Translations under genes and position numbers: made by a program
Origin: Thermoanaerobaculia bacterium
GTDB taxonomy: Bacteria > Acidobacteriota > Thermoanaerobaculia > UBA5066
Length of the DNA stretch: 64,000 nucleotides
Reading direction: 5' to 3'
Assembly (NCBI GenBank): GCA_963719225.1
Contig: CAVRAY010000001.1
Span: 3,328,001-3,392,000, forward strand
The notes under the pieces: generated by a model
What the model was told of the DNA's origin: nothing
The model's input: only the letters and a program-made list of their open reading frames with translations
Database searches by the model: none
In this document: piece by piece, positions 1 through 64,000 of the stretch
Layout: every line of letters begins with the position of its first letter
How positions within the stretch are numbered: position 1 is the stretch's first letter

Positions 1-47
1 CCTGCATGCCGTATCACTGTACGTCTCGCCGAGGAGGGGATCTAAAG

Positions 48-123
<76 letters not shown>

Positions 124-140
124 ACGACGGAGGGACGCGA

Positions 141-169
141 AAGGTAGCACCCGGCCGACGTGGGGTCAA
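141..169 (-). promoter_or_regulatory. sigma70-type promoter of the tRNA
   Basis: TTGACC-17 bp-TACCTT with TG extended -10, just upstream of the tRNA 5' end. Confidence 0.6.
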
Positions 170-211
170 ACGAGCGCAGTGAAGGTAGGATTCCCGCCCG
201 AGGAGGCGCCG

Positions 212-1087
212 ATGCGTTGGAACGAAGGCGGCGGGGTCAGTCCTGACATCGAGGATCGGCGCGGCGAGGGCGGAGGATTCGGGTTCGGCGGCGGAGGTTT
301 CCGCCTCGGGTGCGGCGGCATCATCCTTCTCGCGATCCTCAGTCTCGTCTTCCGGAAGAACTTCTTCGCTCTTCTCGACGGCGGCTCGGGCAGCCCCCCC
401 GCCGCCGACGTCACGCACTCCGGGCCGCCCGTCTCGCAGTCGGCCGAAGACCAGCAGCGCGTGAAGTTCATCTCGTTCGTCATCGACGACGTCCAACGCA
501 CCTGGGAAAAGGAGTTCCCGAAGCTCGGCGGCACGTACCGGCACGCGAAGCTCGTTCTCTTCCGCGACGCGACGCGCTCCGGCTGCGGATTCGCCGAGGC
601 GACGAGCGGCCCGTTCTATTGTCCCGCGGATCAGAAGGTTTATCTCGATCTTGGCTTCTTCGACGAACTGCGCTCGCGCTTCGGGGTTTCGGGAGAGTTC
701 GCCGAGGCCTACGTCATCGCGCACGAGTTCGGCCACCACGTTCAGACTCTCCTCGGACTCGACGAAAAGGTCCGACGCGCCCAGGCGGAACGGCCGTCGA
801 TCAGGAGCGAGCTTTCGGTCCGCATGGAGCTCCAGGCCGACTGCCTCGCCGGGGTCTGGGGACACTCGACCGGCGAGCGGAACATTCTCGAAAAGGGAGA
901 CGTCGAGTCGGGTCTCGCGGCCGCGGCGGCCGTCGGAGACGACCGGTTGCAGAGAGCCGCGACCGGACGTGTGAATCCCGAGACGTGGACCCATGGCTCC
1001 TCGAAGGAGCGCACGGAGTGGTTCACGCGAGGGTTCCAGACGGGTCAGGTGTCCGCCTGCGACACCTTCGCCCGCGGCTCACGCTGA
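212..1087 (+). CDS. ypfJ: neutral zinc metallopeptidase, YpfJ family
   Basis: MRW..S.DIEDRRG N-terminus, GPFYCPAD, AHEFGHHVQ (HExxH), ELQADCLAG, WTHGSS; AGGAGG SD before ATG 212. Confidence 0.9.
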   Translation: MRWNEGGGVSPDIEDRRGEGGGFGFGGGGFRLGCGGIILLAILSLVFRKNFFALLDGGSGSPPAADVTHSGPPVSQSAEDQQRVKFISFVIDDVQRTWEKEFPKLGGTYRHAKLVLFRDATRSGCGFAEATSGPFYCPADQKVYLDLGFFDELRSRFGVSGEFAEAYVIAHEFGHHVQTLLGLDEKVRRAQAERPSIRSELSVRMELQADCLAGVWGHSTGERNILEKGDVESGLAAAAAVGDDRLQRAATGRVNPETWTHGSSKERTEWFTRGFQTGQVSACDTFARGSR

Positions 1088-1104
1088 CGCCGGTCCCTTC
1101 CGCC

Positions 1105-3057
1105 TCAGAGCTTGAAGCTCGCGAAAACCCTCCACTCGGACTGCGTCTTGCGCGCCTCGAAGAAGCCGGTGTACGTCGTCTTGCGGCTGTACCACGCATA
1201 TCCGGCCCCGATCCCGAAGCTTCGAATGACGGGGAGCCGCAGGCCGACGTTGAAGAACTGCAGTGTGTTCCTGTCCGAGCTTCCGTCCACGGTGCGAGCC
1301 CAGGCGATCGTATAGTTCGCGAACGCCCCTCCGCCCGCTTCGAGGTCGAGGCGCCCTCCGACGCGCACGCCGGCTCCGGGCGCGAAGTCGTAGGTGCGGC
1401 CGGTCGCTGGGTCGGCGAAGTCGGTGGTCTGGATCCCGGCGAGCGGGTATGCCACGAGCCTGACGTCGCTCGTCGCGACGATCTTCGGCTGAAAGACGTA
1501 TCGCGAGGTCAGTCCCAGGCTCAGCGACTGGGCGCCGAAAACCTGCGATTCGTTGGAGAAGTACTCGTACTCCTGGTAGAGGCCGAGCACGTGGCGCACG
1601 CGGGCGGCCGGGTCGCTCAGCTCGCCCGCTTTCAGGGCGCCTCTTCCCTCGACGCGCGCGATCACATCCCGGCTCGAGTTGAGGTCGATCTCGACCGAGA
1701 AGGAGTCGAAAGGCTTCCGGATGTCGCCGGCGAAGGGGTCGCCGGATGCCGCGCTCAGGCTGACGGTGAAGGCATTCGCGTCGGAAGGGCCGTTGTTGAA
1801 CTTCCGATAGCCGACGTCACCGGCCGCCCGGAAGCCCTTCGGGAAACGCTCGTCCGGGTTGGGCGAGGCGCCCGTCGTCTCCCCGCGGAGCAGCCGGTTC
1901 AGGCCGCCGACCGGATCGACGACCCCGCCCGCGAGCTCGCGCCAGAAACGGTTTGCGCCGCTCGCCGTGTTGTCCCGGATCATCACCGCGACGCGGTGGG
2001 TGATCTCGCCGAGAGCCATGCCGCCGAGCGTCGTGTTCACGAGGTCGTTGATCGAGGGACGCGTGTTCTCCATGCAGCATTCCCAGACGAAGCTTCCGAC
2101 GAGGGCGAATCCCGCCGATTGCCAGAAGGTGAATCCGTTCGACCGGGCCGCGTTGAAGTAGAGGCCCCCGTGGTACGGGTGCGCCGCCTGATTCGTACGG
2201 AAAACGTCCCGGTCGAATCCGAATCCGTTCCGGAAGTTCTCGCGGACCGAGTGAAGAGAGATGACCGCGAAGTCCTCCCGCGTGACGTATCGGTCGAAGG
2301 CCCAGGGAACGAGCTCCACGAGCGCCAATTCGCCGGCAGCAGCCCAGAAGCGTTTCGACGCCGGCCAGTCCGCGGCCGTCGTCGGCGGCACGGCGGGCGC
2401 CGCTTCGCGGGTTCCGTCGGGCGCGACGTTTCCGAAGCGATACGAGAGCCCCCCGGTGATCTCGGCGCTCGACGTGAGGCCGGTGCTGAAGCCGTAGCAG
2501 CCCGCGGGGCCGCAGACGAGCGCGCTCCGGGATGATTCTCTGAACCGATACCGGGCGTCGGCTCGAAGCACGACGTTCTCGCCGAGGGCGAGCTTCCCTC
2601 CGAGGGCGATGTTCGCCGAGAAGCGGGTTTGAACTTCGTTCGCGACCCCGCCCACGTCGGGGTGCAGGGTCATCGCACCCGCACCGAGGCCGAGGTAGCC
2701 CCGCGCGGCGCCGCGGCCGAACCCGAAGAGGCTGTCGAGCTCGTACGTGGTGATGTCGATCCGCGCCGAGGGTGTTCGAGGCTCTCCGGAAACTGCGTCG
2801 AGCGTGTCGAGCTTGCCGCGCGTGCGCGAGAATGCCGCCTCGAGGCTGAAAGAACGGCTGACCTCGTACGCCCCTCGTAAACCATAAGTGAACGAGCGGC
2901 CGATCCGGACGTCCGACGACGGGTCGAGAAAGATCCGGGTCCCGAAGGAACCACCGCCGAAGAGGCCGAATTCCCACCGCCCTGCACTCTGCGCGCGCGA
3001 AGGCCCCGCAACGATCAGGGCCAGCGGCAGGACGACGAGGCTGGCGGTACGCTTGAT
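1105..3057 (-). CDS. exported protein: N-terminal outer-membrane beta-barrel fused to DUF3943-like domain
   Basis: Signal peptide-like (I/M)KRTASLVVLPLALIVAGPSRAQ; amphipathic beta strands; NQAAHPYHGGLYFNAARSNG and PSINDLVNTTLGG motifs typical of DUF3943; start placed at ATC 3057 (see findings). Confidence 0.7.
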   Translation of the reverse strand: MKRTASLVVLPLALIVAGPSRAQSAGRWEFGLFGGGSFGTRIFLDPSSDVRIGRSFTYGLRGAYEVSRSFSLEAAFSRTRGKLDTLDAVSGEPRTPSARIDITTYELDSLFGFGRGAARGYLGLGAGAMTLHPDVGGVANEVQTRFSANIALGGKLALGENVVLRADARYRFRESSRSALVCGPAGCYGFSTGLTSSAEITGGLSYRFGNVAPDGTREAAPAVPPTTAADWPASKRFWAAAGELALVELVPWAFDRYVTREDFAVISLHSVRENFRNGFGFDRDVFRTNQAAHPYHGGLYFNAARSNGFTFWQSAGFALVGSFVWECCMENTRPSINDLVNTTLGGMALGEITHRVAVMIRDNTASGANRFWRELAGGVVDPVGGLNRLLRGETTGASPNPDERFPKGFRAAGDVGYRKFNNGPSDANAFTVSLSAASGDPFAGDIRKPFDSFSVEIDLNSSRDVIARVEGRGALKAGELSDPAARVRHVLGLYQEYEYFSNESQVFGAQSLSLGLTSRYVFQPKIVATSDVRLVAYPLAGIQTTDFADPATGRTYDFAPGAGVRVGGRLDLEAGGGAFANYTIAWARTVDGSSDRNTLQFFNVGLRLPVIRSFGIGAGYAWYSRKTTYTGFFEARKTQSEWRVFASFKL

Positions 3058-3105
3058 GTTTGCCCCTTCGAGAAGAAAACGTGACGAGAGCTCCGAGGCT
3101 CGGCA

Positions 3106-3133
3106 GGGTACGTTTCTTGCTAAAGCCATGCCA
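3106..3133. promoter_or_regulatory. two opposing sigma54 (-24/-12) promoters sharing one GC
   Basis: + strand GGGTACGTTTCTTGCT (GG 3107-3108, GC 3119-3120); - strand TGGCATGGCTTTAGCA (GG 3132-3131, same GC); both GG-N10-GC. Confidence 0.55.
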
Positions 3134-4062
3134 TGAAAAGGATGCGAAAAAAGTCCGTTGTTGTTCGCGGAGTGATCGTCTGTGCGGCGCTCTGTATGGC
3201 GGCATCGACGGCGCACGGTCAGGAGCCGCCGGTTCCCGAGACGGCGCCTCCACCGACAGCGACCGAGGAACCAGCAGCGACCGAGGAACCGAAGCCGGAA
3301 CCCGCCCCGCCCGTCGCGCCTCCCGGCTTCCCGAAGATGGTGCTGCTCGACGTGCGTCACGTCATGCTCGAGCCGTTCCACTGGGAGGGACGCCAGTGGC
3401 TTCTTTTCGCTGGGTACACGGCGGCGGTCGCGGCAGCGAGCCCGGCCGATAGAACGTTGAGCAATCGGGCGCGCGCGAGCGATTACTCGTTCGGTACCGT
3501 CGGAGACACGTTCGAGGGGCTCGGCGACGCCCGCTCTTTCGTCCTCCTTGCCGGGTTCTACGGCGCGGGACTGATCGGGCACGACTCGAAGGCGAAGAAC
3601 GTCTGTCTCGATGGCCTCGCCTCGAGCCTCATCGCCTCGATCCTCATCACGCCGGTCATCTCCACGGCCGTCGGCCGCGAGCGTCCGACGGCCGAAGAGG
3701 GAGCCTACAGCTTCCGACCTTTCAACGGACGCTCCTTCCCTTCGGGCCACGCGACGCAGGTCTTCGCCGTCGTCTCGGTCATCGCCACGCACTACGACCA
3801 GTTCTGGGTCAAGGCGCTCGCGTACACGGCGGGGATCGCGGGGAGCTGGCCGCGGCTGCGACGAGGAAAGCACTTCCCGACCGATCTCCTCGCCGGAGCG
3901 ATCATCGGGACGGCGGTCGGACGCAGCGTCGTCCACTACAACGACAAGCTTCGTTCGGGCGAAGTCGAGGCGACGCGCCGCCGGGACGAGGGAGTCCGGC
4001 TGACGGTCTTTCCTCTCGTGCAAGGAGACGGGATCGGCCTGACGGGGACCCTTCGCTTCTGA
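3133..4062 (+). CDS. PAP2 family phosphatase with signal peptide
   Basis: AVGRERP, SFPSGHAT, R....HFPTD motifs of the PAP2 superfamily; start may be 3142. Confidence 0.85.
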   Translation: MKRMRKKSVVVRGVIVCAALCMAASTAHGQEPPVPETAPPPTATEEPAATEEPKPEPAPPVAPPGFPKMVLLDVRHVMLEPFHWEGRQWLLFAGYTAAVAAASPADRTLSNRARASDYSFGTVGDTFEGLGDARSFVLLAGFYGAGLIGHDSKAKNVCLDGLASSLIASILITPVISTAVGRERPTAEEGAYSFRPFNGRSFPSGHATQVFAVVSVIATHYDQFWVKALAYTAGIAGSWPRLRRGKHFPTDLLAGAIIGTAVGRSVVHYNDKLRSGEVEATRRRDEGVRLTVFPLVQGDGIGLTGTLRF

Positions 4063-4092
4063 GGCGGCGTCTCCCCTGGGAAGCGGTAATCC

Positions 4093-4108
4093 CGGCAAGC
4101 CTCTTGCA
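4093..4108 (+). promoter_or_regulatory. sigma54-type promoter
   Basis: CGGCAAGCCTCTTGCA = GG-N10-GC, 25 bp upstream of the lipoprotein gene. Confidence 0.5.
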
Positions 4109-4132
4109 CGTCTCCTGAGCGGAGGTAGTCCC

Positions 4133-4663
4133 TTGAAGAAGAAGACACCCCTGCTCATCCCCGTTCTCGCCGTCCTGTTTCTCGCCGGCTGCTCGAGCAT
4201 CGAGACGCACGTCGACTACGACCGCGGCGTGAACTTCTCCTCGTACCACACGTTCGCTTTCAAGGACGTTCGCGAAACCCGGAATCCGATCGGTACGAAG
4301 CGGGTCCGCGGGGCCATCGTGAGGGCCCTGTCCTCGCGCGGATACGCGGAAGCTCCAGACGGCACGCCCGATCTCTGGGTCGTCCTGCACACGCGCACGC
4401 ACCGCCAGACGCAGGTCACGACCTGGAACACGGGCTGGGGCTGGGGCTGGCGCTGGCGCAGCCCGTACTGGACCTCGGCGCGTGTCGAGCAGATCCCGGT
4501 CGGCACGCTCATGGTCGACCTCGTCGACACGAAGGCCAAGGAGCTCGTCTGGCGCGGCAGCGCGTCGCGGGTCGTCGACCCCGACGAGTCGCCCCGGTCA
4601 CGCGAAGAGCATGTGCAGAAAGCCGTCGACAAGCTCTTCGAAGGCTTTCCTCCGAAGCGCTAG
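4133..4663 (+). CDS. DUF4136 domain lipoprotein
   Basis: Lipobox LAGC, DYD...FSSYHTF, W/G-rich segment, GTL.VD.VD....LVWRG.A, C-terminal FPP; GGAGG SD before TTG. Confidence 0.85.
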   Translation: MKKKTPLLIPVLAVLFLAGCSSIETHVDYDRGVNFSSYHTFAFKDVRETRNPIGTKRVRGAIVRALSSRGYAEAPDGTPDLWVVLHTRTHRQTQVTTWNTGWGWGWRWRSPYWTSARVEQIPVGTLMVDLVDTKAKELVWRGSASRVVDPDESPRSREEHVQKAVDKLFEGFPPKR

Positions 4664-6520
4664 TCAGAACGCCTTTTCGACCCCGGCGAGGAAGCGGCGT
4701 CCGGGCGCCGGAAAGCCGCTCGCCTCGGCATAGTCGCGCCCGAGAAGGTTCGTCACGCGGACGAACGGCGCGAGGTCGAGTGCGAGCGGCGGCAACGTCA
4801 GAGACGCGTCGACTCTCAGGTACGACGGGTTCTCGACGAGCCTCGTGAAGTCGGCCGCGTCCCGGTCGGGGCGCCTGCCGACCCACATCGCCGTCAGGCT
4901 CACGGCCCCTCCCGAGACGAACGTCGTCCCCCAGGTCGCCGAGGCGCGGTGCCGGGGGCGCCTGAGGAGGAACGTGTCCGCGTCGAGGTCCTTCGCGTCG
5001 AGGTAGGTGTACGACGCGCGCACGAAAGAACGCGCCCCGACGGGGCTCCGAAGAGCCACCTCGATCCCGCGCGTCCGCGCCCTGCCGACGTTCAGGTTCG
5101 TGAGGGTGGCGGCATCGAAGTCGATGAGATCCCTCAAATCGATCCAGAAGCCCGAGACTTCCGCGACGAGTGCCCCCGCGAGCGTCTTTTCCAGTCCCAG
5201 CTCGTAGCCGTTCGACTTCTCGGGCCGGAGCGACGGGTTCCCGGAGAACGGGTAATACAGCTCGCCCGTCGAAGGCGCGCGAAACGCGGACCCGGCCGCC
5301 GCGCGGAGCTTCCACGAGGGCGCGATGCGCCAGGCGACCGTCACACGCGGGCTCACGGCGCTGCCGAACGCGTTGTGGTCGTCCCGTCGGATCCCTCCCG
5401 TCACGACGAGCCGCTCGCCCGCGAGGGCGATGCGATCCTCGGCGAAAAGCGCGAACGTGCGGGTCGAAGCATCGTCGAGGGCGACTCCGAAGTTGCTCTC
5501 GTTCGAGACGAGCGTCCGTTCCCAGTCCGCGCCCGCGGCGATCCGGTGCGCGCCGAGAACCGAAGCGAAGACGAGCCGTGCCCCGGCGCGCCGCGCGTCC
5601 GTCGAGGACGATGAGAAGAAGGAGTCGGGGTCGGCGAACTGGGGCCTGTCGCGTATGTAGCGCACCGAGGCCTCGAGAGAGAGATTCTTAGAAAGTGAAA
5701 GAGAGAACGGGACTTCCAGAGCAGCCGTCTCGGCGGAGGTCGAGCGCTGAGGGGTGGGATGGGCCCCATCCGTCGGGACGCCGGTCCGGCCGGCCTCGCG
5801 GCGGAGCAAGACGCCGACAGACGTGCCCTCTCCGAGCTGCGCCGTCAGCGTGCCCGAGAGCGTCGTTCCGGAGAAGAACTCGTTCGTCTGATCGCCCCAG
5901 GAGAGTGTCCTTCGAAAGCCGAATGTCCCCGAAAACACACCTTCCAAGAAACGTATTTCTCCGAGGCTTTCCTTCGCGCTTCCGTTCCCCATCGCGAAAG
6001 AGACGTTTCCCTTCAGCCCCGCATCGGCGGACCTCTTCGTGAAGACCCGCACGACGCCCCCGATCGCCTCCGAGCCGTAGAGCGCCGAAAAGGGCCCGCG
6101 CACGATCTCCACGCGCTCGACGTTCGCGACGGACAAAGCCGAGAGGTCCGTTCCGCCGAAATACGGGCTGTTCAGCGCGACCCCGTCGACGAGAACGAGC
6201 GTCTGCGTGGAGCTCGTCCCACGCAGGAAAAGGGAGGTCACGGTCCCGGGGCCGCCGGACTGCACGACGTCGAGGCCCGGCACCGTGCGCAGGAGGTCGA
6301 GGACCGTCGTGGCTTTCGACGCCGCGATCTCGGCGGAATCGATCACCGTGGCGGCGACGCCGAGGGTCGCTGCGGTTTCCGGCTCGGTCTCGGCCGAGAC
6401 GACGACGTCGGCGGCCAGCTTCGTCGCGCTCCGGGGCGGCACGGGCTGGGCGAGGAGCTCTGGCGCGAGAGAGACGAACAGCGCGCATGACGACCGGAGA
6501 AGAAAGAGACGGGACACCAT
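4664..6520 (-). CDS. btuB: TonB-dependent receptor, vitamin B12 transporter BtuB-like
   Basis: Plug motifs (LLRTVPGLDV, LVLVDGV, ERVEIVRGPFSALYGSEAIGGVV), C-terminal F, upstream cobalamin riboswitch, GGAGG SD before ATG 6520. Confidence 0.9.
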   Translation of the reverse strand: MVSRLFLLRSSCALFVSLAPELLAQPVPPRSATKLAADVVVSAETEPETAATLGVAATVIDSAEIAASKATTVLDLLRTVPGLDVVQSGGPGTVTSLFLRGTSSTQTLVLVDGVALNSPYFGGTDLSALSVANVERVEIVRGPFSALYGSEAIGGVVRVFTKRSADAGLKGNVSFAMGNGSAKESLGEIRFLEGVFSGTFGFRRTLSWGDQTNEFFSGTTLSGTLTAQLGEGTSVGVLLRREAGRTGVPTDGAHPTPQRSTSAETAALEVPFSLSLSKNLSLEASVRYIRDRPQFADPDSFFSSSSTDARRAGARLVFASVLGAHRIAAGADWERTLVSNESNFGVALDDASTRTFALFAEDRIALAGERLVVTGGIRRDDHNAFGSAVSPRVTVAWRIAPSWKLRAAAGSAFRAPSTGELYYPFSGNPSLRPEKSNGYELGLEKTLAGALVAEVSGFWIDLRDLIDFDAATLTNLNVGRARTRGIEVALRSPVGARSFVRASYTYLDAKDLDADTFLLRRPRHRASATWGTTFVSGGAVSLTAMWVGRRPDRDAADFTRLVENPSYLRVDASLTLPPLALDLAPFVRVTNLLGRDYAEASGFPAPGRRFLAGVEKAF

Positions 6521-6644
6521 GGAACACCTCCGTTCCGCCTGGCTCCGCCTTCCCATCGGAAAAGGCGGCGGCGTTTCCGGCAGGACACCGGAACAGCCGC
6601 GACTTCCCGAGCCCCGGAGAAGGCGTTGCGAAAAACGATGTCCT

Positions 6645-6840
6645 TCGAGCAGGTCTCCTGGCTCCCGGATCGTCCGCGCCCGGCCCCTTCCCGGCAGCGC
6701 AACCGGCCTCAAGGGACCGATCTCTCGCCGCCAGTGGATCTCGCCGGGCGCGTCCCCGGTCACAGTGGCGGGGGCCGCGCGGGAATCTCACCCGCTTCCC
6801 TCTTCGCGTGACGCGCGCACGGGCGCTCACGTTCGCCCCC
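6645..6840 (-). ncRNA. cobalamin (AdoCbl) riboswitch
   Basis: Minus strand has AGGGAAGCGGGTGAGATTCCC..GCCCCCGCCACTGTGA..CCACTG..GGGAAG..GAGCCAGGAGACCTGC (B12 box), upstream of btuB; ends approximate. Confidence 0.92.
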
Positions 6841-6930
6841 CGGAGGTCGAAAACTTTCAGGGGACTCGAGGACGATGAAAAGAACTGATGAAACCTTATC
6901 ACGCAGCCGACGCCGCGCGCGGCATTCGCT

Positions 6931-8856
6931 TCAGGTCGGTGTCGTGTCGAGAACTTCGCGCAGCTTCGCCGTGAGGTTCTGTTCGGTGAAGGGCTTGGGG
7001 AGAAACACGGGCCCGCCTTCCGTGCCGAAGTCAGCCGGGACGTCGGCCGTGTATCCCGACATGAACACCACCTTGATCGTCGGCCGCCGTGCCCTCACGC
7101 GGGCGGCCAGATCCCGCCCGTTCATTCCCGGCATCACGACGTCGGTCAGAAGGACGTGAATGACGCCGGAGTGCTTGTCGACGATCTCGAGCGCCGCGGG
7201 CCCGTCTTCGGCGGCGAGTACGGCGTACCCCTTTCGCTCGAGAACGGCACGCACGAGATTCCTGACCGCCGACTCGTCCTCGACGACGAGGATCGTCTCC
7301 GATCCGGGGCGGGAAGAGGCGCGCGGGCGAACGCCCGATGTCGCCCGCGCGTCGGACCGAGGAAAGTAGACACGAACGTCGGTTCCGGTGCCTGGCGCGC
7401 TCGCGACGTCCACGTAACCTCCGCTCTGCTTGATGATGCCGAAGATCGTCGCGAGGCCGAGGCCCGTACCCTTTCCCTTCTCCTTCGTCGTGAAGAAGGG
7501 CTCGAAGAGGTGTCCGAGCGTCTCGGCATCCATCCCGCTTCCCGTGTCCCGGACCAAAATGACGACGTACCTTCCGGGCGGAATCGAGTCGTGGGAGCTC
7601 GTGAACGGCGTATCGAGATTCACATTCGCCAGCTCGAGCGTCAGGCGGCCACCTCCAGGCATGGCATCACGGGAATTGACCGCGAGATTCAGGAGTACCT
7701 GCTCGACCTGCCCGGGGTCCGCCTTCACGCGGCCGAGTGTCGCGGGCCTCACGACGACGACCTCGATGTCCTCGCCGATCAGGCGCCGCAACATCTTTTC
7801 CGTGTCGGCGACGATTGCGCCGAGATCGAGGACGCGCGTCTCGAGGACCTGCCGCCGGCTGAAGGCGAGGAGCTGCTGCGTCAGGGCCGCGGCCCTCTCG
7901 GCCGCCCGGGCGATCTCTCCCACGCTCTCGCTGCGGCCCGCGTCGTTGGCGAGGGACGCCCCGAGCAACTCGGCGTAGCCTTGTATGACCGTCAGGAGAT
8001 TGTTGAAGTCGTGGGCGACTCCGCCTGCGAGGCGGCCCACCGCCTCCATCTTCTGGGCCTGGACGAGCTGCGCCTCGAGTCGTTTGCGTTCGGTGACGTC
8101 CCGGCCCGCCGTGTGCATGAAACGCTTACCGCCGATGGTGACGAGCCTGTTGTTGAACTCGACGACAACCTTGCTGCCGTTTTTTTTTCGAATCGGCGCT
8201 TCCGACAGGATTTGCTCGCCTCCCAGGATGCGCCCATGAAACGTGCGGTATGCCGCGAGGTCGGGTTCCTCGTGGAGATCCGGGATCCCCATCGAGAGCA
8301 GCTCCTCCCGGGAGTACCCCGTCAGCTCCGTCGCAGCGCTGTTGACGGCGACGAACCGTGCCTGCTCGTCGCTCACGAACACGGCGTCCCGCGAGCCCTC
8401 GAAGATGTGCCGCTGCCATGCGAGCGCCTCCTCCAGCTCGGCGTTGAGCCTGGAGACGTTCGCTTCGGCTAGCTTGCGCTCCGTGATGTTGTCGAACACG
8501 GCGACGAAGTGCCCCTTCTTCGGGCTGTAGGCGGAGATCGAGAACCAGATGCCGAGAGCGTCGAGGTAGACCTCGAATCTCTCCGGCGTGCCGGTCGAGG
8601 CCACCCGACCGTACGCTTCGAGCAGCGCCGGGCTCGACTCCCGGATTCCCGGGATGACTTCGCTGACCCTCCTGCCGACGACGCCTTTCAGTCCGGTCAG
8701 CCTCTCGAACGCGGAATTGACTTCGAGGTAGACGAAATCGTGCGGCTGCCCGTCTTCGTAGAGCATTTCGCAGTACGCAAAGCCGTCGAGCATGCTCTCG
8801 AAGAGGGAGCGGAAGCGTCTCTCGCTCTCGCCGAGCGCGTCGGTTGGCCTTCGCAT
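6931..8856 (-). CDS. cytoplasmic PAS-PAS hybrid histidine kinase/response regulator (CckA-like architecture)
   Basis: Two PAS/PAC domains, H-box AGGVAHDFNNLL, N-box NLAVNSRDAM, FEPFFTTK/GTGLGL, C-terminal receiver (VVED, DVVMP, KPF). Confidence 0.92.
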   Translation of the reverse strand: MRRPTDALGESERRFRSLFESMLDGFAYCEMLYEDGQPHDFVYLEVNSAFERLTGLKGVVGRRVSEVIPGIRESSPALLEAYGRVASTGTPERFEVYLDALGIWFSISAYSPKKGHFVAVFDNITERKLAEANVSRLNAELEEALAWQRHIFEGSRDAVFVSDEQARFVAVNSAATELTGYSREELLSMGIPDLHEEPDLAAYRTFHGRILGGEQILSEAPIRKKNGSKVVVEFNNRLVTIGGKRFMHTAGRDVTERKRLEAQLVQAQKMEAVGRLAGGVAHDFNNLLTVIQGYAELLGASLANDAGRSESVGEIARAAERAAALTQQLLAFSRRQVLETRVLDLGAIVADTEKMLRRLIGEDIEVVVVRPATLGRVKADPGQVEQVLLNLAVNSRDAMPGGGRLTLELANVNLDTPFTSSHDSIPPGRYVVILVRDTGSGMDAETLGHLFEPFFTTKEKGKGTGLGLATIFGIIKQSGGYVDVASAPGTGTDVRVYFPRSDARATSGVRPRASSRPGSETILVVEDESAVRNLVRAVLERKGYAVLAAEDGPAALEIVDKHSGVIHVLLTDVVMPGMNGRDLAARVRARRPTIKVVFMSGYTADVPADFGTEGGPVFLPKPFTEQNLTAKLREVLDTTPT

Positions 8857-8939
8857 CTAATCCATCTGCAACCAGAACATGGCCGCTCTCCCTGCCGGAG
8901 CGCGCGTCGCAACCTGGGGACGCCCTCTGCGGGCGCCGA

Positions 8940-10427
8940 TCAGCCCCTCTTCTGCTTGCTCTTCGGGTTGTTCAGCGCCTGAAGAAGAGACGTGCCGAAA
9001 CCGGAGACGGCCGGCACGGAGGCCTTCTCGCGCTTCGCGGTCTCCTCTCGGTAGCTCTTCAGCTCGCCGCGGTCCGCTTCCGCTTTCGCACCCGAGGCCG
9101 AGAGCGAGATGCGTTTCCGCGGGACATCGACCCCGATGACCTTCACCTCGACCTTTTGGCCCGGCGTGAAGTGGCGGTTGACCGTGCCGGGCGGCACGCC
9201 CGACTCGGAGTTCGGGATCAGCCCCGTGAGACCAGGCTCGAGGCGGACGAAGACGCCGAACACGGCGACGCTTTCCACCTCGCCTGTCGCGACGGAGCCC
9301 TCGGGATGACGCTCGTGGATGCTCTCCCACGGATTCGACGTCGCGACCTCGCGGAGCGAGAGCGACAGCCGGCGCTGCTTCGGGTCGACTTCCTTCACCC
9401 AGCCCTGCACGGTCTGGCCGTCGGCGACGGATGGGTCCTTGAGCGTGACGCCGGGCGGCAGCGCCGAGACGTGCACGAGACCGTCCACGCCCTGCTCGAC
9501 CTCCACGAAGAGGCCGAAGTCCGCGTGCCGGGCGACGGTGCCCGTGAACGATGCGCCCGGGGCGAAGCGCTCGGGCAGCGTCTCCCACGGATCGGCCTCG
9601 AGCTCTTTCATGGAAAGCGAAATGCGCTTGCCTTCGCCGGCCAGCTTCGTCACCTTGACCGTGACCTCCTGGCCCACGGTGAGGGCGTCCTTCGGGTGCG
9701 CGATGCGGCGTCGCGAGATTTCGGTGACGTGCACGAGTCCGTCCACGCCGCCGAGGTCCACGAACGCCCCGAAATCCGTGAGGGAGCGGACGCGGCCGGG
9801 CAGGACGGCGCCCACGGCGATCTTTTCGCGCGTGATCGCGGCTTTCTCGTCCTGTTCCTCCTTCAGGAGGGCGACGCGCGAGACGACCACGCGCCGGCCG
9901 TCCTCGGAGTACTCGAGAACGCGGAAGTCGAACGTCTGCCCCACGTAGGCGGCGAGCGCGGGTTCCTCGTGACGGCCGAGGTCGATCTGCGACACCGGGC
10001 AGAAGGCGCGGAGGCCGTGCGCGCCGCCGATCATCACTTCGAAGCCGCCCTTGTTTCGCGCCATGACCTTGCCCGCGACGGGAATCTTCGCCTCGGATGC
10101 CGCGCGCAGCTCGGCCTTCGTGCGATGCCCGACCGCGAGCTTGCGCGACAGGCGAACGTCCGGGCCTGCCTTGACGACCACCGCTTCGATCCGATCGCCC
10201 ACCTTCTCGCCCTCGAGCTCCTTGAGGTCCATGAGCGCTTCGGACTTGCCGCCGATCGAGACGAGAACGATGTCGGGAGTGATGCCGGCGATGATGCCGT
10301 TGACGACCTGCCCTTCCAGGAGCTTCTTCCTCGGCGTGGCCGCATCGGCGGCGAGGGCAGCCTCGAAGGTCTTGCGGTCGGCGGATTCGGCGGTTTCGAC
10401 GGACCGGGCGATGAGGGTCTGGGGCAC
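8940..10427 (-). CDS. ribosomal protein S1-like multi-S1-domain RNA-binding protein
   Basis: Repeated S1 motifs (FGAFVDLGGVDGLVHVTEIS, FGLFVEV..GVDGLVHVS, FGVFVRL..GLTGLI, KRISLS); AGGAG SD before GTG. Confidence 0.88.
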   Translation of the reverse strand: MPQTLIARSVETAESADRKTFEAALAADAATPRKKLLEGQVVNGIIAGITPDIVLVSIGGKSEALMDLKELEGEKVGDRIEAVVVKAGPDVRLSRKLAVGHRTKAELRAASEAKIPVAGKVMARNKGGFEVMIGGAHGLRAFCPVSQIDLGRHEEPALAAYVGQTFDFRVLEYSEDGRRVVVSRVALLKEEQDEKAAITREKIAVGAVLPGRVRSLTDFGAFVDLGGVDGLVHVTEISRRRIAHPKDALTVGQEVTVKVTKLAGEGKRISLSMKELEADPWETLPERFAPGASFTGTVARHADFGLFVEVEQGVDGLVHVSALPPGVTLKDPSVADGQTVQGWVKEVDPKQRRLSLSLREVATSNPWESIHERHPEGSVATGEVESVAVFGVFVRLEPGLTGLIPNSESGVPPGTVNRHFTPGQKVEVKVIGVDVPRKRISLSASGAKAEADRGELKSYREETAKREKASVPAVSGFGTSLLQALNNPKSKQKRG

Positions 10428-10582
10428 GGATCGTTCTCCTGGCCCGCCAAGCGAGATTCCCCCGGAGAAAAGCGTCCAGGGCTGCGGGACCGCGGATTCT
10501 ATCCGAAGCTGTAAGATGAGACTTGTTCTCCGGACGGCACCCCCCGAGCCCCGGAGAAAACCCCAGTTGGAGGAGTGGTGGA

Positions 10583-12688
10583 ATGGCCGATCCGGGTGTC
10601 CTGACAGCCACGGGCGCTTCGCCGTCCGGAGCCGCGGCGACGATCGCGGGACTCGCCCCGAGCCGGGACGAGCTGAGGCGCTGGTACGGCCTGATGCACC
10701 TCGGCCGGCTCCTCGACGACAAGGCGCCGAACTATCTCAAGCAGGGACTCGGCTGGTCGTATCACGCGCCGTGCGCGGGGCACGACGGGATCCAGGTCGC
10801 GCTCGGCGTCACGTTCCGGCCCGGACACGACTATCTCTTCCCTTACTACCGGGACCTCACGACGTGCCTCGCCGCCGGCCTCTCGACCGAGGAGATTCTG
10901 CTGAACGGGATGTCGAAGCGGGACGACGTCGCTTCCGGCGGCCGGCACATGTCGAACCACTTCGCGAAGCCTGAGATCAACATCCAGAACGTCTCGTCCT
11001 GCGTGTCGAACCACGCGCAGCACGCCGCCGGCCTCGGCCGCGCGCTCAGGACCTACGGATCGGACGCGATCGTCTTCTGCTCCGTGGGCGAGTCCTCCAC
11101 GTCCGAGGGCTACTTCTACGAGGCCGTCAACGGCGCCTCGCGCGAGAAGCTGTCCGTCGTCTTCGTGGTCCAGGACAACGGATACGGCATCGCAGTTCCG
11201 AAGAGTGACCAGACGGCGAACCCGTTCGCGTCCGACAACTTCTCGGGGTTCAAGAACGTCCGGATCATCCACTGCGACGGCAGGGACCTCTTCGACTCGC
11301 TGCGCGCCATGCGCGAAGCCGTGTCGTTCGTGAAGGCGGGCGCGGGCTGCGCCCTCGTCCACGCCGAGTGCATTCGCATCCACTCGCACTCCAACTCCGA
11401 CCGGCACGAGCTCTACCGCTCGCCCGAGGAGCTCGCCGCCGCGAAGGAGCAGGATCCCCTTCCCCGCCTGCGGCGCGTTCTCGTCGAGGGCGGCGCGTTC
11501 TCCGAGGAGGAGATCGCCGCGATCGAGGACGCGAACCGGAAAACCTACGAGGAATCGGCCGACCGCGCGCGCCGCGCGCCGGATCCCGACCCCGCCTCCG
11601 TCCTCGACCACGTCATGCCAGAGCCGTGGGTGCCCGAGGGCGACGGCCTCGCGTCGGTGACGCTCACGCCCGAAACGGTCGACGGGAAGCCGACCACCGA
11701 GATGACGCTCATCCAGGCCCTGAACGGCACGCTGAAGGAGATGTTCCGCGAGAACCCCGACACGTACCTCTGGGGTCAGGACGTCGCCTACAAGGAGAAG
11801 GGCGGCATCTTCAACGTCACGAAGGGCATGCAGCAGGAGTTCGGTCCGAAGCGGATCTTCAACGGGCCGCTCGCGGAGGATTTCATCCTCGGCACTGCGG
11901 ACGGCTTCTCGCGCCTCAACGACAGGATTCGCGTCGTCGTGGAAGGCGCCGAGTTCGCCGACTACTTCTGGCCCGCGGCCGAACAGATGGTCGAGATGTC
12001 CCACGAGCTCTGGCGCACGAACGGCAAGTTCGTCCCGAACGTCACCGTGCGCATCGCCTCGGGCGGATACATCGGCGGCGGCCTCTACCATTCCCAGAAC
12101 ATCGAAGGCTGGCTCGCGACGCTGCCCGGCATCCGCATCGTGGTGCCCGCGTTCGCGGACGACGCCGCGGGCCTCCTCAGGACGTCGATGCGCTCGCGCG
12201 GGATCACGCTCTACCTCGAGCCCAAGTTCCTCTACAACTCCGCGCAGGCCAAGACGCACGTTCCCGCGGAGTTCGCGGTGCCGTTCGGGGTGGCCCGCCG
12301 CCGCCGCGAAGGCCGCGACCTGACGATCCTCGCATACGGCACGCCCGTCCACTTCGCGCTGGAGGCGGCCGAGGCGCTCGCCAAGGACGGCAAGAACGTG
12401 GAGGTGATCGACCTGCGCTCGCTCGTGCCGCTCGACTTCGAGGCCATCGCCGCCTCGGTGAAAAAGACGTCCCGCGTCCTCGTCGTCCACGAGGACAAGG
12501 TGCACGGGGGCTTCGGCGGCGAGCTCGTCGCGCGTATCGCGTCCGAGCTCTTCCCCCATCTCGACGCCCCGGTCGACCGCGTCGGGTCCACGTTCACGCC
12601 CGTCGGCTTCAACCGCATCCTCGAGCGGGCGATCCTCCCGAACACGGAGCGGGTCCTCGAGGCGGCGAAGAAGACGCTCGCGTACTGA
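10583..12688 (+). CDS. 2-oxoacid (branched-chain-type) dehydrogenase E1, fused alpha/beta subunits
   Basis: PYYRD, GESSTSEG..YEA.N, HSHSNSD TPP-binding region; beta domain GQDV..KGGIF.VT.G, GGLYHSQ, EVIDLRSL.PLD. Confidence 0.92.
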   Translation: MADPGVLTATGASPSGAAATIAGLAPSRDELRRWYGLMHLGRLLDDKAPNYLKQGLGWSYHAPCAGHDGIQVALGVTFRPGHDYLFPYYRDLTTCLAAGLSTEEILLNGMSKRDDVASGGRHMSNHFAKPEINIQNVSSCVSNHAQHAAGLGRALRTYGSDAIVFCSVGESSTSEGYFYEAVNGASREKLSVVFVVQDNGYGIAVPKSDQTANPFASDNFSGFKNVRIIHCDGRDLFDSLRAMREAVSFVKAGAGCALVHAECIRIHSHSNSDRHELYRSPEELAAAKEQDPLPRLRRVLVEGGAFSEEEIAAIEDANRKTYEESADRARRAPDPDPASVLDHVMPEPWVPEGDGLASVTLTPETVDGKPTTEMTLIQALNGTLKEMFRENPDTYLWGQDVAYKEKGGIFNVTKGMQQEFGPKRIFNGPLAEDFILGTADGFSRLNDRIRVVVEGAEFADYFWPAAEQMVEMSHELWRTNGKFVPNVTVRIASGGYIGGGLYHSQNIEGWLATLPGIRIVVPAFADDAAGLLRTSMRSRGITLYLEPKFLYNSAQAKTHVPAEFAVPFGVARRRREGRDLTILAYGTPVHFALEAAEALAKDGKNVEVIDLRSLVPLDFEAIAASVKKTSRVLVVHEDKVHGGFGGELVARIASELFPHLDAPVDRVGSTFTPVGFNRILERAILPNTERVLEAAKKTLAY

Positions 12689-12693
12689 ATAGC

Positions 12694-12930
12694 ATGTTGG
12701 AACACCCGAGTTCGGTGACCGCACGTCAACTCTCAAGATCGTCGAAAACGGTGTTGCGGAAGCTCGCAGCGGAACGCGACCTTGTCGTGACTTCGAGGGG
12801 GAGGCCGGTGGCGATCCTCACGAGTACGAGCGAAAACACCCTCGCGTCGACCCTCTCTGCCCTCCGGGGGAAACCCCTCTCCACCGTCAAGGCTGAGCTT
12901 GCAGCCGCGCGGCGAGAACGGCGCCGATAA
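12694..12930 (+). CDS. Phd/YefM-like antitoxin (no cognate toxin adjacent)
   Basis: 78 aa MLEHPSSVTARQLSRSSKTVLRKLAAERDLVVTSRGRPVAIL matches the Phd/YefM N-terminal pattern. Confidence 0.65.
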   Translation: MLEHPSSVTARQLSRSSKTVLRKLAAERDLVVTSRGRPVAILTSTSENTLASTLSALRGKPLSTVKAELAAARRERRR

Positions 12931-12962
12931 CCACCGCCAGACTCGGTAGGATCGCCGAGTCC

Positions 12963-13451
12963 GTGACGATCTCCATCCTTCTCTATTCGGGTCTCGCGCT
13001 CCTGGCGCTCGGGAGCGTCTCGCTCGTCTGGCCCCCGAGATTCCTCGGGATCGCGACGCGTCTCCACGCGCTCGTGGTCTTCGGCACGGGTCTCGTCGCG
13101 GCAACCGTCGCGTTCCTCTTGCCGCCGCCGTCCGCGCGAGGCAGCGCGCGTGCCCCGACTCGTATCGACGAATTCGCTCCGGGGTTCCAGTTCGTGGAAT
13201 TCCACGAGCGCACGGTCCGGGCGACTCCCGAGCGCATCGCGCCGGGCTACGCGAAAGCCGCCATGAACTTCCGCATCGAGCCCCGCCCCGACGGCTCCTG
13301 CCGCCTCACCACCGAGACGCGCATCTTCGCGACGGACGCCGCGTCTTCGCGCCGCTTCGCGAGGTACTGGCGGTTCATCCTGCCGGGCAGCTCCCTCCTC
13401 CGGGTCACGTGGCTCCGCGCGATCGCAGAAAGGGCGGAGAGAGGACGCTGA
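12963..13451 (+). CDS. membrane-anchored hypothetical protein (DUF2867-like, apparently internally shortened)
   Basis: Two N-terminal TM segments; F.E.HE..V.A, AKAAMNF, TETRIFATD, F.RYWR.I.PGS..R..WL.AI..RAE motifs. Confidence 0.6.
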   Translation: MTISILLYSGLALLALGSVSLVWPPRFLGIATRLHALVVFGTGLVAATVAFLLPPPSARGSARAPTRIDEFAPGFQFVEFHERTVRATPERIAPGYAKAAMNFRIEPRPDGSCRLTTETRIFATDAASSRRFARYWRFILPGSSLLRVTWLRAIAERAERGR

Positions 13452-13460
13452 AGAGCTCCC

Positions 13461-13820
13461 CTACTTCGACGACATGACGAAGGTGTTGCCCTCGGAGTCC
13501 TTGAAGATGGACGAGGTGCCCCAGGACTCCGTCTTCGGCGGCTGGACGAATTCCACGCCCCGCGCCTTCAGCTCCTCGTAGGTCTTCTGGAGGTTGTCGC
13601 ACGTGAAGGCGCCGTTGAAAAAGCCGCCCGCCCTGGTTCCCTCCCCCGTGAAGAGAACGACTTCGGTCTCGGCGCCGGGGATCTTCAGCTCGATCCAGCG
13701 CTGTTTCTCGTTGAAGGGCTGATCGGTCGCGACCTTGAAGCCGATGCGATCGCGCCAGAAGGCAAGCGCGCGCTCCTGGTCGTCGCAGGGGATGCTGACG
13801 AACTTCAGGCGATTGATCAT
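13461..13820 (-). CDS. VOC/glyoxalase family protein
   Basis: VSIPCDDQERALAFW, LKARGVEF..PP..E.WG...FKDSEGN; GAGG SD before ATG 13820. Confidence 0.88.
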   Translation of the reverse strand: MINRLKFVSIPCDDQERALAFWRDRIGFKVATDQPFNEKQRWIELKIPGAETEVVLFTGEGTRAGGFFNGAFTCDNLQKTYEELKARGVEFVQPPKTESWGTSSIFKDSEGNTFVMSSK

Positions 13821-13840
13821 GGAAGTCCTCCTCGCGCGAA

Positions 13841-13906
13841 AATCTAGGGCATGCGTTTCGGCTTGTAAAGGGTCCGCATATCGACTATAGTTATAGTTGA
13901 TATAGT
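13841..13906. promoter_or_regulatory. divergent sigma70 promoters with overlapping -35 boxes and three TATAGT repeats
   Basis: + TTGTAA(13863)-17-TATAGT(13886); - TTTACA(13869)-17-TAGATT(13846); TATAGT at 13886, 13892, 13901. Confidence 0.65.
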
Positions 13907-14210
13907 GAAAAACGTCACTGTCCGTGTCGATCGCTACGTGCTCGAGACCCTCATGGTCGACCTCGTCGGGCACGATCGCTCGCCGTCGTCTTTCCTGGTC
14001 TTCCTCGCGCTCTGGAACGCGGCGGGGGGCAGGCGGAAGGCCAAGGCCCGCCGGAGCCACCGGCAGGTCGCCGAGGAAACAGGGCTCTCGAAGAGCGCGG
14101 TGCAGGCCGCGATCGGCCGTCTGCTCCGGCGAAAGCTGATCGCCGTCACGCGCGCTTCGGCGACGGCCACGCCGGAATACTCGATCCTGCGCCCGTGGCA
14201 GCGGGGCTGA
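13905..14210 (+). CDS. small winged helix-turn-helix DNA-binding protein
   Basis: SHRQVAEETGLSKSAVQAAIGRLLRRKLI HTH; divergent from the VOC gene. Confidence 0.8.
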   Translation: MKNVTVRVDRYVLETLMVDLVGHDRSPSSFLVFLALWNAAGGRRKAKARRSHRQVAEETGLSKSAVQAAIGRLLRRKLIAVTRASATATPEYSILRPWQRG

Positions 14211-14271
14211 CCGCTTCCTTCCACGCCTGGATCCGGCTCCTTTGGCATACTCCGCCCTCGTGACGGCGCCC

Positions 14272-14751
14272 GTGTCAGCCCGCAATCTCCTCCGCCATGC
14301 AATTGCGACGCTCGCGTACCGCGCGGGCAAGGCCCTGCGCGGCGCGCCCCCCGGCTTCGAGAGCTTCTCAGCCGCGCCCGGGTCGCGCACGCCCGGGCAG
14401 ATCCTCGCGCACATGGGCGACCTCTTCGACTGGGCGCTCGAGCTCGCGAAGGGCGCTTCGGTCTGGAACGACGCGACGCCGCTGCCGTGGGACCGGGGGG
14501 TCGCGCGGTTCTTCGCGGGTCTCGAAGCGTTCGACCGGCATCTCGCGTCCGGCGCGCCGCTGCCCGAAGGCTTCACGGAGGACAAGCTCTTCCAGGGCCC
14601 CGTGGCCGACGCCCTCACGCATACGGGCCAGATCGGAATGCTCCGGCGCCTCGCGGGCTCGCCCGTGCGCGGCGAAAGCTACTTCCGCTCGGACATCGAG
14701 ATCGGCCGCGTGGGAGAAGCTCAGTCTGCGCCGCGAAAAGAATTCGACTGA
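14272..14751 (+). CDS. DinB/YfiT-like four-helix-bundle protein
   Basis: RTPGQILAHM and DALTHTGQI His motifs; start uncertain (14242-14272). Confidence 0.7.
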   Translation: MSARNLLRHAIATLAYRAGKALRGAPPGFESFSAAPGSRTPGQILAHMGDLFDWALELAKGASVWNDATPLPWDRGVARFFAGLEAFDRHLASGAPLPEGFTEDKLFQGPVADALTHTGQIGMLRRLAGSPVRGESYFRSDIEIGRVGEAQSAPRKEFD

Positions 14752-14764
14752 CGCCGATCCCTAC

Positions 14765-15637
14765 TCAGAACGCGAACGCGACGTAGAACACCGGCCCCTG
14801 GTAGTGGTAGCGGACGTGCGTGATCGTGTCCGAATCGCGCGTGTAGTCGATGCGCGTGTAGCTGTAGCCGCCGCCGATGCCGATCGCCGGAGTGACGAAG
14901 AGGTCCAGCGTACCCGTGGCTTCGAACATGCTGCCCGTCGACCCGCTGATCGTCGCCTTGAACCCGCGCGCCCGCGCGTTGAGGAAGAGCTGCGGCATCA
15001 GCGTGAACGTGAAGTAGCCCTCGAGTGCCGGAATCGGCGCCGTCAGGCTCTTTCTTTCGCTGACGGCGGCGGTGACCACGGCTCCGGTCGGTCCGACGTA
15101 CGTCCCGACCGCGTCGAGGGACGCCCGGTTGAAGAAGACGCTCGCGCCGAGGCCGAGGCCGATCTCGAGGTCGCCGTTGTTGACGAACGAGTATCCGTAG
15201 TAGAGCTCGGCGACGCTCACGTCCAGCGCCGAGTCCACGTCGGCACCCACGGAATACGTCACCCCGTTGAACACGATCTGACGGGAGATCGTTTTCGTGG
15301 CCGAGCGGTTCCACTGCTGGTACGCGAAGTCGAGCCGCGCGTGGCGCCCGAGACGGAGGTAACCATCGGCCTGGAGAGCGAACTTCTTCTCCGGAAGCCC
15401 GAGGTCGCTTTCGAGCGCGATCTCGGTACCCGGCAGCGTGGCGGTCCCGTATTGAACGGTCGTGTCGAAAGTCGGATACAGCCCGCCGAGGTTCAAACGG
15501 AACGTCTCGTCCATGCCGCGCTGGTGCTTGTAAACGTAGTTGGAACCGCTTTGCGCGGCGGCGCCGCCCGCAACGGCGAGGAAAGCGGTGGCGACGACGA
15601 GGCGCGCGGAGAGACGGGCGGCGAACCCTGCGGTCAT
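14765..15637 (-). CDS. outer-membrane beta-barrel protein
   Basis: Signal peptide, alternating hydrophobic strands, C-terminal VFYVAFAF beta-signal; GGAG SD. Confidence 0.75.
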   Translation of the reverse strand: MTAGFAARLSARLVVATAFLAVAGGAAAQSGSNYVYKHQRGMDETFRLNLGGLYPTFDTTVQYGTATLPGTEIALESDLGLPEKKFALQADGYLRLGRHARLDFAYQQWNRSATKTISRQIVFNGVTYSVGADVDSALDVSVAELYYGYSFVNNGDLEIGLGLGASVFFNRASLDAVGTYVGPTGAVVTAAVSERKSLTAPIPALEGYFTFTLMPQLFLNARARGFKATISGSTGSMFEATGTLDLFVTPAIGIGGGYSYTRIDYTRDSDTITHVRYHYQGPVFYVAFAF

Positions 15638-15731
15638 CTCGACTCCTTGGCTCCCCCGGGAAGGCCGGGGGAACTCCCTCCCCGAGTGTAAGGCCGCCGC
15701 GTTCCTCCGCCGCCCGCGTGACGGGTCGGTC

Positions 15732-16736
15732 TCAGTCGACGTGGGGGTGCTTCTTCTCCGCGAGCGCGCGCACCGTCGAACCGGGAAGCGTCCCGCTGAT
15801 CGAGACGGTTTCCTTGTCGCGCGAGACCGTGAACTTGCGAAGCACGGAGACCGTTTCCGGAGACTTCTCCTGTGCGGCGAGGCGCCAGGCCGCGAGGACT
15901 CCGCGGAGCGCGTCCTCCATGAGGCCGGCCGTCTCCGCGTCGTTCGCGACGCCGGTCGCCGCGAGCTTCAGGGCATCGCCTTTCGTCGTGGCCTGGAGCG
16001 CGAGGAACTGGACGGATTTCATGGACGAGACGAGCGCCGTCGCGGCGTCGTCGCCCGAGGCGCGAGCCTGCGAGCGCCGCATCGCGGCGTCCTTCGCGGG
16101 GATGCGCGAGACGTCCACGAGCGCCCAGGCCGAAGCGCCCGAGTCGATGCGCGAGAGGTGACGCCCGAGGCCCGCGCCCGAGGCGAAGCCGGTGCCTCCG
16201 GCGCTGCGCTGCGCGAGCGCCGTGACGACCGCGGCCTCCGAGCCCGCGATCACGAGGTGCGTGCTCGCGAACGCGATCGCGCCGCGTTCGTGGCGCGAGG
16301 CGTTCGTGCTCTTCTCGGGAAGGAGGAGGTAATCGCCCGCGGGCGTGGATTTCTTCGTGGCGCCCCTCTCGAGGAGAGCCGCCGAGAGGCGCGCCGGGTC
16401 GAACCGCCCTTCGAAGAGCACGAGGCCCCAGCCGTCGCTCCCGCCCGCGCCCTTCGGCGAACCGGCCGCGACGACGAGATCCACGTCCTCCTTCGGGTTG
16501 AGGCGGGCTTCTTCGAGGAAGTGCTGGGCGTCGCCCGCGACGCTGATGTGGTCCGTGTCGGAGAACAGGCGCGCGGCGAGCGGGCTCGTCCTGAGGTCCG
16601 CGACGTGAACGACGCCCACGGAGGCGGCGTCGGCCGGGACGAGAGCGAGCGCGTCGTCGCCGCTCCTGGCGGCGGCCGGGAGCGCGAGGAAGACGGCGAA
16701 CGCGATGGCAGACGAGCCAGCAAAGTATCGCTTCAT
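15732..16736 (-). CDS. exported hypothetical protein (DUF3352-like), last gene of the ABC operon
   Basis: Signal peptide MKRYFAGSSAIAFAVFLALPAAA, L.LVPADA N-terminal motif; starts 2 bp after the permease stop. Confidence 0.65.
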   Translation of the reverse strand: MKRYFAGSSAIAFAVFLALPAAARSGDDALALVPADAASVGVVHVADLRTSPLAARLFSDTDHISVAGDAQHFLEEARLNPKEDVDLVVAAGSPKGAGGSDGWGLVLFEGRFDPARLSAALLERGATKKSTPAGDYLLLPEKSTNASRHERGAIAFASTHLVIAGSEAAVVTALAQRSAGGTGFASGAGLGRHLSRIDSGASAWALVDVSRIPAKDAAMRRSQARASGDDAATALVSSMKSVQFLALQATTKGDALKLAATGVANDAETAGLMEDALRGVLAAWRLAAQEKSPETVSVLRKFTVSRDKETVSISGTLPGSTVRALAEKKHPHVD

Positions 16737-16738
16737 GA

Positions 16739-17593
16739 TCAGAAGTCCTTTCTGCGGAATCTCAGGCATGCGAGGGCGAGGCTAACGGCACCGAAAAGGC
16801 CCGTCGTGAGGAAAGGCTGGAGGGTGAGGGCGTCGCGCATGCGCCGCGGGCTCTCATCGCCCATGACGAGGGCGACGACGGCGGCGCCGAGCTGCGCCGT
16901 CTTCGGGAAGATCCAGTAGAGCGTCTGGACGAGCGTGGCCGCCCACTCGGCGGACAGCGCCGCCGCGATGCGGTCGTGATTCGCGAGGATCGCGGAGAGG
17001 AAGAACACCGCGAACGTCGCCATGATCGAGACGGCCGTCGAGGACGTCAGCGTTCCGATGAGGAACGCGAACGCCATGAGCGCCGCGATCCCGAACAGGA
17101 TGATTCCCGCCGCGAAGAAGAAACGCGGATGGACGAGGTGCGTCTTCCAGATGACGAGCAGCCACATCGCCCCGAGGAGGTAGACGACGTTCGAGGCCGA
17201 GAGAAGCATGCCCCCGACGTAGCGGGAGAGAAGGAGCGACACGCGCCCGACGGGGCGCGAGAGGTAGAGATCCACCGTTCCCTTTTCCTGCAGGCGCGGC
17301 ACGAGATGCGCCGTCGCGAAGATCGCGAGGAATGTCCCGACGACGTAGAGGAAACCCGCGAATCCCGACTCGAAGCCGAGGACGAGCTTGTCGAGGTCCA
17401 CGGACTGCCGGCCCATGTGGACGTCCTGGCCGAAGATCTTCGCGCCCGCGAGCGCACCGTTCACGACGTCCAGGTTCACGGCGACCGCGAAGAGCAGGAC
17501 GAAGAGAGACGACAGCGCGAAATAGGCGACGAGCGTCCACCGCGCGGCCGCTTCGCGGAAGACTTCTTCGATGTTCGCCGCGAGGGCTCGCAT
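16739..17593 (-). CDS. ABC-2 type transporter permease
   Basis: About six TM helices, EKGTVDLYLSRPVGR motif, C-terminal FRRKDF. Confidence 0.88.
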   Translation of the reverse strand: MRALAANIEEVFREAAARWTLVAYFALSSLFVLLFAVAVNLDVVNGALAGAKIFGQDVHMGRQSVDLDKLVLGFESGFAGFLYVVGTFLAIFATAHLVPRLQEKGTVDLYLSRPVGRVSLLLSRYVGGMLLSASNVVYLLGAMWLLVIWKTHLVHPRFFFAAGIILFGIAALMAFAFLIGTLTSSTAVSIMATFAVFFLSAILANHDRIAAALSAEWAATLVQTLYWIFPKTAQLGAAVVALVMGDESPRRMRDALTLQPFLTTGLFGAVSLALACLRFRRKDF

Positions 17594-17661
17594 CGCTTCA
17601 GCCTCCAGCTTCTCGGCGCGGGAGACGCTGTTTGAAGATTTGCTTAGAAGGTGAATGGGCG

Positions 17662-18612
17662 CTAGGCATCGGGGGTCGCCTTCACGAGATCGACAAACAC
17701 GTCTTCGAGTGTGCTCTTTTCCGGCGTCAGCTCCGTCAGCAGCGCGCCGCGGGCGCGGGCGGCGTCGATGAGCGCGTTGAGGTGCTGCGGGTCGCGTGCG
17801 GAGAGCTGGAAGTGGCCGTTGACGCGCTCCGCCCCTGCGCCGGTCTCGCGAAACGCCGCAAGGACCGCGTCATCGACCCCCGAGGCGACCAGCTTGTAGA
17901 CCTTCAAAGAATCTTTCTTCTCGTCTCTCTTCGTCAATTCCTCGATCGTCCCCATCGCCGCGACCTTGCCGTTGCGCAGCACCGCGACGCGGTCGCATGT
18001 GAGCTCGATCTCGGAGAGGAGATGCGAGTTCAGGAGGATTGCGCGCCCCTTCGCCGCCTCCGCCTTGAGCAGATCGCGGATCTCGCGACGGCCGACGGGG
18101 TCGACGCCGTCCGTCGGCTCGTCGAGCAGGAGAACCTCCGGCTCGTGGACGAGCGCGGCGGCGAGACCGAGGCGCTGCGTCATTCCCTTGGAGAACTTCT
18201 TCACCTTCACGTCGATCCAGTCCGAGAGCTTCACGCGCGCGAGGAGGTCCGGGATCCGCGGCGTGAGAGCCCGCGGCGCGACGCCCGACATGCGCCCGAA
18301 GATGGACAGCGTCTGACGCGCCGTGAGGTATCCGGGAAAGCGGTGGCCCTCGGGCAGGTATCCCACCCGGCGGCGGCTCTCGGGATCGGCGGCAGGTCTC
18401 CCGAGGAGCGAAGCGCTTCCCGCCGTGGCGTGCGTCAGCCCGAGCAGGATCTTCACGGCCGTCGTCTTGCCCGCGCCGTTCGGTCCGAGGAGGCCGAACA
18501 GCTCTCCCGGCTGCACCGCGAAGTCGATGCCCGAGAGCGCTTTCACCTCGCGGCCGCCCAGGCCCGAGCGGTAGTCCTTTCGAAGTCCTCGGACCTCGAT
18601 TGCGGCGTTCAT
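17662..18612 (-). CDS. ABC transporter ATP-binding protein
   Basis: Walker A GPNGAGKTT, signature FSKGMTQR, Walker B LLLDEP, NSH. Confidence 0.93.
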   Translation of the reverse strand: MNAAIEVRGLRKDYRSGLGGREVKALSGIDFAVQPGELFGLLGPNGAGKTTAVKILLGLTHATAGSASLLGRPAADPESRRRVGYLPEGHRFPGYLTARQTLSIFGRMSGVAPRALTPRIPDLLARVKLSDWIDVKVKKFSKGMTQRLGLAAALVHEPEVLLLDEPTDGVDPVGRREIRDLLKAEAAKGRAILLNSHLLSEIELTCDRVAVLRNGKVAAMGTIEELTKRDEKKDSLKVYKLVASGVDDAVLAAFRETGAGAERVNGHFQLSARDPQHLNALIDAARARGALLTELTPEKSTLEDVFVDLVKATPDA

Positions 18613-18704
18613 GGTCGTCCCCACGTCCCTTGATACGGAAACGCGCCCCGGGAGTTCCCGGAGCCAGCGGTAGCCGCCGGTACAATCGGTCACTTCAGTA
18701 CCTT

Positions 18705-21700
18705 ATGAGAGTCTGGCGCCACGTTGCCCTCCTCGGCCTGTGCCTCCTGCCCTATGGGGGCTCGGCGGCCGGTGCCGCGCCGAGCGACGAGCCGCCGGAG
18801 GCCAACGCGCCCCCGACCGTGTTGACAGCGACTGCGTCGGTCGATCGCGAGCTGTCCGCCGGAGCCCACCACTATCAGATTCGTCTCGCCGCGGGGCAGT
18901 TCGCACGCGTCGTCGTCGCTCAGCGCGGTGTCGACGTCGGCTTGAGACTGCTCGACCCGCAGGGGAGCGCGATCGCCGAAGTCGATGACCAGTCCCTGGG
19001 AATCGACGGAGAGGAGATCCTCACCGTCATCGCGAACCGCTCGGGGGAGCACACGCTCGAGGTCCGCGCGAATCGACCCGGGCTCCTCGGTCGCTACGGA
19101 CTGAAGGTCGTCGAGATCCGCGATTCTCATCCGACCGACTGCGCCCGTATCGAGGCTGAGCGACTCCTCCTGGAGGGAAGCCGCCTGTGCGACAAGGGGG
19201 TCGCGCCGTCGGCTCGGCAGGCCGCCGAGACGTACGTCAGGGCGGCAGGCTTGTGGCGTCGGCTCGACGACGCCCGAGGGGAGATGCGAGCGATTTCGGG
19301 GCTTGGCCAGTCGTATGTCCTCCTGGGAAACGCGCCGGCCGCTCTCGGCGCCTTTAACGAGGCGCTCGCGTCCGCCCGGGAAGCGGCCTGCCCGCAGTGC
19401 GAAGCGGAGGTCCTGGCGGGTCTCGGGGTCTGCCACGATCAGCTCGGCCGCAAGAGAGCCGCGATCGAGTTCTACGAGGAATCCCTGCCGCTCTGGCGCG
19501 CGTCGGGCATCCGCAGCGGCCAGGCGACCTTGCTTCATGACCTGTCGCTGGTCCACGACAACCTCGGCGAGAAGCGCATCGCGCTCTCGGGATATCGCGA
19601 GGCCCTTTCACTCTGTCGTGCCGCAAAGGACCGCACCGGAGAGGCGATGGTGCTCACCGCCCTGGGCAAGGTCGCCGACGACCTCGGCGACTATCAAAGG
19701 GCCCTCGACAGCTACGAAGACGCTCTGAAGCTCGCCACGGAGCTCGGGAACGTTCGCGGTCAAGCCGTGATCCTGACAAATATCGCCATCGTGTACAGCC
19801 GTCTCGGGGCCCCGGAGAAGGCGCTCCGGTTCTGTGAGCAGGCGCTTCCACTTCGACAGAGGGTCGGAGATCCCCGTGGCGTGGCCGCGACGCTGACCGC
19901 CATGGGCAAGGCTCACTTCGAGCTTCACCAGACACAGGACGCGATCGATCTCTACGAGCGCGCGCTCGCGCTCAGTCGTGGCGCGTCGGACCTCCGCGGC
20001 GAGGCGGTTGCCCTGTCGCGACTGGCCTCTGCCTACGAGGCCACGGACCGGCTCGATGAAGCGCTTCGCACCCATGGACGTGCCGCGGAGCTGAGGAAAA
20101 AGACGGAGGACACGCTTCTGGAGAGCGGATCGCTCGTTCGCCTTGGCGACGTGGAGATGCGGCTGGGTGACCTCGACGCGGCGCGAGAGCATCTCGCGCG
20201 GTCCCTGGAGCTCGCCCGCGGCAACGGCGATCGCGCCCAGCAGACGGACACCCTCACGTCTCTGGGAGATCTGGCGCGCAGGCGCGGGGACTTCGAGTCC
20301 GCACGATCGACCCTCGAGCAGGCGATCTCGTTGAGCGACGAGACGCGGACCAGGGTCACGAGCCCCGAGCTGCGCGCTTCCTATTCCGCCAGAGAACGAC
20401 GAGCGCACGAGCTGCTCGTCGACACGCTGATGACGCTCCACGCGCGAAATCCCTCGGGGAGCTTCGACAGGCTGGCCTTCGACGTCGTGGAGCATGGTCG
20501 AGCCCGTTCGCTGCTCGAGATCCTTTCCGCCTCGGACGCCCAAGCGCCCGCGCACGTGGACGAGCCCCTCTTCGAGCGGCGGCGCTCGCTGCGGGAGCTC
20601 CTGGCGGCGAAGCTCGACCGGCGAATCCGCATGGCGTCGTCCCGAGCCTCCCAGGGAGACCTCGCGGACGCGACGTCCGAGGTCGAACGCCTGGAAACCG
20701 AGCTCGATCGCGTCGATGCCCACATCCGTGCGAGCGACCCTGCGTACGCGTCGCTCGTCGGCGGAAAATCTCCCGGCCTCCCGGAGCTCCAGCAGGAGCT
20801 CCTCGACGACGACACGCTGCTCCTCGAGTATTCGCTCGGCAGCGAGCGCGGATTCGTTTGGGCAATGACGAAATCGTCGGTGTCGGTTCGGGAGATCCCG
20901 TCCCGCCAGCGCATCGAGGAAGCCGCGCGCGACGCTTACAAACGCCTCGCGTCGCACACGCGGGCCGACGAGGCCCTGAAACGGCTCGCCGATCTCGTTC
21001 TGCGTCCGGTCGGGATCGAGGTCTGGAAGAAGAGGATCGTCATCGTGGCGGACGGCGCTCTCCAGTACGTGCCCTTTGCCGCCCTGCCCGACCCCTCTTC
21101 CGGCAGGTCGCTGATCGTGAATCACGAAGAGGTGAGCCTGCCGTCCGCATCGGTGCTGTCGGTCCTGCGGAAGGAGGGAGCGTCGCGGCGGTCGCCCTCG
21201 GCGACCCTGGCGGTCTTCGCCGATCCCGTCTTCAGCGTCGACGACGCGCGCGTGGCAGTAGCGCAGGTCGCGAGCAGAGGCTTCTCGGCGACCTTCCCGG
21301 AGCCCTCCGCGGCGGCGGTCAGCTCTTCGAGCGAAGGCGAAGCGCGTCTCCCGCGCCTGCCGTTCACGCGTCGCGAGGCGGAAAGGATCCTCGCTCTGGT
21401 TCCGCCGAGTCAGAGGAAGCAGGCGCTCGACTTCGACGCCTCCCGCGCGGCGGCCATGGCGGCGGATGTTGGCGAGTACCGGTTCGTGCACTTCGCCACG
21501 CATGGCTTCCTCGACGATCGCAGCCCCCAGCTGTCGGGGCTCGTCCTGTCGCTCGTCGACCGCAACGGGATCGCGCAGCCCGGATTGCTCGCGGCCTCGG
21601 ACATCTTCGCCCTGAGGCTGTCCGCCGATCTCGTCGTCCTCTCCGGCTGCCAGACCGCGCTCGGAAAGGACGTGCGCGGGGAAGGGCTCGTCGGCCTCAC

Positions 21701-21929
21701 ACGCGCGTTCATGTACGCCGGAGCTCCGCGCGTCGTCTCGAGTCTCTGGAAGGTCGACGACGTGGCGACGGCTGAGCTCATGGGCCGCTTCTATTCGGCG
21801 ATGCTGGGCCCGAAGAAGCTGCGCCCCGCCGCGGCGCTGCGCGCGGCCCAGAACGCGTTGCGGAGCGAGCCGCGCTGGCGCTCCCCGTACTATTGGGCCG
21901 GCTTCGTCCTGCAAGGAGAATGGAACTGA
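18705..21929 (+). CDS. exported TPR-repeat CHAT (caspase/HetF-like) protease
   Basis: Signal peptide, PPC-like N-domain, many TPRs, C-terminal CHAT with VHFATHG (His) and VVLSGCQTA (Cys), SLWKVDD, PYYWAGF. Confidence 0.92.
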   Translation: MRVWRHVALLGLCLLPYGGSAAGAAPSDEPPEANAPPTVLTATASVDRELSAGAHHYQIRLAAGQFARVVVAQRGVDVGLRLLDPQGSAIAEVDDQSLGIDGEEILTVIANRSGEHTLEVRANRPGLLGRYGLKVVEIRDSHPTDCARIEAERLLLEGSRLCDKGVAPSARQAAETYVRAAGLWRRLDDARGEMRAISGLGQSYVLLGNAPAALGAFNEALASAREAACPQCEAEVLAGLGVCHDQLGRKRAAIEFYEESLPLWRASGIRSGQATLLHDLSLVHDNLGEKRIALSGYREALSLCRAAKDRTGEAMVLTALGKVADDLGDYQRALDSYEDALKLATELGNVRGQAVILTNIAIVYSRLGAPEKALRFCEQALPLRQRVGDPRGVAATLTAMGKAHFELHQTQDAIDLYERALALSRGASDLRGEAVALSRLASAYEATDRLDEALRTHGRAAELRKKTEDTLLESGSLVRLGDVEMRLGDLDAAREHLARSLELARGNGDRAQQTDTLTSLGDLARRRGDFESARSTLEQAISLSDETRTRVTSPELRASYSARERRAHELLVDTLMTLHARNPSGSFDRLAFDVVEHGRARSLLEILSASDAQAPAHVDEPLFERRRSLRELLAAKLDRRIRMASSRASQGDLADATSEVERLETELDRVDAHIRASDPAYASLVGGKSPGLPELQQELLDDDTLLLEYSLGSERGFVWAMTKSSVSVREIPSRQRIEEAARDAYKRLASHTRADEALKRLADLVLRPVGIEVWKKRIVIVADGALQYVPFAALPDPSSGRSLIVNHEEVSLPSASVLSVLRKEGASRRSPSATLAVFADPVFSVDDARVAVAQVASRGFSATFPEPSAAAVSSSSEGEARLPRLPFTRREAERILALVPPSQRKQALDFDASRAAAMAADVGEYRFVHFATHGFLDDRSPQLSGLVLSLVDRNGIAQPGLLAASDIFALRLSADLVVLSGCQTALGKDVRGEGLVGLTRAFMYAGAPRVVSSLWKVDDVATAELMGRFYSAMLGPKKLRPAAALRAAQNALRSEPRWRSPYYWAGFVLQGEWN

Positions 21930-21942
21930 GCCGGCTCTCTCC

Positions 21943-22554
21943 GTGCTGAACCGCGACGCGTTCGAGCGGCTCCTCCGCGCGCTGGGCGACGACCCGGAGC
22001 GAGCGGGCGAGGCGTACGAGCGGCTCCGCGAGAAGCTGATCAAGTTCTTCGAGTGGCGCGGCTCGGATCGTCCGGATACGTTGGCCGACCTGACGTTCGA
22101 CCGCGTCGGCCGCAAGCTCGAAGAGGGGGAGACGATAAAGTCGGCCGATCCCGCGGCGTACGTGTATGCCGTAGCCCGCAACATCCTGAAGGAGAGCTGG
22201 GTCGACGAGCGGCGGCAGCGGGACGCGGAGAGAGGAGCTCGGGACGACGGGGACGAGCCGGAGCGCATCACCCGGGAGAGCCGGCACCGCTGTCTCGATC
22301 GGTGTCTCGAATCGATGGCGGCGGAGAGCCGGCGACTGCTCCTGCGCTACTACGCCACCCCCGGATCTGCGCGGATCCCGGCCCGCAAGGCGTTGGCGCA
22401 GGAGCTCGGGGTCCCGCTGAACGCCCTCCGCATCCGCACGCACCGTCTGCGAGCCGACCTGGAACGCTGCATCGAGGATTGCCTCCGGCAAGCGGACCGC
22501 GAAATGGATCGCCCCAGGACTCACTTGGATAGGGGAAGAAGGGAGAGCCGGTGA
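21943..22554 (+). CDS. ECF-type RNA polymerase sigma factor
   Basis: Region 2-like YERLREKLIKFF..DLTFDRV..YVYAVARN; region 4 HTH LAQELGVPLNALRIRTHRLR; 203 aa. Confidence 0.8.
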   Translation: MLNRDAFERLLRALGDDPERAGEAYERLREKLIKFFEWRGSDRPDTLADLTFDRVGRKLEEGETIKSADPAAYVYAVARNILKESWVDERRQRDAERGARDDGDEPERITRESRHRCLDRCLESMAAESRRLLLRYYATPGSARIPARKALAQELGVPLNALRIRTHRLRADLERCIEDCLRQADREMDRPRTHLDRGRRESR

Positions 22555-23402
22555 GCGACGTCCAGGACGCTCTGCTCGTCCGATATCTGCTCGGCGATGC
22601 GACGGAAGAGGAGAAAAGTCGTCTCGAAGAACGATTCTTCGCGGACGACGACGTGTTCTCCCGCCTCCTCGAGAGCGAGACCGACCTCGTGGACGGTTAT
22701 GTGGCGAACACGCTGCCGGCACGGGACCGCGCGCTGTTCGAGGCACGGGCAGCGGCCTCACCGGCCCTCGCCGAGCGCGTCGAGATCGCCCGCGCCCTGT
22801 CGAGGGTGGCCGGTCCGGTCACCGTGCCGGCGCGTCCCCCCGCCAGCCCCTGGGTGCCGCTCCTCCTCGCGGCTTCGGTTGTGCTGGCCGCGGCGCTCGG
22901 TCTGACGTTGCGCGAGACAACCCGACTCCGCGGTTCCATGCGAGCCCTGGAGTCGAGCCGCGAAGAGCTCGTCGCCCGGCTCACGGCAGCCCAGCAGACG
23001 TCGATGGAGCGGCAGGGAAAGATCGACGAGCTGTCCCTGGATCTCGCCTCGCGTGGCACGGCGACGGGCACCCCGTCGATCCTCGCGTTCACATTGAGCG
23101 GCGGGCTGACGCGCGGCCAGGGGCGAGGCAACGTGCTCCGGATCCCGGCGGACGCGACGCTCGTCGCGCTCGAGCTGCCGCTCACAATGGCTCCTAAGGT
23201 GCCACTGCTGGTTCGGGTCGAGACGGTCGAAGGCAAAGCGGTTGCGAGCCTCGACGGCGTGACGATTGCCCCCGGCGACGCCTCGCTTCGGGTGACACTG
23301 CCCGCAAGCGTGCTGCCTCCGGGCGATTACGTCGTGAGCGCATCTTCGACGGGCGCGCGCCCGGCGGTGATCACCGAGATGACATTCCGGGTCGCGCGCT
23401 AG
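22551..23402 (+). CDS. putative transmembrane anti-sigma factor
   Basis: GTGA overlap with the sigma gene; N-terminal LVRYLLGD...E...LE helical domain, one TM, coiled coil, beta-rich C-domain. Confidence 0.65.
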   Translation: MSDVQDALLVRYLLGDATEEEKSRLEERFFADDDVFSRLLESETDLVDGYVANTLPARDRALFEARAAASPALAERVEIARALSRVAGPVTVPARPPASPWVPLLLAASVVLAAALGLTLRETTRLRGSMRALESSREELVARLTAAQQTSMERQGKIDELSLDLASRGTATGTPSILAFTLSGGLTRGQGRGNVLRIPADATLVALELPLTMAPKVPLLVRVETVEGKAVASLDGVTIAPGDASLRVTLPASVLPPGDYVVSASSTGARPAVITEMTFRVAR

Positions 23403-23477
23403 GCGTCGAAACGTTTTCCGGGTTTCCTCCACTAGACGTCAGAACGACGGTCTTCCGACTCTGACAGGGAGGGAACC

Positions 23478-26400
23478 ATGGGACGTCGATCCGGAGCGAT
23501 TTCTGCCATGGCGGTTCTGTCTCTCGTGCTCACGAGATCGGCTCTCCTGGCACAGAGGGGCCCCGACAACGATCCGGACGGGCTGCAGGGATACGTCGAC
23601 AACGTGTTTCACCACTCGTCCGTAGACTCGGTCAACCTCTACAACGGCCAGCTCAGCGTGCCGATCGCCATCGGCCCGTCCTACCCGATCGGTCCCGCGC
23701 TGAAGCTTCAGCTCGTGATGACCTACGGCTCCCGAATCTGGGAGTATGGCCATCCCTCCGGCAGTCCGATCGTCACGCCTAAGCCGATTGCCGGTGATCC
23801 TGCGCTCGGCATTGGCTGGACCTTCACTTTCGGAGCGATCAAGGTCTGCAAGATCCTTCCACCCGGAACAGGCCGCATGTGCTACGTCGGACCGGACGGG
23901 AGCCAGCACATCTTCGACATGCCCGATCCGGCGCGCGGGGCGGGCTATTTCAAAACGAGCGACGCAAGCCAACTCTCGCTTAGGAACGTCGCCACCGATC
24001 CAAGCGGCGAAGGACCGTTCGACATGTGGGACGGCGACGGCAACCACCACGTGTTCGGCTGGCACGTAGCCAATTTCGACGACCCGCAGTCGGACTTCCA
24101 CCACGACTTCGGCCGGGGGCGGGACGGCTGGTACCTGACCTCTTTGTCGGATCCTTTCGGCAACGCCTACTCCGTATCCTACAAATCGGGAACCGGTCCG
24201 TGCTGGAGCTACGCGACGCCGTGCACGTATCAGACAATGTCGTGTCCGGCCACCGCGGCGAACCTTTGGATACCACAGACGGTCACCCTTCCGACGCCGG
24301 GTCCGAACAACGTCATCACGATCGGGACGGACGCCAGCCAGATGGTCAGCAGCGTCACGCTGCCGGTCTCGGGCGGCACCACAACGACGTGGATATTCAG
24401 TTATCAATCCGACACGTACAACGAGACGTGCGGGGGAGGCCAGATCAATCTGCGAGAACTCCAGTCGATCCAGCTTCCGGGCGCTGTGGGCTCTTATCAG
24501 TTTGCGTACAAGAACGATGCTAACTGCGTCACCGGCCTGCTCTCGCACCTCCAGATCCCGACCGGTGCGACCAGCGACTACCTGTACGGGTTGTACTCCT
24601 TCTATCACGGCCGACTCGCCGCGCTAAGCCAGACCTGCGCTCCGATCGGTCCTGACCCCACAGCTGAGGTCGAAGTCTCCGCTGCGAGCCAATGCATCGC
24701 GGCTCAGCGTGCGCCGAACTCACGAACGGCGCTCTCCTCCGGAACATGCACGGACCAGCCCAACTACCTCGACCAACAGCTCGGCATCGTTCAGCGTACG
24801 GAGACGACCTCCGGCGTCACCGCAGTCACCGACTACGTCCAGCTCTCCTTCCCGTTCGGAGAGCAGGGAGCCGCGCCCAAGGCGAACTGCGATGCGCTCG
24901 GCCGCTGCGGACCCCAGACGTTGACAGTCGTCGTCGCGCCCGCGGATGTCGACGGACGCCGCCGTGCCAAGGGAACCCTCTTCTGGGCCGCCCCCAAGAA
25001 CCCGAATCAGACCCAAGTCTATGCCGGCGAGCGCACCGGCGCCGACATCGAGACTCGCGACTACGAAGACGATCCGACGCGGTCGATCAACGTGAGCATG
25101 CCCGTGTGCGGTGGAGCGCAGGTCAATTCATTCTGCGCCGACGGCGCGATACGCGTGACGCAGCGTTCGTACGAGTACGACGTCCCGACCAGCGAGATCG
25201 GCAACCGCCGGATGCTCTCGGAAATCGCGTATCACCAGCCCGCGGCCGCCAACGGAACGTGCACGAGCTGCAAGAACCACTCGACGGCGTTCTCGAATAC
25301 CAACGGCAAGACGTGGGAAGGGAACGGCCGGCACTACAACGTCGAGACGCACGGCGGAAACCTCGGGAATGACGCGAGGACGGTCACGACGAACTGGACG
25401 CCGCAGCTCACCTCGAGATGGTTGCCCAATCTCTACGACACGAAGATAGAGAGCGACCCGACGCTGTCGGTCAACCACTATTTCGAGTTCAACTCCTCGA
25501 ATGGGTTCCTCAACTGCACGTTCCTCCACGATCCCGGGCCGGGACGCGTCTTCTTCAAGCGCCGTTTCCCGGCCGCGGATGGCACTGTCGCGCAGGACTT
25601 CAGCGCGACCTCGACCGGCTTCCCGAGCCCGCCGTACATCGGCCAGTGCATCGCTACGTACCCCAGCCCTCCCGTTCCCAGCGGGCCTGCCATCGGGACG
25701 AACAGCGACGCGTTCGGCAAGGTCTACACCTATCAAAACGGACTTCTGACGTCAGCGCGCTGGATCAACGGCAACGCCGCGGCTTCGTGGTACGCGAAAC
25801 GCTTAACGCGAGACCCCTCCACCGGCTGGATCACGACCTCGTACGATTCGGCGGGACTCGCGACCGGCCTCGGCTACGACGTCGTCGGTCGCGTCACAAG
25901 CGTGGCCCCTCCCGGGGAAGCCGCGACCGCGGTCTCGTATCCCGCGACGACGCGAACGATCGCGACGCGCAATGGCGGGTCGGGACTTTCGACGTACCAG
26001 GAATACGTATACGACGGGCTGGGCCGTCTGGCGCGGGAGATTCAGCTCCGGCCCGCATCCACGTATGCGGTCCGCGTGCACGGCTTCGACGGCGCAGGAC
26101 ACCGGGTGTACGACTCCGAGTGGGGCACCTGCGGCAGCCCCACCGGCGACTGTCTGACGACCTCACCTTCGGGCTCTCACCGTTCGAACCTCGATCCCTT
26201 CGCACGCGACCAGAGTTTCAGCACCGCGGACGGCGCGATCACGACGACCTCGTATGCCGACACGTACTCGCTCTACTCCGACACGAAGAAGAGCGTCACG
26301 AGCCCCTGTGTCAACGGGACGTGGAGGGCCGGAGCCTGTTCCGGCGGGACGCCTTCGACGAGCACGTACTTCTCGGACGCGTTTGGACGGCTCACGTCGG

Positions 26401-28589
26401 TGACGGAGCCGAGCGGAGACGTCACGAGCTACAGCTACGACCTGAACGGAAAGCTGAGATCGGTTGCGCAGGGAGTGCAGACGCGCAGCTTCACCTACGA
26501 CCCCGCGGGGTTCCTCCGATCGCAGTCGACTCCTGAGGAAGGACTCGTGACGTACGTCGCGATAGGCGCTCTCGCTAATGTCCGACAGGAGACCCACGCC
26601 GGCGGGGTGACGCTGACCCGCACGTACGACTTCGCCGGCCGGCTCACCTCGACGGCGAGCAACGAAGGGGGCAGCCGCACCTACCTCGCCAACACGTACG
26701 ATGAGGCCGCCGGCTCGTCTGCCGGAAAGCTCACGAGCCGAATCGCCTCCAACTACGCCGTCGTCCCGACGTCCACAGTCCGGGACGTCTTCGCCTACTC
26801 GGGCGTGGGGGGTCGCCTCTCTTCCCGTCAGTCCAACGTGAGCGGGGCGCTCAGCCTCTCGGAGACGCAGAGCTGGTCCTACAACGCGCTCGGCCTCGTC
26901 GCGCATCACTCTCATCCGCGGTCCGCGACGGACGCACCGTTGCGCGTCTCCACGGACTACGACGCCGGCCTTCCCGTGGCGCTGTACATGAATGGGCTTG
27001 GGGTGCTCTCCGGCGTCGCGTACACGGCTTGGGGAGGGGTACGCTCATACACCACGGGCCTCGGCGTCGGGCACGACGTGACGACGACGGTGACGCCCGA
27101 TCCGACGCTCCTCGCTCGGCCGGTGCAGATTTTCTCGAGGGAACAGGCCTCGGGCGCCACGTTGTTCGACACGGCGTCTTACCTCTACGACGGAATCGGG
27201 AACGTGAAGAGCATCGGCCCCGATGTCTTCGGCTACGACGCGCGATCGCGGCTCGTGTCCGCGTCCCTGCAGATCGGTTCCGGGTCGTCGAGTCAGACCT
27301 ATGCCTACGACCGTTACGGCAACATGACGTCCAGGAGCATCGGCGGGAGCCCGATCAACTTCCCGGTCGATCCGTACACGAACCATCTCATGGGCGCGGT
27401 CTACGACGCCCGCGGCAGCGTCGGCCAAAACGGCGGCGAGACGTTCGTCTACGACGGCCTCGAACGAATGATGCAGGCGACGACGACGAACACGTGGAAG
27501 TACCTCTACGACGGCGCCAACGAGCGGATCGCGAAGGTGCCGCCGACCGGAGCTCCCGGGTACCAGTTCCGCGACGAGGCGAACCGCGTCGCGACCGAGA
27601 TGTCGGGCTCGATACCCTCACGGGACAACGCTTTCCTCGGGCGCCTCCTCGTCGCGTCGTATTCGAATTGCGCTGTTGGTGGGAATTGCAGCTACGGCGG
27701 ATCCGCGAAGGGCCCTTGGCAGTTCTTCGCATCCGACCACCTCGGAACGCCGAGACTCATCACGGGAACATCGGGCGAACAGCTGGACCTGAGAAAGTAC
27801 TGGCCGTATGGCGACGAGGCTGTCGGGGCCACCGACGACCCGCAACGCCTGCGGCTCGCCGGGATGGAACGTGACGCCGAAGGAAGCCGCTACTACGACC
27901 ACGCGCGGAGCCACGACTTCGGGCTTGCGAGGTTCCTCAGCCCCGACCTGCTTGGCGGAAAGTCCGCCGTGCCGGGAACCTGGAATCGCTACGTCTACGC
28001 GAGCAATAACCCGATAAATCGTTTCGATGGCAACGGTCTGGCCGACGATCCGACCAACCCATCGGGTCCGAGGCCTAGCACGTTCTCGGATAAGGCATGG
28101 AAAACGTTTTCGAGTGCCGTCTTCATCGGAATCAAACTGGGCGTCAGGCTAGGCGTTGCCGCCGCCGAGTTCAGCGCCAACTTCGCTGGCGAGAGTGGAA
28201 AGATCGAACTGAAGACCGGCAGCGATGCCATAAAGGTCAAGGGCTCCGTCGAAGTCTCGCCTCCAACTGGAAAAACGGGCGGCGCGATCAGCTATGAGTT
28301 TGTCAATGGGATGTTCGTCGACTCTAACGGTAACGTTGGTGCTAAGAAATCGGTCGAGATTATTCCCGCGGGCAGCTCCCTGAGAGTAACCGGTAGCGCG
28401 CAGGCCAGCGTCAATGTGCCTGCGTCCGTTGAGGCCGGAGGTGACGTCATCGACGCCGCCACATCTGCCGCCGCGCATGGCCCCGTCGGCGACATGAGAG
28501 ACAAGCTGAACAATATCGACGGTGCGATCGAGAACAACTGCACTCACCTCTCCGGAAACAACCGGTGTTCGGACCCGGCTCCTAAGTGA
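23478..28589 (+). CDS. secreted RHS/YD-repeat protein with RHS-associated core
   Basis: Signal peptide, DSVNLYNGQL, YD repeats (YDVVGRVT, YDGLGRL, YDFAGRLT), core DHLGTPR, RFLSPD, WNRYVYASNNP; variable C-terminus. Confidence 0.92.
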   Translation: MGRRSGAISAMAVLSLVLTRSALLAQRGPDNDPDGLQGYVDNVFHHSSVDSVNLYNGQLSVPIAIGPSYPIGPALKLQLVMTYGSRIWEYGHPSGSPIVTPKPIAGDPALGIGWTFTFGAIKVCKILPPGTGRMCYVGPDGSQHIFDMPDPARGAGYFKTSDASQLSLRNVATDPSGEGPFDMWDGDGNHHVFGWHVANFDDPQSDFHHDFGRGRDGWYLTSLSDPFGNAYSVSYKSGTGPCWSYATPCTYQTMSCPATAANLWIPQTVTLPTPGPNNVITIGTDASQMVSSVTLPVSGGTTTTWIFSYQSDTYNETCGGGQINLRELQSIQLPGAVGSYQFAYKNDANCVTGLLSHLQIPTGATSDYLYGLYSFYHGRLAALSQTCAPIGPDPTAEVEVSAASQCIAAQRAPNSRTALSSGTCTDQPNYLDQQLGIVQRTETTSGVTAVTDYVQLSFPFGEQGAAPKANCDALGRCGPQTLTVVVAPADVDGRRRAKGTLFWAAPKNPNQTQVYAGERTGADIETRDYEDDPTRSINVSMPVCGGAQVNSFCADGAIRVTQRSYEYDVPTSEIGNRRMLSEIAYHQPAAANGTCTSCKNHSTAFSNTNGKTWEGNGRHYNVETHGGNLGNDARTVTTNWTPQLTSRWLPNLYDTKIESDPTLSVNHYFEFNSSNGFLNCTFLHDPGPGRVFFKRRFPAADGTVAQDFSATSTGFPSPPYIGQCIATYPSPPVPSGPAIGTNSDAFGKVYTYQNGLLTSARWINGNAAASWYAKRLTRDPSTGWITTSYDSAGLATGLGYDVVGRVTSVAPPGEAATAVSYPATTRTIATRNGGSGLSTYQEYVYDGLGRLAREIQLRPASTYAVRVHGFDGAGHRVYDSEWGTCGSPTGDCLTTSPSGSHRSNLDPFARDQSFSTADGAITTTSYADTYSLYSDTKKSVTSPCVNGTWRAGACSGGTPSTSTYFSDAFGRLTSVTEPSGDVTSYSYDLNGKLRSVAQGVQTRSFTYDPAGFLRSQSTPEEGLVTYVAIGALANVRQETHAGGVTLTRTYDFAGRLTSTASNEGGSRTYLANTYDEAAGSSAGKLTSRIASNYAVVPTSTVRDVFAYSGVGGRLSSRQSNVSGALSLSETQSWSYNALGLVAHHSHPRSATDAPLRVSTDYDAGLPVALYMNGLGVLSGVAYTAWGGVRSYTTGLGVGHDVTTTVTPDPTLLARPVQIFSREQASGATLFDTASYLYDGIGNVKSIGPDVFGYDARSRLVSASLQIGSGSSSQTYAYDRYGNMTSRSIGGSPINFPVDPYTNHLMGAVYDARGSVGQNGGETFVYDGLERMMQATTTNTWKYLYDGANERIAKVPPTGAPGYQFRDEANRVATEMSGSIPSRDNAFLGRLLVASYSNCAVGGNCSYGGSAKGPWQFFASDHLGTPRLITGTSGEQLDLRKYWPYGDEAVGATDDPQRLRLAGMERDAEGSRYYDHARSHDFGLARFLSPDLLGGKSAVPGTWNRYVYASNNPINRFDGNGLADDPTNPSGPRPSTFSDKAWKTFSSAVFIGIKLGVRLGVAAAEFSANFAGESGKIELKTGSDAIKVKGSVEVSPPTGKTGGAISYEFVNGMFVDSNGNVGAKKSVEIIPAGSSLRVTGSAQASVNVPASVEAGGDVIDAATSAAAHGPVGDMRDKLNNIDGAIENNCTHLSGNNRCSDPAPK

Positions 28590-28597
28590 GGTGGAAC

Positions 28598-31411
28598 ATG
28601 AAAACGCTCTCGCTCCTCGTTCTCCTCCTCGTCGCCGATGCCTCGAGACTGCTCGCGCAGTCGAGCGACCTGTCCATCTCGGCCGGCTCGTCCCCGAACC
28701 CCGTCGCCCTCGGATCGAATCTGACCTACACCATCTCCATCGGTGTTCCTGCCGGAGGCGCAACCGGTCTCACCGTTACGAACGTCCTCCCACCCGGCGT
28801 CACCTACGTCTCCGGCATCCCGAACTGCACGAACAACCAAGGGACGGTCGTGTGTCTTCTCGGGGCGGTCGGCGCCGGCACGGCGACGGCAACGATCGTC
28901 GTCACGCCGACGACCGCCGGGACGATCAAGAACGTCGTCGGCGTGATCGGGAACGAGTACGACCCGAACATGGCCAACAACCATGCAGTGGTCACCACAG
29001 TCGTAGGCCAGCCCGTGCTGCGAGTCATGACGGAGATTACGGAGCTTTGTGTCGCGGCGACAATCCCGTATGTGCCTCAACGCTACCTTTTCGTCGCGGC
29101 GGGCGGGACGCCCCCCTACACGTGGTCGATGTCGGGCCTGCCGACGTGGATGACGTTCGACCCCCTGAAGCGCCAACTCGACATCGGTGCACCACCACTT
29201 GACGTGCCTGCGACGGTTACGTTCACCGCGACGGTCAGCGATGCGGCCGGGAGGAGCACGTCTTTCACGTATAACAACGTGCCGGTCATCTCCAACGGGG
29301 CGAGCTGCGGCCCGATCTTCAAGACGACCGCTGGAGACATCCATTCTTGCCCCGGCGACACGCCGCACCCCTGTTTCAACGCTCAGCGGTTCGACGGTGG
29401 CACCGTGACGAAGAAGTGGCAACAGCTCGGGACGAAGCCGAACGGTGACTGGGGCTGGAACGACGTCCCCGGCGAGACGGCCATGTGTCTGGCCCAGCCC
29501 GCTCCGGGCGGCGGCACGTATCGAATGAACGCGAAGGATCCCTTGACGGCGCGAGAGTCCAACAGCAGCCCCGTCACGATCAGCTTTGGCGATCCGATCC
29601 AGGTCCTGCGCATCTCGGGGGCCGCCAGCGCGTGTCAGGGGAAGAACATCAACCTCAATCAGTACATCGACGCGATCGGAGCGGATCTCAGCATCGCCTT
29701 CGAGGAGAAGCAGGCGGACGGGAGCTGGCTCGGGATCAACCCGACCGTCACGCTCACGAAACCGTCGACCTATCGCGCGCGCCTGACGAGCCCGTGCGTC
29801 GCGCCGGTCGTGAGCGGCACGATGTTCTTCAATGTCCAGCCGCAGCCCACGCTCACGCAGGTTCCGGCGGACAGGACCTTCTGCGCCGGCCAGCCCGTGA
29901 CGCTCACGGCGACGGGGAACGTCTCGGGCGTCTTCACGTGGTACCGCTACGACGCGGGGACCTGGACGAGCATCTTGACCACCTATCCGAACAACACCAC
30001 GACCTCGTCGATAACCCTGACGCCGACGGCCGCGACCACCTACAAGGTCTCGTTCGGGACGTTCACCTGTGGCAGCTTCGACTCGGCGCCGTTCACCCTG
30101 ACGCCAGTCGCACTGCCCGCCATTTCGAGCACCAAGGCCACCCCCGCCGTGACGTGCGCCGGATACCCATCCGATCTCTCGGCCTCGGCCGTGAACGCGA
30201 CGAGCGTGAAGTGGCAGTCGTGGAACGGCACGGCGTACGTCGACATTCCGGGGGCGACCGCCTACACGTATCGCACGCCGATCCTGACGTCGAGCGCCAC
30301 GTACCGGTTCGTGGCGAGCAACTCGTGCGCGACGGTGACGTCGAACGTGTCGGTTAACGTCAATCCGGTGCCTCCGGCCTCCATCACCGGCACGGCCTGC
30401 TCCGTCGCGTCCGGCCAATCATCCAAGCTCACGGCCGTTACCGACATGTCTTATTCGCCGCGCTTCCTGTGGTCGCCGGGCGGGCAGACCACGCAGCAGA
30501 TCACCGTCAGCCCGGCGACGACCACGACCTACACCTGCACGGTTACGATCCCGACGACCGGTTGCTGGAAGGTCGCGAGCTATACAGTCGCGGTCGGCAC
30601 CCAGATCACGACGCCCGTCCTCACCGCGAATCCCGCTAGCGTGTCGGTCTGCGGAGGAGCTCCCGGGACGACGTTGTCCGTCGGGGCGAGCGGGACCCTC
30701 CTGACGTATCAATGGCAGAAGCAAAATCCCGATTCGAGCTGGTCGAACGTCGCGGGGGCGACGGCCGCGAGCTACACGGCGCCAGCCGCCAACGCGGCGT
30801 ATCGCGCCGTCGTCGCGAACAGCTGCGGATCGGTCACGAGCGCGGCGGCGACGGTCACCGTCAGCAGCTCGCAATCCGCCGCGATCGTGACGCCACCCGC
30901 GACCCAGAACTATTGCACGAGCGGAAGTGCCACGCTCTCCGTGGGCGCGACCGGCACGAACCTCACGTACCAATGGCAGTGGCTCAACCAATATTCACAA
31001 TGGGTCACGGGCTACCCGTATCCGTCGATCTCCGCCCCGTCGATCTCCGTCGCTCCGACCGTCCCGACCCAGTTCCGCGTCGTCGTGTCCAACGCGTGCA
31101 ACTCCGTCACGAGCAGCCCGTTCTGGGTCAGCCCCTCGCCCCCCGTGACGATCACCGGGCAACCGACCGGCGGGACGTACTGCGCGAACTACATTTACGC
31201 GAGGCTGACGGTCTACGACACCGGAGCTCCGGACATCACGTATCAATGGCAGGTCGCGACCGACGGCGTCACGTTTACGAACATCGCGAACGCCCGGTCC
31301 AATCAGTACACCGCCCTTACCGGCGGCTACTACCGGTGCGTGTTGACCAGCGCGTGCGGCGCGCTCGTAACGAACGTGGCCGTCGTGGGATATGTGAACT
31401 GCGGGTATTGA
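28598..31411 (+). CDS. secreted DUF11/Ig-like repeat protein
   Basis: Signal peptide, DUF11-like SDLSIS...PNPV..G..LTYTI..DPN.ANN, GGTPPYTWS, repeated TYQWQ...YR.VV.N.CG.VTS Ig modules. Confidence 0.85.
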   Translation: MKTLSLLVLLLVADASRLLAQSSDLSISAGSSPNPVALGSNLTYTISIGVPAGGATGLTVTNVLPPGVTYVSGIPNCTNNQGTVVCLLGAVGAGTATATIVVTPTTAGTIKNVVGVIGNEYDPNMANNHAVVTTVVGQPVLRVMTEITELCVAATIPYVPQRYLFVAAGGTPPYTWSMSGLPTWMTFDPLKRQLDIGAPPLDVPATVTFTATVSDAAGRSTSFTYNNVPVISNGASCGPIFKTTAGDIHSCPGDTPHPCFNAQRFDGGTVTKKWQQLGTKPNGDWGWNDVPGETAMCLAQPAPGGGTYRMNAKDPLTARESNSSPVTISFGDPIQVLRISGAASACQGKNINLNQYIDAIGADLSIAFEEKQADGSWLGINPTVTLTKPSTYRARLTSPCVAPVVSGTMFFNVQPQPTLTQVPADRTFCAGQPVTLTATGNVSGVFTWYRYDAGTWTSILTTYPNNTTTSSITLTPTAATTYKVSFGTFTCGSFDSAPFTLTPVALPAISSTKATPAVTCAGYPSDLSASAVNATSVKWQSWNGTAYVDIPGATAYTYRTPILTSSATYRFVASNSCATVTSNVSVNVNPVPPASITGTACSVASGQSSKLTAVTDMSYSPRFLWSPGGQTTQQITVSPATTTTYTCTVTIPTTGCWKVASYTVAVGTQITTPVLTANPASVSVCGGAPGTTLSVGASGTLLTYQWQKQNPDSSWSNVAGATAASYTAPAANAAYRAVVANSCGSVTSAAATVTVSSSQSAAIVTPPATQNYCTSGSATLSVGATGTNLTYQWQWLNQYSQWVTGYPYPSISAPSISVAPTVPTQFRVVVSNACNSVTSSPFWVSPSPPVTITGQPTGGTYCANYIYARLTVYDTGAPDITYQWQVATDGVTFTNIANARSNQYTALTGGYYRCVLTSACGALVTNVAVVGYVNCGY

Positions 31412-31418
31412 CTGGGCT

Positions 31419-31453
31419 GAAAGGGCGCCCGCCTCATGTCGGGCGCCCCTTTC
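31419..31453 (+). terminator. rho-independent terminator-like hairpin
   Basis: GAAAGGGCGCCC-10 nt-GGGCGCCCCTTTC right after the Ig gene stop. Confidence 0.6.
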
Positions 31454-31547
31454 GTTCGTCCCCATGATCCGCCGTCATGTGAAGCCGGTACTCCGTCCCC
31501 CGATCACGCCGAATCCCGGTGCTAGCATCGTTTCCCTCGGAGGACGC

Positions 31548-33146
31548 ATGACTCCATCCCGCCGTGAGTTCTTGAAGGGCTGCGCTTCGGGCGCGGCCGC
31601 CTGGGCGGCGATCGAGCTCGTCCCCGGCGAATTCCTGATCTCCCGGTCGGAGGCGGCGATGCTGCCTCCCGAGAAGCTGAAGGAGCTCGCCGCTTTCGCC
31701 CTCGAGCGGGCGAAGAAGGAAGGGGCGACGTACGCGGACGTGAGGATCAACCGCTACCGGAGCCAGGTCGTGACGCTGCGCTCCCAGACCGACCTCGCGA
31801 CCGGGAAGCTCAACCACGTCCCGGCCGTCTCGGACTCGGAGACCTTCGGCTTCGGGATCCGCGTCCTCTCGGCCGGCGCCTGGGGCTTTTCGGCCTCTCA
31901 CCTCGTCACGAAGGACGAGATCGCGCGCGCGGCGAAGGAGGCCGTCGGGATCGCGAAGGCAAACGCGCCACTCCTTCAGGAGCCCGTGCGCCTCGCGCCG
32001 GTTCCGGCCTACACGGACTCGTACGCGACGCCGCTCGCTCAGGACCCGTTCTCGGTCCCGATCGCCGAGAAGCTCGATCTCCTGCGCCGCGCGAGCGAGG
32101 AGGCGAAGAAGGTGCCCGGCGTCTTTTCCACGAACGGCTTCGTCGCGCAGCGCGTCGAGTACCGGTTCTTCGCCTCGACCGAGGGGAGCGTTATCACGCA
32201 GACGGTCTTCCAGATCTCCCCCGAGTTCTCCGCGACCGCCGTGGAGCGCGGGCGCAAGACGAAGACGCGCACGTACCGCCCGAACGCGTCGACGGCCGGT
32301 TACGAGGTCGTCACGCGCGCGGACCTCGCCGGAAACGCGCGGCGCGTGGGCGAGGAGGTCGTCAACCACCTCAAGGCGCCGTCCGTGGCGCCGGGAAAGA
32401 AAGACCTCGTCCTCCTCCCCACGCATCTCGCCCTCACGATCCACGAGTCGATCGGGCATTCGACCGAGCTCGACCGCGCGCTCGGCTTCGAGGCGAATTA
32501 CGCGGGCACGTCGTTCCTCACGACGGACAAGCTCGGGACGTTCCGCGTCGGCGCGGACCTCGTGAATTTCAACGGCGACCGGATCCGCAAGGAGAGCCTG
32601 TCGACGTGCGGCTAGGACGACGACGGCGTCAAGACGCGCCAGTTCCCGATCATCAGGAACGGGATCTTCGTCGGCTACCAGACGATCCGCGACCAGGCCC
32701 ACCTGATCGGACAGAAGGAATCCATGGGCTGCTGCTACGCGGACTCCTACGCCTCGGTCCCATTCCAGCGCATGCCGAACGTCTGGCTCGAGCACGGCAA
32801 GGACGGCGCGACACTCCAGGACCTCGTCTCGGGCGTCGACGACGGCGTCCTGATCGACGGCCGCGGGTCATACTCCATCGACCACCAGCGCTACAACTTC
32901 CAGTTCGGCGGCGACGCGTTCTGGGAGATCAAGGGCGGGAAGGTCGGCGCGATGATCGCGGACGTCGCCTACCAGAGCCGGACGCCGGACTTCTGGCAGG
33001 CGTGCGACCGCATCGCGGGCGAGGCCGCGTGGGAGAACGTCGGACTGAACGCGGACGGCAAGGGCGAGCCAGGCCAGATCAACGCGATGAGCCACGGCTG
33101 CTCTCCGTCGCGGTTCCGGCAGATCAACGTCCTGAGGACGGAGTAG
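31548..33146 (+). pseudogene. tldD: TldD family metalloprotease with Tat signal, interrupted by in-frame TAG at 32613-32615
   Basis: SRREFLK Tat motif, HESIGH metal site; frame continues TCG*DDDGVK..QRMPNV..GSYSIDHQRYNFQFGG..SHGC to TAG 33146. Confidence 0.8.
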
Positions 33147-33150
33147 CGCG

Positions 33151-34515
33151 ATGAGCTGGACGAAACAGGACGCGAAGACGCTCGCCGACCGGATCCTCTC
33201 CTCCTCGAAGGCGAAAGAGTGCGAGGTCGCCCTCGCCGAGACGTCGCTCGTGCACACGCGGTTCGCCGCGAACGAGATCACGACCTCGGGCGCGGCGCGC
33301 GACCTTTCGGTCTCGATCACGAGCCGAGGCGGGGGAAAAAGCGGGAGCGTCCGCGTCAACGACCTCGATCCGGAGGCGCTCCGCAAGGCCGTGGCGCTGA
33401 GCGAGGAGCTCATGCGCGCCGCGACACCGGACCCGGAGTCCGTCGACGGCCTCGGGCCGCAGACGTACCCGGAGATCCGCTCGTTCCACGAGGACACGGC
33501 GCGCGCGGGCGCGGCCGAACACCGCCCCGGTATCAAGGCCGCTCTGGACGAAGCGCGCGCGCGAAAGCTGACCGCTTCGGGTTTCTCGGAGACGATCGTC
33601 ACGACCTCCGCGATCGCGAACAGGAAAGGCAACTTCGGATTCCACGTGGGGAGCACGGCGACGTATTCGACGACGATGCGCACGGCGGACGGCACGGGCT
33701 CCGGGTGGGCCGGATTCGACTCTCCCCGATTCGGGGACGTCAAAGCCGCCGATCTCGCGGCGCGCGCGGCGAAAAAGGCGCAGGCCAGCGCTTCGCCTAA
33801 GGAGCTGCCGCCCGGTGCGTACACGGTCATCCTCGAGCCGCGCGCCGTCGCGGACCTCCTCGGCAGCCTGTTCTTCTCGTTCTCCCGCCGGCTCGTCGAC
33901 GAGGGGCGGAGCTTCCTGTCCAAGCCGGGCGGTGGGAACCGGATCGGCGAGCGGGTCTTCGCGCCGAGCGTCACGCTGCGGTCGGACCCCTTCGACCCGA
34001 GGCTCGCGGGACGCCCGTGGATCGCGGGGAGCGGCGGCGGATTCCTCGGTTTCGGCGGCTTCGGGGGCGGCGGGACCGCGGGACTTCCGGCGAGGAAGAC
34101 GACGTGGGTCGAGAAGGGCGTCGTCAGGAACGTTCCCGTCGACCGTTACTGGGCCGCGAAGCAGAAGCTCGAGGCGCTTCCCAACTCGGGCAGTACGGTC
34201 CTGGAGGGCGGGTCGGGGTCCCTCGAAGGGCTCATCGCCGGAACGGAGCGCGGCCTTCTCGTGACGCACTTCTTCTACATCCGCTCCGTGAACCCGCAGA
34301 ACGTCCAGCTCACGGGTCTCACGCGCGACGGCCTGTGGCTCGTCGAGAAGGGCAAGGTCGTCGCTCCGGTCCGGAACTTCCGGTTCAACGACAGCCCCGT
34401 GAACGTCCTGAAGAACGTCGAGGCGATGAGCGCGTCCGTGCCGGTCGGAAGCATGATCGCGCCCGCGATCCGCGCCCGCGACTTCAAGTTCACGTCCAAG
34501 AGCGACGCGGTCTAG
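33151..34515 (+). CDS. TldD/PmbA family protein (PmbA/TldE-like partner)
   Basis: TRFAANEIT, LPPGAYTVILEP.AV, TGLTRDG, NFRFNDSP; no HExxxH; 4 bp downstream of tldD. Confidence 0.88.
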   Translation: MSWTKQDAKTLADRILSSSKAKECEVALAETSLVHTRFAANEITTSGAARDLSVSITSRGGGKSGSVRVNDLDPEALRKAVALSEELMRAATPDPESVDGLGPQTYPEIRSFHEDTARAGAAEHRPGIKAALDEARARKLTASGFSETIVTTSAIANRKGNFGFHVGSTATYSTTMRTADGTGSGWAGFDSPRFGDVKAADLAARAAKKAQASASPKELPPGAYTVILEPRAVADLLGSLFFSFSRRLVDEGRSFLSKPGGGNRIGERVFAPSVTLRSDPFDPRLAGRPWIAGSGGGFLGFGGFGGGGTAGLPARKTTWVEKGVVRNVPVDRYWAAKQKLEALPNSGSTVLEGGSGSLEGLIAGTERGLLVTHFFYIRSVNPQNVQLTGLTRDGLWLVEKGKVVAPVRNFRFNDSPVNVLKNVEAMSASVPVGSMIAPAIRARDFKFTSKSDAV

Positions 34516-34540
34516 GACGGACGGCCCGGGAGCGATCGGC

Positions 34541-35230
34541 GTGGCGGACGAGATCGAGGTGGTCCTCTCCGTCGAGGTCCCCTTCCGCCTCCTCGCCGCC
34601 GGCGCGACGGAAGGTCCCGGACCTGCCCCGATCCTCATCGGCATGCACGGCTACGGGCAGGACGCCGGTTCGCTCCTCCCCGTCCTCCTCGGAGTCGCTC
34701 CGCCGGGGGCACTCGTCCTCTCTTTGGAAGGACCCGAGTCGGCTTATCTCGAGGGCACGAACACCTCCGAGCCGAAGCGCGGCTTCCACTGGGGCGTCTC
34801 GACGCGTCCGGACGACAACCGCGCCGTGCACCGCGCCTGCGTCGCCGCGGCGATCTCGTGGGCGAGCGCGCACGGGGGCGACGCGAAGCGCGTGCTTCTC
34901 TTCGGCTTCAGCCAGCCGTGCTCCTTCAACTATCGCCTCGCGCTCGCGCCGCCTCACGGTGTTCCGTTCCGTGCGATCGCGGGGATCTGCGGCGGGATTC
35001 CCGGGGAGTGGAAGGAGAACGATCCGGGCACGCCGGCTTCGCGCCAAACGGACGTCCTCCACGTCTCGACACGCGAGGACGAGATCTACACCGTCGAAAA
35101 GATCGCTCCTTACCGCGAGCGACTCGCGTCGCGATTCCGCTCGGCGGCGCACAGCCTTTACGAGGGCGGCCACCGCATCCCCTCCGCCTCCGCCGGCGAG
35201 GTCCGAGCGTTTCTCGCGGCCCGCGCGTGA
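34541..35230 (+). CDS. phospholipase/carboxylesterase family alpha/beta hydrolase
   Basis: GMHGYGQ, GFSQP nucleophile elbow, D..Y, GGH. Confidence 0.8.
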
Positions 35231-35319
35231 GGAGGCCGGAGTCCCGGAATGAAGCATCCGCACCGTCGCGAGCCCCTCCGGTGGCCGTCTACAATCGCAG
35301 GCTGCCTTTCGGAGGGCTC

Positions 35320-38133
35320 ATGAGCGACAGTTTCAAGACGAAAACCCGCCTCACCGCCGGCGGAAAGACCTATGACATCTTCAGCCTGAAAGCTTTCGAG
35401 AAGACGGTTCCCCAGGCCGCGCACCTCCCCTTCTCCCTCAGGATCCTTCTCGAGAACCTCCTCCGCAACGAGGACGGGCGCACGGTCACGAAGGAAGACG
35501 TCCTCGCGCTCGCGAACCGCGACGCGAAGGTCACATCCGAAAAGGAGATCGCCTTCACCCCCGCGCGGGTCCTCCTCCAGGACTTCACGGGCGTGCCCGC
35601 GGTCGTAGACCTCGCCGCGATGCGCGAGGCGCTCGTGTCGCTCGGCGGAAACGCGGAGAAGATCAACCCGCTCGCGCCGGCCGACCTCGTCATCGACCAC
35701 TCGGTGCAGGTGGACGAGTTCGCGAGCCCCGGAGCGTTCGCGACGAACGCGGGGCTCGAGTTCCAGCGCAACGAGGAGCGTTACGCCTTTCTCCGGTGGG
35801 GGCAGGGCGCGTTCCGAAACTTCCGCGTCGTGCCGCCCGACACCGGCATCTGCCACCAGGTGAACCTCGAGTACCTCGCGAGCGTCGTCTTCCGTTCCGA
35901 GAGCGGCCTCGCGTATCCCGATACGCTCGTCGGGACGGACAGCCACACGACGATGATCAACGGCCTCGGCGTCCTCGGGTGGGGCGTGGGCGGCATCGAG
36001 GCCGAGGCCGCTCTGCTGGGCCAGCCGCAGTCGATGCTCATTCCGGACGTCGTCGGCTTCCGCCTCCACGGCCAGCTTCCCTCCGGCGCCACCGCGACCG
36101 ACCTCGTCCTCACCGTCACGCAGATGCTCCGCAAGAAAGGCGTCGTCGGGAAGTTCGTGGAGTTCTACGGCCCCGGCATCTCCGCGCTCGCGCTGACGGA
36201 CCGCGCGACGATCGCGAACATGGCGCCCGAGTACGGCGCGACGATGGGCTTCTTTCCCGTGGACGAGGAGACCCTCTCGTATCTCAAATTCACGGGCCGG
36301 CCAGCCGACCTCGTGGCCCTCGTCGAGGCGTACACGAAAGAACAGGGCCTCTTCCGCACGGACGCCACGCCCGAGCCCGGATTCACGAGCACGATCGAGC
36401 TAGACCTCGCCACGGTCGAGCCCTCGCTCGCGGGCCCGCGGCGGCCGCAGGACCGGGTGCCGCTCAAGAACAGCAAGAGAATATTTCGGGAGAATTTGAA
36501 GATTTTCCTGGAAAAGGAATGCGCCAACGTCAGTCCAACAGTGATTGGACAGTGGCTTGCGGAAGGCGGCGATGGCGGCGTCACGGCCGCCAACGGAGCT
36601 GCCCCGGCCGCCCCCCCCGCCGCGGCCTCCCCCTCTTCCCTTTCTAAGCAGAATTCTCTTGGTGCTCTTTCCAGAACCGCACAAGTGAAGATCGGACAAA
36701 GCACCCATGAGCTCCCCCACGGAGCCGTCGTCATCGCGGCGATCACGTCGTGCACGAACACGTCGAACCCGTCCGTCATGCTCGGCGCGGGCCTTCTCGC
36801 GCAGAAGGCCGTCGCGAAGGGCCTCACGACGAAACCGTGGGTGAAGACGTCGCTCGCGCCCGGCTCGAAGGTCGTCACCGATTACCTGAAGGAAGCCGGG
36901 CTCACCCCCGCGCTCGACGCCCTCGGCTTCAACCTCGTGGGGTACGGCTGCACGACGTGCATCGGCAATTCGGGCCCGCTCCTGGAAGCGGTCTCGGAGG
37001 CGGTGCGCGCGGGCGACCTCGTCGCGGCGGCCGTGCTTTCGGGAAACCGCAATTTCGAAGGGCGCATCAACCCGCAGGTCAAGATGAACTATCTCGCGTC
37101 GCCGCCCCTCGTCGTGGCTTACGCGCTCGCGGGAAGGATGGACATCGACCTCATGAAGGAGCCGCTCGGAACCGGAAAGGACGGCAAGCCCGTCTTCCTG
37201 TCGGACATCTGGCCGTCACCCGAGGAGGTTCGGGCCACGTTGGCTAAGGCCGTGAGGCCCGAGCAGTTCAAGAAGGCCTATGGCGAAGTCTTCGACGGTG
37301 ACGCGCGCTGGCACGGTCTCGAGGTGCCCAAGGGCCGGACGTACCAGTGGGACGCGGCCTCGACGTACGTGAGGAAGCCGCCGTTCTTCGAGGACATTCC
37401 GAAAGCCCCGGGCGCCCTCCAGGACATTCACGGCGCTCGCGCTCTCGCCGTTCTCGGCGATTCGGTCACGACGGACCACATCTCGCCCGCCGGCTCGATC
37501 GCCAAGGCCTCGCCCGCCGCGCGGTACCTCACGGACCACAAGGTCGATCCGAAGGATTTCAACTCCTATGGCTCCCGCCGCGGGAACCACGAAGTGATGA
37601 TGCGCGGCACGTTCGGGAATATCCGCCTGAGAAACCTGCTCGTCCCCGGGAGCGAGGGGAACGTGACGATGCATCTCGGCAGCGGAGAGCAGATGCCTAT
37701 CTACGACGCGTCGATGAAGTACCAGGCCGAGAAGACCCCGCTCGTCGTCCTCGCCGGCGCGGAATACGGCACGGGCTCGTCACGCGACTGGGCCGCGAAG
37801 GGCACGATGCTCCTCGGCGTCAAGGCCGTCGTCGCGAAGAGCTTCGAGCGCATCCATCGCGCGAACCTCGCGGGCATGGGCGTCCTCCCGCTGCAGTTCG
37901 AGGCGGGCGAGGACGTGAACACGCTCGGCCTCACCGGGCGCGAGACGTTCGAGATCGCGGGCATCGCCGAAGGGCTCAAGCCCCGCAAGAAGGCCACGGT
38001 CACGGCCACCTCCGAGGACGGGAAGAAGAAGACGTTCACCGTCACGGTGCGCCTCGACACGCCGAACGAGGTCGACTACTACCGCCACGGAGGCATCCTG
38101 ACGTACGTCCTGAGACAGCTCGCGGCGGCCTAG
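35320..38133 (+). CDS. acnA: aconitate hydratase A
   Basis: [60 protein letters not shown]; GGAGG SD before ATG 35320. Confidence 0.97.
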
Positions 38134-38612
38134 TCGAGACGCGCTTCCATGAAGCGCGTTCCCTCGATCGGATGGTCGTTGTACGGAGGGATGTCGACGA
38201 ACCCGAGCGAGACGTAGAGAGCCTGCGCCTCGCGCATCGAAGGCAGGGTGTCGAGGCGGATCGCGCGGTAGCCCGCCGCCCGGGCTTCGGAGAGGACGGC
38301 CTCCGCCAGGCGCCGTCCCAGGCGCATGCCGCGAAAGCCGGGGCGTACCCAGAGCCTCTTCATCTCGCAGATCCCGTCTTCCAGCTTCCGGAGCGCGACG
38401 CATCCGGCGGGCTCGTCGCCCGAGAAGGCCAGGAGCAGCCGCCCCTCGGGCGCCGCGTACGCGCCCGGCAGCGAGGCGACCTCCTCGTCGAAATTCTGGA
38501 AGCAGAGCGAAATCCCGAGCGCCTTCTCGTATTCGATGAACAGCCCGCGCACCGTCTCCACGTCCGCGAAGGAAGTCGCCTGCCGAAACGAGAGCGATGC
38601 GGGGGTTGCCAC
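38130..38612 (-). CDS. GNAT family N-acetyltransferase
   Basis: [34 protein letters not shown]. Confidence 0.9.
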
Positions 38613-38621
38613 GGCGCCGAG

Positions 38622-38993
38622 CTACGGGGCCTTCCGCTGCAGGGTGCCGCTCTTGCCGTACTGCAGCTTTCCGCGCGTCCAGACGTTGACGTCATAGGTC
38701 CCGCCGGCACAGTCGGCCCCGGCTCTCAACGTGATCTCGATCTTGCGGTTCGATTCCGAGCTCGAAACGTTCGCCTGCTCGCCCGCATTCACGGCGAGGT
38801 TCGGCGCCGCGAGGACCTGGTTCGATTCGGGGTCGCGAATCTCGACGCTGACGAAGCACGCTCCGCCCTGCTTGGAGGGCTTGTCGATCGTTGCCACGAC
38901 TTTCGGCTCGGGCGTCGGCGGCGACTCCGCTGCGAGCGCAAACGCGCCGAGCGCGAATCCGAGAAGGAGGGCGATGACCCGCGATCCGCTCAT
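38622..38993 (-). CDS. small exported hypothetical protein
   Basis: Signal peptide, beta-rich 123 aa with two Cys; co-oriented with the GNAT gene. Confidence 0.65.
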   Translation of the reverse strand: MSGSRVIALLLGFALGAFALAAESPPTPEPKVVATIDKPSKQGGACFVSVEIRDPESNQVLAAPNLAVNAGEQANVSSSESNRKIEITLRAGADCAGGTYDVNVWTRGKLQYGKSGTLQRKAP

Positions 38994-39043
38994 GCCAGCG
39001 ATTCTATAAAGACCCCCGAATCGTGAGGTAATCTCCGCGTCAC

Positions 39044-41278
39044 GTGTCCAGTCAAGCGGATCCCCTGATCGGGAAAGGCGTTTCCCATTACACGGTCGTG
39101 CGCCGGCTCGGGAGCGGCGGGATGGGCGTCGTGTACGAAGCGGAGGACTCGCGCCTCGGCCGCCGCGTCGCGCTGAAGTTCCTGCCGCCGGAGCTCGCCC
39201 AGGACACGCCGTCGCTCGAGCGCTTCCAGCGCGAGGCGCGTGCGGCCTCCGCGCTGAACCATCAAGGCATCTGCACCGTATTCGCGATCGAGGAGCACGA
39301 GCGTCAGCACTTCATCGTCATGGAGCTCCTCGAAGGCCAGACGCTCGCACAGATGATGACCGGACGCCCGCCCTTCGACCTCGAGAACCTGCTCGCCATC
39401 GGCATCCAGATCGCCGACGCCCTCGAATCGGCGCATGCCCGGGGCATCGTGCACCGCGACGTCAAGCCCGCAAACATCTTCGTGAACGCGCGCGGCCAGG
39501 TGAAGATCCTGGACTTCGGCCTCGCGCGGATCGAGGGAGCGCGCCGGAGCAGCGACGGGGCCGTCTCCCTCCTCGAGACCGTGGGAGCCCAGCACGACCT
39601 CACGACGCCCGGCACATCGATGGGAACGGTGTCGTACATGTCCCCCGAGCAGGCGCGCGGGCAGCTCGCGGACGCACGCACGGACCTCTTCTCGCTCGGC
39701 ACGGTCCTCTATCAGATGGCGACCGGGACGCTGCCCTTCCCGGGCGAGACCTCCGCGGTCATCTTCGACGCGATCCTGAACCGGGACCCGCTTCCGGCCG
39801 CGCAGTTGAATCCCACGCTGCCGCCCGAGCTCGCGCGCATCCTCGACAAGGCGCTCGAGAAGGACCGCAACCTGCGCTACCAGACGGCCACGGACCTGAA
39901 GACCGATCTCACGCGCCTGAAGCGCGACATGGACTCGGGCAAGAAGCGCGCGGCTGAAAAGAGCGACTCGCGCGGGGGCGGAACCCGGCAGGCCGAGAAG
40001 TCGATCGCCGTTCTCTACTTCGAGAACCTCTCCGGCGTGAAGGAGGACGAGTATTTCCGCGACGGCATCACCGAGGACATCATCACGGAGCTCTCGAAGA
40101 TCAAGGGCCTGAACATCTTCTCGCGCCCCACGGTTCTCGCCTATCGCGACAAGCAGGTGACGCCCGCGCAGATCGGGCAGCAGCTCAACGCGGCCTATGT
40201 CCTCGCGGGGAGCCTGCGCCGGGCCGGCAACCGGCTGCGGATCAACGCGCAGCTCGTCGACACGCACACCGACTTCCCTCTCTGGTCGGAGCGCTACGAC
40301 CGCGAGATGGCGGACGTGTTCGAGGTGCAGGACGAGATCGCGCGCAAGATCGCGGAGGCCCTCCGCATCACTCTTTCGCCGCAGGAGGTGGCGGCCCTCG
40401 CCGCCAGGCCGACCGAGAACCTCCAGGCGTACGACCTGTACCTCCGCGGGAAGAGCTACGCAAGGCGCCTCACGCGGCAGGACTTCGAGTTCGCCCTCCA
40501 GATGTTCGAGAACGCCGTCGCGCTGGATCCGAATTTCGCCCTGGCCCACGCCGCCATCGCGAACGTCTGCGCGCAGACCCATTACAACTACGGACGCGAC
40601 CCCGTCTGGCTGGAACGCGCCAAGGCGGCCTCCCGCAAGGCCGTCGCTCTGAGTCCGCAGCTCCCGGAGCCGCTCGTCGCGCAGGCCTGGATCCTGTATG
40701 CCGACGGCCAGTACGACGAGGCCGCAGGCTGTGTGCGGCAGGCCATCGAGCGCAAGAGCGACTGCGAGGGAGCGTATTACCTCCTCGGCCGCGCACTCTT
40801 TGCAGCCGGGCGCTATCAGGACCTCGCGAACGTGACGGACGCGGCCATGGAAGCGAGCGGTCAGGACTACAACATCTACGTTCCGATCGAGAACGCCCTC
40901 GGCGCGCTCGGGAAGGACGAGACGCTCCGGAACGTCCGCCAGCGCCAGATCCTGGCGCTGGAGAATCACCTGAGGTCGGTCCCCGAGGACGCGCGCGCGC
41001 GCGTCCTCCTCGCGAATGGCTACGCGGCGACGGGCCGGCGGGAAGACGCCGTTCGCGAGGCTAACCTCGCGGTCGCCCTGCGCCCGAACGAGGCCACCGT
41101 TCTCTACAACGCGGCCTGCGTTTTTTGTGGCCTCGAGGACAAGGCGCAGGCTCTGGAAGCGCTCCGAAAATGCTGGAACGCCGGTTTCAAGGACTCGGAC
41201 TGGGCCCGCCGTGACCCCGACCTCGCCCTCCTGCACGGCGACCCCGAGTTCGAGCAGCTCTACCCCGAGCGCCCGTAG
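39044..41278 (+). CDS. Ser/Thr protein kinase with TolB-N-like and TPR domains
   Basis: GSGGMGVVY, VALK, HRDVKPAN, DFG, YMSPEQ; SIAVLYFENLS..YF.DGITED; C-terminal TPRs. Confidence 0.93.
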   Translation: MSSQADPLIGKGVSHYTVVRRLGSGGMGVVYEAEDSRLGRRVALKFLPPELAQDTPSLERFQREARAASALNHQGICTVFAIEEHERQHFIVMELLEGQTLAQMMTGRPPFDLENLLAIGIQIADALESAHARGIVHRDVKPANIFVNARGQVKILDFGLARIEGARRSSDGAVSLLETVGAQHDLTTPGTSMGTVSYMSPEQARGQLADARTDLFSLGTVLYQMATGTLPFPGETSAVIFDAILNRDPLPAAQLNPTLPPELARILDKALEKDRNLRYQTATDLKTDLTRLKRDMDSGKKRAAEKSDSRGGGTRQAEKSIAVLYFENLSGVKEDEYFRDGITEDIITELSKIKGLNIFSRPTVLAYRDKQVTPAQIGQQLNAAYVLAGSLRRAGNRLRINAQLVDTHTDFPLWSERYDREMADVFEVQDEIARKIAEALRITLSPQEVAALAARPTENLQAYDLYLRGKSYARRLTRQDFEFALQMFENAVALDPNFALAHAAIANVCAQTHYNYGRDPVWLERAKAASRKAVALSPQLPEPLVAQAWILYADGQYDEAAGCVRQAIERKSDCEGAYYLLGRALFAAGRYQDLANVTDAAMEASGQDYNIYVPIENALGALGKDETLRNVRQRQILALENHLRSVPEDARARVLLANGYAATGRREDAVREANLAVALRPNEATVLYNAACVFCGLEDKAQALEALRKCWNAGFKDSDWARRDPDLALLHGDPEFEQLYPERP

Positions 41279-41314
41279 AGTGCGTCTCACGATCAACGGT
41301 AAGATCCGCCCAGC

Positions 41315-43408
41315 TTGAGCGCGCGCGCGGCACAGTGTCCGAACTGCGGGGGCCAGGTCCGGTTCCAGACCGGGGCCTCGCTCGTCTCGATCTGTCCGCA
41401 GTGCAAGTCCGCCGTCGCGCGCAAGGGCGCGGACCTGGAGGCCATCGGCACGGTCGCGGAGCTCGTCCCGACGTCCTCCCCGTTCAAGGTCGGGATGGAC
41501 GCGCGGCCCGGGAAGGGCACGCGCCCGTTCCACATCGCGGGGCGCCTCCAGCTCTCGACCGGCGAGGGGACGTGGGACGAGTGGTACGTGGGCTTCAACG
41601 ACGGAACCTGGGGATGGCTCGCGGAAGCGCAGGGCGGCTTCTGGCTCATGACGCCCGTCAAGCCGCCCGAGGTGCCGGCGTACGAGCGCCTCCAGCCCGG
41701 CGAGACGCTGGACCTCGGCACGTACGGCACCTTCGCCGTCGTCGAGGTGCGGGAAGCCACGTACGCGTCCGCCCAGGGCGAGCTGCCGTTCGCGGCCCCG
41801 CCGGGCTCCGTCTTCCGCTACGCCGACCTTTCCGGAGCCGACGGCAGTCTCGCGACGCTCGACTACGGCGACGATCCCGGGCTCGACGGGTTCTACGTGG
41901 GCAGGCCGGTTGCGCTCGCGAGCCTCGGCATCGCGGAGCTCGTCGAATGGTCCGATCGCACGGTCAGCGTCAAGGCCCTCGCGCTGAACTGTCCGAACTG
42001 CGGCGGCGCCCTCCAGCTCAAGGACCCCGCGAACACGGTGCGCATCGCGTGCCCGTTCTGCGGCTCGCTGCTCGGCGCCGCGGAAGGGAAGGAGCAGGGC
42101 CCGCCCTCCAAGTTCGCCGTCCTCGAGAAGCTCGCGGCCGTCCCGTTCAAGCCGGTCCTCAAGGTCGGGTCCGAGGGCAACCTCCGCGGCCACAAGTACG
42201 CGATCCTCGGCGCGGTCCTGAAGACGACCTCCTCGGACGGCGAGGATTACTTCTGGACGGAGTACCTCCTGAAAGAGGAGAAGTCCGAGGCCTACCACTG
42301 GCTCGCGGAGTCGACCGGCCACTACACGTTGCTCGAGCCCGTGCCCGCGGGCGAGGTCACGGACGGGCCGCGCGTCGCCGTCTTCCGCGGGAATTCCTAC
42401 CGCATCTTCTCGCGCAGCGAGGCGCGCGTCGCCGGAGTCCTCGGCGAGTTCTACTGGACCATCCGGATCGGCGAGACCACTCAGGCCACGGACTTCATCA
42501 AGCCGCCGCGCATGCTCTCGAAGGAGAAGGCGAAAAAAGAGATCGCGTGGACCGAGGGAGCGTACGTCCCTCCCGACGAGATCGCCGCCGGCTTCGCGCT
42601 GAAGGAGCCGCTCCCGCCGCCTGAAGGAGTGGGCGCCTGCCAGCCGTGGCCGCACGCGGAGACGAACCGCCTCTGGTGGAAAACGGCTTGGCTCCTGTCG
42701 CTCGCCTCGATCGTCGTCTTCTTCCTCGCGAAGCTGTTCACGCCACACGCCGTCGTCTACGACCAGACGTTCGACCTCACCGATCCGCAGCGGGTGATCT
42801 ATACCGCGCGCGGCGGCGGTCCGAGCTCCGCTTCGGCCGACTGGTCGCAAACCAGCGCGACCCCGAGCCCGGGCGCGGTCCCGGCGAACCCGGCGGCGGC
42901 GCGGGCGGCCGCCGAAGCCGCGGCTTCCGCCGCGCGCGTCCTCCTCTCGGAGCCGTTCGAGACGAAGCGCGGCGCCAATCTCGCGGTGGACCTCTGGGCA
43001 CCCACGAACAACACCTGGGTCCAGGTCGGTTTCGATCTCATCTCCGAAGCCACCGGGGAGGTCCGTTCCTTCGACCTGATTTCGGACAAGTATTCGGGCG
43101 TCGACGGGGGCGAGAGCTGGAGCGAGGGCAGCCAGAACCGTCGCATCTTCGTGCCGCGCATTCCCGCCGGGCGCTGGGTCTTGCGTCTCGAGCCCGAGTC
43201 CGAGCCCGGGAAGGCGCCGCCCTCGTTCCGCGTGAGGCTCACGAGCGGCGTCCCCCACGTTTCGCATCTCGTGTGGGTGATCGTCCTGCTCTTCGTCGTT
43301 CCGACGCTCCTCGCGTTCCGGAGGATCACGTTCGAGGGCCGGCGTTGGGCCGGGAGCGACTTCACGAGCGCCGGCGGGGAACGCGAATCGGACGATTCGG
43401 ACGAATGA
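41315..43408 (+). CDS. DUF4178 domain protein with zinc ribbons and TM segments
   Basis: CPNCG/CPQC and CPNCG/CPFCG ribbons each followed by a W.E(W/Y)...WL.E..G domain; GELP and GEFYW motifs; two TMs. Confidence 0.82.
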   Translation: MSARAAQCPNCGGQVRFQTGASLVSICPQCKSAVARKGADLEAIGTVAELVPTSSPFKVGMDARPGKGTRPFHIAGRLQLSTGEGTWDEWYVGFNDGTWGWLAEAQGGFWLMTPVKPPEVPAYERLQPGETLDLGTYGTFAVVEVREATYASAQGELPFAAPPGSVFRYADLSGADGSLATLDYGDDPGLDGFYVGRPVALASLGIAELVEWSDRTVSVKALALNCPNCGGALQLKDPANTVRIACPFCGSLLGAAEGKEQGPPSKFAVLEKLAAVPFKPVLKVGSEGNLRGHKYAILGAVLKTTSSDGEDYFWTEYLLKEEKSEAYHWLAESTGHYTLLEPVPAGEVTDGPRVAVFRGNSYRIFSRSEARVAGVLGEFYWTIRIGETTQATDFIKPPRMLSKEKAKKEIAWTEGAYVPPDEIAAGFALKEPLPPPEGVGACQPWPHAETNRLWWKTAWLLSLASIVVFFLAKLFTPHAVVYDQTFDLTDPQRVIYTARGGGPSSASADWSQTSATPSPGAVPANPAAARAAAEAAASAARVLLSEPFETKRGANLAVDLWAPTNNTWVQVGFDLISEATGEVRSFDLISDKYSGVDGGESWSEGSQNRRIFVPRIPAGRWVLRLEPESEPGKAPPSFRVRLTSGVPHVSHLVWVIVLLFVVPTLLAFRRITFEGRRWAGSDFTSAGGERESDDSDE

Positions 43409-43418
43409 AGGAGGCCCG

Positions 43419-43586
43419 ATGAGACGCATCTTCCAGGTGTTCGGCGGCGCGCTTCTCCTCACGTACTCTCTCGCGGCCTTCTCGGGCTGGGAGATGGCCG
43501 GAAACACGAAACGCAACATGCTGCCTCCGGGCGCCCGCAACGCGGGCGGCTATCGGACGTGGCACTTCTGGAGCGGAGGCAAGTGA
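43419..43586 (+). CDS. small membrane peptide (55 aa) ending WSGGK, absent from the ORF track
   Basis: AAGGAGG SD, MRRIFQVFGGALLLTYSLAAFSGWEMAGNTKRNMLPPGARNAGGYRTWHFWSGGK, TGA overlaps the next ATG. Confidence 0.8.
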   Translation: MRRIFQVFGGALLLTYSLAAFSGWEMAGNTKRNMLPPGARNAGGYRTWHFWSGGK

Positions 43587-43810
43587 TGAGCTGGTGGGCG
43601 CAGCACGGGCATCAGGTGACGTCGACCGTCGTGTTCTCGGTTCTGGGGATGGTCCTGTTCGGCATCTTCTTCGCGATCCTGCCGAAGCTGCTCCCCTTCT
43701 CGCTGAAAAAGGAGATGGAAGAGGACCAGAACGTGGCGCTAGGCATCGTGCTCGGATCGATCGTGATCGCGATGGCGATCATCATCGCGGCTGCCGTCAT
43801 GGGAGGCTGA
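43586..43810 (+). CDS. DUF350 domain membrane protein
   Basis: Two TMs, P.SL.KE..EDQNVALGIVLGS...AIIIAAA. Confidence 0.85.
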   Translation: MSWWAQHGHQVTSTVVFSVLGMVLFGIFFAILPKLLPFSLKKEMEEDQNVALGIVLGSIVIAMAIIIAAAVMGG

Positions 43811-43814
43811 GCGC

Positions 43815-45359
43815 ATGGGCGACCGCGAGGGAAGCGCTGGCCTGGAGGCGGCGCCCGCCCTCCGGCCCGGGCCCGTCTACCTCACCGTCCTCGCCATCGC
43901 GTCGTGCGGCCTCGTCTACGAGCTCGTCGCCGGCGCGCTCGCGAGCTACCTCCTCGGCGACTCGGTCACGCAGTTCTCCCTCGTCATCGGCGTCTACCTC
44001 ACGGCGCTCGGTCTCGGCGCGTTCCTCTCGCGGTTCGTCGTGCGCGGCGTCGCGCGGCGCTTCGTCGAGGCGGAGATCGGCGTCGCCCTCCTGGGAGGGC
44101 TCTCGGCGCCGATGCTCTTCTTCGCGTTCTCCTCCCCGCGCTGGTTCCCGCCCGTCTTCTACGGGATCGTCGTCGGGATCGGGACGCTCGTCGGGCTCGA
44201 GATCCCGCTCCTCATGCGCCTCCTCAAGGACGCGGTCGTCTTCCGCGACCTCGTCGCGCAGGTCCTCACGTTCGACTACCTCGGCTCTCTCGCGGCGTCG
44301 ATCCTCTTCCCGCTCGTCTTCCTCCCCCGCTTCGGGCTCACGCGCACGTCGGTTTTCTTCGGCCTCCTGAACGCGGCCGTGGCGTTCTGGTCGATCCGTC
44401 TCTTCCGCGACCGGGTGGGACCGCCGGGCGGCCTTTACCTTCGGGCGGGATTCGTCACGGCGATCCTCCTCGCCGCCTTCGTCGCCGCGGAGCGCCTCAC
44501 CGCCGTCGCCGAGGAGAACCAGTACGCGGACGAGGTCGTCGTGGCCCAGTCGACGCCGTACCAGCGCATCGTCGTGACGCGGAACCGCGCCGGTTTCCAG
44601 CTCTTTCTGAACGGACACCTCCAGTTCTCGTCCGTGGACGAGTACCGGTACCACGAGGCGCTCGTGCATCCGGCGTTCTCCGCCGCGCAGCGCGCGAGGC
44701 GCGTCGCCGTCCTCGGCGGAGGCGACGGCCTCGCGGTCCGGGAGATCCTCAAGCATCCCGAAGTCGAAAGCGTCACGCTCGTGGACCTCGACCCCGCGAT
44801 GACGCGCCTCGCGACGACGCACCCTCTCTTCCTCGCCCTGAACGGAGGCTCGCTGACGTCGCCGAAGGTCCGCGTCGTGAACGAGGACGCGATGATCTGG
44901 ATCGAGAAGGAACCCGATCTCTTCGACGTCGTCGTCATCGACTTCCCCGACCCGAACACCTACGCCGTGGGAAAGCTCTATACGTCGCGCTTCTATTCCC
45001 TCGTGAAGAAGAAGCTCGATCCCGACGGCGTCGTCGTCGTGCAGTCCACGTCTCCCCTCTTCGCGCGGCGCAGTTTCTGGATCGTGGACGCGACCCTCCG
45101 GGCGTCCGGCTTTTTCACGCGCCCATATCACATCGCGGTGCCGTCGTTCGGAGAATGGGGCTTCGTCCTCGCGTCGGGGGCGGACGTGAACGTCGGAACG
45201 CGCCTCCCCCCGGGCCTCCGCGCCCTGTCGAAAGAGCTCCTCCCGTCTCTCTTCGTCTTCGGTCCCGACGTGGCACGCCTCGACGACGTCCCCGTGAACC
45301 GGCTCAACGACCAGGTGCTCGTGAGGACCTACGAGGGAGAATGGAAGCGCTTCGACTGA
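43815..45359 (+). CDS. speE: membrane-bound polyamine aminopropyltransferase (spermidine synthase-like)
   Basis: N-terminal multi-TM domain (CGLVYEL, DYLG), STPYQRI, DEYRYHEALVHP, LGGGDG, VIDFPDP, VPSFGEWGF. Confidence 0.9.
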   Translation: MGDREGSAGLEAAPALRPGPVYLTVLAIASCGLVYELVAGALASYLLGDSVTQFSLVIGVYLTALGLGAFLSRFVVRGVARRFVEAEIGVALLGGLSAPMLFFAFSSPRWFPPVFYGIVVGIGTLVGLEIPLLMRLLKDAVVFRDLVAQVLTFDYLGSLAASILFPLVFLPRFGLTRTSVFFGLLNAAVAFWSIRLFRDRVGPPGGLYLRAGFVTAILLAAFVAAERLTAVAEENQYADEVVVAQSTPYQRIVVTRNRAGFQLFLNGHLQFSSVDEYRYHEALVHPAFSAAQRARRVAVLGGGDGLAVREILKHPEVESVTLVDLDPAMTRLATTHPLFLALNGGSLTSPKVRVVNEDAMIWIEKEPDLFDVVVIDFPDPNTYAVGKLYTSRFYSLVKKKLDPDGVVVVQSTSPLFARRSFWIVDATLRASGFFTRPYHIAVPSFGEWGFVLASGADVNVGTRLPPGLRALSKELLPSLFVFGPDVARLDDVPVNRLNDQVLVRTYEGEWKRFD

Positions 45360-47014
45360 GCCGCCGCGACGCGATCGCGTCGCTCGTGGGCCTCCCCGCG
45401 CTCTCGGCCCTCGCCGCCGCCTTGACGGCGTGCGGCAAGAAGGACGTGCGCGGCCTTCCCTTCGCCGGAAGGATCGTGGGCCCGGACGTCGCGCGGGGAC
45501 ATCTCCTTCGCGCGGGGGATCTCCTGTCCCGGCCCGTCGTCCGCACGGAACGCGTCGGAACGGCGATCGTGGGCGCCGGCGTCTCGGGCCTCTCGGCCGC
45601 GTGGCGCCTCTCGCGCGCGGGCAAAACGGATTTCCGCGTCTTCGACCTCGAGGACGCGGCGGGCGGCACCGCCGTGTCCGGCGCGAACGACGTGTCCGCG
45701 TTCCCGTGGGGCGCGCATTACGTGCCCGTGCCCGCGTCGCCGAACCGCGCGTTGGAGGCCGTCCTCGAGGAGGCGGGCGCGCTCGTGGGCCGGGACCAGG
45801 ACGGCGTTCCCGAGTGGGCCGAGGAGATGCTCTGCCGCGAGCCCGAGGAGCGTCTGTTCTTCGGATATGCCTGGCGGGGGGGCCTGTATCCGCGGGACGG
45901 CGCCTCGCCGGAGGACCTCCAGCAGCTCGCGCGTTTCCGCCGCGAGATGAACGGTTTCGCGGCGCGCAAGGACTCGAAAGGGCGGCGCGCGTTCGCGATC
46001 CCGACGCGCCTCTCGTCCGAGGACCCCGAGCTCGCCGGCCTGGACCGCCTCACGATGGCCGCGTGGATGCGCGCGCACGGCTACACGTCGCCGCGCCTCC
46101 TCTGGCTCACGGAGTACGGGTGCCGCGACGACTTCGGCACGAACCTCGCTGACACCTCCGCGTGGGCGGGAATCCACTACAACGCCGCGCGCCTGCCCGG
46201 AGAGGACGACGACGAGGACCCGTCGGATTTCCTCACCTGGCCGGAAGGCAACGGCCGGCTCGTCGCCCTCCTCGCGAAGAGCGCCGCGGGACGCCTCGCC
46301 CCCTCGTCCCTCGTCTTCGACGTCGCGCCGGCGCCGAAGGTGGGCGCGCCCGTGAGGCTCCGCGTCCTGGATGCCGCGAAGAACGAGGTCGTGGCCGTCG
46401 AGGCGGCGCACGCGATTCTCGCGCTACCGAAGTTCGTGGCCGCGCGGGTGCTCGAGCCGTGGCGCGCGTCCCCTCCCGCGTTTCTTTCGGAGACGTCGTG
46501 GGCACCGTGGCTCGTCGCGAACCTCACGCTCCGGGCGCGGCCGAAGGAGACGGGCTTTCCGCTCTCGTGGGACAACGTCCTCCACGACTCGCGCTCGCTC
46601 GGCTACGTCGTCGCGACGCACCAGACCGGACGGGATCACGGGCCCACCGTCTTCACGTACTACCTCCCCTTCACGGACGAGGCGCCTGCCGCCGCGCGCG
46701 CGAAGCTCCTTTCCGCATCGTGGGACGACCTCGCCTCGGCCGTTCTCGCGGACCTTTCGAAGGCACATCGCGATCTCCCGGACCTCGTCTCACGCCTCGA
46801 CGTCGTGCGCTGGGGGCACGCCATGGCGCGGCCGACGCCGGGGTTCCTCTCGAACGGTGTTCGCCATCTCGCGCCCGTGGGCGGCGTTCATTTCGCGCAC
46901 GCGGATTCCGCGGGGCTTCCGCTCTTCGAGGAGGCCCAGGACGCCGGCATCCGCGCCGCGGAGGCGGTCCTCGCGTCACGTGGCGAGCGGTTCGCGACCC
47001 TGGCGGCGGACTAA
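45341..47014 (+). CDS. FAD-dependent oxidoreductase (amine oxidase-like) with Tat/lipoprotein signal
   Basis: SRRDAI..LTAC signal, IVGAGVSGLSAA Rossmann motif, PWGAHY, RWGHAM, LFEEA. Confidence 0.85.
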   Translation: MEALRLSRRDAIASLVGLPALSALAAALTACGKKDVRGLPFAGRIVGPDVARGHLLRAGDLLSRPVVRTERVGTAIVGAGVSGLSAAWRLSRAGKTDFRVFDLEDAAGGTAVSGANDVSAFPWGAHYVPVPASPNRALEAVLEEAGALVGRDQDGVPEWAEEMLCREPEERLFFGYAWRGGLYPRDGASPEDLQQLARFRREMNGFAARKDSKGRRAFAIPTRLSSEDPELAGLDRLTMAAWMRAHGYTSPRLLWLTEYGCRDDFGTNLADTSAWAGIHYNAARLPGEDDDEDPSDFLTWPEGNGRLVALLAKSAAGRLAPSSLVFDVAPAPKVGAPVRLRVLDAAKNEVVAVEAAHAILALPKFVAARVLEPWRASPPAFLSETSWAPWLVANLTLRARPKETGFPLSWDNVLHDSRSLGYVVATHQTGRDHGPTVFTYYLPFTDEAPAAARAKLLSASWDDLASAVLADLSKAHRDLPDLVSRLDVVRWGHAMARPTPGFLSNGVRHLAPVGGVHFAHADSAGLPLFEEAQDAGIRAAEAVLASRGERFATLAAD

Positions 47015-47015
47015 C

Positions 47016-48101
47016 ATGGATGCCGCCGTGACCTCTCCGTGGCTCTTCGGCCGGCGTTGGGACCTCCTCCTCTTCGGAGGATCGACGGCTCTCGCGCTCC
47101 TCTTCCTCGGCGTCGGCCACGCGACGGGGCTCCTCGACGGCGACGCTCCGCCGTGGCTCTTCCTCGTCGCGGTCGTGGGCGTGGACGTTGCGCACGTCTG
47201 GGCGACCGGGTGGCGCGTTCTCGCGGACGGAAAGGCCGTGCGCGCGCGCCTCGCGCTCTACGTGGGCGTGCCGTTCGCCGCGTGGGCCGCCGGAGTCGCG
47301 GCGTATTCCGTGTCGGCCCTCTTCTTCTGGCGGGTCCTCGCGTATCTCGCCGTTTTCCACTTCATGAGGCAGCAATACGGCTGGGTCGCCCTCTACCGGC
47401 GCAAGAACGGGGAGGGCGGAGACGGACGTCTCCTCGACGCCGCAGCCATCTACGGCGCGACGCTCACGCCTCTCCTCTTCTGGCACGCGCACCTCCCGCG
47501 GCGGTTCCAGTGGTTCCTCAGGGGAGATTTCGTGAACGGCCTGCCCGAGGGCGTCAGCACGGCCGCGTTCGTCCTCTATGCGGGCGTTTTCGCCGCGTGG
47601 GTCGTGAAGGAAATCGCGCGCAAACGCGCCGGGCGAGCGGTGTCGTGGGGGAAGGTCCTGATCGTCCTCTCGACGGCGGCGACGTGGTTTCTGGGCATCG
47701 TGGTCTTCGACTCGGACTACGCCTTCACGGTGACGAACGTCTTCGTCCACGGCATTCCCTACATGGGTCTCGTGTGGTTCACGTCGAAGTCACGTGCGCT
47801 CGCGCGCCGCGATGCGGGCGAGGCCCCCTCCTTCGCGGACCGGGCGGCGCCGAAGCTCCTCCTCTTCCTCGCACCCCTCCTCCTCATCGCGTTCGCCGAG
47901 GAGTGGGGCTGGGACCGCCTCGTCTGGCACGACCACGCGGTCCTCTTTCCGGGACCCGCGCTCGATCCCGGCGCGCTTCTCCTGGCCCTGATCGTGCCGC
48001 TCCTCGCCCTCCCCCAGGCCACGCATTACGTGTGGGACGCGTTTCTCTGGAAGGTGCGGCCCGAGAACCGCGGTACAGTCGAAGCGCTGGGAATCCGATG
48101 A
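47016..48101 (+). CDS. polytopic membrane protein with conserved His motifs
   Basis: About 8 TMs; DVAHVWAT, FHFMRQQYGW, HGIPY, THYVWDAFLW. Confidence 0.75.
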   Translation: MDAAVTSPWLFGRRWDLLLFGGSTALALLFLGVGHATGLLDGDAPPWLFLVAVVGVDVAHVWATGWRVLADGKAVRARLALYVGVPFAAWAAGVAAYSVSALFFWRVLAYLAVFHFMRQQYGWVALYRRKNGEGGDGRLLDAAAIYGATLTPLLFWHAHLPRRFQWFLRGDFVNGLPEGVSTAAFVLYAGVFAAWVVKEIARKRAGRAVSWGKVLIVLSTAATWFLGIVVFDSDYAFTVTNVFVHGIPYMGLVWFTSKSRALARRDAGEAPSFADRAAPKLLLFLAPLLLIAFAEEWGWDRLVWHDHAVLFPGPALDPGALLLALIVPLLALPQATHYVWDAFLWKVRPENRGTVEALGIR

Positions 48102-48451
48102 GCCTCGGTCTTCACCTTCTCCTCGACGTCGCGGGCGCGCCGTTCGCCACGCTCGACGATCCCGTCCTCGTCGAGACGCTGCTCGTCGACGCGGTTCGAG
48201 CAATGGGTGCGAAGGTGCTCGGAATCCACATCCACCGTCTCAGCCCGCAGGGCGTCAGCGGCGTCGTGGTCATCTCCGAGTCGCACCTCACGATCCACAC
48301 CTGGCCCGAGCGCGGGGAGGCGGCGGTGGATCTCTTCACCTGCGGCGACGCGTCACACGCGCGCGATGCGGTACGAGCGCTCGCGGCGGCTCTCGGCGCC
48401 GAGAGGACGCGGGTCGAGGAGCGCGTGCGCGGAGCGGAACAACGGGCCTGA
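48098..48451 (+). CDS. speD: S-adenosylmethionine decarboxylase proenzyme
   Basis: GLHLLLD, PQGVSGVVVISESHLTIHTWPE, DLFTCG; ATGA overlap with the preceding gene. Confidence 0.92.
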   Translation: MSLGLHLLLDVAGAPFATLDDPVLVETLLVDAVRAMGAKVLGIHIHRLSPQGVSGVVVISESHLTIHTWPERGEAAVDLFTCGDASHARDAVRALAAALGAERTRVEERVRGAEQRA

Positions 48452-48477
48452 CGATAAGATCGGCGTCGAGGTACGAG

Positions 48478-49068
48478 ATGATTTCGAAGCTCCTGGACGG
48501 CAATCGCCGTTTCGTGGCGGAGACGTTCGAGAAGGAGAAGGATTTCTTCCTGTCCCTTTCGAAAGGTCAGCAGCCGACGGTGCTTTGGATCAGCTGCTCC
48601 GACTCCCGCGCCCCCGTCAACAGCATCACCTCGACCCGTCCGGGAGAGGTCTTCGTCCACCGGAACATCGGAAACGTCGTCGCGACGAACGACTGGAACC
48701 TGGCCGCCGTCCTGGAGTTCTCCCTCAGCCACCTGAAGATCCCGGACATCGTCATCTGCGGTCACTACGGATGCGGCGGGATGGAGGCGCTCGACGACGA
48801 CGACAGCGACAACAAGTACCTTCCGATCTGGCTGATGAACGCCTTCAAGGCGCGCGAGCGGATCGACGAGAAGATCAGGTCGCTCCACATCGAGATGCCG
48901 AAAGAGCAGCGGATGCGGCTGATCGTCGAGGAGAACGTCCGGCTCCAGCTCGAGCACCTCCGCGAGTTCCCTTTCATCAAGAAGGCCACCCGGGAGAAGA
49001 AGCTGGACGTCCACGGCTGGGTCTACGACATGTCGACCGGCGCGATCAAACCGGTCAAGAACGCGTAG
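48478..49068 (+). CDS. can: beta-class carbonic anhydrase
   Basis: CSDSR, GEVFVHRNIGN, CGHYGCGG, HGWVYD. Confidence 0.93.
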   Translation: MISKLLDGNRRFVAETFEKEKDFFLSLSKGQQPTVLWISCSDSRAPVNSITSTRPGEVFVHRNIGNVVATNDWNLAAVLEFSLSHLKIPDIVICGHYGCGGMEALDDDDSDNKYLPIWLMNAFKARERIDEKIRSLHIEMPKEQRMRLIVEENVRLQLEHLREFPFIKKATREKKLDVHGWVYDMSTGAIKPVKNA

Positions 49069-49636
49069 CGGAGAATCTCACCACCTGGTAGACGGAAAGC
49101 TCCACGCCGTGGGGGGTGAGGTCGGCGGGCAGCCCGGCCTTCATCTTGAGATGCCTCAGGAACTCGCGCGGCTCCGGGAGTTGCTCCCAGACCTGCGGCA
49201 GCAGCGTCGCCCGCCTCCTGCCGCATTGAAAAATGACGCCGTCGACGCCGGGACGAAACTGGCTCAACGCGTCGGCTTCGCTCCTGAAGCGGAGCGGTTG
49301 CGGCACGGTCAGCACGGAAACCTCGATGTCGACGGCGGGCAATTCGTCGGCCCCCAGAGGCGGAAAACGCGGGTCGTCGAAAGCGGCGGCATAAGCGTTG
49401 CGGGTCACGTCGTCGTAAAGAGGGCGACGCGCGTCGAGCGAGCCGATACAGCCGCGCAGCTTCCCGTGAAGATGGAGAGTGACGAACGTGGCCGCCGGCT
49501 CGTCGAGCCAGACCGGACGCGGCAGGTCGGGCCAGGGCGCACCGAATTCAGAAGAGATGGCCGCGCGGGCGAGCGCGATGAGGAGCCGCCCCTTGGCGTG
49601 ATGTTCCGTGGGCGGGAGGGATTCCGTAAAGGCCAC
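49055..49636 (-). CDS. amrA: AmmeMemoRadiSam system protein A (AMMECR1 family)
   Basis: ATFVTL...GKLRGCIG, AAFDDPRF, EVSVLT, ATLLPQVWEQLP, LKMKAG; start uncertain. Confidence 0.88.
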   Translation of the reverse strand: MAFTESLPPTEHHAKGRLLIALARAAISSEFGAPWPDLPRPVWLDEPAATFVTLHLHGKLRGCIGSLDARRPLYDDVTRNAYAAAFDDPRFPPLGADELPAVDIEVSVLTVPQPLRFRSEADALSQFRPGVDGVIFQCGRRRATLLPQVWEQLPEPREFLRHLKMKAGLPADLTPHGVELSVYQVVRFSATRS

Positions 49637-49674
49637 CGCCGAAAAGCCTCTCCTGAGTTTCACGAGTCTACGCT

Positions 49675-50337
49675 TCAGCCCTCTCCCAGCCTCTTCTTCA
49701 GCTCCGAAAGCTCGCTCGACAGCGCCGTCACCTGTTCTTCGAGAAAAGCGACGCGGGACGCGAGAGCATCCTGCCGTTCGACGCGCGGAGCCGGCGCGGG
49801 CGACGCGGCGGCTTCCACGGGACCTCCGACGAGATGCGTCCAGCGGGTCTCCTTCTGGCCGGGCGCGCGCGGCAGCTCGACGACGAGCGGTTCGTGGCCG
49901 GACGCGAGGCGCCCGAGCGCCGCTTCGATGTCCGTCGTGCTCGCGAAGGCGTGCAGGCGGTCGCTCCGCGAGCGGAGCTCGCCCGGGGTCTGCGCCCCTC
50001 GCAGGAGGAGGAGCGTCATCAACGCCCTCGTCGCCGAGTCGAGCTCCCATCGTCTCTCGACGTTCTGCTCCCACTTCTCCGAACGCGATCCCCCGACCTG
50101 CCAGACGAGGACGTGCTCGCGCATCCGCTCGAGGGCCGAACGCACCTCGCCTTCCGAGAGCCCCAGCACCGGGTCGCGGTTCGACTTCTGATTGCATGCC
50201 GCGAGAAGCGCATTGAGGGTGAGCGGGTAGTACTCCGGGGTGGCCTGTTGTTTCTCGAGGAGAGCGCCGAGGACGCGGATCTCCACCGGGTCGAGCGGTC
50301 GCGGGAGCCGGGCAGGCGGGGCGTCGTCGGTCAGCAT
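49675..50337 (-). CDS. yceH: DUF480/YceH family protein
   Basis: RVLGALLEKQ.ATPEYYPLTLNAL..ACNQKSNRDPV, LLLRGAQTPGELR. Confidence 0.9.
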   Translation of the reverse strand: MLTDDAPPARLPRPLDPVEIRVLGALLEKQQATPEYYPLTLNALLAACNQKSNRDPVLGLSEGEVRSALERMREHVLVWQVGGSRSEKWEQNVERRWELDSATRALMTLLLLRGAQTPGELRSRSDRLHAFASTTDIEAALGRLASGHEPLVVELPRAPGQKETRWTHLVGGPVEAAASPAPAPRVERQDALASRVAFLEEQVTALSSELSELKKRLGEG

Positions 50338-50398
50338 GCGGAACGGATTCTGGCCTACGACCGCGGTACGGGGTATGAGCGACCGCGGATGACCCCTG

Positions 50399-50414
50399 GG
50401 GCACGGTGATTGCA
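50399..50414 (+). promoter_or_regulatory. sigma54-type promoter
   Basis: GGGCACGGTGATTGCA, near-consensus TGGCACG-N4-TTGC, upstream of the 50482 gene. Confidence 0.65.
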
Positions 50415-50481
50415 CCTACCCCGGAGGGTTTGAAAGGGCAGGTAACAAACGGCTCTTGTAAAACCTGGAAGGAGAAAAACG

Positions 50482-50835
50482 ATGAAGTTCAAGTCGATTC
50501 TTCTCGCTGGCGCCGTCGCGGCTCTTCCGCTGGCAGTCTTTGCCCAGGAACAGCCGGCTCAGCCCCAGCAGCAGGTCACGATGAACGATTCCGGGGACAT
50601 GAAAGTCGTGACGATCACGGGGACGGTCCACTCTTTCGAGGCGGGCCGTTCCATCACCATCACGAACGACAAGGGCGAACAGGTCACGTACACGATCAAC
50701 ACATCATCGAACGTACCGAAGACGGTCGAGGTCGGCAAGACCGTGACGATCAATACCACGACCGTGGCGGGCGCTCCTGTGGTCAAGACCATAACGATCA
50801 CGACCACGAAGGAGACGAAGAAGAAGTCCTACTAG
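50482..50835 (+). CDS. small exported Thr/Val-rich (OB-fold-like) protein
   Basis: AAGGAG SD, signal peptide ending AVFA, beta-rich mature part. Confidence 0.75.
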   Translation: MKFKSILLAGAVAALPLAVFAQEQPAQPQQQVTMNDSGDMKVVTITGTVHSFEAGRSITITNDKGEQVTYTINTSSNVPKTVEVGKTVTINTTTVAGAPVVKTITITTTKETKKKSY

Positions 50836-50855
50836 GAACGAAACTGGTCCTGACA

Positions 50856-50890
50856 GAAAAAGCGAGGGGGCCGAAGGCCCCCTCGTTTGT
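50856..50890. terminator. bidirectional intrinsic terminator
   Basis: AAAAAGCGAGGGGGCC-GAA-GGCCCCCTCGTTTG between convergent genes. Confidence 0.8.
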
Positions 50891-50908
50891 CTTATCGGGA
50901 GTCGAGCC

Positions 50909-52693
50909 TCAGCGGCTCACCGCCGCGGTTGCGGCAGGCTTGGGCGTGGTGTTCCACCAGGTGCCGCCGGGGCCGAAGTACTTCTGAAGCGCCGTCGCGA
51001 GACTCTGGTCGTAAGCCGTGTTGTAGGGAGGCACGGCGTGCGCATCGAACGCCCCGCCCGGCTTCAGCCCGAGGCCGAAGATGTTGACGAGGTCGTTGTG
51101 ACAGCCGTTCCCGCAGGAGTTCGGCTGCCCGCCCTTGGCCTGGAGCTGGAGGGTCGTTTCGGGTCTCATGACCTTGAACGAGTGCTGGTTCCCGGACGCC
51201 GGCATGTGGCAGGTGACGCAGTTGCTGAGACCCATTGCCCGCTCGGGGGCGTAGGGGTGATGCGTGTGCGCCGACACGACCTTGCCGATCGCCTCTTCGT
51301 TCTTGGCCGCATCCGCCACCATCGCCGCGGTGATGGTCGCGAACGGGCCGTGCGTGGCGTGGCACGACAGGCAGAGCGTGTTGTCCTCGTGGGACGTCTT
51401 GAACGTGGTCTTCCCGTCGGTACTCGTCATCTTGTCCCGGAGCTGGTACTCGTTCGAGGTCTTTTGGTGCGGGTCGTGGCAGACCGAGCAGCTCACGACG
51501 TGGAAGGAGTTGTTCGCGTGCAGGCTCTTCTGGAAGCCGTAAGAGTGGCCTGACTTCACGCTGAACCCGTCGGGCCAGTACGCGGTGCCATCCTTGGACC
51601 AGTCGGCGAGCGAGCCGGGGGCGCCTGGATACCATTCGGGGGCGCCGGCCTGGTCGTCCTTGCACGGCCAGCCCCACTTGGAGTTCGGAGTCGACTTCAG
51701 CGAGCTGTGGCAGCGCTGGCAGACTTCGATCTGCTGCTGGGCCGTGAGCTTCGCCGGGTTGACGATGAACGCGACGTTGGGTCCGCCCAGAACGTGGTTC
51801 GACCCGGGGCCGTGGCACGACTCGCACGTGATGTTCACGGTTTCGAACGTGCCGTTTCCGTCGTAGTCGAAATAGGAGGGGTTGTCGACGGCGTAGAGAG
51901 TCGCCGTGAAGCCCGTGTAGACCTTTTCGCCCGTCGAGAGGAGGCTGTAGTCCTTCATCCCGGTCACGTGACAGCCGACGCAGCCGGCGTGGGAGGAGAC
52001 CGCCGACAGGTCGGACGACTTCGTGGTCGCCGAGAACTTCGGCAAGTTCTTCGCGTCGTACCAGCCGGTGGGCGAGTTCGTGACCCACTTCTTCGTCGCG
52101 GCGCTCCAGGACAGCGGCGCGAAGTAGTTCGCCTTCGAGACCTTCGTATCGGTGTCCGTCACGGGGATCCGGACCGCGAAACGCTGGTCCTGACCTTCCC
52201 CGCCGCCGACCGTGAAGACGACCGGGTAGTCGATCGTGCCGATGGTGATGAGATACGTTCCGTTCTTCACCGAGAGCTTCGGCGCGTTCGGCTTGTAGAC
52301 GTCGAACACCGAGCTGATGGTGTTGAAGTCGAGGCCGTCGATGAAGTCGTCCTTACCGTTGCCGTTGTAATCAGCCACGACCCCCTTGTCCGGGACCGTC
52401 GTGTAGTCGGTCATGGGCCTGCGGAGGAGTGACGCGTGCAGCGTGTCCTTGAACTTCGCGTAGGACGGGTGGCACGCGAGGCAGTATTCCGCCCCGATGT
52501 AGACGCCCTTCTTGATCTCGGCCGCGGAGTAATAGCTGAGCAGGACCTGGCCCAGGCTTCCGGTCTGGAGAATCTTCGCCGCGGTGACCGATACGGGTTG
52601 CGGGTGGCTCGGCTCGGGCAGCGCGTTGTGCTGACCCCGAAGGGGCAGCGACACAAGCGCCAGCACGAGCAGGAGCCTCGCTGGGTGTTTCAT
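50909..52693 (-). CDS. exported multiheme cytochrome c (7 CXXCH + 1 CX3CH)
   Basis: Signal peptide; CLACH, CVGCH, CESCH, CQRCH, CSVCH, CLSCH, CVTCH, CGNGCH; AAGGAG SD before ATG 52693. Confidence 0.9.
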   Translation of the reverse strand: MKHPARLLLVLALVSLPLRGQHNALPEPSHPQPVSVTAAKILQTGSLGQVLLSYYSAAEIKKGVYIGAEYCLACHPSYAKFKDTLHASLLRRPMTDYTTVPDKGVVADYNGNGKDDFIDGLDFNTISSVFDVYKPNAPKLSVKNGTYLITIGTIDYPVVFTVGGGEGQDQRFAVRIPVTDTDTKVSKANYFAPLSWSAATKKWVTNSPTGWYDAKNLPKFSATTKSSDLSAVSSHAGCVGCHVTGMKDYSLLSTGEKVYTGFTATLYAVDNPSYFDYDGNGTFETVNITCESCHGPGSNHVLGGPNVAFIVNPAKLTAQQQIEVCQRCHSSLKSTPNSKWGWPCKDDQAGAPEWYPGAPGSLADWSKDGTAYWPDGFSVKSGHSYGFQKSLHANNSFHVVSCSVCHDPHQKTSNEYQLRDKMTSTDGKTTFKTSHEDNTLCLSCHATHGPFATITAAMVADAAKNEEAIGKVVSAHTHHPYAPERAMGLSNCVTCHMPASGNQHSFKVMRPETTLQLQAKGGQPNSCGNGCHNDLVNIFGLGLKPGGAFDAHAVPPYNTAYDQSLATALQKYFGPGGTWWNTTPKPAATAAVSR

Positions 52694-52824
52694 ACGGCTC
52701 TCCTTTCGTCTTCTCCGTTCGATTGCTGTCTTGCCGCGTGACGAGTCACGCGGTCGTGGTGGCGGGGGGAAAGGGATGCACTGCTCCAATGTGCTTCTCG
52801 GGGTTCGTGACTCGCATGAACTAG

Positions 52825-52849
52825 CTGCATCATTCCTTCGATGATGCAG
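52825..52849. promoter_or_regulatory. perfect inverted repeat, candidate operator
   Basis: CTGCATCAT-N7-ATGATGCAG in the AT-rich divergent region between the cytochrome gene and lhr. Confidence 0.45.
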
Positions 52850-53080
52850 AAGGACCATGAAAGTGCCCCACTGAATGCAATCTAATCAGTTGAGCAGCAA
52901 GTAACTTATGCGTCCATACCGCGGGCCCTGCCGGCCGGTTGGCGCGGCCGCTTACCGGCAGGAAAATGAGGGCGAGAATGACCGCATTCTCGAAGCGTCG
53001 GCCGCGCCTGGAAACGGGACCCGTTTTTTTCGGGCGCCGGAGAACAAGACGCCCGAATCTCTCGTTAAGATCGAGTCTCG

Positions 53081-56000
53081 ATGTCTCTCCTCTCCCCCCT
53101 CCACCCCGCCGTTCAGACCTGGTTTCGGGACCGGCTCGGCGAGCCCACGCCCCCGCAGAGCGAGGGATGGCCGGCGATCCGCGACGGCCGGAACACGCTC
53201 ATCGCGGCTCCGACGGGATCCGGCAAGACGCTCGCGGCGTTTCTCTCGGCGATCGACGCCCTGATCCGTCAGGGTTCCGATTTGAAGGACGAGACGCAGG
53301 TTCTCTACATCTCGCCCCTGCGCGCGCTGTCGAACGACGTCCAGAAGAATCTCCAGGGCCCGCTCGCCGAGATCCGGGCTCTGGATCCCACGGTCCCCGA
53401 AGTGCGTGTACTCGTGCGCACGGGGGACACGCCCTCGGGAGAGCGCGCCGCGATGACGCGCCGGCCGCCCCACATCCTCGTGACGACCCCGGAGTCCTTC
53501 TATCTCCTGCTCACGAGCGCGGGCGGGCGGAAGATGCTCCGCACGGTCTCCACCGTCATCGTCGACGAGATCCACGCGCTGATCCGCGACAAGCGCGGCA
53601 GTCATCTCGCGCTTTCCCTCGAGCGCCTCGAGCACCTCGCCGGCCGGCCCGTCCAGCGCGTGGGCCTCTCGGCCACGCAGAAGCCGCTCGACGAGGTCGG
53701 CCGCTTCCTCGTCGGCGAAGGGCGCACCTGCACGCTCGTCGATGCCGGCACCTTCCGCACTCTCGATCTCGGGATCGAGGTTCCTCCGTCGCCGCTCTCG
53801 ACGGTGTGCTCCCACGAACAGTGGGAGGAGATCTACGCGCGCATCGGCGAGCTCGTCCGCGAGCACCGGACGACGCTCGTCTTCGTGAACACGCGGAAGA
53901 TGGCCGAGCGCATCTCGGCTCAGCTCACGCGCCTCCTCGGGGAGGATGCGGTGACGAGCCACCACGGCAGCCTCTCGAAAGCGCGCCGCCTCGACGCCGA
54001 GCAGCGCCTGAAGGCGGGCACGCTCCGCGCGCTCGTGGCGACGGCCTCTCTGGAGCTCGGGATCGACGTCGGCGACGTGGACCTCGCGATCCAGGTCGGC
54101 GCGACGCGCTCGATCGCGACGTTTCTCCAGCGCGTCGGCCGCGCCGGGCACGTGCTGAGGAAAATCCCGAAGGGGCGGCTCTTCCCGCTCACGCTCGATG
54201 AGCTCGTCGAGGGGGCAGCCCTTCTTTCCTCCATCCGGCACGCGGTCCTCGACCGCACGCCGATTCCGCCGCGCCCGCTCGACATCCTCGCGCAGCAGAT
54301 CGTCGCGGCCTGCGCCGGCGAAGCCTGGGACGAGGAGACGCTTTTCGATCTCGTGAGAAAGGCCTGGCCGTACCGGGAGCTTTCCCGCGAAGAGTTCGAC
54401 CGCGTGGTCGCGCTTCACACGGACGGCCGGCGCGCGCTCCTGCACCGCGACGGCGTGAACGGCCGCCTCATGGGGACGAAGCGCTCGCGCCTCACCGCTC
54501 TCATGTCCGGAGGCGCGATTCCCGACACGGCGGACTACCAGGTGAGGCTCGAGCCGGAAGGCACGCTCGTCGGGACCGTCAACGAGGACTGGGCCGTGGA
54601 GTCCAACGGCGGCGACATCTTCCAGCTCGGCAACACCTCGTGGCGCGTCATCCGCATCGAGCCCGGCATCGTCCGCGTGGCGGACGCGAAGGGCCAGCCG
54701 CCGACGCTCCCCTTCTGGCTCGGGGAAGCGCCCGGCCGAACGCGTGAATTGGCCGCGGAGATCGGAAAGCTACGGGAGGGCTGTGAGCTCTCGGGAGAGG
54801 CGGCATCTCCTCCTCCTTCGCTCGCAAACTCGCTTCGCTCAGACAGTGCTCGCGGCGTCGGAGGAGACGCCGCCTCCCCCTCGCTCTCCCCCTCTTCCTC
54901 TTCACCTTCTAAGAACTCTTCTCTTTCGTTTCTCTCTCTCGAATGTGGAGACGCCTTGCCGGAGGGCGCCGCCGTCCAGATCGCCGAGTACGTCGAGGCG
55001 GGACGGCAGGCGCTCGGCGGCGTCCCCACGCAGAAGCGCGTGATCCTCGAGCGCTTCTTCGACGAGAGCGGCGGGATGCAGCTCGTCGTCCACGCGCCCT
55101 TCGGCTCGAAGATCAACAAGGCCTGGGGGCTCGCGCTGAGGAAACGCTTCTGCGTCGGCTTCGGCTTCGAGCTCCAGGCGGCCGCGAACGAGGAGGCGAT
55201 CGTCCTTTCGCTCGGCCCGCAGCACAGCTTCGAGCTGCCGGAAGTCTTCGACTACCTCAATCCCGCCACCGCGCGCGAGGTCCTGGTCCAGGCCGTCCTC
55301 CAGTCCCCGCTCTTCGAGACGCGCTGGCGCTGGAACGCGCAGCGCGCTCTCCTCCTCGACCGGACCCGGAACGGCAAGAGGGTGCCGGCGAACCTGCAGC
55401 GGATGCGCGCGAACGACCTCCTCGTCACGGCATTCCCGCAGGTCATCTCGTGCCCCGAGACGCTTCCCGGCGGCCCCGTCGAGGTGCCGATGGACCACCC
55501 TATCGTCGCGCAGACGATCGAGGACTGCCTCACGGAAGCGATGGACGTCGAGGGCTTCCTGGAGGTGCTGCGCGGCCTGAAGGACGGATCGATCGAGCGG
55601 CGCGCGGTGGACACCGTGGAGCCCTCCGCCTTCGCGCGCGGGATCCTCTCCTCGCAGCCCTACACGTTCCTCGACGACGCGCCGCTGGAAGAGCGGCGCA
55701 CGCAGGCCGTCTTCTCGAGGCGCGTCCTGGACACGCGCTCCGCGGACGAGATCGGCATCCTCGACCCGGAGGCGATCGCGCGTGTCCGGGAAGAAGCATG
55801 GCCGCAGCCTTCGAGCGCGGAGGAGGTCCACGAAGCGCTCCTCTGGATGGGATACGTGACGGCCGAGGAAGGCCGTCCCTGGCAGGCGTGGCTGCACGAG
55901 CTCGCCGCCGCGCGCCGCGTCGCCCTCGAGGAAGGACGCTGGTACGCGGCGGAGGCGACGCGCGACCCGAAGGCGGTGCTCCGGGGGCGCATGGAAGCTC

Positions 56001-57112
56001 TCGGCCCGGTCGTCGCCGGGGGGCCCGACGAAGCCGTGCTCCGCGAGCTGGAAGCCGAAGGCGCCGTGCTCCGCACGCGCATCGAGGGACACGAGGCCTG
56101 GTGCAACCGGCGGCTTCTCGCCCGCATCCACCGCTACACGCTCGACCGTCTGCGCAAGGAGATCGAGCCCGTCACCGCCTCGCAGTTCCTGCGCTTCCTC
56201 GCGTGCTGGCAGCATGCGGATCCCGAGCATCGCCTGGACGGCCCGCGCGGAGTGGGGCAGGTCGTCGCGCAGCTCGCCGGCTTCGAGATTCCCGCAGCGG
56301 CGTGGGAAGGCAGCGTCCTGCCGTCGCGCGTGCGCGGGTACAAGCGCGAGTGGCTCGATCAGCTCACCCTCTCGGGGGAGATCGTCTGGGGCCGGCTCTG
56401 GGGCGCGGCGACCGGGCCGACGCGGCGGACGCCGATCTGTCTCGTCGAGAGGCGGGATCTGGACGAGTGGTCCGCGCTCGCGGCGCAGGCCCCCGCGCGA
56501 GAGCCCTCCGGAAGGGCGCTCGAGATCCAGGAGGCGCTCCTCGGGAAAGGCGCGATGTTCTTCCAGGAGGTCGCGCGCGCGACGAAGCTGCCGCCGACGT
56601 TCGTGGAGGAGGGCCTCAGCGAGCTCATCGCGCTCGGACGCGTCACGTGCGACTCGTTCAGCGGGCTCCGCTGGCTGATCGTGCCCGCGCCGAAACGAAA
56701 GACCGCCATCCTCTCGACCGGCCGATGGAGCCTCCTGCCGCGCGAAGCGTCGACTCCCCCGTCGGCCGAGTTCGTGGCGCGCCGCCTCCTGCAGCGCACG
56801 GGGGTGGTGTTCCGCAAGACGCTCGCGCGCGAGAAGCAGCCGCTTCCCTTCCGCGACGTCGCACGCGTCCTGCGCACGCTCGAAGCGCGCGGCGAGGTGC
56901 GCGGCGGGCGCTTCGTCGCCGGATTCGACGGTGAGCAGTACGCGCTGCCCGAAGCCGTCGCGCTGCTCAGAGCCGTCCGGAAGCGCATGAATCAGGCCGG
57001 CGAGCTTCCGCCGGTCCTCGTCTCGGCAGCCGACCCCCTGAACTTCCAGGGAATCCTGACCCCCGAGGAGAAAATCGCGCCGGCGACGCGGCGCGAGCTG
57101 CGCGTGGCGTAG
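53081..57112 (+). CDS. lhr: Lhr-family DEAD/DEAH-box helicase
   Basis: APTGSGKT, SPLRALSND, TTPES, DEIH, SATQ, TASLELGID, QRVGRAGH, C-terminal RGGRFV.GF.GEQYALP. Confidence 0.93.
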   Translation: MSLLSPLHPAVQTWFRDRLGEPTPPQSEGWPAIRDGRNTLIAAPTGSGKTLAAFLSAIDALIRQGSDLKDETQVLYISPLRALSNDVQKNLQGPLAEIRALDPTVPEVRVLVRTGDTPSGERAAMTRRPPHILVTTPESFYLLLTSAGGRKMLRTVSTVIVDEIHALIRDKRGSHLALSLERLEHLAGRPVQRVGLSATQKPLDEVGRFLVGEGRTCTLVDAGTFRTLDLGIEVPPSPLSTVCSHEQWEEIYARIGELVREHRTTLVFVNTRKMAERISAQLTRLLGEDAVTSHHGSLSKARRLDAEQRLKAGTLRALVATASLELGIDVGDVDLAIQVGATRSIATFLQRVGRAGHVLRKIPKGRLFPLTLDELVEGAALLSSIRHAVLDRTPIPPRPLDILAQQIVAACAGEAWDEETLFDLVRKAWPYRELSREEFDRVVALHTDGRRALLHRDGVNGRLMGTKRSRLTALMSGGAIPDTADYQVRLEPEGTLVGTVNEDWAVESNGGDIFQLGNTSWRVIRIEPGIVRVADAKGQPPTLPFWLGEAPGRTRELAAEIGKLREGCELSGEAASPPPSLANSLRSDSARGVGGDAASPSLSPSSSSPSKNSSLSFLSLECGDALPEGAAVQIAEYVEAGRQALGGVPTQKRVILERFFDESGGMQLVVHAPFGSKINKAWGLALRKRFCVGFGFELQAAANEEAIVLSLGPQHSFELPEVFDYLNPATAREVLVQAVLQSPLFETRWRWNAQRALLLDRTRNGKRVPANLQRMRANDLLVTAFPQVISCPETLPGGPVEVPMDHPIVAQTIEDCLTEAMDVEGFLEVLRGLKDGSIERRAVDTVEPSAFARGILSSQPYTFLDDAPLEERRTQAVFSRRVLDTRSADEIGILDPEAIARVREEAWPQPSSAEEVHEALLWMGYVTAEEGRPWQAWLHELAAARRVALEEGRWYAAEATRDPKAVLRGRMEALGPVVAGGPDEAVLRELEAEGAVLRTRIEGHEAWCNRRLLARIHRYTLDRLRKEIEPVTASQFLRFLACWQHADPEHRLDGPRGVGQVVAQLAGFEIPAAAWEGSVLPSRVRGYKREWLDQLTLSGEIVWGRLWGAATGPTRRTPICLVERRDLDEWSALAAQAPAREPSGRALEIQEALLGKGAMFFQEVARATKLPPTFVEEGLSELIALGRVTCDSFSGLRWLIVPAPKRKTAILSTGRWSLLPREASTPPSAEFVARRLLQRTGVVFRKTLAREKQPLPFRDVARVLRTLEARGEVRGGRFVAGFDGEQYALPEAVALLRAVRKRMNQAGELPPVLVSAADPLNFQGILTPEEKIAPATRRELRVA
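54797..54876. repeat. palindromic REP/MITE-like element lying in-frame within lhr
   Basis: 17-bp arms GAGGCGGCATCTCCTCC / GGAGGAGACGCCGCCTC (1 mismatch) around a 46-nt loop containing CAAACTCGCTTCGCTCAGACA. Confidence 0.6.
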
Positions 57113-57127
57113 GGAGAAATGAGCGCG

Positions 57128-58213
57128 ATGAAACGGCTCGGGCTGGTCCTTTTCACCCTTGCGCTCGACGCGCGAGCCGAGATCCGTCTCGATACGATCA
57201 AGCTGCCGCAGGGCTTCAGGATCTCCGTCTACAGCGACGCCGTTCCCGGAGCGCGCTCCATGGCGATGGGCCCGGGCGGGACGCTCTTCGTCGGGTCGCG
57301 CGACGCGGGCAACGTCTACGCGCTCGTGGACGCCGGCGACGGCACGCGCGCCGGCCAGGTCTTCACGCTCGCGAAAAACCTGAACGAGCCGAACGGCGTG
57401 GCGGTGAAGGACGGTGCGCTCTACGTGATGGAGATCTCGCGCCTGCTGCGCTTCGACGCGATCGAGAAGAGGCTCGGGAACCCGCCTCCGGCCGCCGTCG
57501 TCACGGAGGCGTTCCCGAAGGACCCTCACCACGGCTGGAAATTCATCGCGTTCGGCCCCGACGGCCTCCTCTACGTGCCGATCGGAGCGCCGTGCAACAT
57601 CTGCCGGCGCAGCGATCCCTATGCGTCGATCACCCGCCTGAAGGCCGACGGCTCCGGCTCCGAGATCGTCGCGCGCGGCGTTCGGAACACCGTCGGCTTC
57701 GACTGGCACCCGGAAACGAAGGAGCTGTGGTTCACCGACAACGGGCGGGACTATCTGGGCGACGACAAGCCGGCCGACGAGCTGAACCGGACGCCTCGCA
57801 AAGGACTCAACTTCGGCTTCCCGTACTGCCATGGCGGCGACGTTTCCGATCCGGAATTCGGCAAGGAGTTTCCCTGCCGCGACTTCGTCCCGCCCGAGCT
57901 GAAGCTCGGCGCCCACGTCGCGGCCCTCGGAATGCGCTTTTACAGGGGGCAGATGTTCCCCGCCGAGTACCAGGGACAGATCTTCATCGCCGAGCACGGT
58001 TCCTGGAACCGGAAGAAGAAAGTCGGATACCGCGTCGCGCTCGTGCGGCTGAAGGACGGCAAGCCGGTCTCCGAAGAGCCCTTCGCACAGGGCTGGCTCC
58101 AGAGCGAGAAGGCGTGGGGACGGCCCGTCGACGTTCTCGTCCGGCCGGACGGCTCGCTCCTCGTCTCGGACGATCTGGCCGGAGCGATCTACCGGATCTC
58201 GTTCGGGAAGTAG
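57128..58213 (+). CDS. PQQ-dependent sugar/sorbosone dehydrogenase family beta-propeller protein
   Basis: Signal peptide, HGWKFIAFGPDG, GAPCNIC, GVRNTVGFDW, HGSWNR, GRPVDV, VSDD. Confidence 0.88.
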   Translation: MKRLGLVLFTLALDARAEIRLDTIKLPQGFRISVYSDAVPGARSMAMGPGGTLFVGSRDAGNVYALVDAGDGTRAGQVFTLAKNLNEPNGVAVKDGALYVMEISRLLRFDAIEKRLGNPPPAAVVTEAFPKDPHHGWKFIAFGPDGLLYVPIGAPCNICRRSDPYASITRLKADGSGSEIVARGVRNTVGFDWHPETKELWFTDNGRDYLGDDKPADELNRTPRKGLNFGFPYCHGGDVSDPEFGKEFPCRDFVPPELKLGAHVAALGMRFYRGQMFPAEYQGQIFIAEHGSWNRKKKVGYRVALVRLKDGKPVSEEPFAQGWLQSEKAWGRPVDVLVRPDGSLLVSDDLAGAIYRISFGK

Positions 58214-58298
58214 ACGCCGCCCTTCGCGGTATCATGAGCGCCGTACTGCAAGGAGAATCCGCGATGCGTCCTGCCAGCCGGCCCGGGGGAGAAGGCGT

Positions 58299-58601
58299 AT
58301 GAATCCGTCGGCCCTTTTCGAGGTGAAGGGATTCACGGGACTGGTCCTCCTCGCGTTCGCGGGAATTCTCTTCCTCATCCTCGTCATCTCGTTCCGCTCC
58401 CGCGCTACCGTGTTCTGTCAGTACCTCAAGGCGATGACGGGCGTCGAGCTCAAGCCGCGTCAGGTGCGTAGCGTCTACAAGGACCGCGGGAAAAACGGCG
58501 TGCGCGAGATGTTTCTAGACCTCATCATCAAGGAAGACCTTCGTCAGACCGGCCCTCTCCAGATACCCAAGGACGTCAAGGCGCCCGCGTCGAAGAGCTG
58601 A
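58299..58601 (+). CDS. small membrane-anchored hypothetical protein
   Basis: One N-terminal TM, host-like codon usage, GAAGG SD. Confidence 0.65.
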   Translation: MNPSALFEVKGFTGLVLLAFAGILFLILVISFRSRATVFCQYLKAMTGVELKPRQVRSVYKDRGKNGVREMFLDLIIKEDLRQTGPLQIPKDVKAPASKS

Positions 58602-58624
58602 GGGGCGCGAGGCTTCCACGCGTT

Positions 58625-58640
58625 CGGCACGTTCTCTGCT
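58625..58640 (+). promoter_or_regulatory. sigma54-type promoter
   Basis: CGGCACGTTCTCTGCT = GG-N10-GC upstream of the VWA gene. Confidence 0.5.
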
Positions 58641-58677
58641 CCATCCGGCCTCGATGCCCGGCACCGTCCTCTCGAGG

Positions 58678-60585
58678 ATGCGTCGCGCCCTCGCGGCCGC
58701 CTTCGGCCTGCTGCTCGCGGCTTCGCCGGCCGCCCCGCAGGACAAGCCGCCGGAAACTCCCCGGAGGGAGGGCGGCGTCGTCGCGACGGAAGAGGTCCAG
58801 GTCCTGACGCTGGACGTCCTCGCCCTCGACAAGAAGGGCCGGCCCGTGTTCGGGCTCGTCGCGGCCGACTTCGAGGTGCGCGTCGCCGGAAAGATCCAGA
58901 CGATCGACTTCTTCGAGCCCCCCCGCGAGCCCGCGGTCCGGGGGACGGGAGCTCCGAAGGAAGGCCGGCCCGACTCTGAGGAAAGGATCGCCGGCACGAC
59001 GACGCCCTTCGAAGCCAGGGGCGCGACGCGGCACGTGCTCTTCTACGTGGACCTCGAGCAGCTCCCGAAGAGGACGATCTACGAATCCGCGAAGGCGATC
59101 CGAAGCGCCCTGGAGCACCCGGCCGCGGGGCGCTACTCCCTGGCGGCAAACTTCGTGAGGGCCTCGACGCGCGTCTGGGACTCGGACGCGCCCGACGCGA
59201 TCCTCGCCGAGGCGGACGCGATGGCGGCGGAGGCCTCGAGCGGCGAGTCGGTGACCTCGCGCACGAGCGCGTCGGGGCGCGAGCGCGGCCTCGCGACGGC
59301 CGTACCGTCCGTGGCCCCCGCGTCGTACGAGGAGCGTTGGAATCTCGAGAAGACGCTGATCGAGGACCTCATCGCGGCCGAGTCAGCGGGGCCGGGTGCC
59401 GACACGCGTGGGCAGGTGCAGGCCATCGTGGAATACGTCTCCGCCGAGGGCCGGCGGGTGAAGACCTCCGTCGAGAACCTGCGCGAGACGGCGGGGCGGC
59501 TCGCGGCGCTCGAGGGGCCGCGGCACATGTTCATTCTCTCCGAAGGCATCGAGCGCGTCCCGGGCTTCAACTTCCTCTCGCGGCTCAAAGCCGAGGAGGA
59601 CGCTCGCCTCAGGAGCTCCACGACTGCGGGCGGCGCGGGCGGGCCGTTGGGCACGGCAGCGCCGCCCTGGGCGCCGGGGGCGACACGCGCCGTCGCCGGG
59701 GGGCGGTTCGCGTTCAACGCGATCCCGCTCCGCGAAGTGGACGAGCTCGAGCGTTGGCTCGCCGCGTCGGGCGTCATCGTCCACTACATGGATCCCAGTC
59801 CTCTCGGAATGGACCTTCCGAGCGCCGAGGATCGATTCGCCTTCGAGTCCGGCCAGCGGCGGGAAGGGGCGAAGAACCTCCACGACACGCCGCTGCGGTT
59901 CGCGTCCGAGACCGGCGGCCTGACGCGCCTTTCCGGGAACGACCTCTCCGGCGCCCTCGGCGACCTCCTCGACGCGACGTCGTCCACGTACCGCCTCGGC
60001 GTGCGCCTGCAGGGCGTGGATCCGAAGAAGACCTACTCCGTGAAGGTGTCGACGCGCAAGGCAGGCGTCAACATGCTCGCGCGGACGGCGTTCAAGCCGG
60101 CCTCGACCGCTCCGCAGACCGCGGCCGCGCTTTCCTCGGAGGCGCGTCACGCGGGACTCGCGGCCCGTGCGGACGAGCGCCGCCCGGGCGTCGCCCGCCT
60201 CGCGAAGAAGCCGCTGCCCGTCGTCCTGGAGTGGAAGGGCCTCTCGTCGCTTCGCTCGAACGACCCCGCCAAGCCGTTCTGGAAGCTCGACGTGAAGATC
60301 CCGCACGAGGCGCTCACCTTCCGTCCGGAGGAAGACGTCTTTCTCGCGAGCGTCCAGATCGCCGTCGAGGCCGTCGCGGTGGACGGGCCGCTGCGCGACT
60401 CCTTCGCCGACGACTGGCTCCTCTCCTACTCGGGTCCAGAGTACAAGGAGGCACGCGACCGGGACGCCGTCCGCACCGTCACGCTGCAGCTCCCGCCGGG
60501 CCGCTGGGAGCTGAAAGTCTCCGTCCACGATGCGCTCGGCGAGACCTTCGGCGCCGCGGCCGTGCGCGTCGAGGCCGCGCGCTGA
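58678..60585 (+). CDS. exported VWA-related (Acidobacterial-type) domain protein
   Basis: Signal peptide, LDVLALDKKGRPV.GL...DFEV, ILSEG, A.ETGG, Y.LG motifs. Confidence 0.8.
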   Translation: MRRALAAAFGLLLAASPAAPQDKPPETPRREGGVVATEEVQVLTLDVLALDKKGRPVFGLVAADFEVRVAGKIQTIDFFEPPREPAVRGTGAPKEGRPDSEERIAGTTTPFEARGATRHVLFYVDLEQLPKRTIYESAKAIRSALEHPAAGRYSLAANFVRASTRVWDSDAPDAILAEADAMAAEASSGESVTSRTSASGRERGLATAVPSVAPASYEERWNLEKTLIEDLIAAESAGPGADTRGQVQAIVEYVSAEGRRVKTSVENLRETAGRLAALEGPRHMFILSEGIERVPGFNFLSRLKAEEDARLRSSTTAGGAGGPLGTAAPPWAPGATRAVAGGRFAFNAIPLREVDELERWLAASGVIVHYMDPSPLGMDLPSAEDRFAFESGQRREGAKNLHDTPLRFASETGGLTRLSGNDLSGALGDLLDATSSTYRLGVRLQGVDPKKTYSVKVSTRKAGVNMLARTAFKPASTAPQTAAALSSEARHAGLAARADERRPGVARLAKKPLPVVLEWKGLSSLRSNDPAKPFWKLDVKIPHEALTFRPEEDVFLASVQIAVEAVAVDGPLRDSFADDWLLSYSGPEYKEARDRDAVRTVTLQLPPGRWELKVSVHDALGETFGAAAVRVEAAR

Positions 60586-60603
60586 TCCCGTAGACTCGCC
60601 CGG

Positions 60604-62055
60604 ATGGACGAGCCGCTCGGGGACTTCCCTCCCGACGCGTTCCGCGAGATGGGGCACGCCGCGGTGGAGCGGCTCGCGCGCTACTTCGAGACGCTCGAGT
60701 CGCGACCCGTCCTCGCACGGACGAAGCCGGGCGAGGTCCTCGCGCAGATGCCCCGCCGGGCGCCGGAAGAGCCCGAGCCGTGGGAGGCGATCGAGCGCGA
60801 CCTCGACCGCCTCGTGGAGCCGAACCTCACGCACTGGCAGCACCCCGGCTACCTCGCGTACTTCGCGAACACGGGCTCGGCCCCCGGAATCGTGGGCGAT
60901 TTCCTCGCGGCCGGCTACAACCAGGTCGGCATCCTCTGGCGCACTTCGCCCGTCCTCACGGAGCTCGAGCAGGGAGTCGTGCGGTGGCTGCTCGAGCTCG
61001 TCGGGCTTCCGTGGGGGCCGGGCGGCTTCGACGGACAGCTGGCCGACACGGCCTCGACGGCTTCTCTGATCGCGCTCGCGGCCGCACGCGAGGAGGCGTT
61101 TCCCGACGTCCGCAAGACCGGCCTTTCGGGCCGTCCTCCCGGCGTCGTCTACTGCTCGGAGCTCGCGCACTCGTCGATCGACAAGGCGTGCGTCGTCCTC
61201 GGGCTCGGCACCGAAGGGCTGCGGAAGATTCCGGTCGACGCGCAGTTCCGGATGGACGCGAACGTCCTCGAGTCGGAGATCGCGAAAGACCGGGCGGCCG
61301 GCCGCGTCCCCGTCGCCGTCGTCGCCACCGCCGGCACGACCACGGTGACGTCCGTCGATCCGCTTCAGGCGCTCGCCGACCTCTGCGAGCGCGAGCGGAT
61401 CTGGCTTCACGTGGACGCGGCCTACGCGGGCTCGGCCGCGGCGCTGCCGGAGATGCGCCCGCTCTTCGCGGGCTGGGAGCGCGCGGACTCCGTCGTCTTC
61501 AATCCGCACAAGTGGATGCTCGTGCCCCTCGAGTGCACCGGCCTCTTCTTCCGGCAGATGGAGCGCGTGCGGCTCGCCTTCTCCGTCGTGCCGAACTACC
61601 TCGAGACGCCCGAAGGGCAGACGGTGCGCGAGTACATGGACTACGGAGTGCAGCTCGGCCGGCGCTTCCGCGCTCTCAAGATGTGGATGACGCTGCGCGC
61701 CTTCGGCGCGTCCGGCGTGAGGGCCCGCCTCCGCGGCCACGTCGCTCTCGCCCGCGCCCTCCGCGGCGTTCTCGAGCGCGAAGAGGGAGTCGAGATCGCC
61801 GCGCCCGTGCCGTTCTCGGTGATCGCGTTCCGCTGGACGTCCCCGGACCTCACCCCGCAGGAGACCGACGCCGCGAACGCCCGGATCCTCGCCCGGATCA
61901 ATGCGGAAGGCCGCTCGTTCATCTCGCACGCTCTCGTCCGGGGCCGGTACACGCTTCGCGTCGCGATCGGCAACGTCCGCACCTCTCGCCGCCATCTCCA
62001 GGCGTTCCTCGCCGATCTCCGGGCCGCGGTCGCGTCAGAGAGTGAGGGCGCCTGA
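60604..62055 (+). CDS. PLP-dependent aromatic-L-amino-acid decarboxylase family protein
   Basis: THWQHP.Y.AYF, AHSSIDKA, ATAGTT, WLHVDAAY, NPHKW (PLP lysine), LGRRFRALK. Confidence 0.92.
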   Translation: MDEPLGDFPPDAFREMGHAAVERLARYFETLESRPVLARTKPGEVLAQMPRRAPEEPEPWEAIERDLDRLVEPNLTHWQHPGYLAYFANTGSAPGIVGDFLAAGYNQVGILWRTSPVLTELEQGVVRWLLELVGLPWGPGGFDGQLADTASTASLIALAAAREEAFPDVRKTGLSGRPPGVVYCSELAHSSIDKACVVLGLGTEGLRKIPVDAQFRMDANVLESEIAKDRAAGRVPVAVVATAGTTTVTSVDPLQALADLCERERIWLHVDAAYAGSAAALPEMRPLFAGWERADSVVFNPHKWMLVPLECTGLFFRQMERVRLAFSVVPNYLETPEGQTVREYMDYGVQLGRRFRALKMWMTLRAFGASGVRARLRGHVALARALRGVLEREEGVEIAAPVPFSVIAFRWTSPDLTPQETDAANARILARINAEGRSFISHALVRGRYTLRVAIGNVRTSRRHLQAFLADLRAAVASESEGA

Positions 62056-64000
62056 GAAGAATGCGGGAACCTCGTCGAGGGGAGCGGGACGCCCGATCAG
62101 ATACCCCTGCACGACGTCGCAGCCGAGCTCCCTCAGCGTCGCGAGCTGGTCCTTCGTCTCGACCCCCTCGGCGACGGTCGAGAGCCCGAGGCTGTGCGCC
62201 GTCTGGATGACCGCGCCGACGATCGAGCGGTCCGCCGGAACCCTCGCGACGTCCCTCACGAACTCCCGGTCGATCTTCAGGACGTGAATCGGAAACTTCT
62301 TGAGGTAGGTCAGGGACGAGTGTCCGGTTCCGAAGTCGTCGATCGCGAGACGGATCCCGCGCTCACGCGCGGCGCGAAGGGCCTGGATCGTCAAATCGAG
62401 GTTCTGCATCGCGGCGCTCTCGGTGACTTCGAGCTCGAGGTCCTGGGGGGAGAGCCCCGCCTCCTGGAGGGCGCGGTCGATCGACTCGAGCAGGTTCCCG
62501 TGCTGGAACTGCCGGGCCGAGAGGTTCACGCCGACGCGGACGTCCGGGTGACCGGCGTCGTGCCAGGCGCGCGCCGCCATGCAGGCGTCGTGGAGAACCC
62601 ACTCCCCGATCGGAACGATGAGCCGCGAGTCCTCCGCGGCCGCGATGAACACCGCCGGCTCGAGCGGCGGACCCTTGCCGTCGCGGCCCCATCGGAGCAG
62701 CGCCTCGAGGGCGACGATCTTCCCCGTCGAAAGGGAGCGCTGCGGCTGGAAGTACAGCAGGAACTCGCGGCGCGCCAGAGCGCGTCTCAGGCCGCTGTCG
62801 AGCGACGCGCGCTCGACGGCGGCGGCGCTGAGCGCCGGCGTCGCGAACTGGAAGCCGTTCCGGCCCAGGTCCTTGGCGCGGTAGAGGGCCGTGTCGGCGT
62901 CCTTGCGGAGGCTGTCGGCTTCGAATCCGTCGCGCGGGCAGAGGCTCACGCCGATGCTCGTCGTCACGAAAAGCGGGTGTCCCTCGACCTCGAAGGGCTG
63001 GGCGACCGCCTCGAGGAGCTTCTCCGCGATCGGCGCGACCTTCTCGGGGGTCGCGGCGTCCGCGAGAATGATCGAGAACTCGTCGCCACCAAGGCGCGCC
63101 ACCGTGTCCCCGTCTCTCACGCACGCCACGAGCCGACGTCCGACTTCGAGGAGCAGCCGGTCCCCGATCTCGTGTCCGAGCGAGTCGTTGACGAGCTTGA
63201 ACCGGTCGAGGTCCAGCGTCAGGAGGGCGAGGCCGCGTCCGGAACGCCGGACGTGGGCGAGCGCGACGGCGAGCCGGTCTTGGAACAGCCGCCGGTTCGG
63301 AAGCCCCGTCAGCGTGTCGTGATAGGCCTGGAACTCGATCTGCTGCTCGGCGAGCTTGCGCAGCGTGATGTCGAAGATCGTTCCCTCGAGGACGAGGCCC
63401 GGGCCCTCTTCCGAGGGCACGAGCCCGGCGTTCGCCAGGATCCACACGACGTCGCCCTGCTTTCGCTTCAGGCGGAACTCGAAGTTCGTCAGCGGCCCGC
63501 CCTTCTGCAGAGCTTCGATCAGGCGTTCGCGATCCAACGGATCCACGTAGGGGTTGAAGAGCGTCCGGCCGACGATCTCGGAGCGGCCTTCGTACCCGAG
63601 GATGCGGGCGAAGGCGTCGTTGCAGTCCAGGATCAGGCTGTTCGGAGCGGACCGGAACACGCCGGCGAGGTTCCTCTCGAAGAGCCGTCTGTAGTGCTCC
63701 TCGGATTTCCTGAGCACTTCGGCCGCACGCCGTTTCTCGAGCACGAGGCCGAGGTGCTGGGACACGAACGTCAGGAGGTGCTTCTCGCGGTCCCCGTAAC
63801 GGCGGCTCTCCTCGTAGGTCTGCACGACCAGCACCCCGATCGTCTTCTCCCCGGCCTTCAGCGGCACGCCGATCCAGTCGAAGGAAGGCGCGCCGACGAG
63901 CTCCACTTCCCCCCGGGTCACGAGCTCCTCGAAGACCTCGGGGCTCGCGAGGAGCGGTTCCCCCGAGCGCAGAACCCAGTCCGTCAGCCTCTTGCGGGGC
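62035..64000 (-). CDS. GAF-PAS-GGDEF-EAL diguanylate cyclase/phosphodiesterase (5' end beyond window)
   Basis: HDTLTGLPNR, RLGGDEF, EALLRW, IDDFGTG, AEGVET; upstream PAS and GAF-like segments; frame appears open to the window edge. Confidence 0.92.
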   Translation of the reverse strand, partial: PRKRLTDWVLRSGEPLLASPEVFEELVTRGEVELVGAPSFDWIGVPLKAGEKTIGVLVVQTYEESRRYGDREKHLLTFVSQHLGLVLEKRRAAEVLRKSEEHYRRLFERNLAGVFRSAPNSLILDCNDAFARILGYEGRSEIVGRTLFNPYVDPLDRERLIEALQKGGPLTNFEFRLKRKQGDVVWILANAGLVPSEEGPGLVLEGTIFDITLRKLAEQQIEFQAYHDTLTGLPNRRLFQDRLAVALAHVRRSGRGLALLTLDLDRFKLVNDSLGHEIGDRLLLEVGRRLVACVRDGDTVARLGGDEFSIILADAATPEKVAPIAEKLLEAVAQPFEVEGHPLFVTTSIGVSLCPRDGFEADSLRKDADTALYRAKDLGRNGFQFATPALSAAAVERASLDSGLRRALARREFLLYFQPQRSLSTGKIVALEALLRWGRDGKGPPLEPAVFIAAAEDSRLIVPIGEWVLHDACMAARAWHDAGHPDVRVGVNLSARQFQHGNLLESIDRALQEAGLSPQDLELEVTESAAMQNLDLTIQALRAARERGIRLAIDDFGTGHSSLTYLKKFPIHVLKIDREFVRDVARVPADRSIVGAVIQTAHSLGLSTVAEGVETKDQLATLRELGCDVVQGYLIGRPAPLDEVPAFFSGALTL

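Follow-up and report, generated by a model that had tools for sequence, protein, structure and literature searches.

Described systems and the place of this locus

Among published systems, DdvA/DdvS of Myxococcus xanthus (PMC11506125, PMC6061681) comes closest; its anti-sigma carries a fused periplasmic TPR-CHAT that shields the TM helix from RseP (PMC11506125). A first cut by this CHAT (as site-1 protease), followed by RseP, has been proposed; neither the cut nor the CHAT activity itself is known to have been demonstrated, and no trigger is known. In type III-E craspase (Csx29/Csx30/CASP-sigma), a TPR-CHAT cuts the C-terminal domain of a separate anti-sigma and thereby relieves an ECF sigma (PMC10028731). 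Craspase is cytoplasmic, is triggered by RNA through Cas7-11, and has a soluble substrate that is cut after Met or Leu, so that CHAT specificity is not fixed (PMC10028731). In Anabaena, the CHAT protein HetF removes an inhibitor (PatU3) by a single cut, strictly after Arg117, with neighbouring changes tolerated and a small next residue preferred; HetF is membrane-bound with periplasmic TPRs, its substrate is not an anti-sigma, and it controls division and differentiation (PMC9457339). In ECF54, the sigma is encoded near a TPR-CHAT protein, and the group is described without a putative anti-sigma, as linked to subtilases and as found only in Actinobacteria (PMC7826278).

The window (the whole 64,000-nucleotide stretch of a Thermoanaerobaculia bacterium that was analysed) has in common with DdvA/DdvS an ECF sigma with an adjoining, predicted single-pass anti-sigma, a TPR-CHAT with a His/Cys dyad that would likewise be periplasmic, a proposed CHAT cut followed by RseP, and a local regulon whose promoters share a recurring motif. 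On the other hand, in the window, which belongs to the phylum Acidobacteriota, the CHAT is encoded by a gene of its own, is predicted to be exported, and has a PPC-like domain in addition. Its anti-sigma lacks the zinc-binding ZASD and has an Ig-like outer domain of its own with an invariant Arg, the promoter is GAAAY-N16/17-CACT instead of GTAA-n16-CGT, and the predicted output consists of large secreted proteins instead of CBASS/CRISPR. Being split and zinc-free, the module is not a member of DdvA/DdvS; given the published proposal, the idea examined here is a split variant of it and not wholly new. No description of a split Acidobacteriota module was found in the literature outside subscription papers, with the ECF-classification supplement covered in part. 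The first-pass annotation took craspase as its model. That analogy, with cleavage of a separate anti-sigma proposed here too, is more distant than the one with DdvA/DdvS: there is no cas gene among the five block proteins, and the CHAT is predicted to be exported, not cytoplasmic. Removal of an inhibitor by a single-Arg cut, as in HetF, and the two-step logic and anti-sigma topology of DegS-RseA-RseP (PMC10028731, PMC11506125) are also proposed here; the first cut would here fall to a clan CD cysteine protease, dedicated to the task and encoded alongside, and not to a serine protease.

A five-gene insertion

The five genes (Table 1) follow each other with a 13 bp gap, a GTGA overlap, a 75 bp gap and an 8 bp gap. 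The tight, co-oriented run and its terminator, reported in the first-pass annotation, are borne out here. With two internal ECF-type promoter sites predicted, however, the block likely comprises more than one transcription unit. The scan for hairpins with T tracts gave two sites where shuffles gave 8.2, which leaves the position of the terminator as its only informative aspect. An in-frame GTG at 28586, overlapping the RHS stop, is an alternative start of the Ig gene.

The block is an insertion, since in four genomes of the genus (G007, G003, G011, G025) the flanks are joined, with gaps of 5-19 bp. Neither terminal repeats at its ends nor a mobility gene within it were seen; transposon or tRNA-type ends were set aside on the search for end repeats.

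Table 1. Features of the inserted block in window coordinates
Feature	Position	Strand	Details
Inserted five-gene block	18663..31505 (ends approximate)		~12.8 kb; between divergent ABC-transporter gene and tldD
Housekeeping-type -10 hexamer before CHAT gene	18681..18686	+	TACAAT; weak, inferred from the sequence
CHAT protein gene	18705-21929	+	1074 aa
ECF sigma gene	21943-22554	+	203 aa
Predicted ECF promoter, anti-sigma gene	22499..22526	+	GAAAT-N16-CACT, 17.6 bits; inside 3' end of sigma gene
Anti-sigma-like gene	22551-23402	+	283 aa
Predicted ECF promoter, RHS and Ig genes	23406..23434	+	GAAAC-N17-CACT, 22.7 bits
RHS/YD gene	23478-28589	+	1703 aa
DUF11 + Ig-repeat gene	28598-31411	+	937 aa
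Intrinsic-terminator-like hairpin + T tract	31423-31448	+	Closes the block

The CHAT protein and the sigma factor

The first protein contains TPRs and a CHAT domain (PF12770) at residues 756-1072 (E 2e-68, 231 bits against a curated cut-off of 24). Its HFATHG and LSGCQT motifs hold the dyad H933/C982, which is invariant in 59/59 homologues, in agreement with the intact dyad noted at first pass. The signal peptide claimed there is a hydropathy call and is marginal in the window (score 1.98), yet an export signal is predicted in 63 of the 65 family members, against 8/390 control windows. The protein is thus predicted to be an exported cysteine protease. A weak PPC-like match covers residues 55-122; the TPRs that were proposed to sense the signal are present, but this N-terminal domain could be the sensor just as well. 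Sequence searches of the PDB retrieve only separase (E 0.5), neither DdvA nor Csx29, and PADLOC, run on the five block proteins, gives only a generic TPR match. Upstream, the sigma-70 scan found no promoter. A TAAAAT/TACAAT-type motif is called before 36/65 CHAT genes, the window not being among them.

The sigma falls below every NCBIfam cut-off (TIGR02937, 25 bits against 42.9 required), and appears to belong to a divergent ECF group. In a fold search with its structure model (pLDDT 92), the first part (residues 12-98) aligns with RpoE (Z 8.6, rmsd 2.8 over 81 aligned residues) and the second (98-183) with sigma4 of SigL (Z 8.4, rmsd 2.6 over 79); sigma factors and sigma-RNAP complexes, plus a single other DNA-binding domain, fill the top 28 rows. 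As modelled, this protein of about 200 residues has sigma2 and sigma4 folds only, as in ECF sigmas. Two CxxxC motifs (C117/C121 in the first sigma4 helix and C176/C180 in the last) occur together in 105/117 family members.

A conserved module with changing neighbours

At 70 of 80 sigma loci, mostly from Acidobacteriota, the CHAT, sigma and anti-sigma genes are all adjacent, in three different arrangements. The trio is a conserved module of this phylum, and both co-occurrence in other genomes and variable cargo, which the first-pass annotation had put forward for checking, are found, the downstream genes differing between loci. An anti-sigma gene is present at 75/80 loci, which, together with the phylum, sets the group apart from ECF54 as described. 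The window and each of the 70 complete loci encode CHAT and anti-sigma by separate genes, and no fused form was seen among 7,999 longer candidates scored (weak evidence).

The CHAT might instead be an output or parallel effector, acting on other exported proteins (for example RHS or foreign ones), with the anti-sigma sensing a ligand of its own through a CopC-like Ig domain. The outer domain does give a weak CopC-like match (E 0.002), and there is no nearby CHAT at 6/80 sigma loci and at 13/53 loci of the Ig-domain family. Against this, the family ECF promoter is rare upstream of CHAT genes (5/65), and linkage of CHAT to the Ig-domain anti-sigma persists as cargo, gene order and even sigma type change. 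We regard this alternative as improbable.

The anti-sigma and Arg188

The model of the anti-sigma comprises a helical N-domain (2-86), a TM helix with a coiled stalk (103-167) and a beta-sandwich (177-282). The single TM helix, as claimed at first pass, is found in this model and in 68/74 homologues. The zinc motif HxxxCxxC occurs in 0/74, and zf-HC2 matches, in 44/70, are all below threshold. The modelled strands and the CopC profile match lead us to call the outer domain Ig-like; it would be a domain without a name, in a family of 10,913 clusters at 50% identity.

Arg188 is the sole invariant column among 70 anti-sigmas whose mean column identity is 28%. It lies in loop 186-190, the only segment of the model with pLDDT<50; the positions around it vary, and the following residue is small. 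In an independent sample of the phylum, the loop residue (read by eye) is Arg in 51/53 and Lys in 2/53, a frequency that is partly circular, since the search profile included the Arg. In that sample, a CHAT lies within 2.5 kb at 39/53 loci, including loci with zinc-motif anti-sigmas and other sigma types. The Arg is retained also at the 13 loci without one; among such loci, the four genomes checked directly encode CHATs elsewhere, and for the other four a CHAT occurs at another fetched locus. A genus-wide paralogue of the anti-sigma, whose surroundings in this genome are free of CHAT genes out to 10 kb (elsewhere, 1.5-kb flanks were covered), has an Arg near that position in 8/26, as a control from one lineage with a shorter loop.

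Arg188 is therefore a candidate cut site for the CHAT; like HetF, separase cleaves after Arg (PMC10317155). A flexible loop with one invariant residue could equally be a place to grip, and the TPR-CHAT could be a cap or pseudo-substrate binder on the Arg loop, which shields the anti-sigma until a signal removes it and leaves the first cut to a general periplasmic protease. In DdvA, it is the steric shield that is proven and not the proteolysis (PMC11506125). The aspartate that binds the P1 Arg in separase, which we take to lie at +41 from the catalytic Cys, apparently corresponds to Ala1023 in the CHAT and to Ala, Ser or Arg in 58/59 homologues (a weak alignment, E 0.5). A separase-type S1 aspartate was thus rejected as support for Arg specificity. 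The cutting after Met or Leu by Csx29 is a further point against the cleavage reading. A pure cap has no need of the invariant dyad, though, and HetF provides a bacterial CHAT with Arg-directed cutting (PMC9457339). We consider the cap unlikely, and keep to cleavage after Arg188.

Promoters and cargo

The motif GAAAY-N16/17-CACT was learned from other loci. The position corresponding to the pre-anti-sigma site scores above 12 bits in 58/74 loci, against 0.67 expected from shuffles. With the matrix trained without the window, the pre-RHS site, 44 bp before the RHS start, ranks second in the 4.75-Mb genome; four null genomes gave no site above 20 bits, and of 29 RHS homologues from elsewhere, one scores above 12 bits. 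ORFs downstream of motif sites begin signal-peptide-like in 22/57 cases, against 83/271 long ORFs nearby, a slight excess that supports a mainly secreted regulon only weakly.

The RHS protein has YD repeats, an RHS core and a signal-peptide-like start. Its last 180 residues match no known family (no Pfam match; the best Atlas look-up score, 0.81, is within the chance range), and homologues at 32% and 46% identity end in other C-termini. In its repeats, core and variable C-terminus, the protein resembles an RHS polymorphic toxin. A link to a T6SS was discarded, as TssB-family matches occur elsewhere in the genome and none in the block, and the RHS start is signal-like. No small immunity gene was found directly downstream, where the 937-aa gene stands instead; its product, with DUF11 and Ig repeats, is predicted to be secreted.

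The RHS and Ig genes could be passengers of the same insertion and not an output of the trio, which would then be a real switch. The RHS family occurs in 72/201 genomes of the class; of 29 other loci fetched, none has a module gene within 1.5 kb. Unrelated genes lie downstream at other module loci. The rank and position of the pre-RHS site argue against passengers. The five-gene order is repeated in one other family: in G051, an RHS gene (32% identical) is followed by a large DUF11/Ig gene, again with no small immunity gene in that place, though the pre-RHS site falls below the 12-bit threshold. In G041, a site of 20.3 bits precedes a different large exported protein. We think it quite improbable that RHS and Ig are passengers, and treat them as output. 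The window RHS tip bears no likeness to that of G051, and a homologue in G027 has a DUF2380 tip; the RHS and Ig genes appear to be interchangeable cargo.

Proposed mechanism and significance

The CHAT-driven anti-sigma switch of the first-pass annotation is thus partly supported; among the checks that could be made, none gave the refuting outcomes which that annotation listed. We judge it somewhat more probable than an even chance that the predicted exported TPR-CHAT is a signal-gated site-1 protease that cuts the anti-sigma after Arg188, so that the released ECF sigma can switch on the RHS and Ig genes. Gene linkage, dyad, invariant Arg, promoter motif and insertion are seen directly, and from them we infer the remaining steps. 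A housekeeping promoter would provide CHAT and sigma. The PPC-like or TPR part would bind a ligand, presumably a peptide or protein, which aligns the dyad, and the CHAT would then cut after Arg188 in the loop of the Ig-like domain. Loss of this domain, perhaps with trimming of the 60-80-residue stalk, would leave the TM helix accessible to a protease of the RseP type (M50 proteases are encoded in the genome). The freed sigma would produce more anti-sigma, as negative feedback, and would transcribe, besides the cargo beside it, at least one gene far away that encodes an exported protein (C1:399528, minus strand).

A periplasmic CHAT as site-1 protease is the question left by the DdvA structure (PMC11506125). 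In the window, the two partners are encoded as separate proteins, and one can point to a candidate P1 residue (Arg188), a catalytic cysteine (C982) and a predicted target promoter (23406-23434); the hypothesis is therefore open to a two-protein assay and a reporter. If true, it would define a modular protease-gated switch and a widespread route of signalling in an abundant and barely studied phylum. More tentatively, and at clearly less than even chance, this sigma group may have a second, cysteine-dependent control at sigma4, and the outer-domain family may be a portable "arginine bait loop", which marks substrates for dedicated periplasmic proteases of the separase-like kind and takes swappable PPC/TPR sensors and sigma/anti-sigma heads. 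Caspase-type site-1 proteolysis would then be one of the major ways of signalling in Acidobacteriota.

Gene layout and conservation of the module

All five reading frames were recovered, with the spacing and the closing hairpin that the first-pass annotation gives. The first product has a predicted signal peptide, called by a hydropathy rule. Behind it come a PPC-like domain (weak match), a series of TPRs and the CHAT domain, where the expected His/Cys dyad is present as H933 and C982. The second product, an ECF sigma factor, is divergent and scores below all curated cut-offs, but its confident model matches ECF sigma2 and sigma4 structures. The model of the third begins with a helical N-domain; the single TM helix previously proposed for this anti-sigma extends into a coiled stalk, and a beta-sandwich forms the C-terminus. 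The fourth and fifth products are an RHS protein and a DUF11/Ig-repeat protein. The asparagine ladder common in the TPRs of CHAT homologues is substituted at 7/8 positions in the window copy (residues 278-439), a possible sign of an altered ligand. In the sigma family, 105 of 117 members have a pair of CxxxC motifs, one on the first sigma4 helix and one on the last; these could form a zinc site or disulfides.

Coordinates of the features discussed (window positions unless a retrieved locus, L, is named)
Feature	Location	Strand	Remark
CHAT gene	18705-21929	+	
ECF sigma gene	21943-22554	+	
Anti-sigma gene	22551-23402	+	
RHS gene	23478-28589	+	
DUF11/Ig gene	28598-31411	+	
Predicted promoter, anti-sigma	22499-22526	+	
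Predicted promoter, RHS	23406-23434	+	
Closing hairpin	31423-31448	+	
tldD/pmbA pair	31548-34515		
Second TPR-CHAT gene	L002:9969-13733		contig C2
Genus-wide sigma/anti-sigma paralogues	L001:10019-11409		G000:C1 ~1,580,000; also L088-L112
Stand-alone RHS homologue	L122:435-5759		
Unnamed ~120-aa domain	L247:1010-1375	-	tblastn
Unnamed ~120-aa domain	L114:1484-1858 and 1960-2316		tblastn

The CHAT, sigma and anti-sigma genes form a conserved module. A species-genome scan gives 188 sigma relatives (record titles mostly Acidobacteriota), the best 80 of which were retained for locus counts. The trio occurs complete at 70 of these 80, in agreement with the co-occurrence anticipated earlier; CHAT is immediately beside sigma at 74 (64 upstream, 8 downstream, 2 convergent), and an anti-sigma follows sigma at 75, the five misses all stopping <=660 bp from a contig end. 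By an untrained hydropathy rule, 63 of the 65 CHAT genes whose start is intact encode a hydrophobic segment after the start codon, vs. 8 of 390 control windows. A TM segment is found in 68 of 74 anti-sigmas and HxxxCxxC in none of the 74. In other genomes of the genus (L123-L127), the anti-sigma beside the same exported PPC-TPR-CHAT protein has a zinc motif and retains the Arg-loop domain, and the ECF sigma that accompanies them is a different one (checked for L124). In L123 the CHAT gene is present as two tandem copies. This genome has a further TPR-CHAT gene, more distantly related, which encodes a TM-like segment at the C-terminus and adjoins an ECF sigma and an anti-sigma-like ORF.

Insertion and cargo

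The five-gene block is inserted DNA. When the 28 other genomes of the genus were searched at the DNA level, the left flank (to ~18662) meets the right flank (from ~31500) with 5-19 bp between the two in G007, G003, G011 and G025; in the aligned G013, G028 and G019, the ABC gene abuts a gene lying further right. Among 61 related genomes, 5 have the sigma family (E < 1e-30); within the genus the figure is 2 of 29. The block shows neither terminal repeats nor a mobility gene, and its GC3 is only slightly below that of the flanks. The tldD/pmbA pair, in which TldD has a Tat-like leader, is not beside the ABC gene in G013, G028 and G019.

The cargo is swappable: as expected, the proteins that accompany the surveyed module vary, RHS with DUF11/Ig, TIG-repeat, beta-propeller or others depending on the locus. 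G051, from another family, repeats the five-gene order with an RHS protein of 32% identity and a gene for a DUF11/Ig protein, and in G041 a TIG-repeat protein occupies the cargo position. A hand-picked set of other loci adds beta-propeller, FG-GAP, DUF11, HYR and TonB-receptor proteins downstream. Of 201 class genomes, 72 have the RHS family of the window, and its tips vary among homologues. Since the window tip cannot be assigned to a known family and is not directly followed by an immunity gene, toxin activity of this RHS is at most putative. A stand-alone RHS homologue (46% identity) has a DUF2380 nuclease-like tip and lacks the family promoter. An unnamed C-terminal domain of ~120 aa, with 32 tblastn matches in this genome, also terminates two G051 cargo proteins and may serve to sort or anchor exported proteins.

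A predicted promoter motif shared by anti-sigma and cargo

Motif discovery 5' of the anti-sigma genes gives GAAAY-N16/17-CACT. A matrix trained without the window was applied at a threshold of 12 bits. It places a site in front of 58 of 74 anti-sigmas, a count that includes the training set; 22 of 73 have one downstream at a distance of <=260 bp, and one lies upstream of 5 of the 65 CHAT genes. Shuffled sequences give < 1. Genome-wide, the pre-RHS site ranks second (22.7 bits) and the pre-anti-sigma site seventh (17.6 bits); rank 1 precedes a 658-aa exported beta-propeller protein outside the block. Four null genomes have no site > 20 bits, but 1-7 sites > 17 bits, so that the pre-anti-sigma site depends on its conserved position. 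The TIG-repeat gene of G041 is preceded by a 20.3-bit site; the pre-RHS site of G051 falls below threshold. Of the RHS homologues taken from other genomes, 1 of 29 reaches 12 bits. Among ORFs that follow motif sites, 22/57 appear exported, vs. 41/328 at random positions and 83/271 among long ORFs, thus a modest enrichment. That the cargo genes are simply passengers appears improbable, and the motif is predicted to link cargo to sigma. Its distribution upstream of anti-sigma, cargo and CHAT points to a circuit in which anti-sigma and cargo would be sigma-induced, and CHAT and sigma would be expressed from an upstream housekeeping-type promoter. In one clade (L023, L024, L029, L034, L036, L039, L048, L059-L061), a conserved ~95-aa ORF follows the anti-sigma, after which the promoter motif recurs in front of a small Pro/Arg-rich protein.

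Comparison with known systems

The module is real and conserved, and in the open-access literature searched we found no description of a split Acidobacteriota CHAT/sigma/anti-sigma module. It would work like DdvA/DdvS (PMC11506125, PMC6061681), for which CHAT autoproteolysis is proposed, unproven (PMC11506125). However, DdvA/DdvS has TPR-CHAT fused to a zinc-bound anti-sigma (PMC11506125), whereas here CHAT is a separate gene and HxxxCxxC is missing; with three defining features absent, the module is not a DdvA/DdvS member. The putative enzyme and substrate are split as in craspase, which, unlike this module, is described as cytoplasmic and RNA-gated (PMC10028731). ECF54 is listed as CHAT-linked without an anti-sigma (supplement of PMC7826278), in contrast to the window.

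Arg188 as a candidate cut site

Across 70 of the 74 anti-sigmas (not counted are three whose C-termini are aberrant and a single second copy), Arg188 is the sole invariant column. It is surrounded by variable positions and lies in residues 186-190, the sole model segment with pLDDT < 50, between outer-domain strands one and two. The following residue is Gly in 46/66, the rest, among those listed, being Ser, Asp, Asn, Gln or Ala. These features make Arg188 a candidate cut site. The CHAT protease HetF cuts PatU3 strictly after Arg117, with substitutions at adjoining positions tolerated (PMC9457339).

No Pfam model covers the outer domain, which has a weak CopC-like match. It counts 10,913 representatives (clusters at 50% identity) at E <= 0.001, and the best 150 all keep the Arg, a figure that is partly circular. 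In an even sample of the phylum, it is detected in 25 of 151 genomes. Outside this genome, CHAT lies <=2.5 kb away at 39 of 53 matches, including zinc-motif anti-sigmas and other sigma types; the loop residue, by eye, is Arg in 51 and Lys in 2. Thirteen loci without a nearby CHAT still have the basic residue; of their genomes, the four that were checked directly encode CHATs elsewhere, and in the remaining four a CHAT is present at a different retrieved locus. In a genus-wide sigma/anti-sigma paralogue, with no CHAT <=10 kb in this genome, an Arg occurs near the equivalent position in 8 of 26, in a shorter loop (one lineage only). The paralogue pair has the same outer fold and adjoins arginine-biosynthesis genes.

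The separase aspartate binding the P1 Arg presumably corresponds to Ala1023 in the window CHAT, which counts against cutting at Arg. So does Csx29, reported to cleave after Met or Leu (PMC10028731). TPR-CHAT might instead act as a protective cap, which we consider unlikely, or as an independent effector protease, somewhat less likely still. We slightly favor the exported CHAT as a signal-gated site-1 protease of the anti-sigma: activated by a signal, it would cut after Arg188, the long stalk would, on general grounds, be trimmed, and an M50 protease, present in the genome, is predicted to complete the release of sigma.
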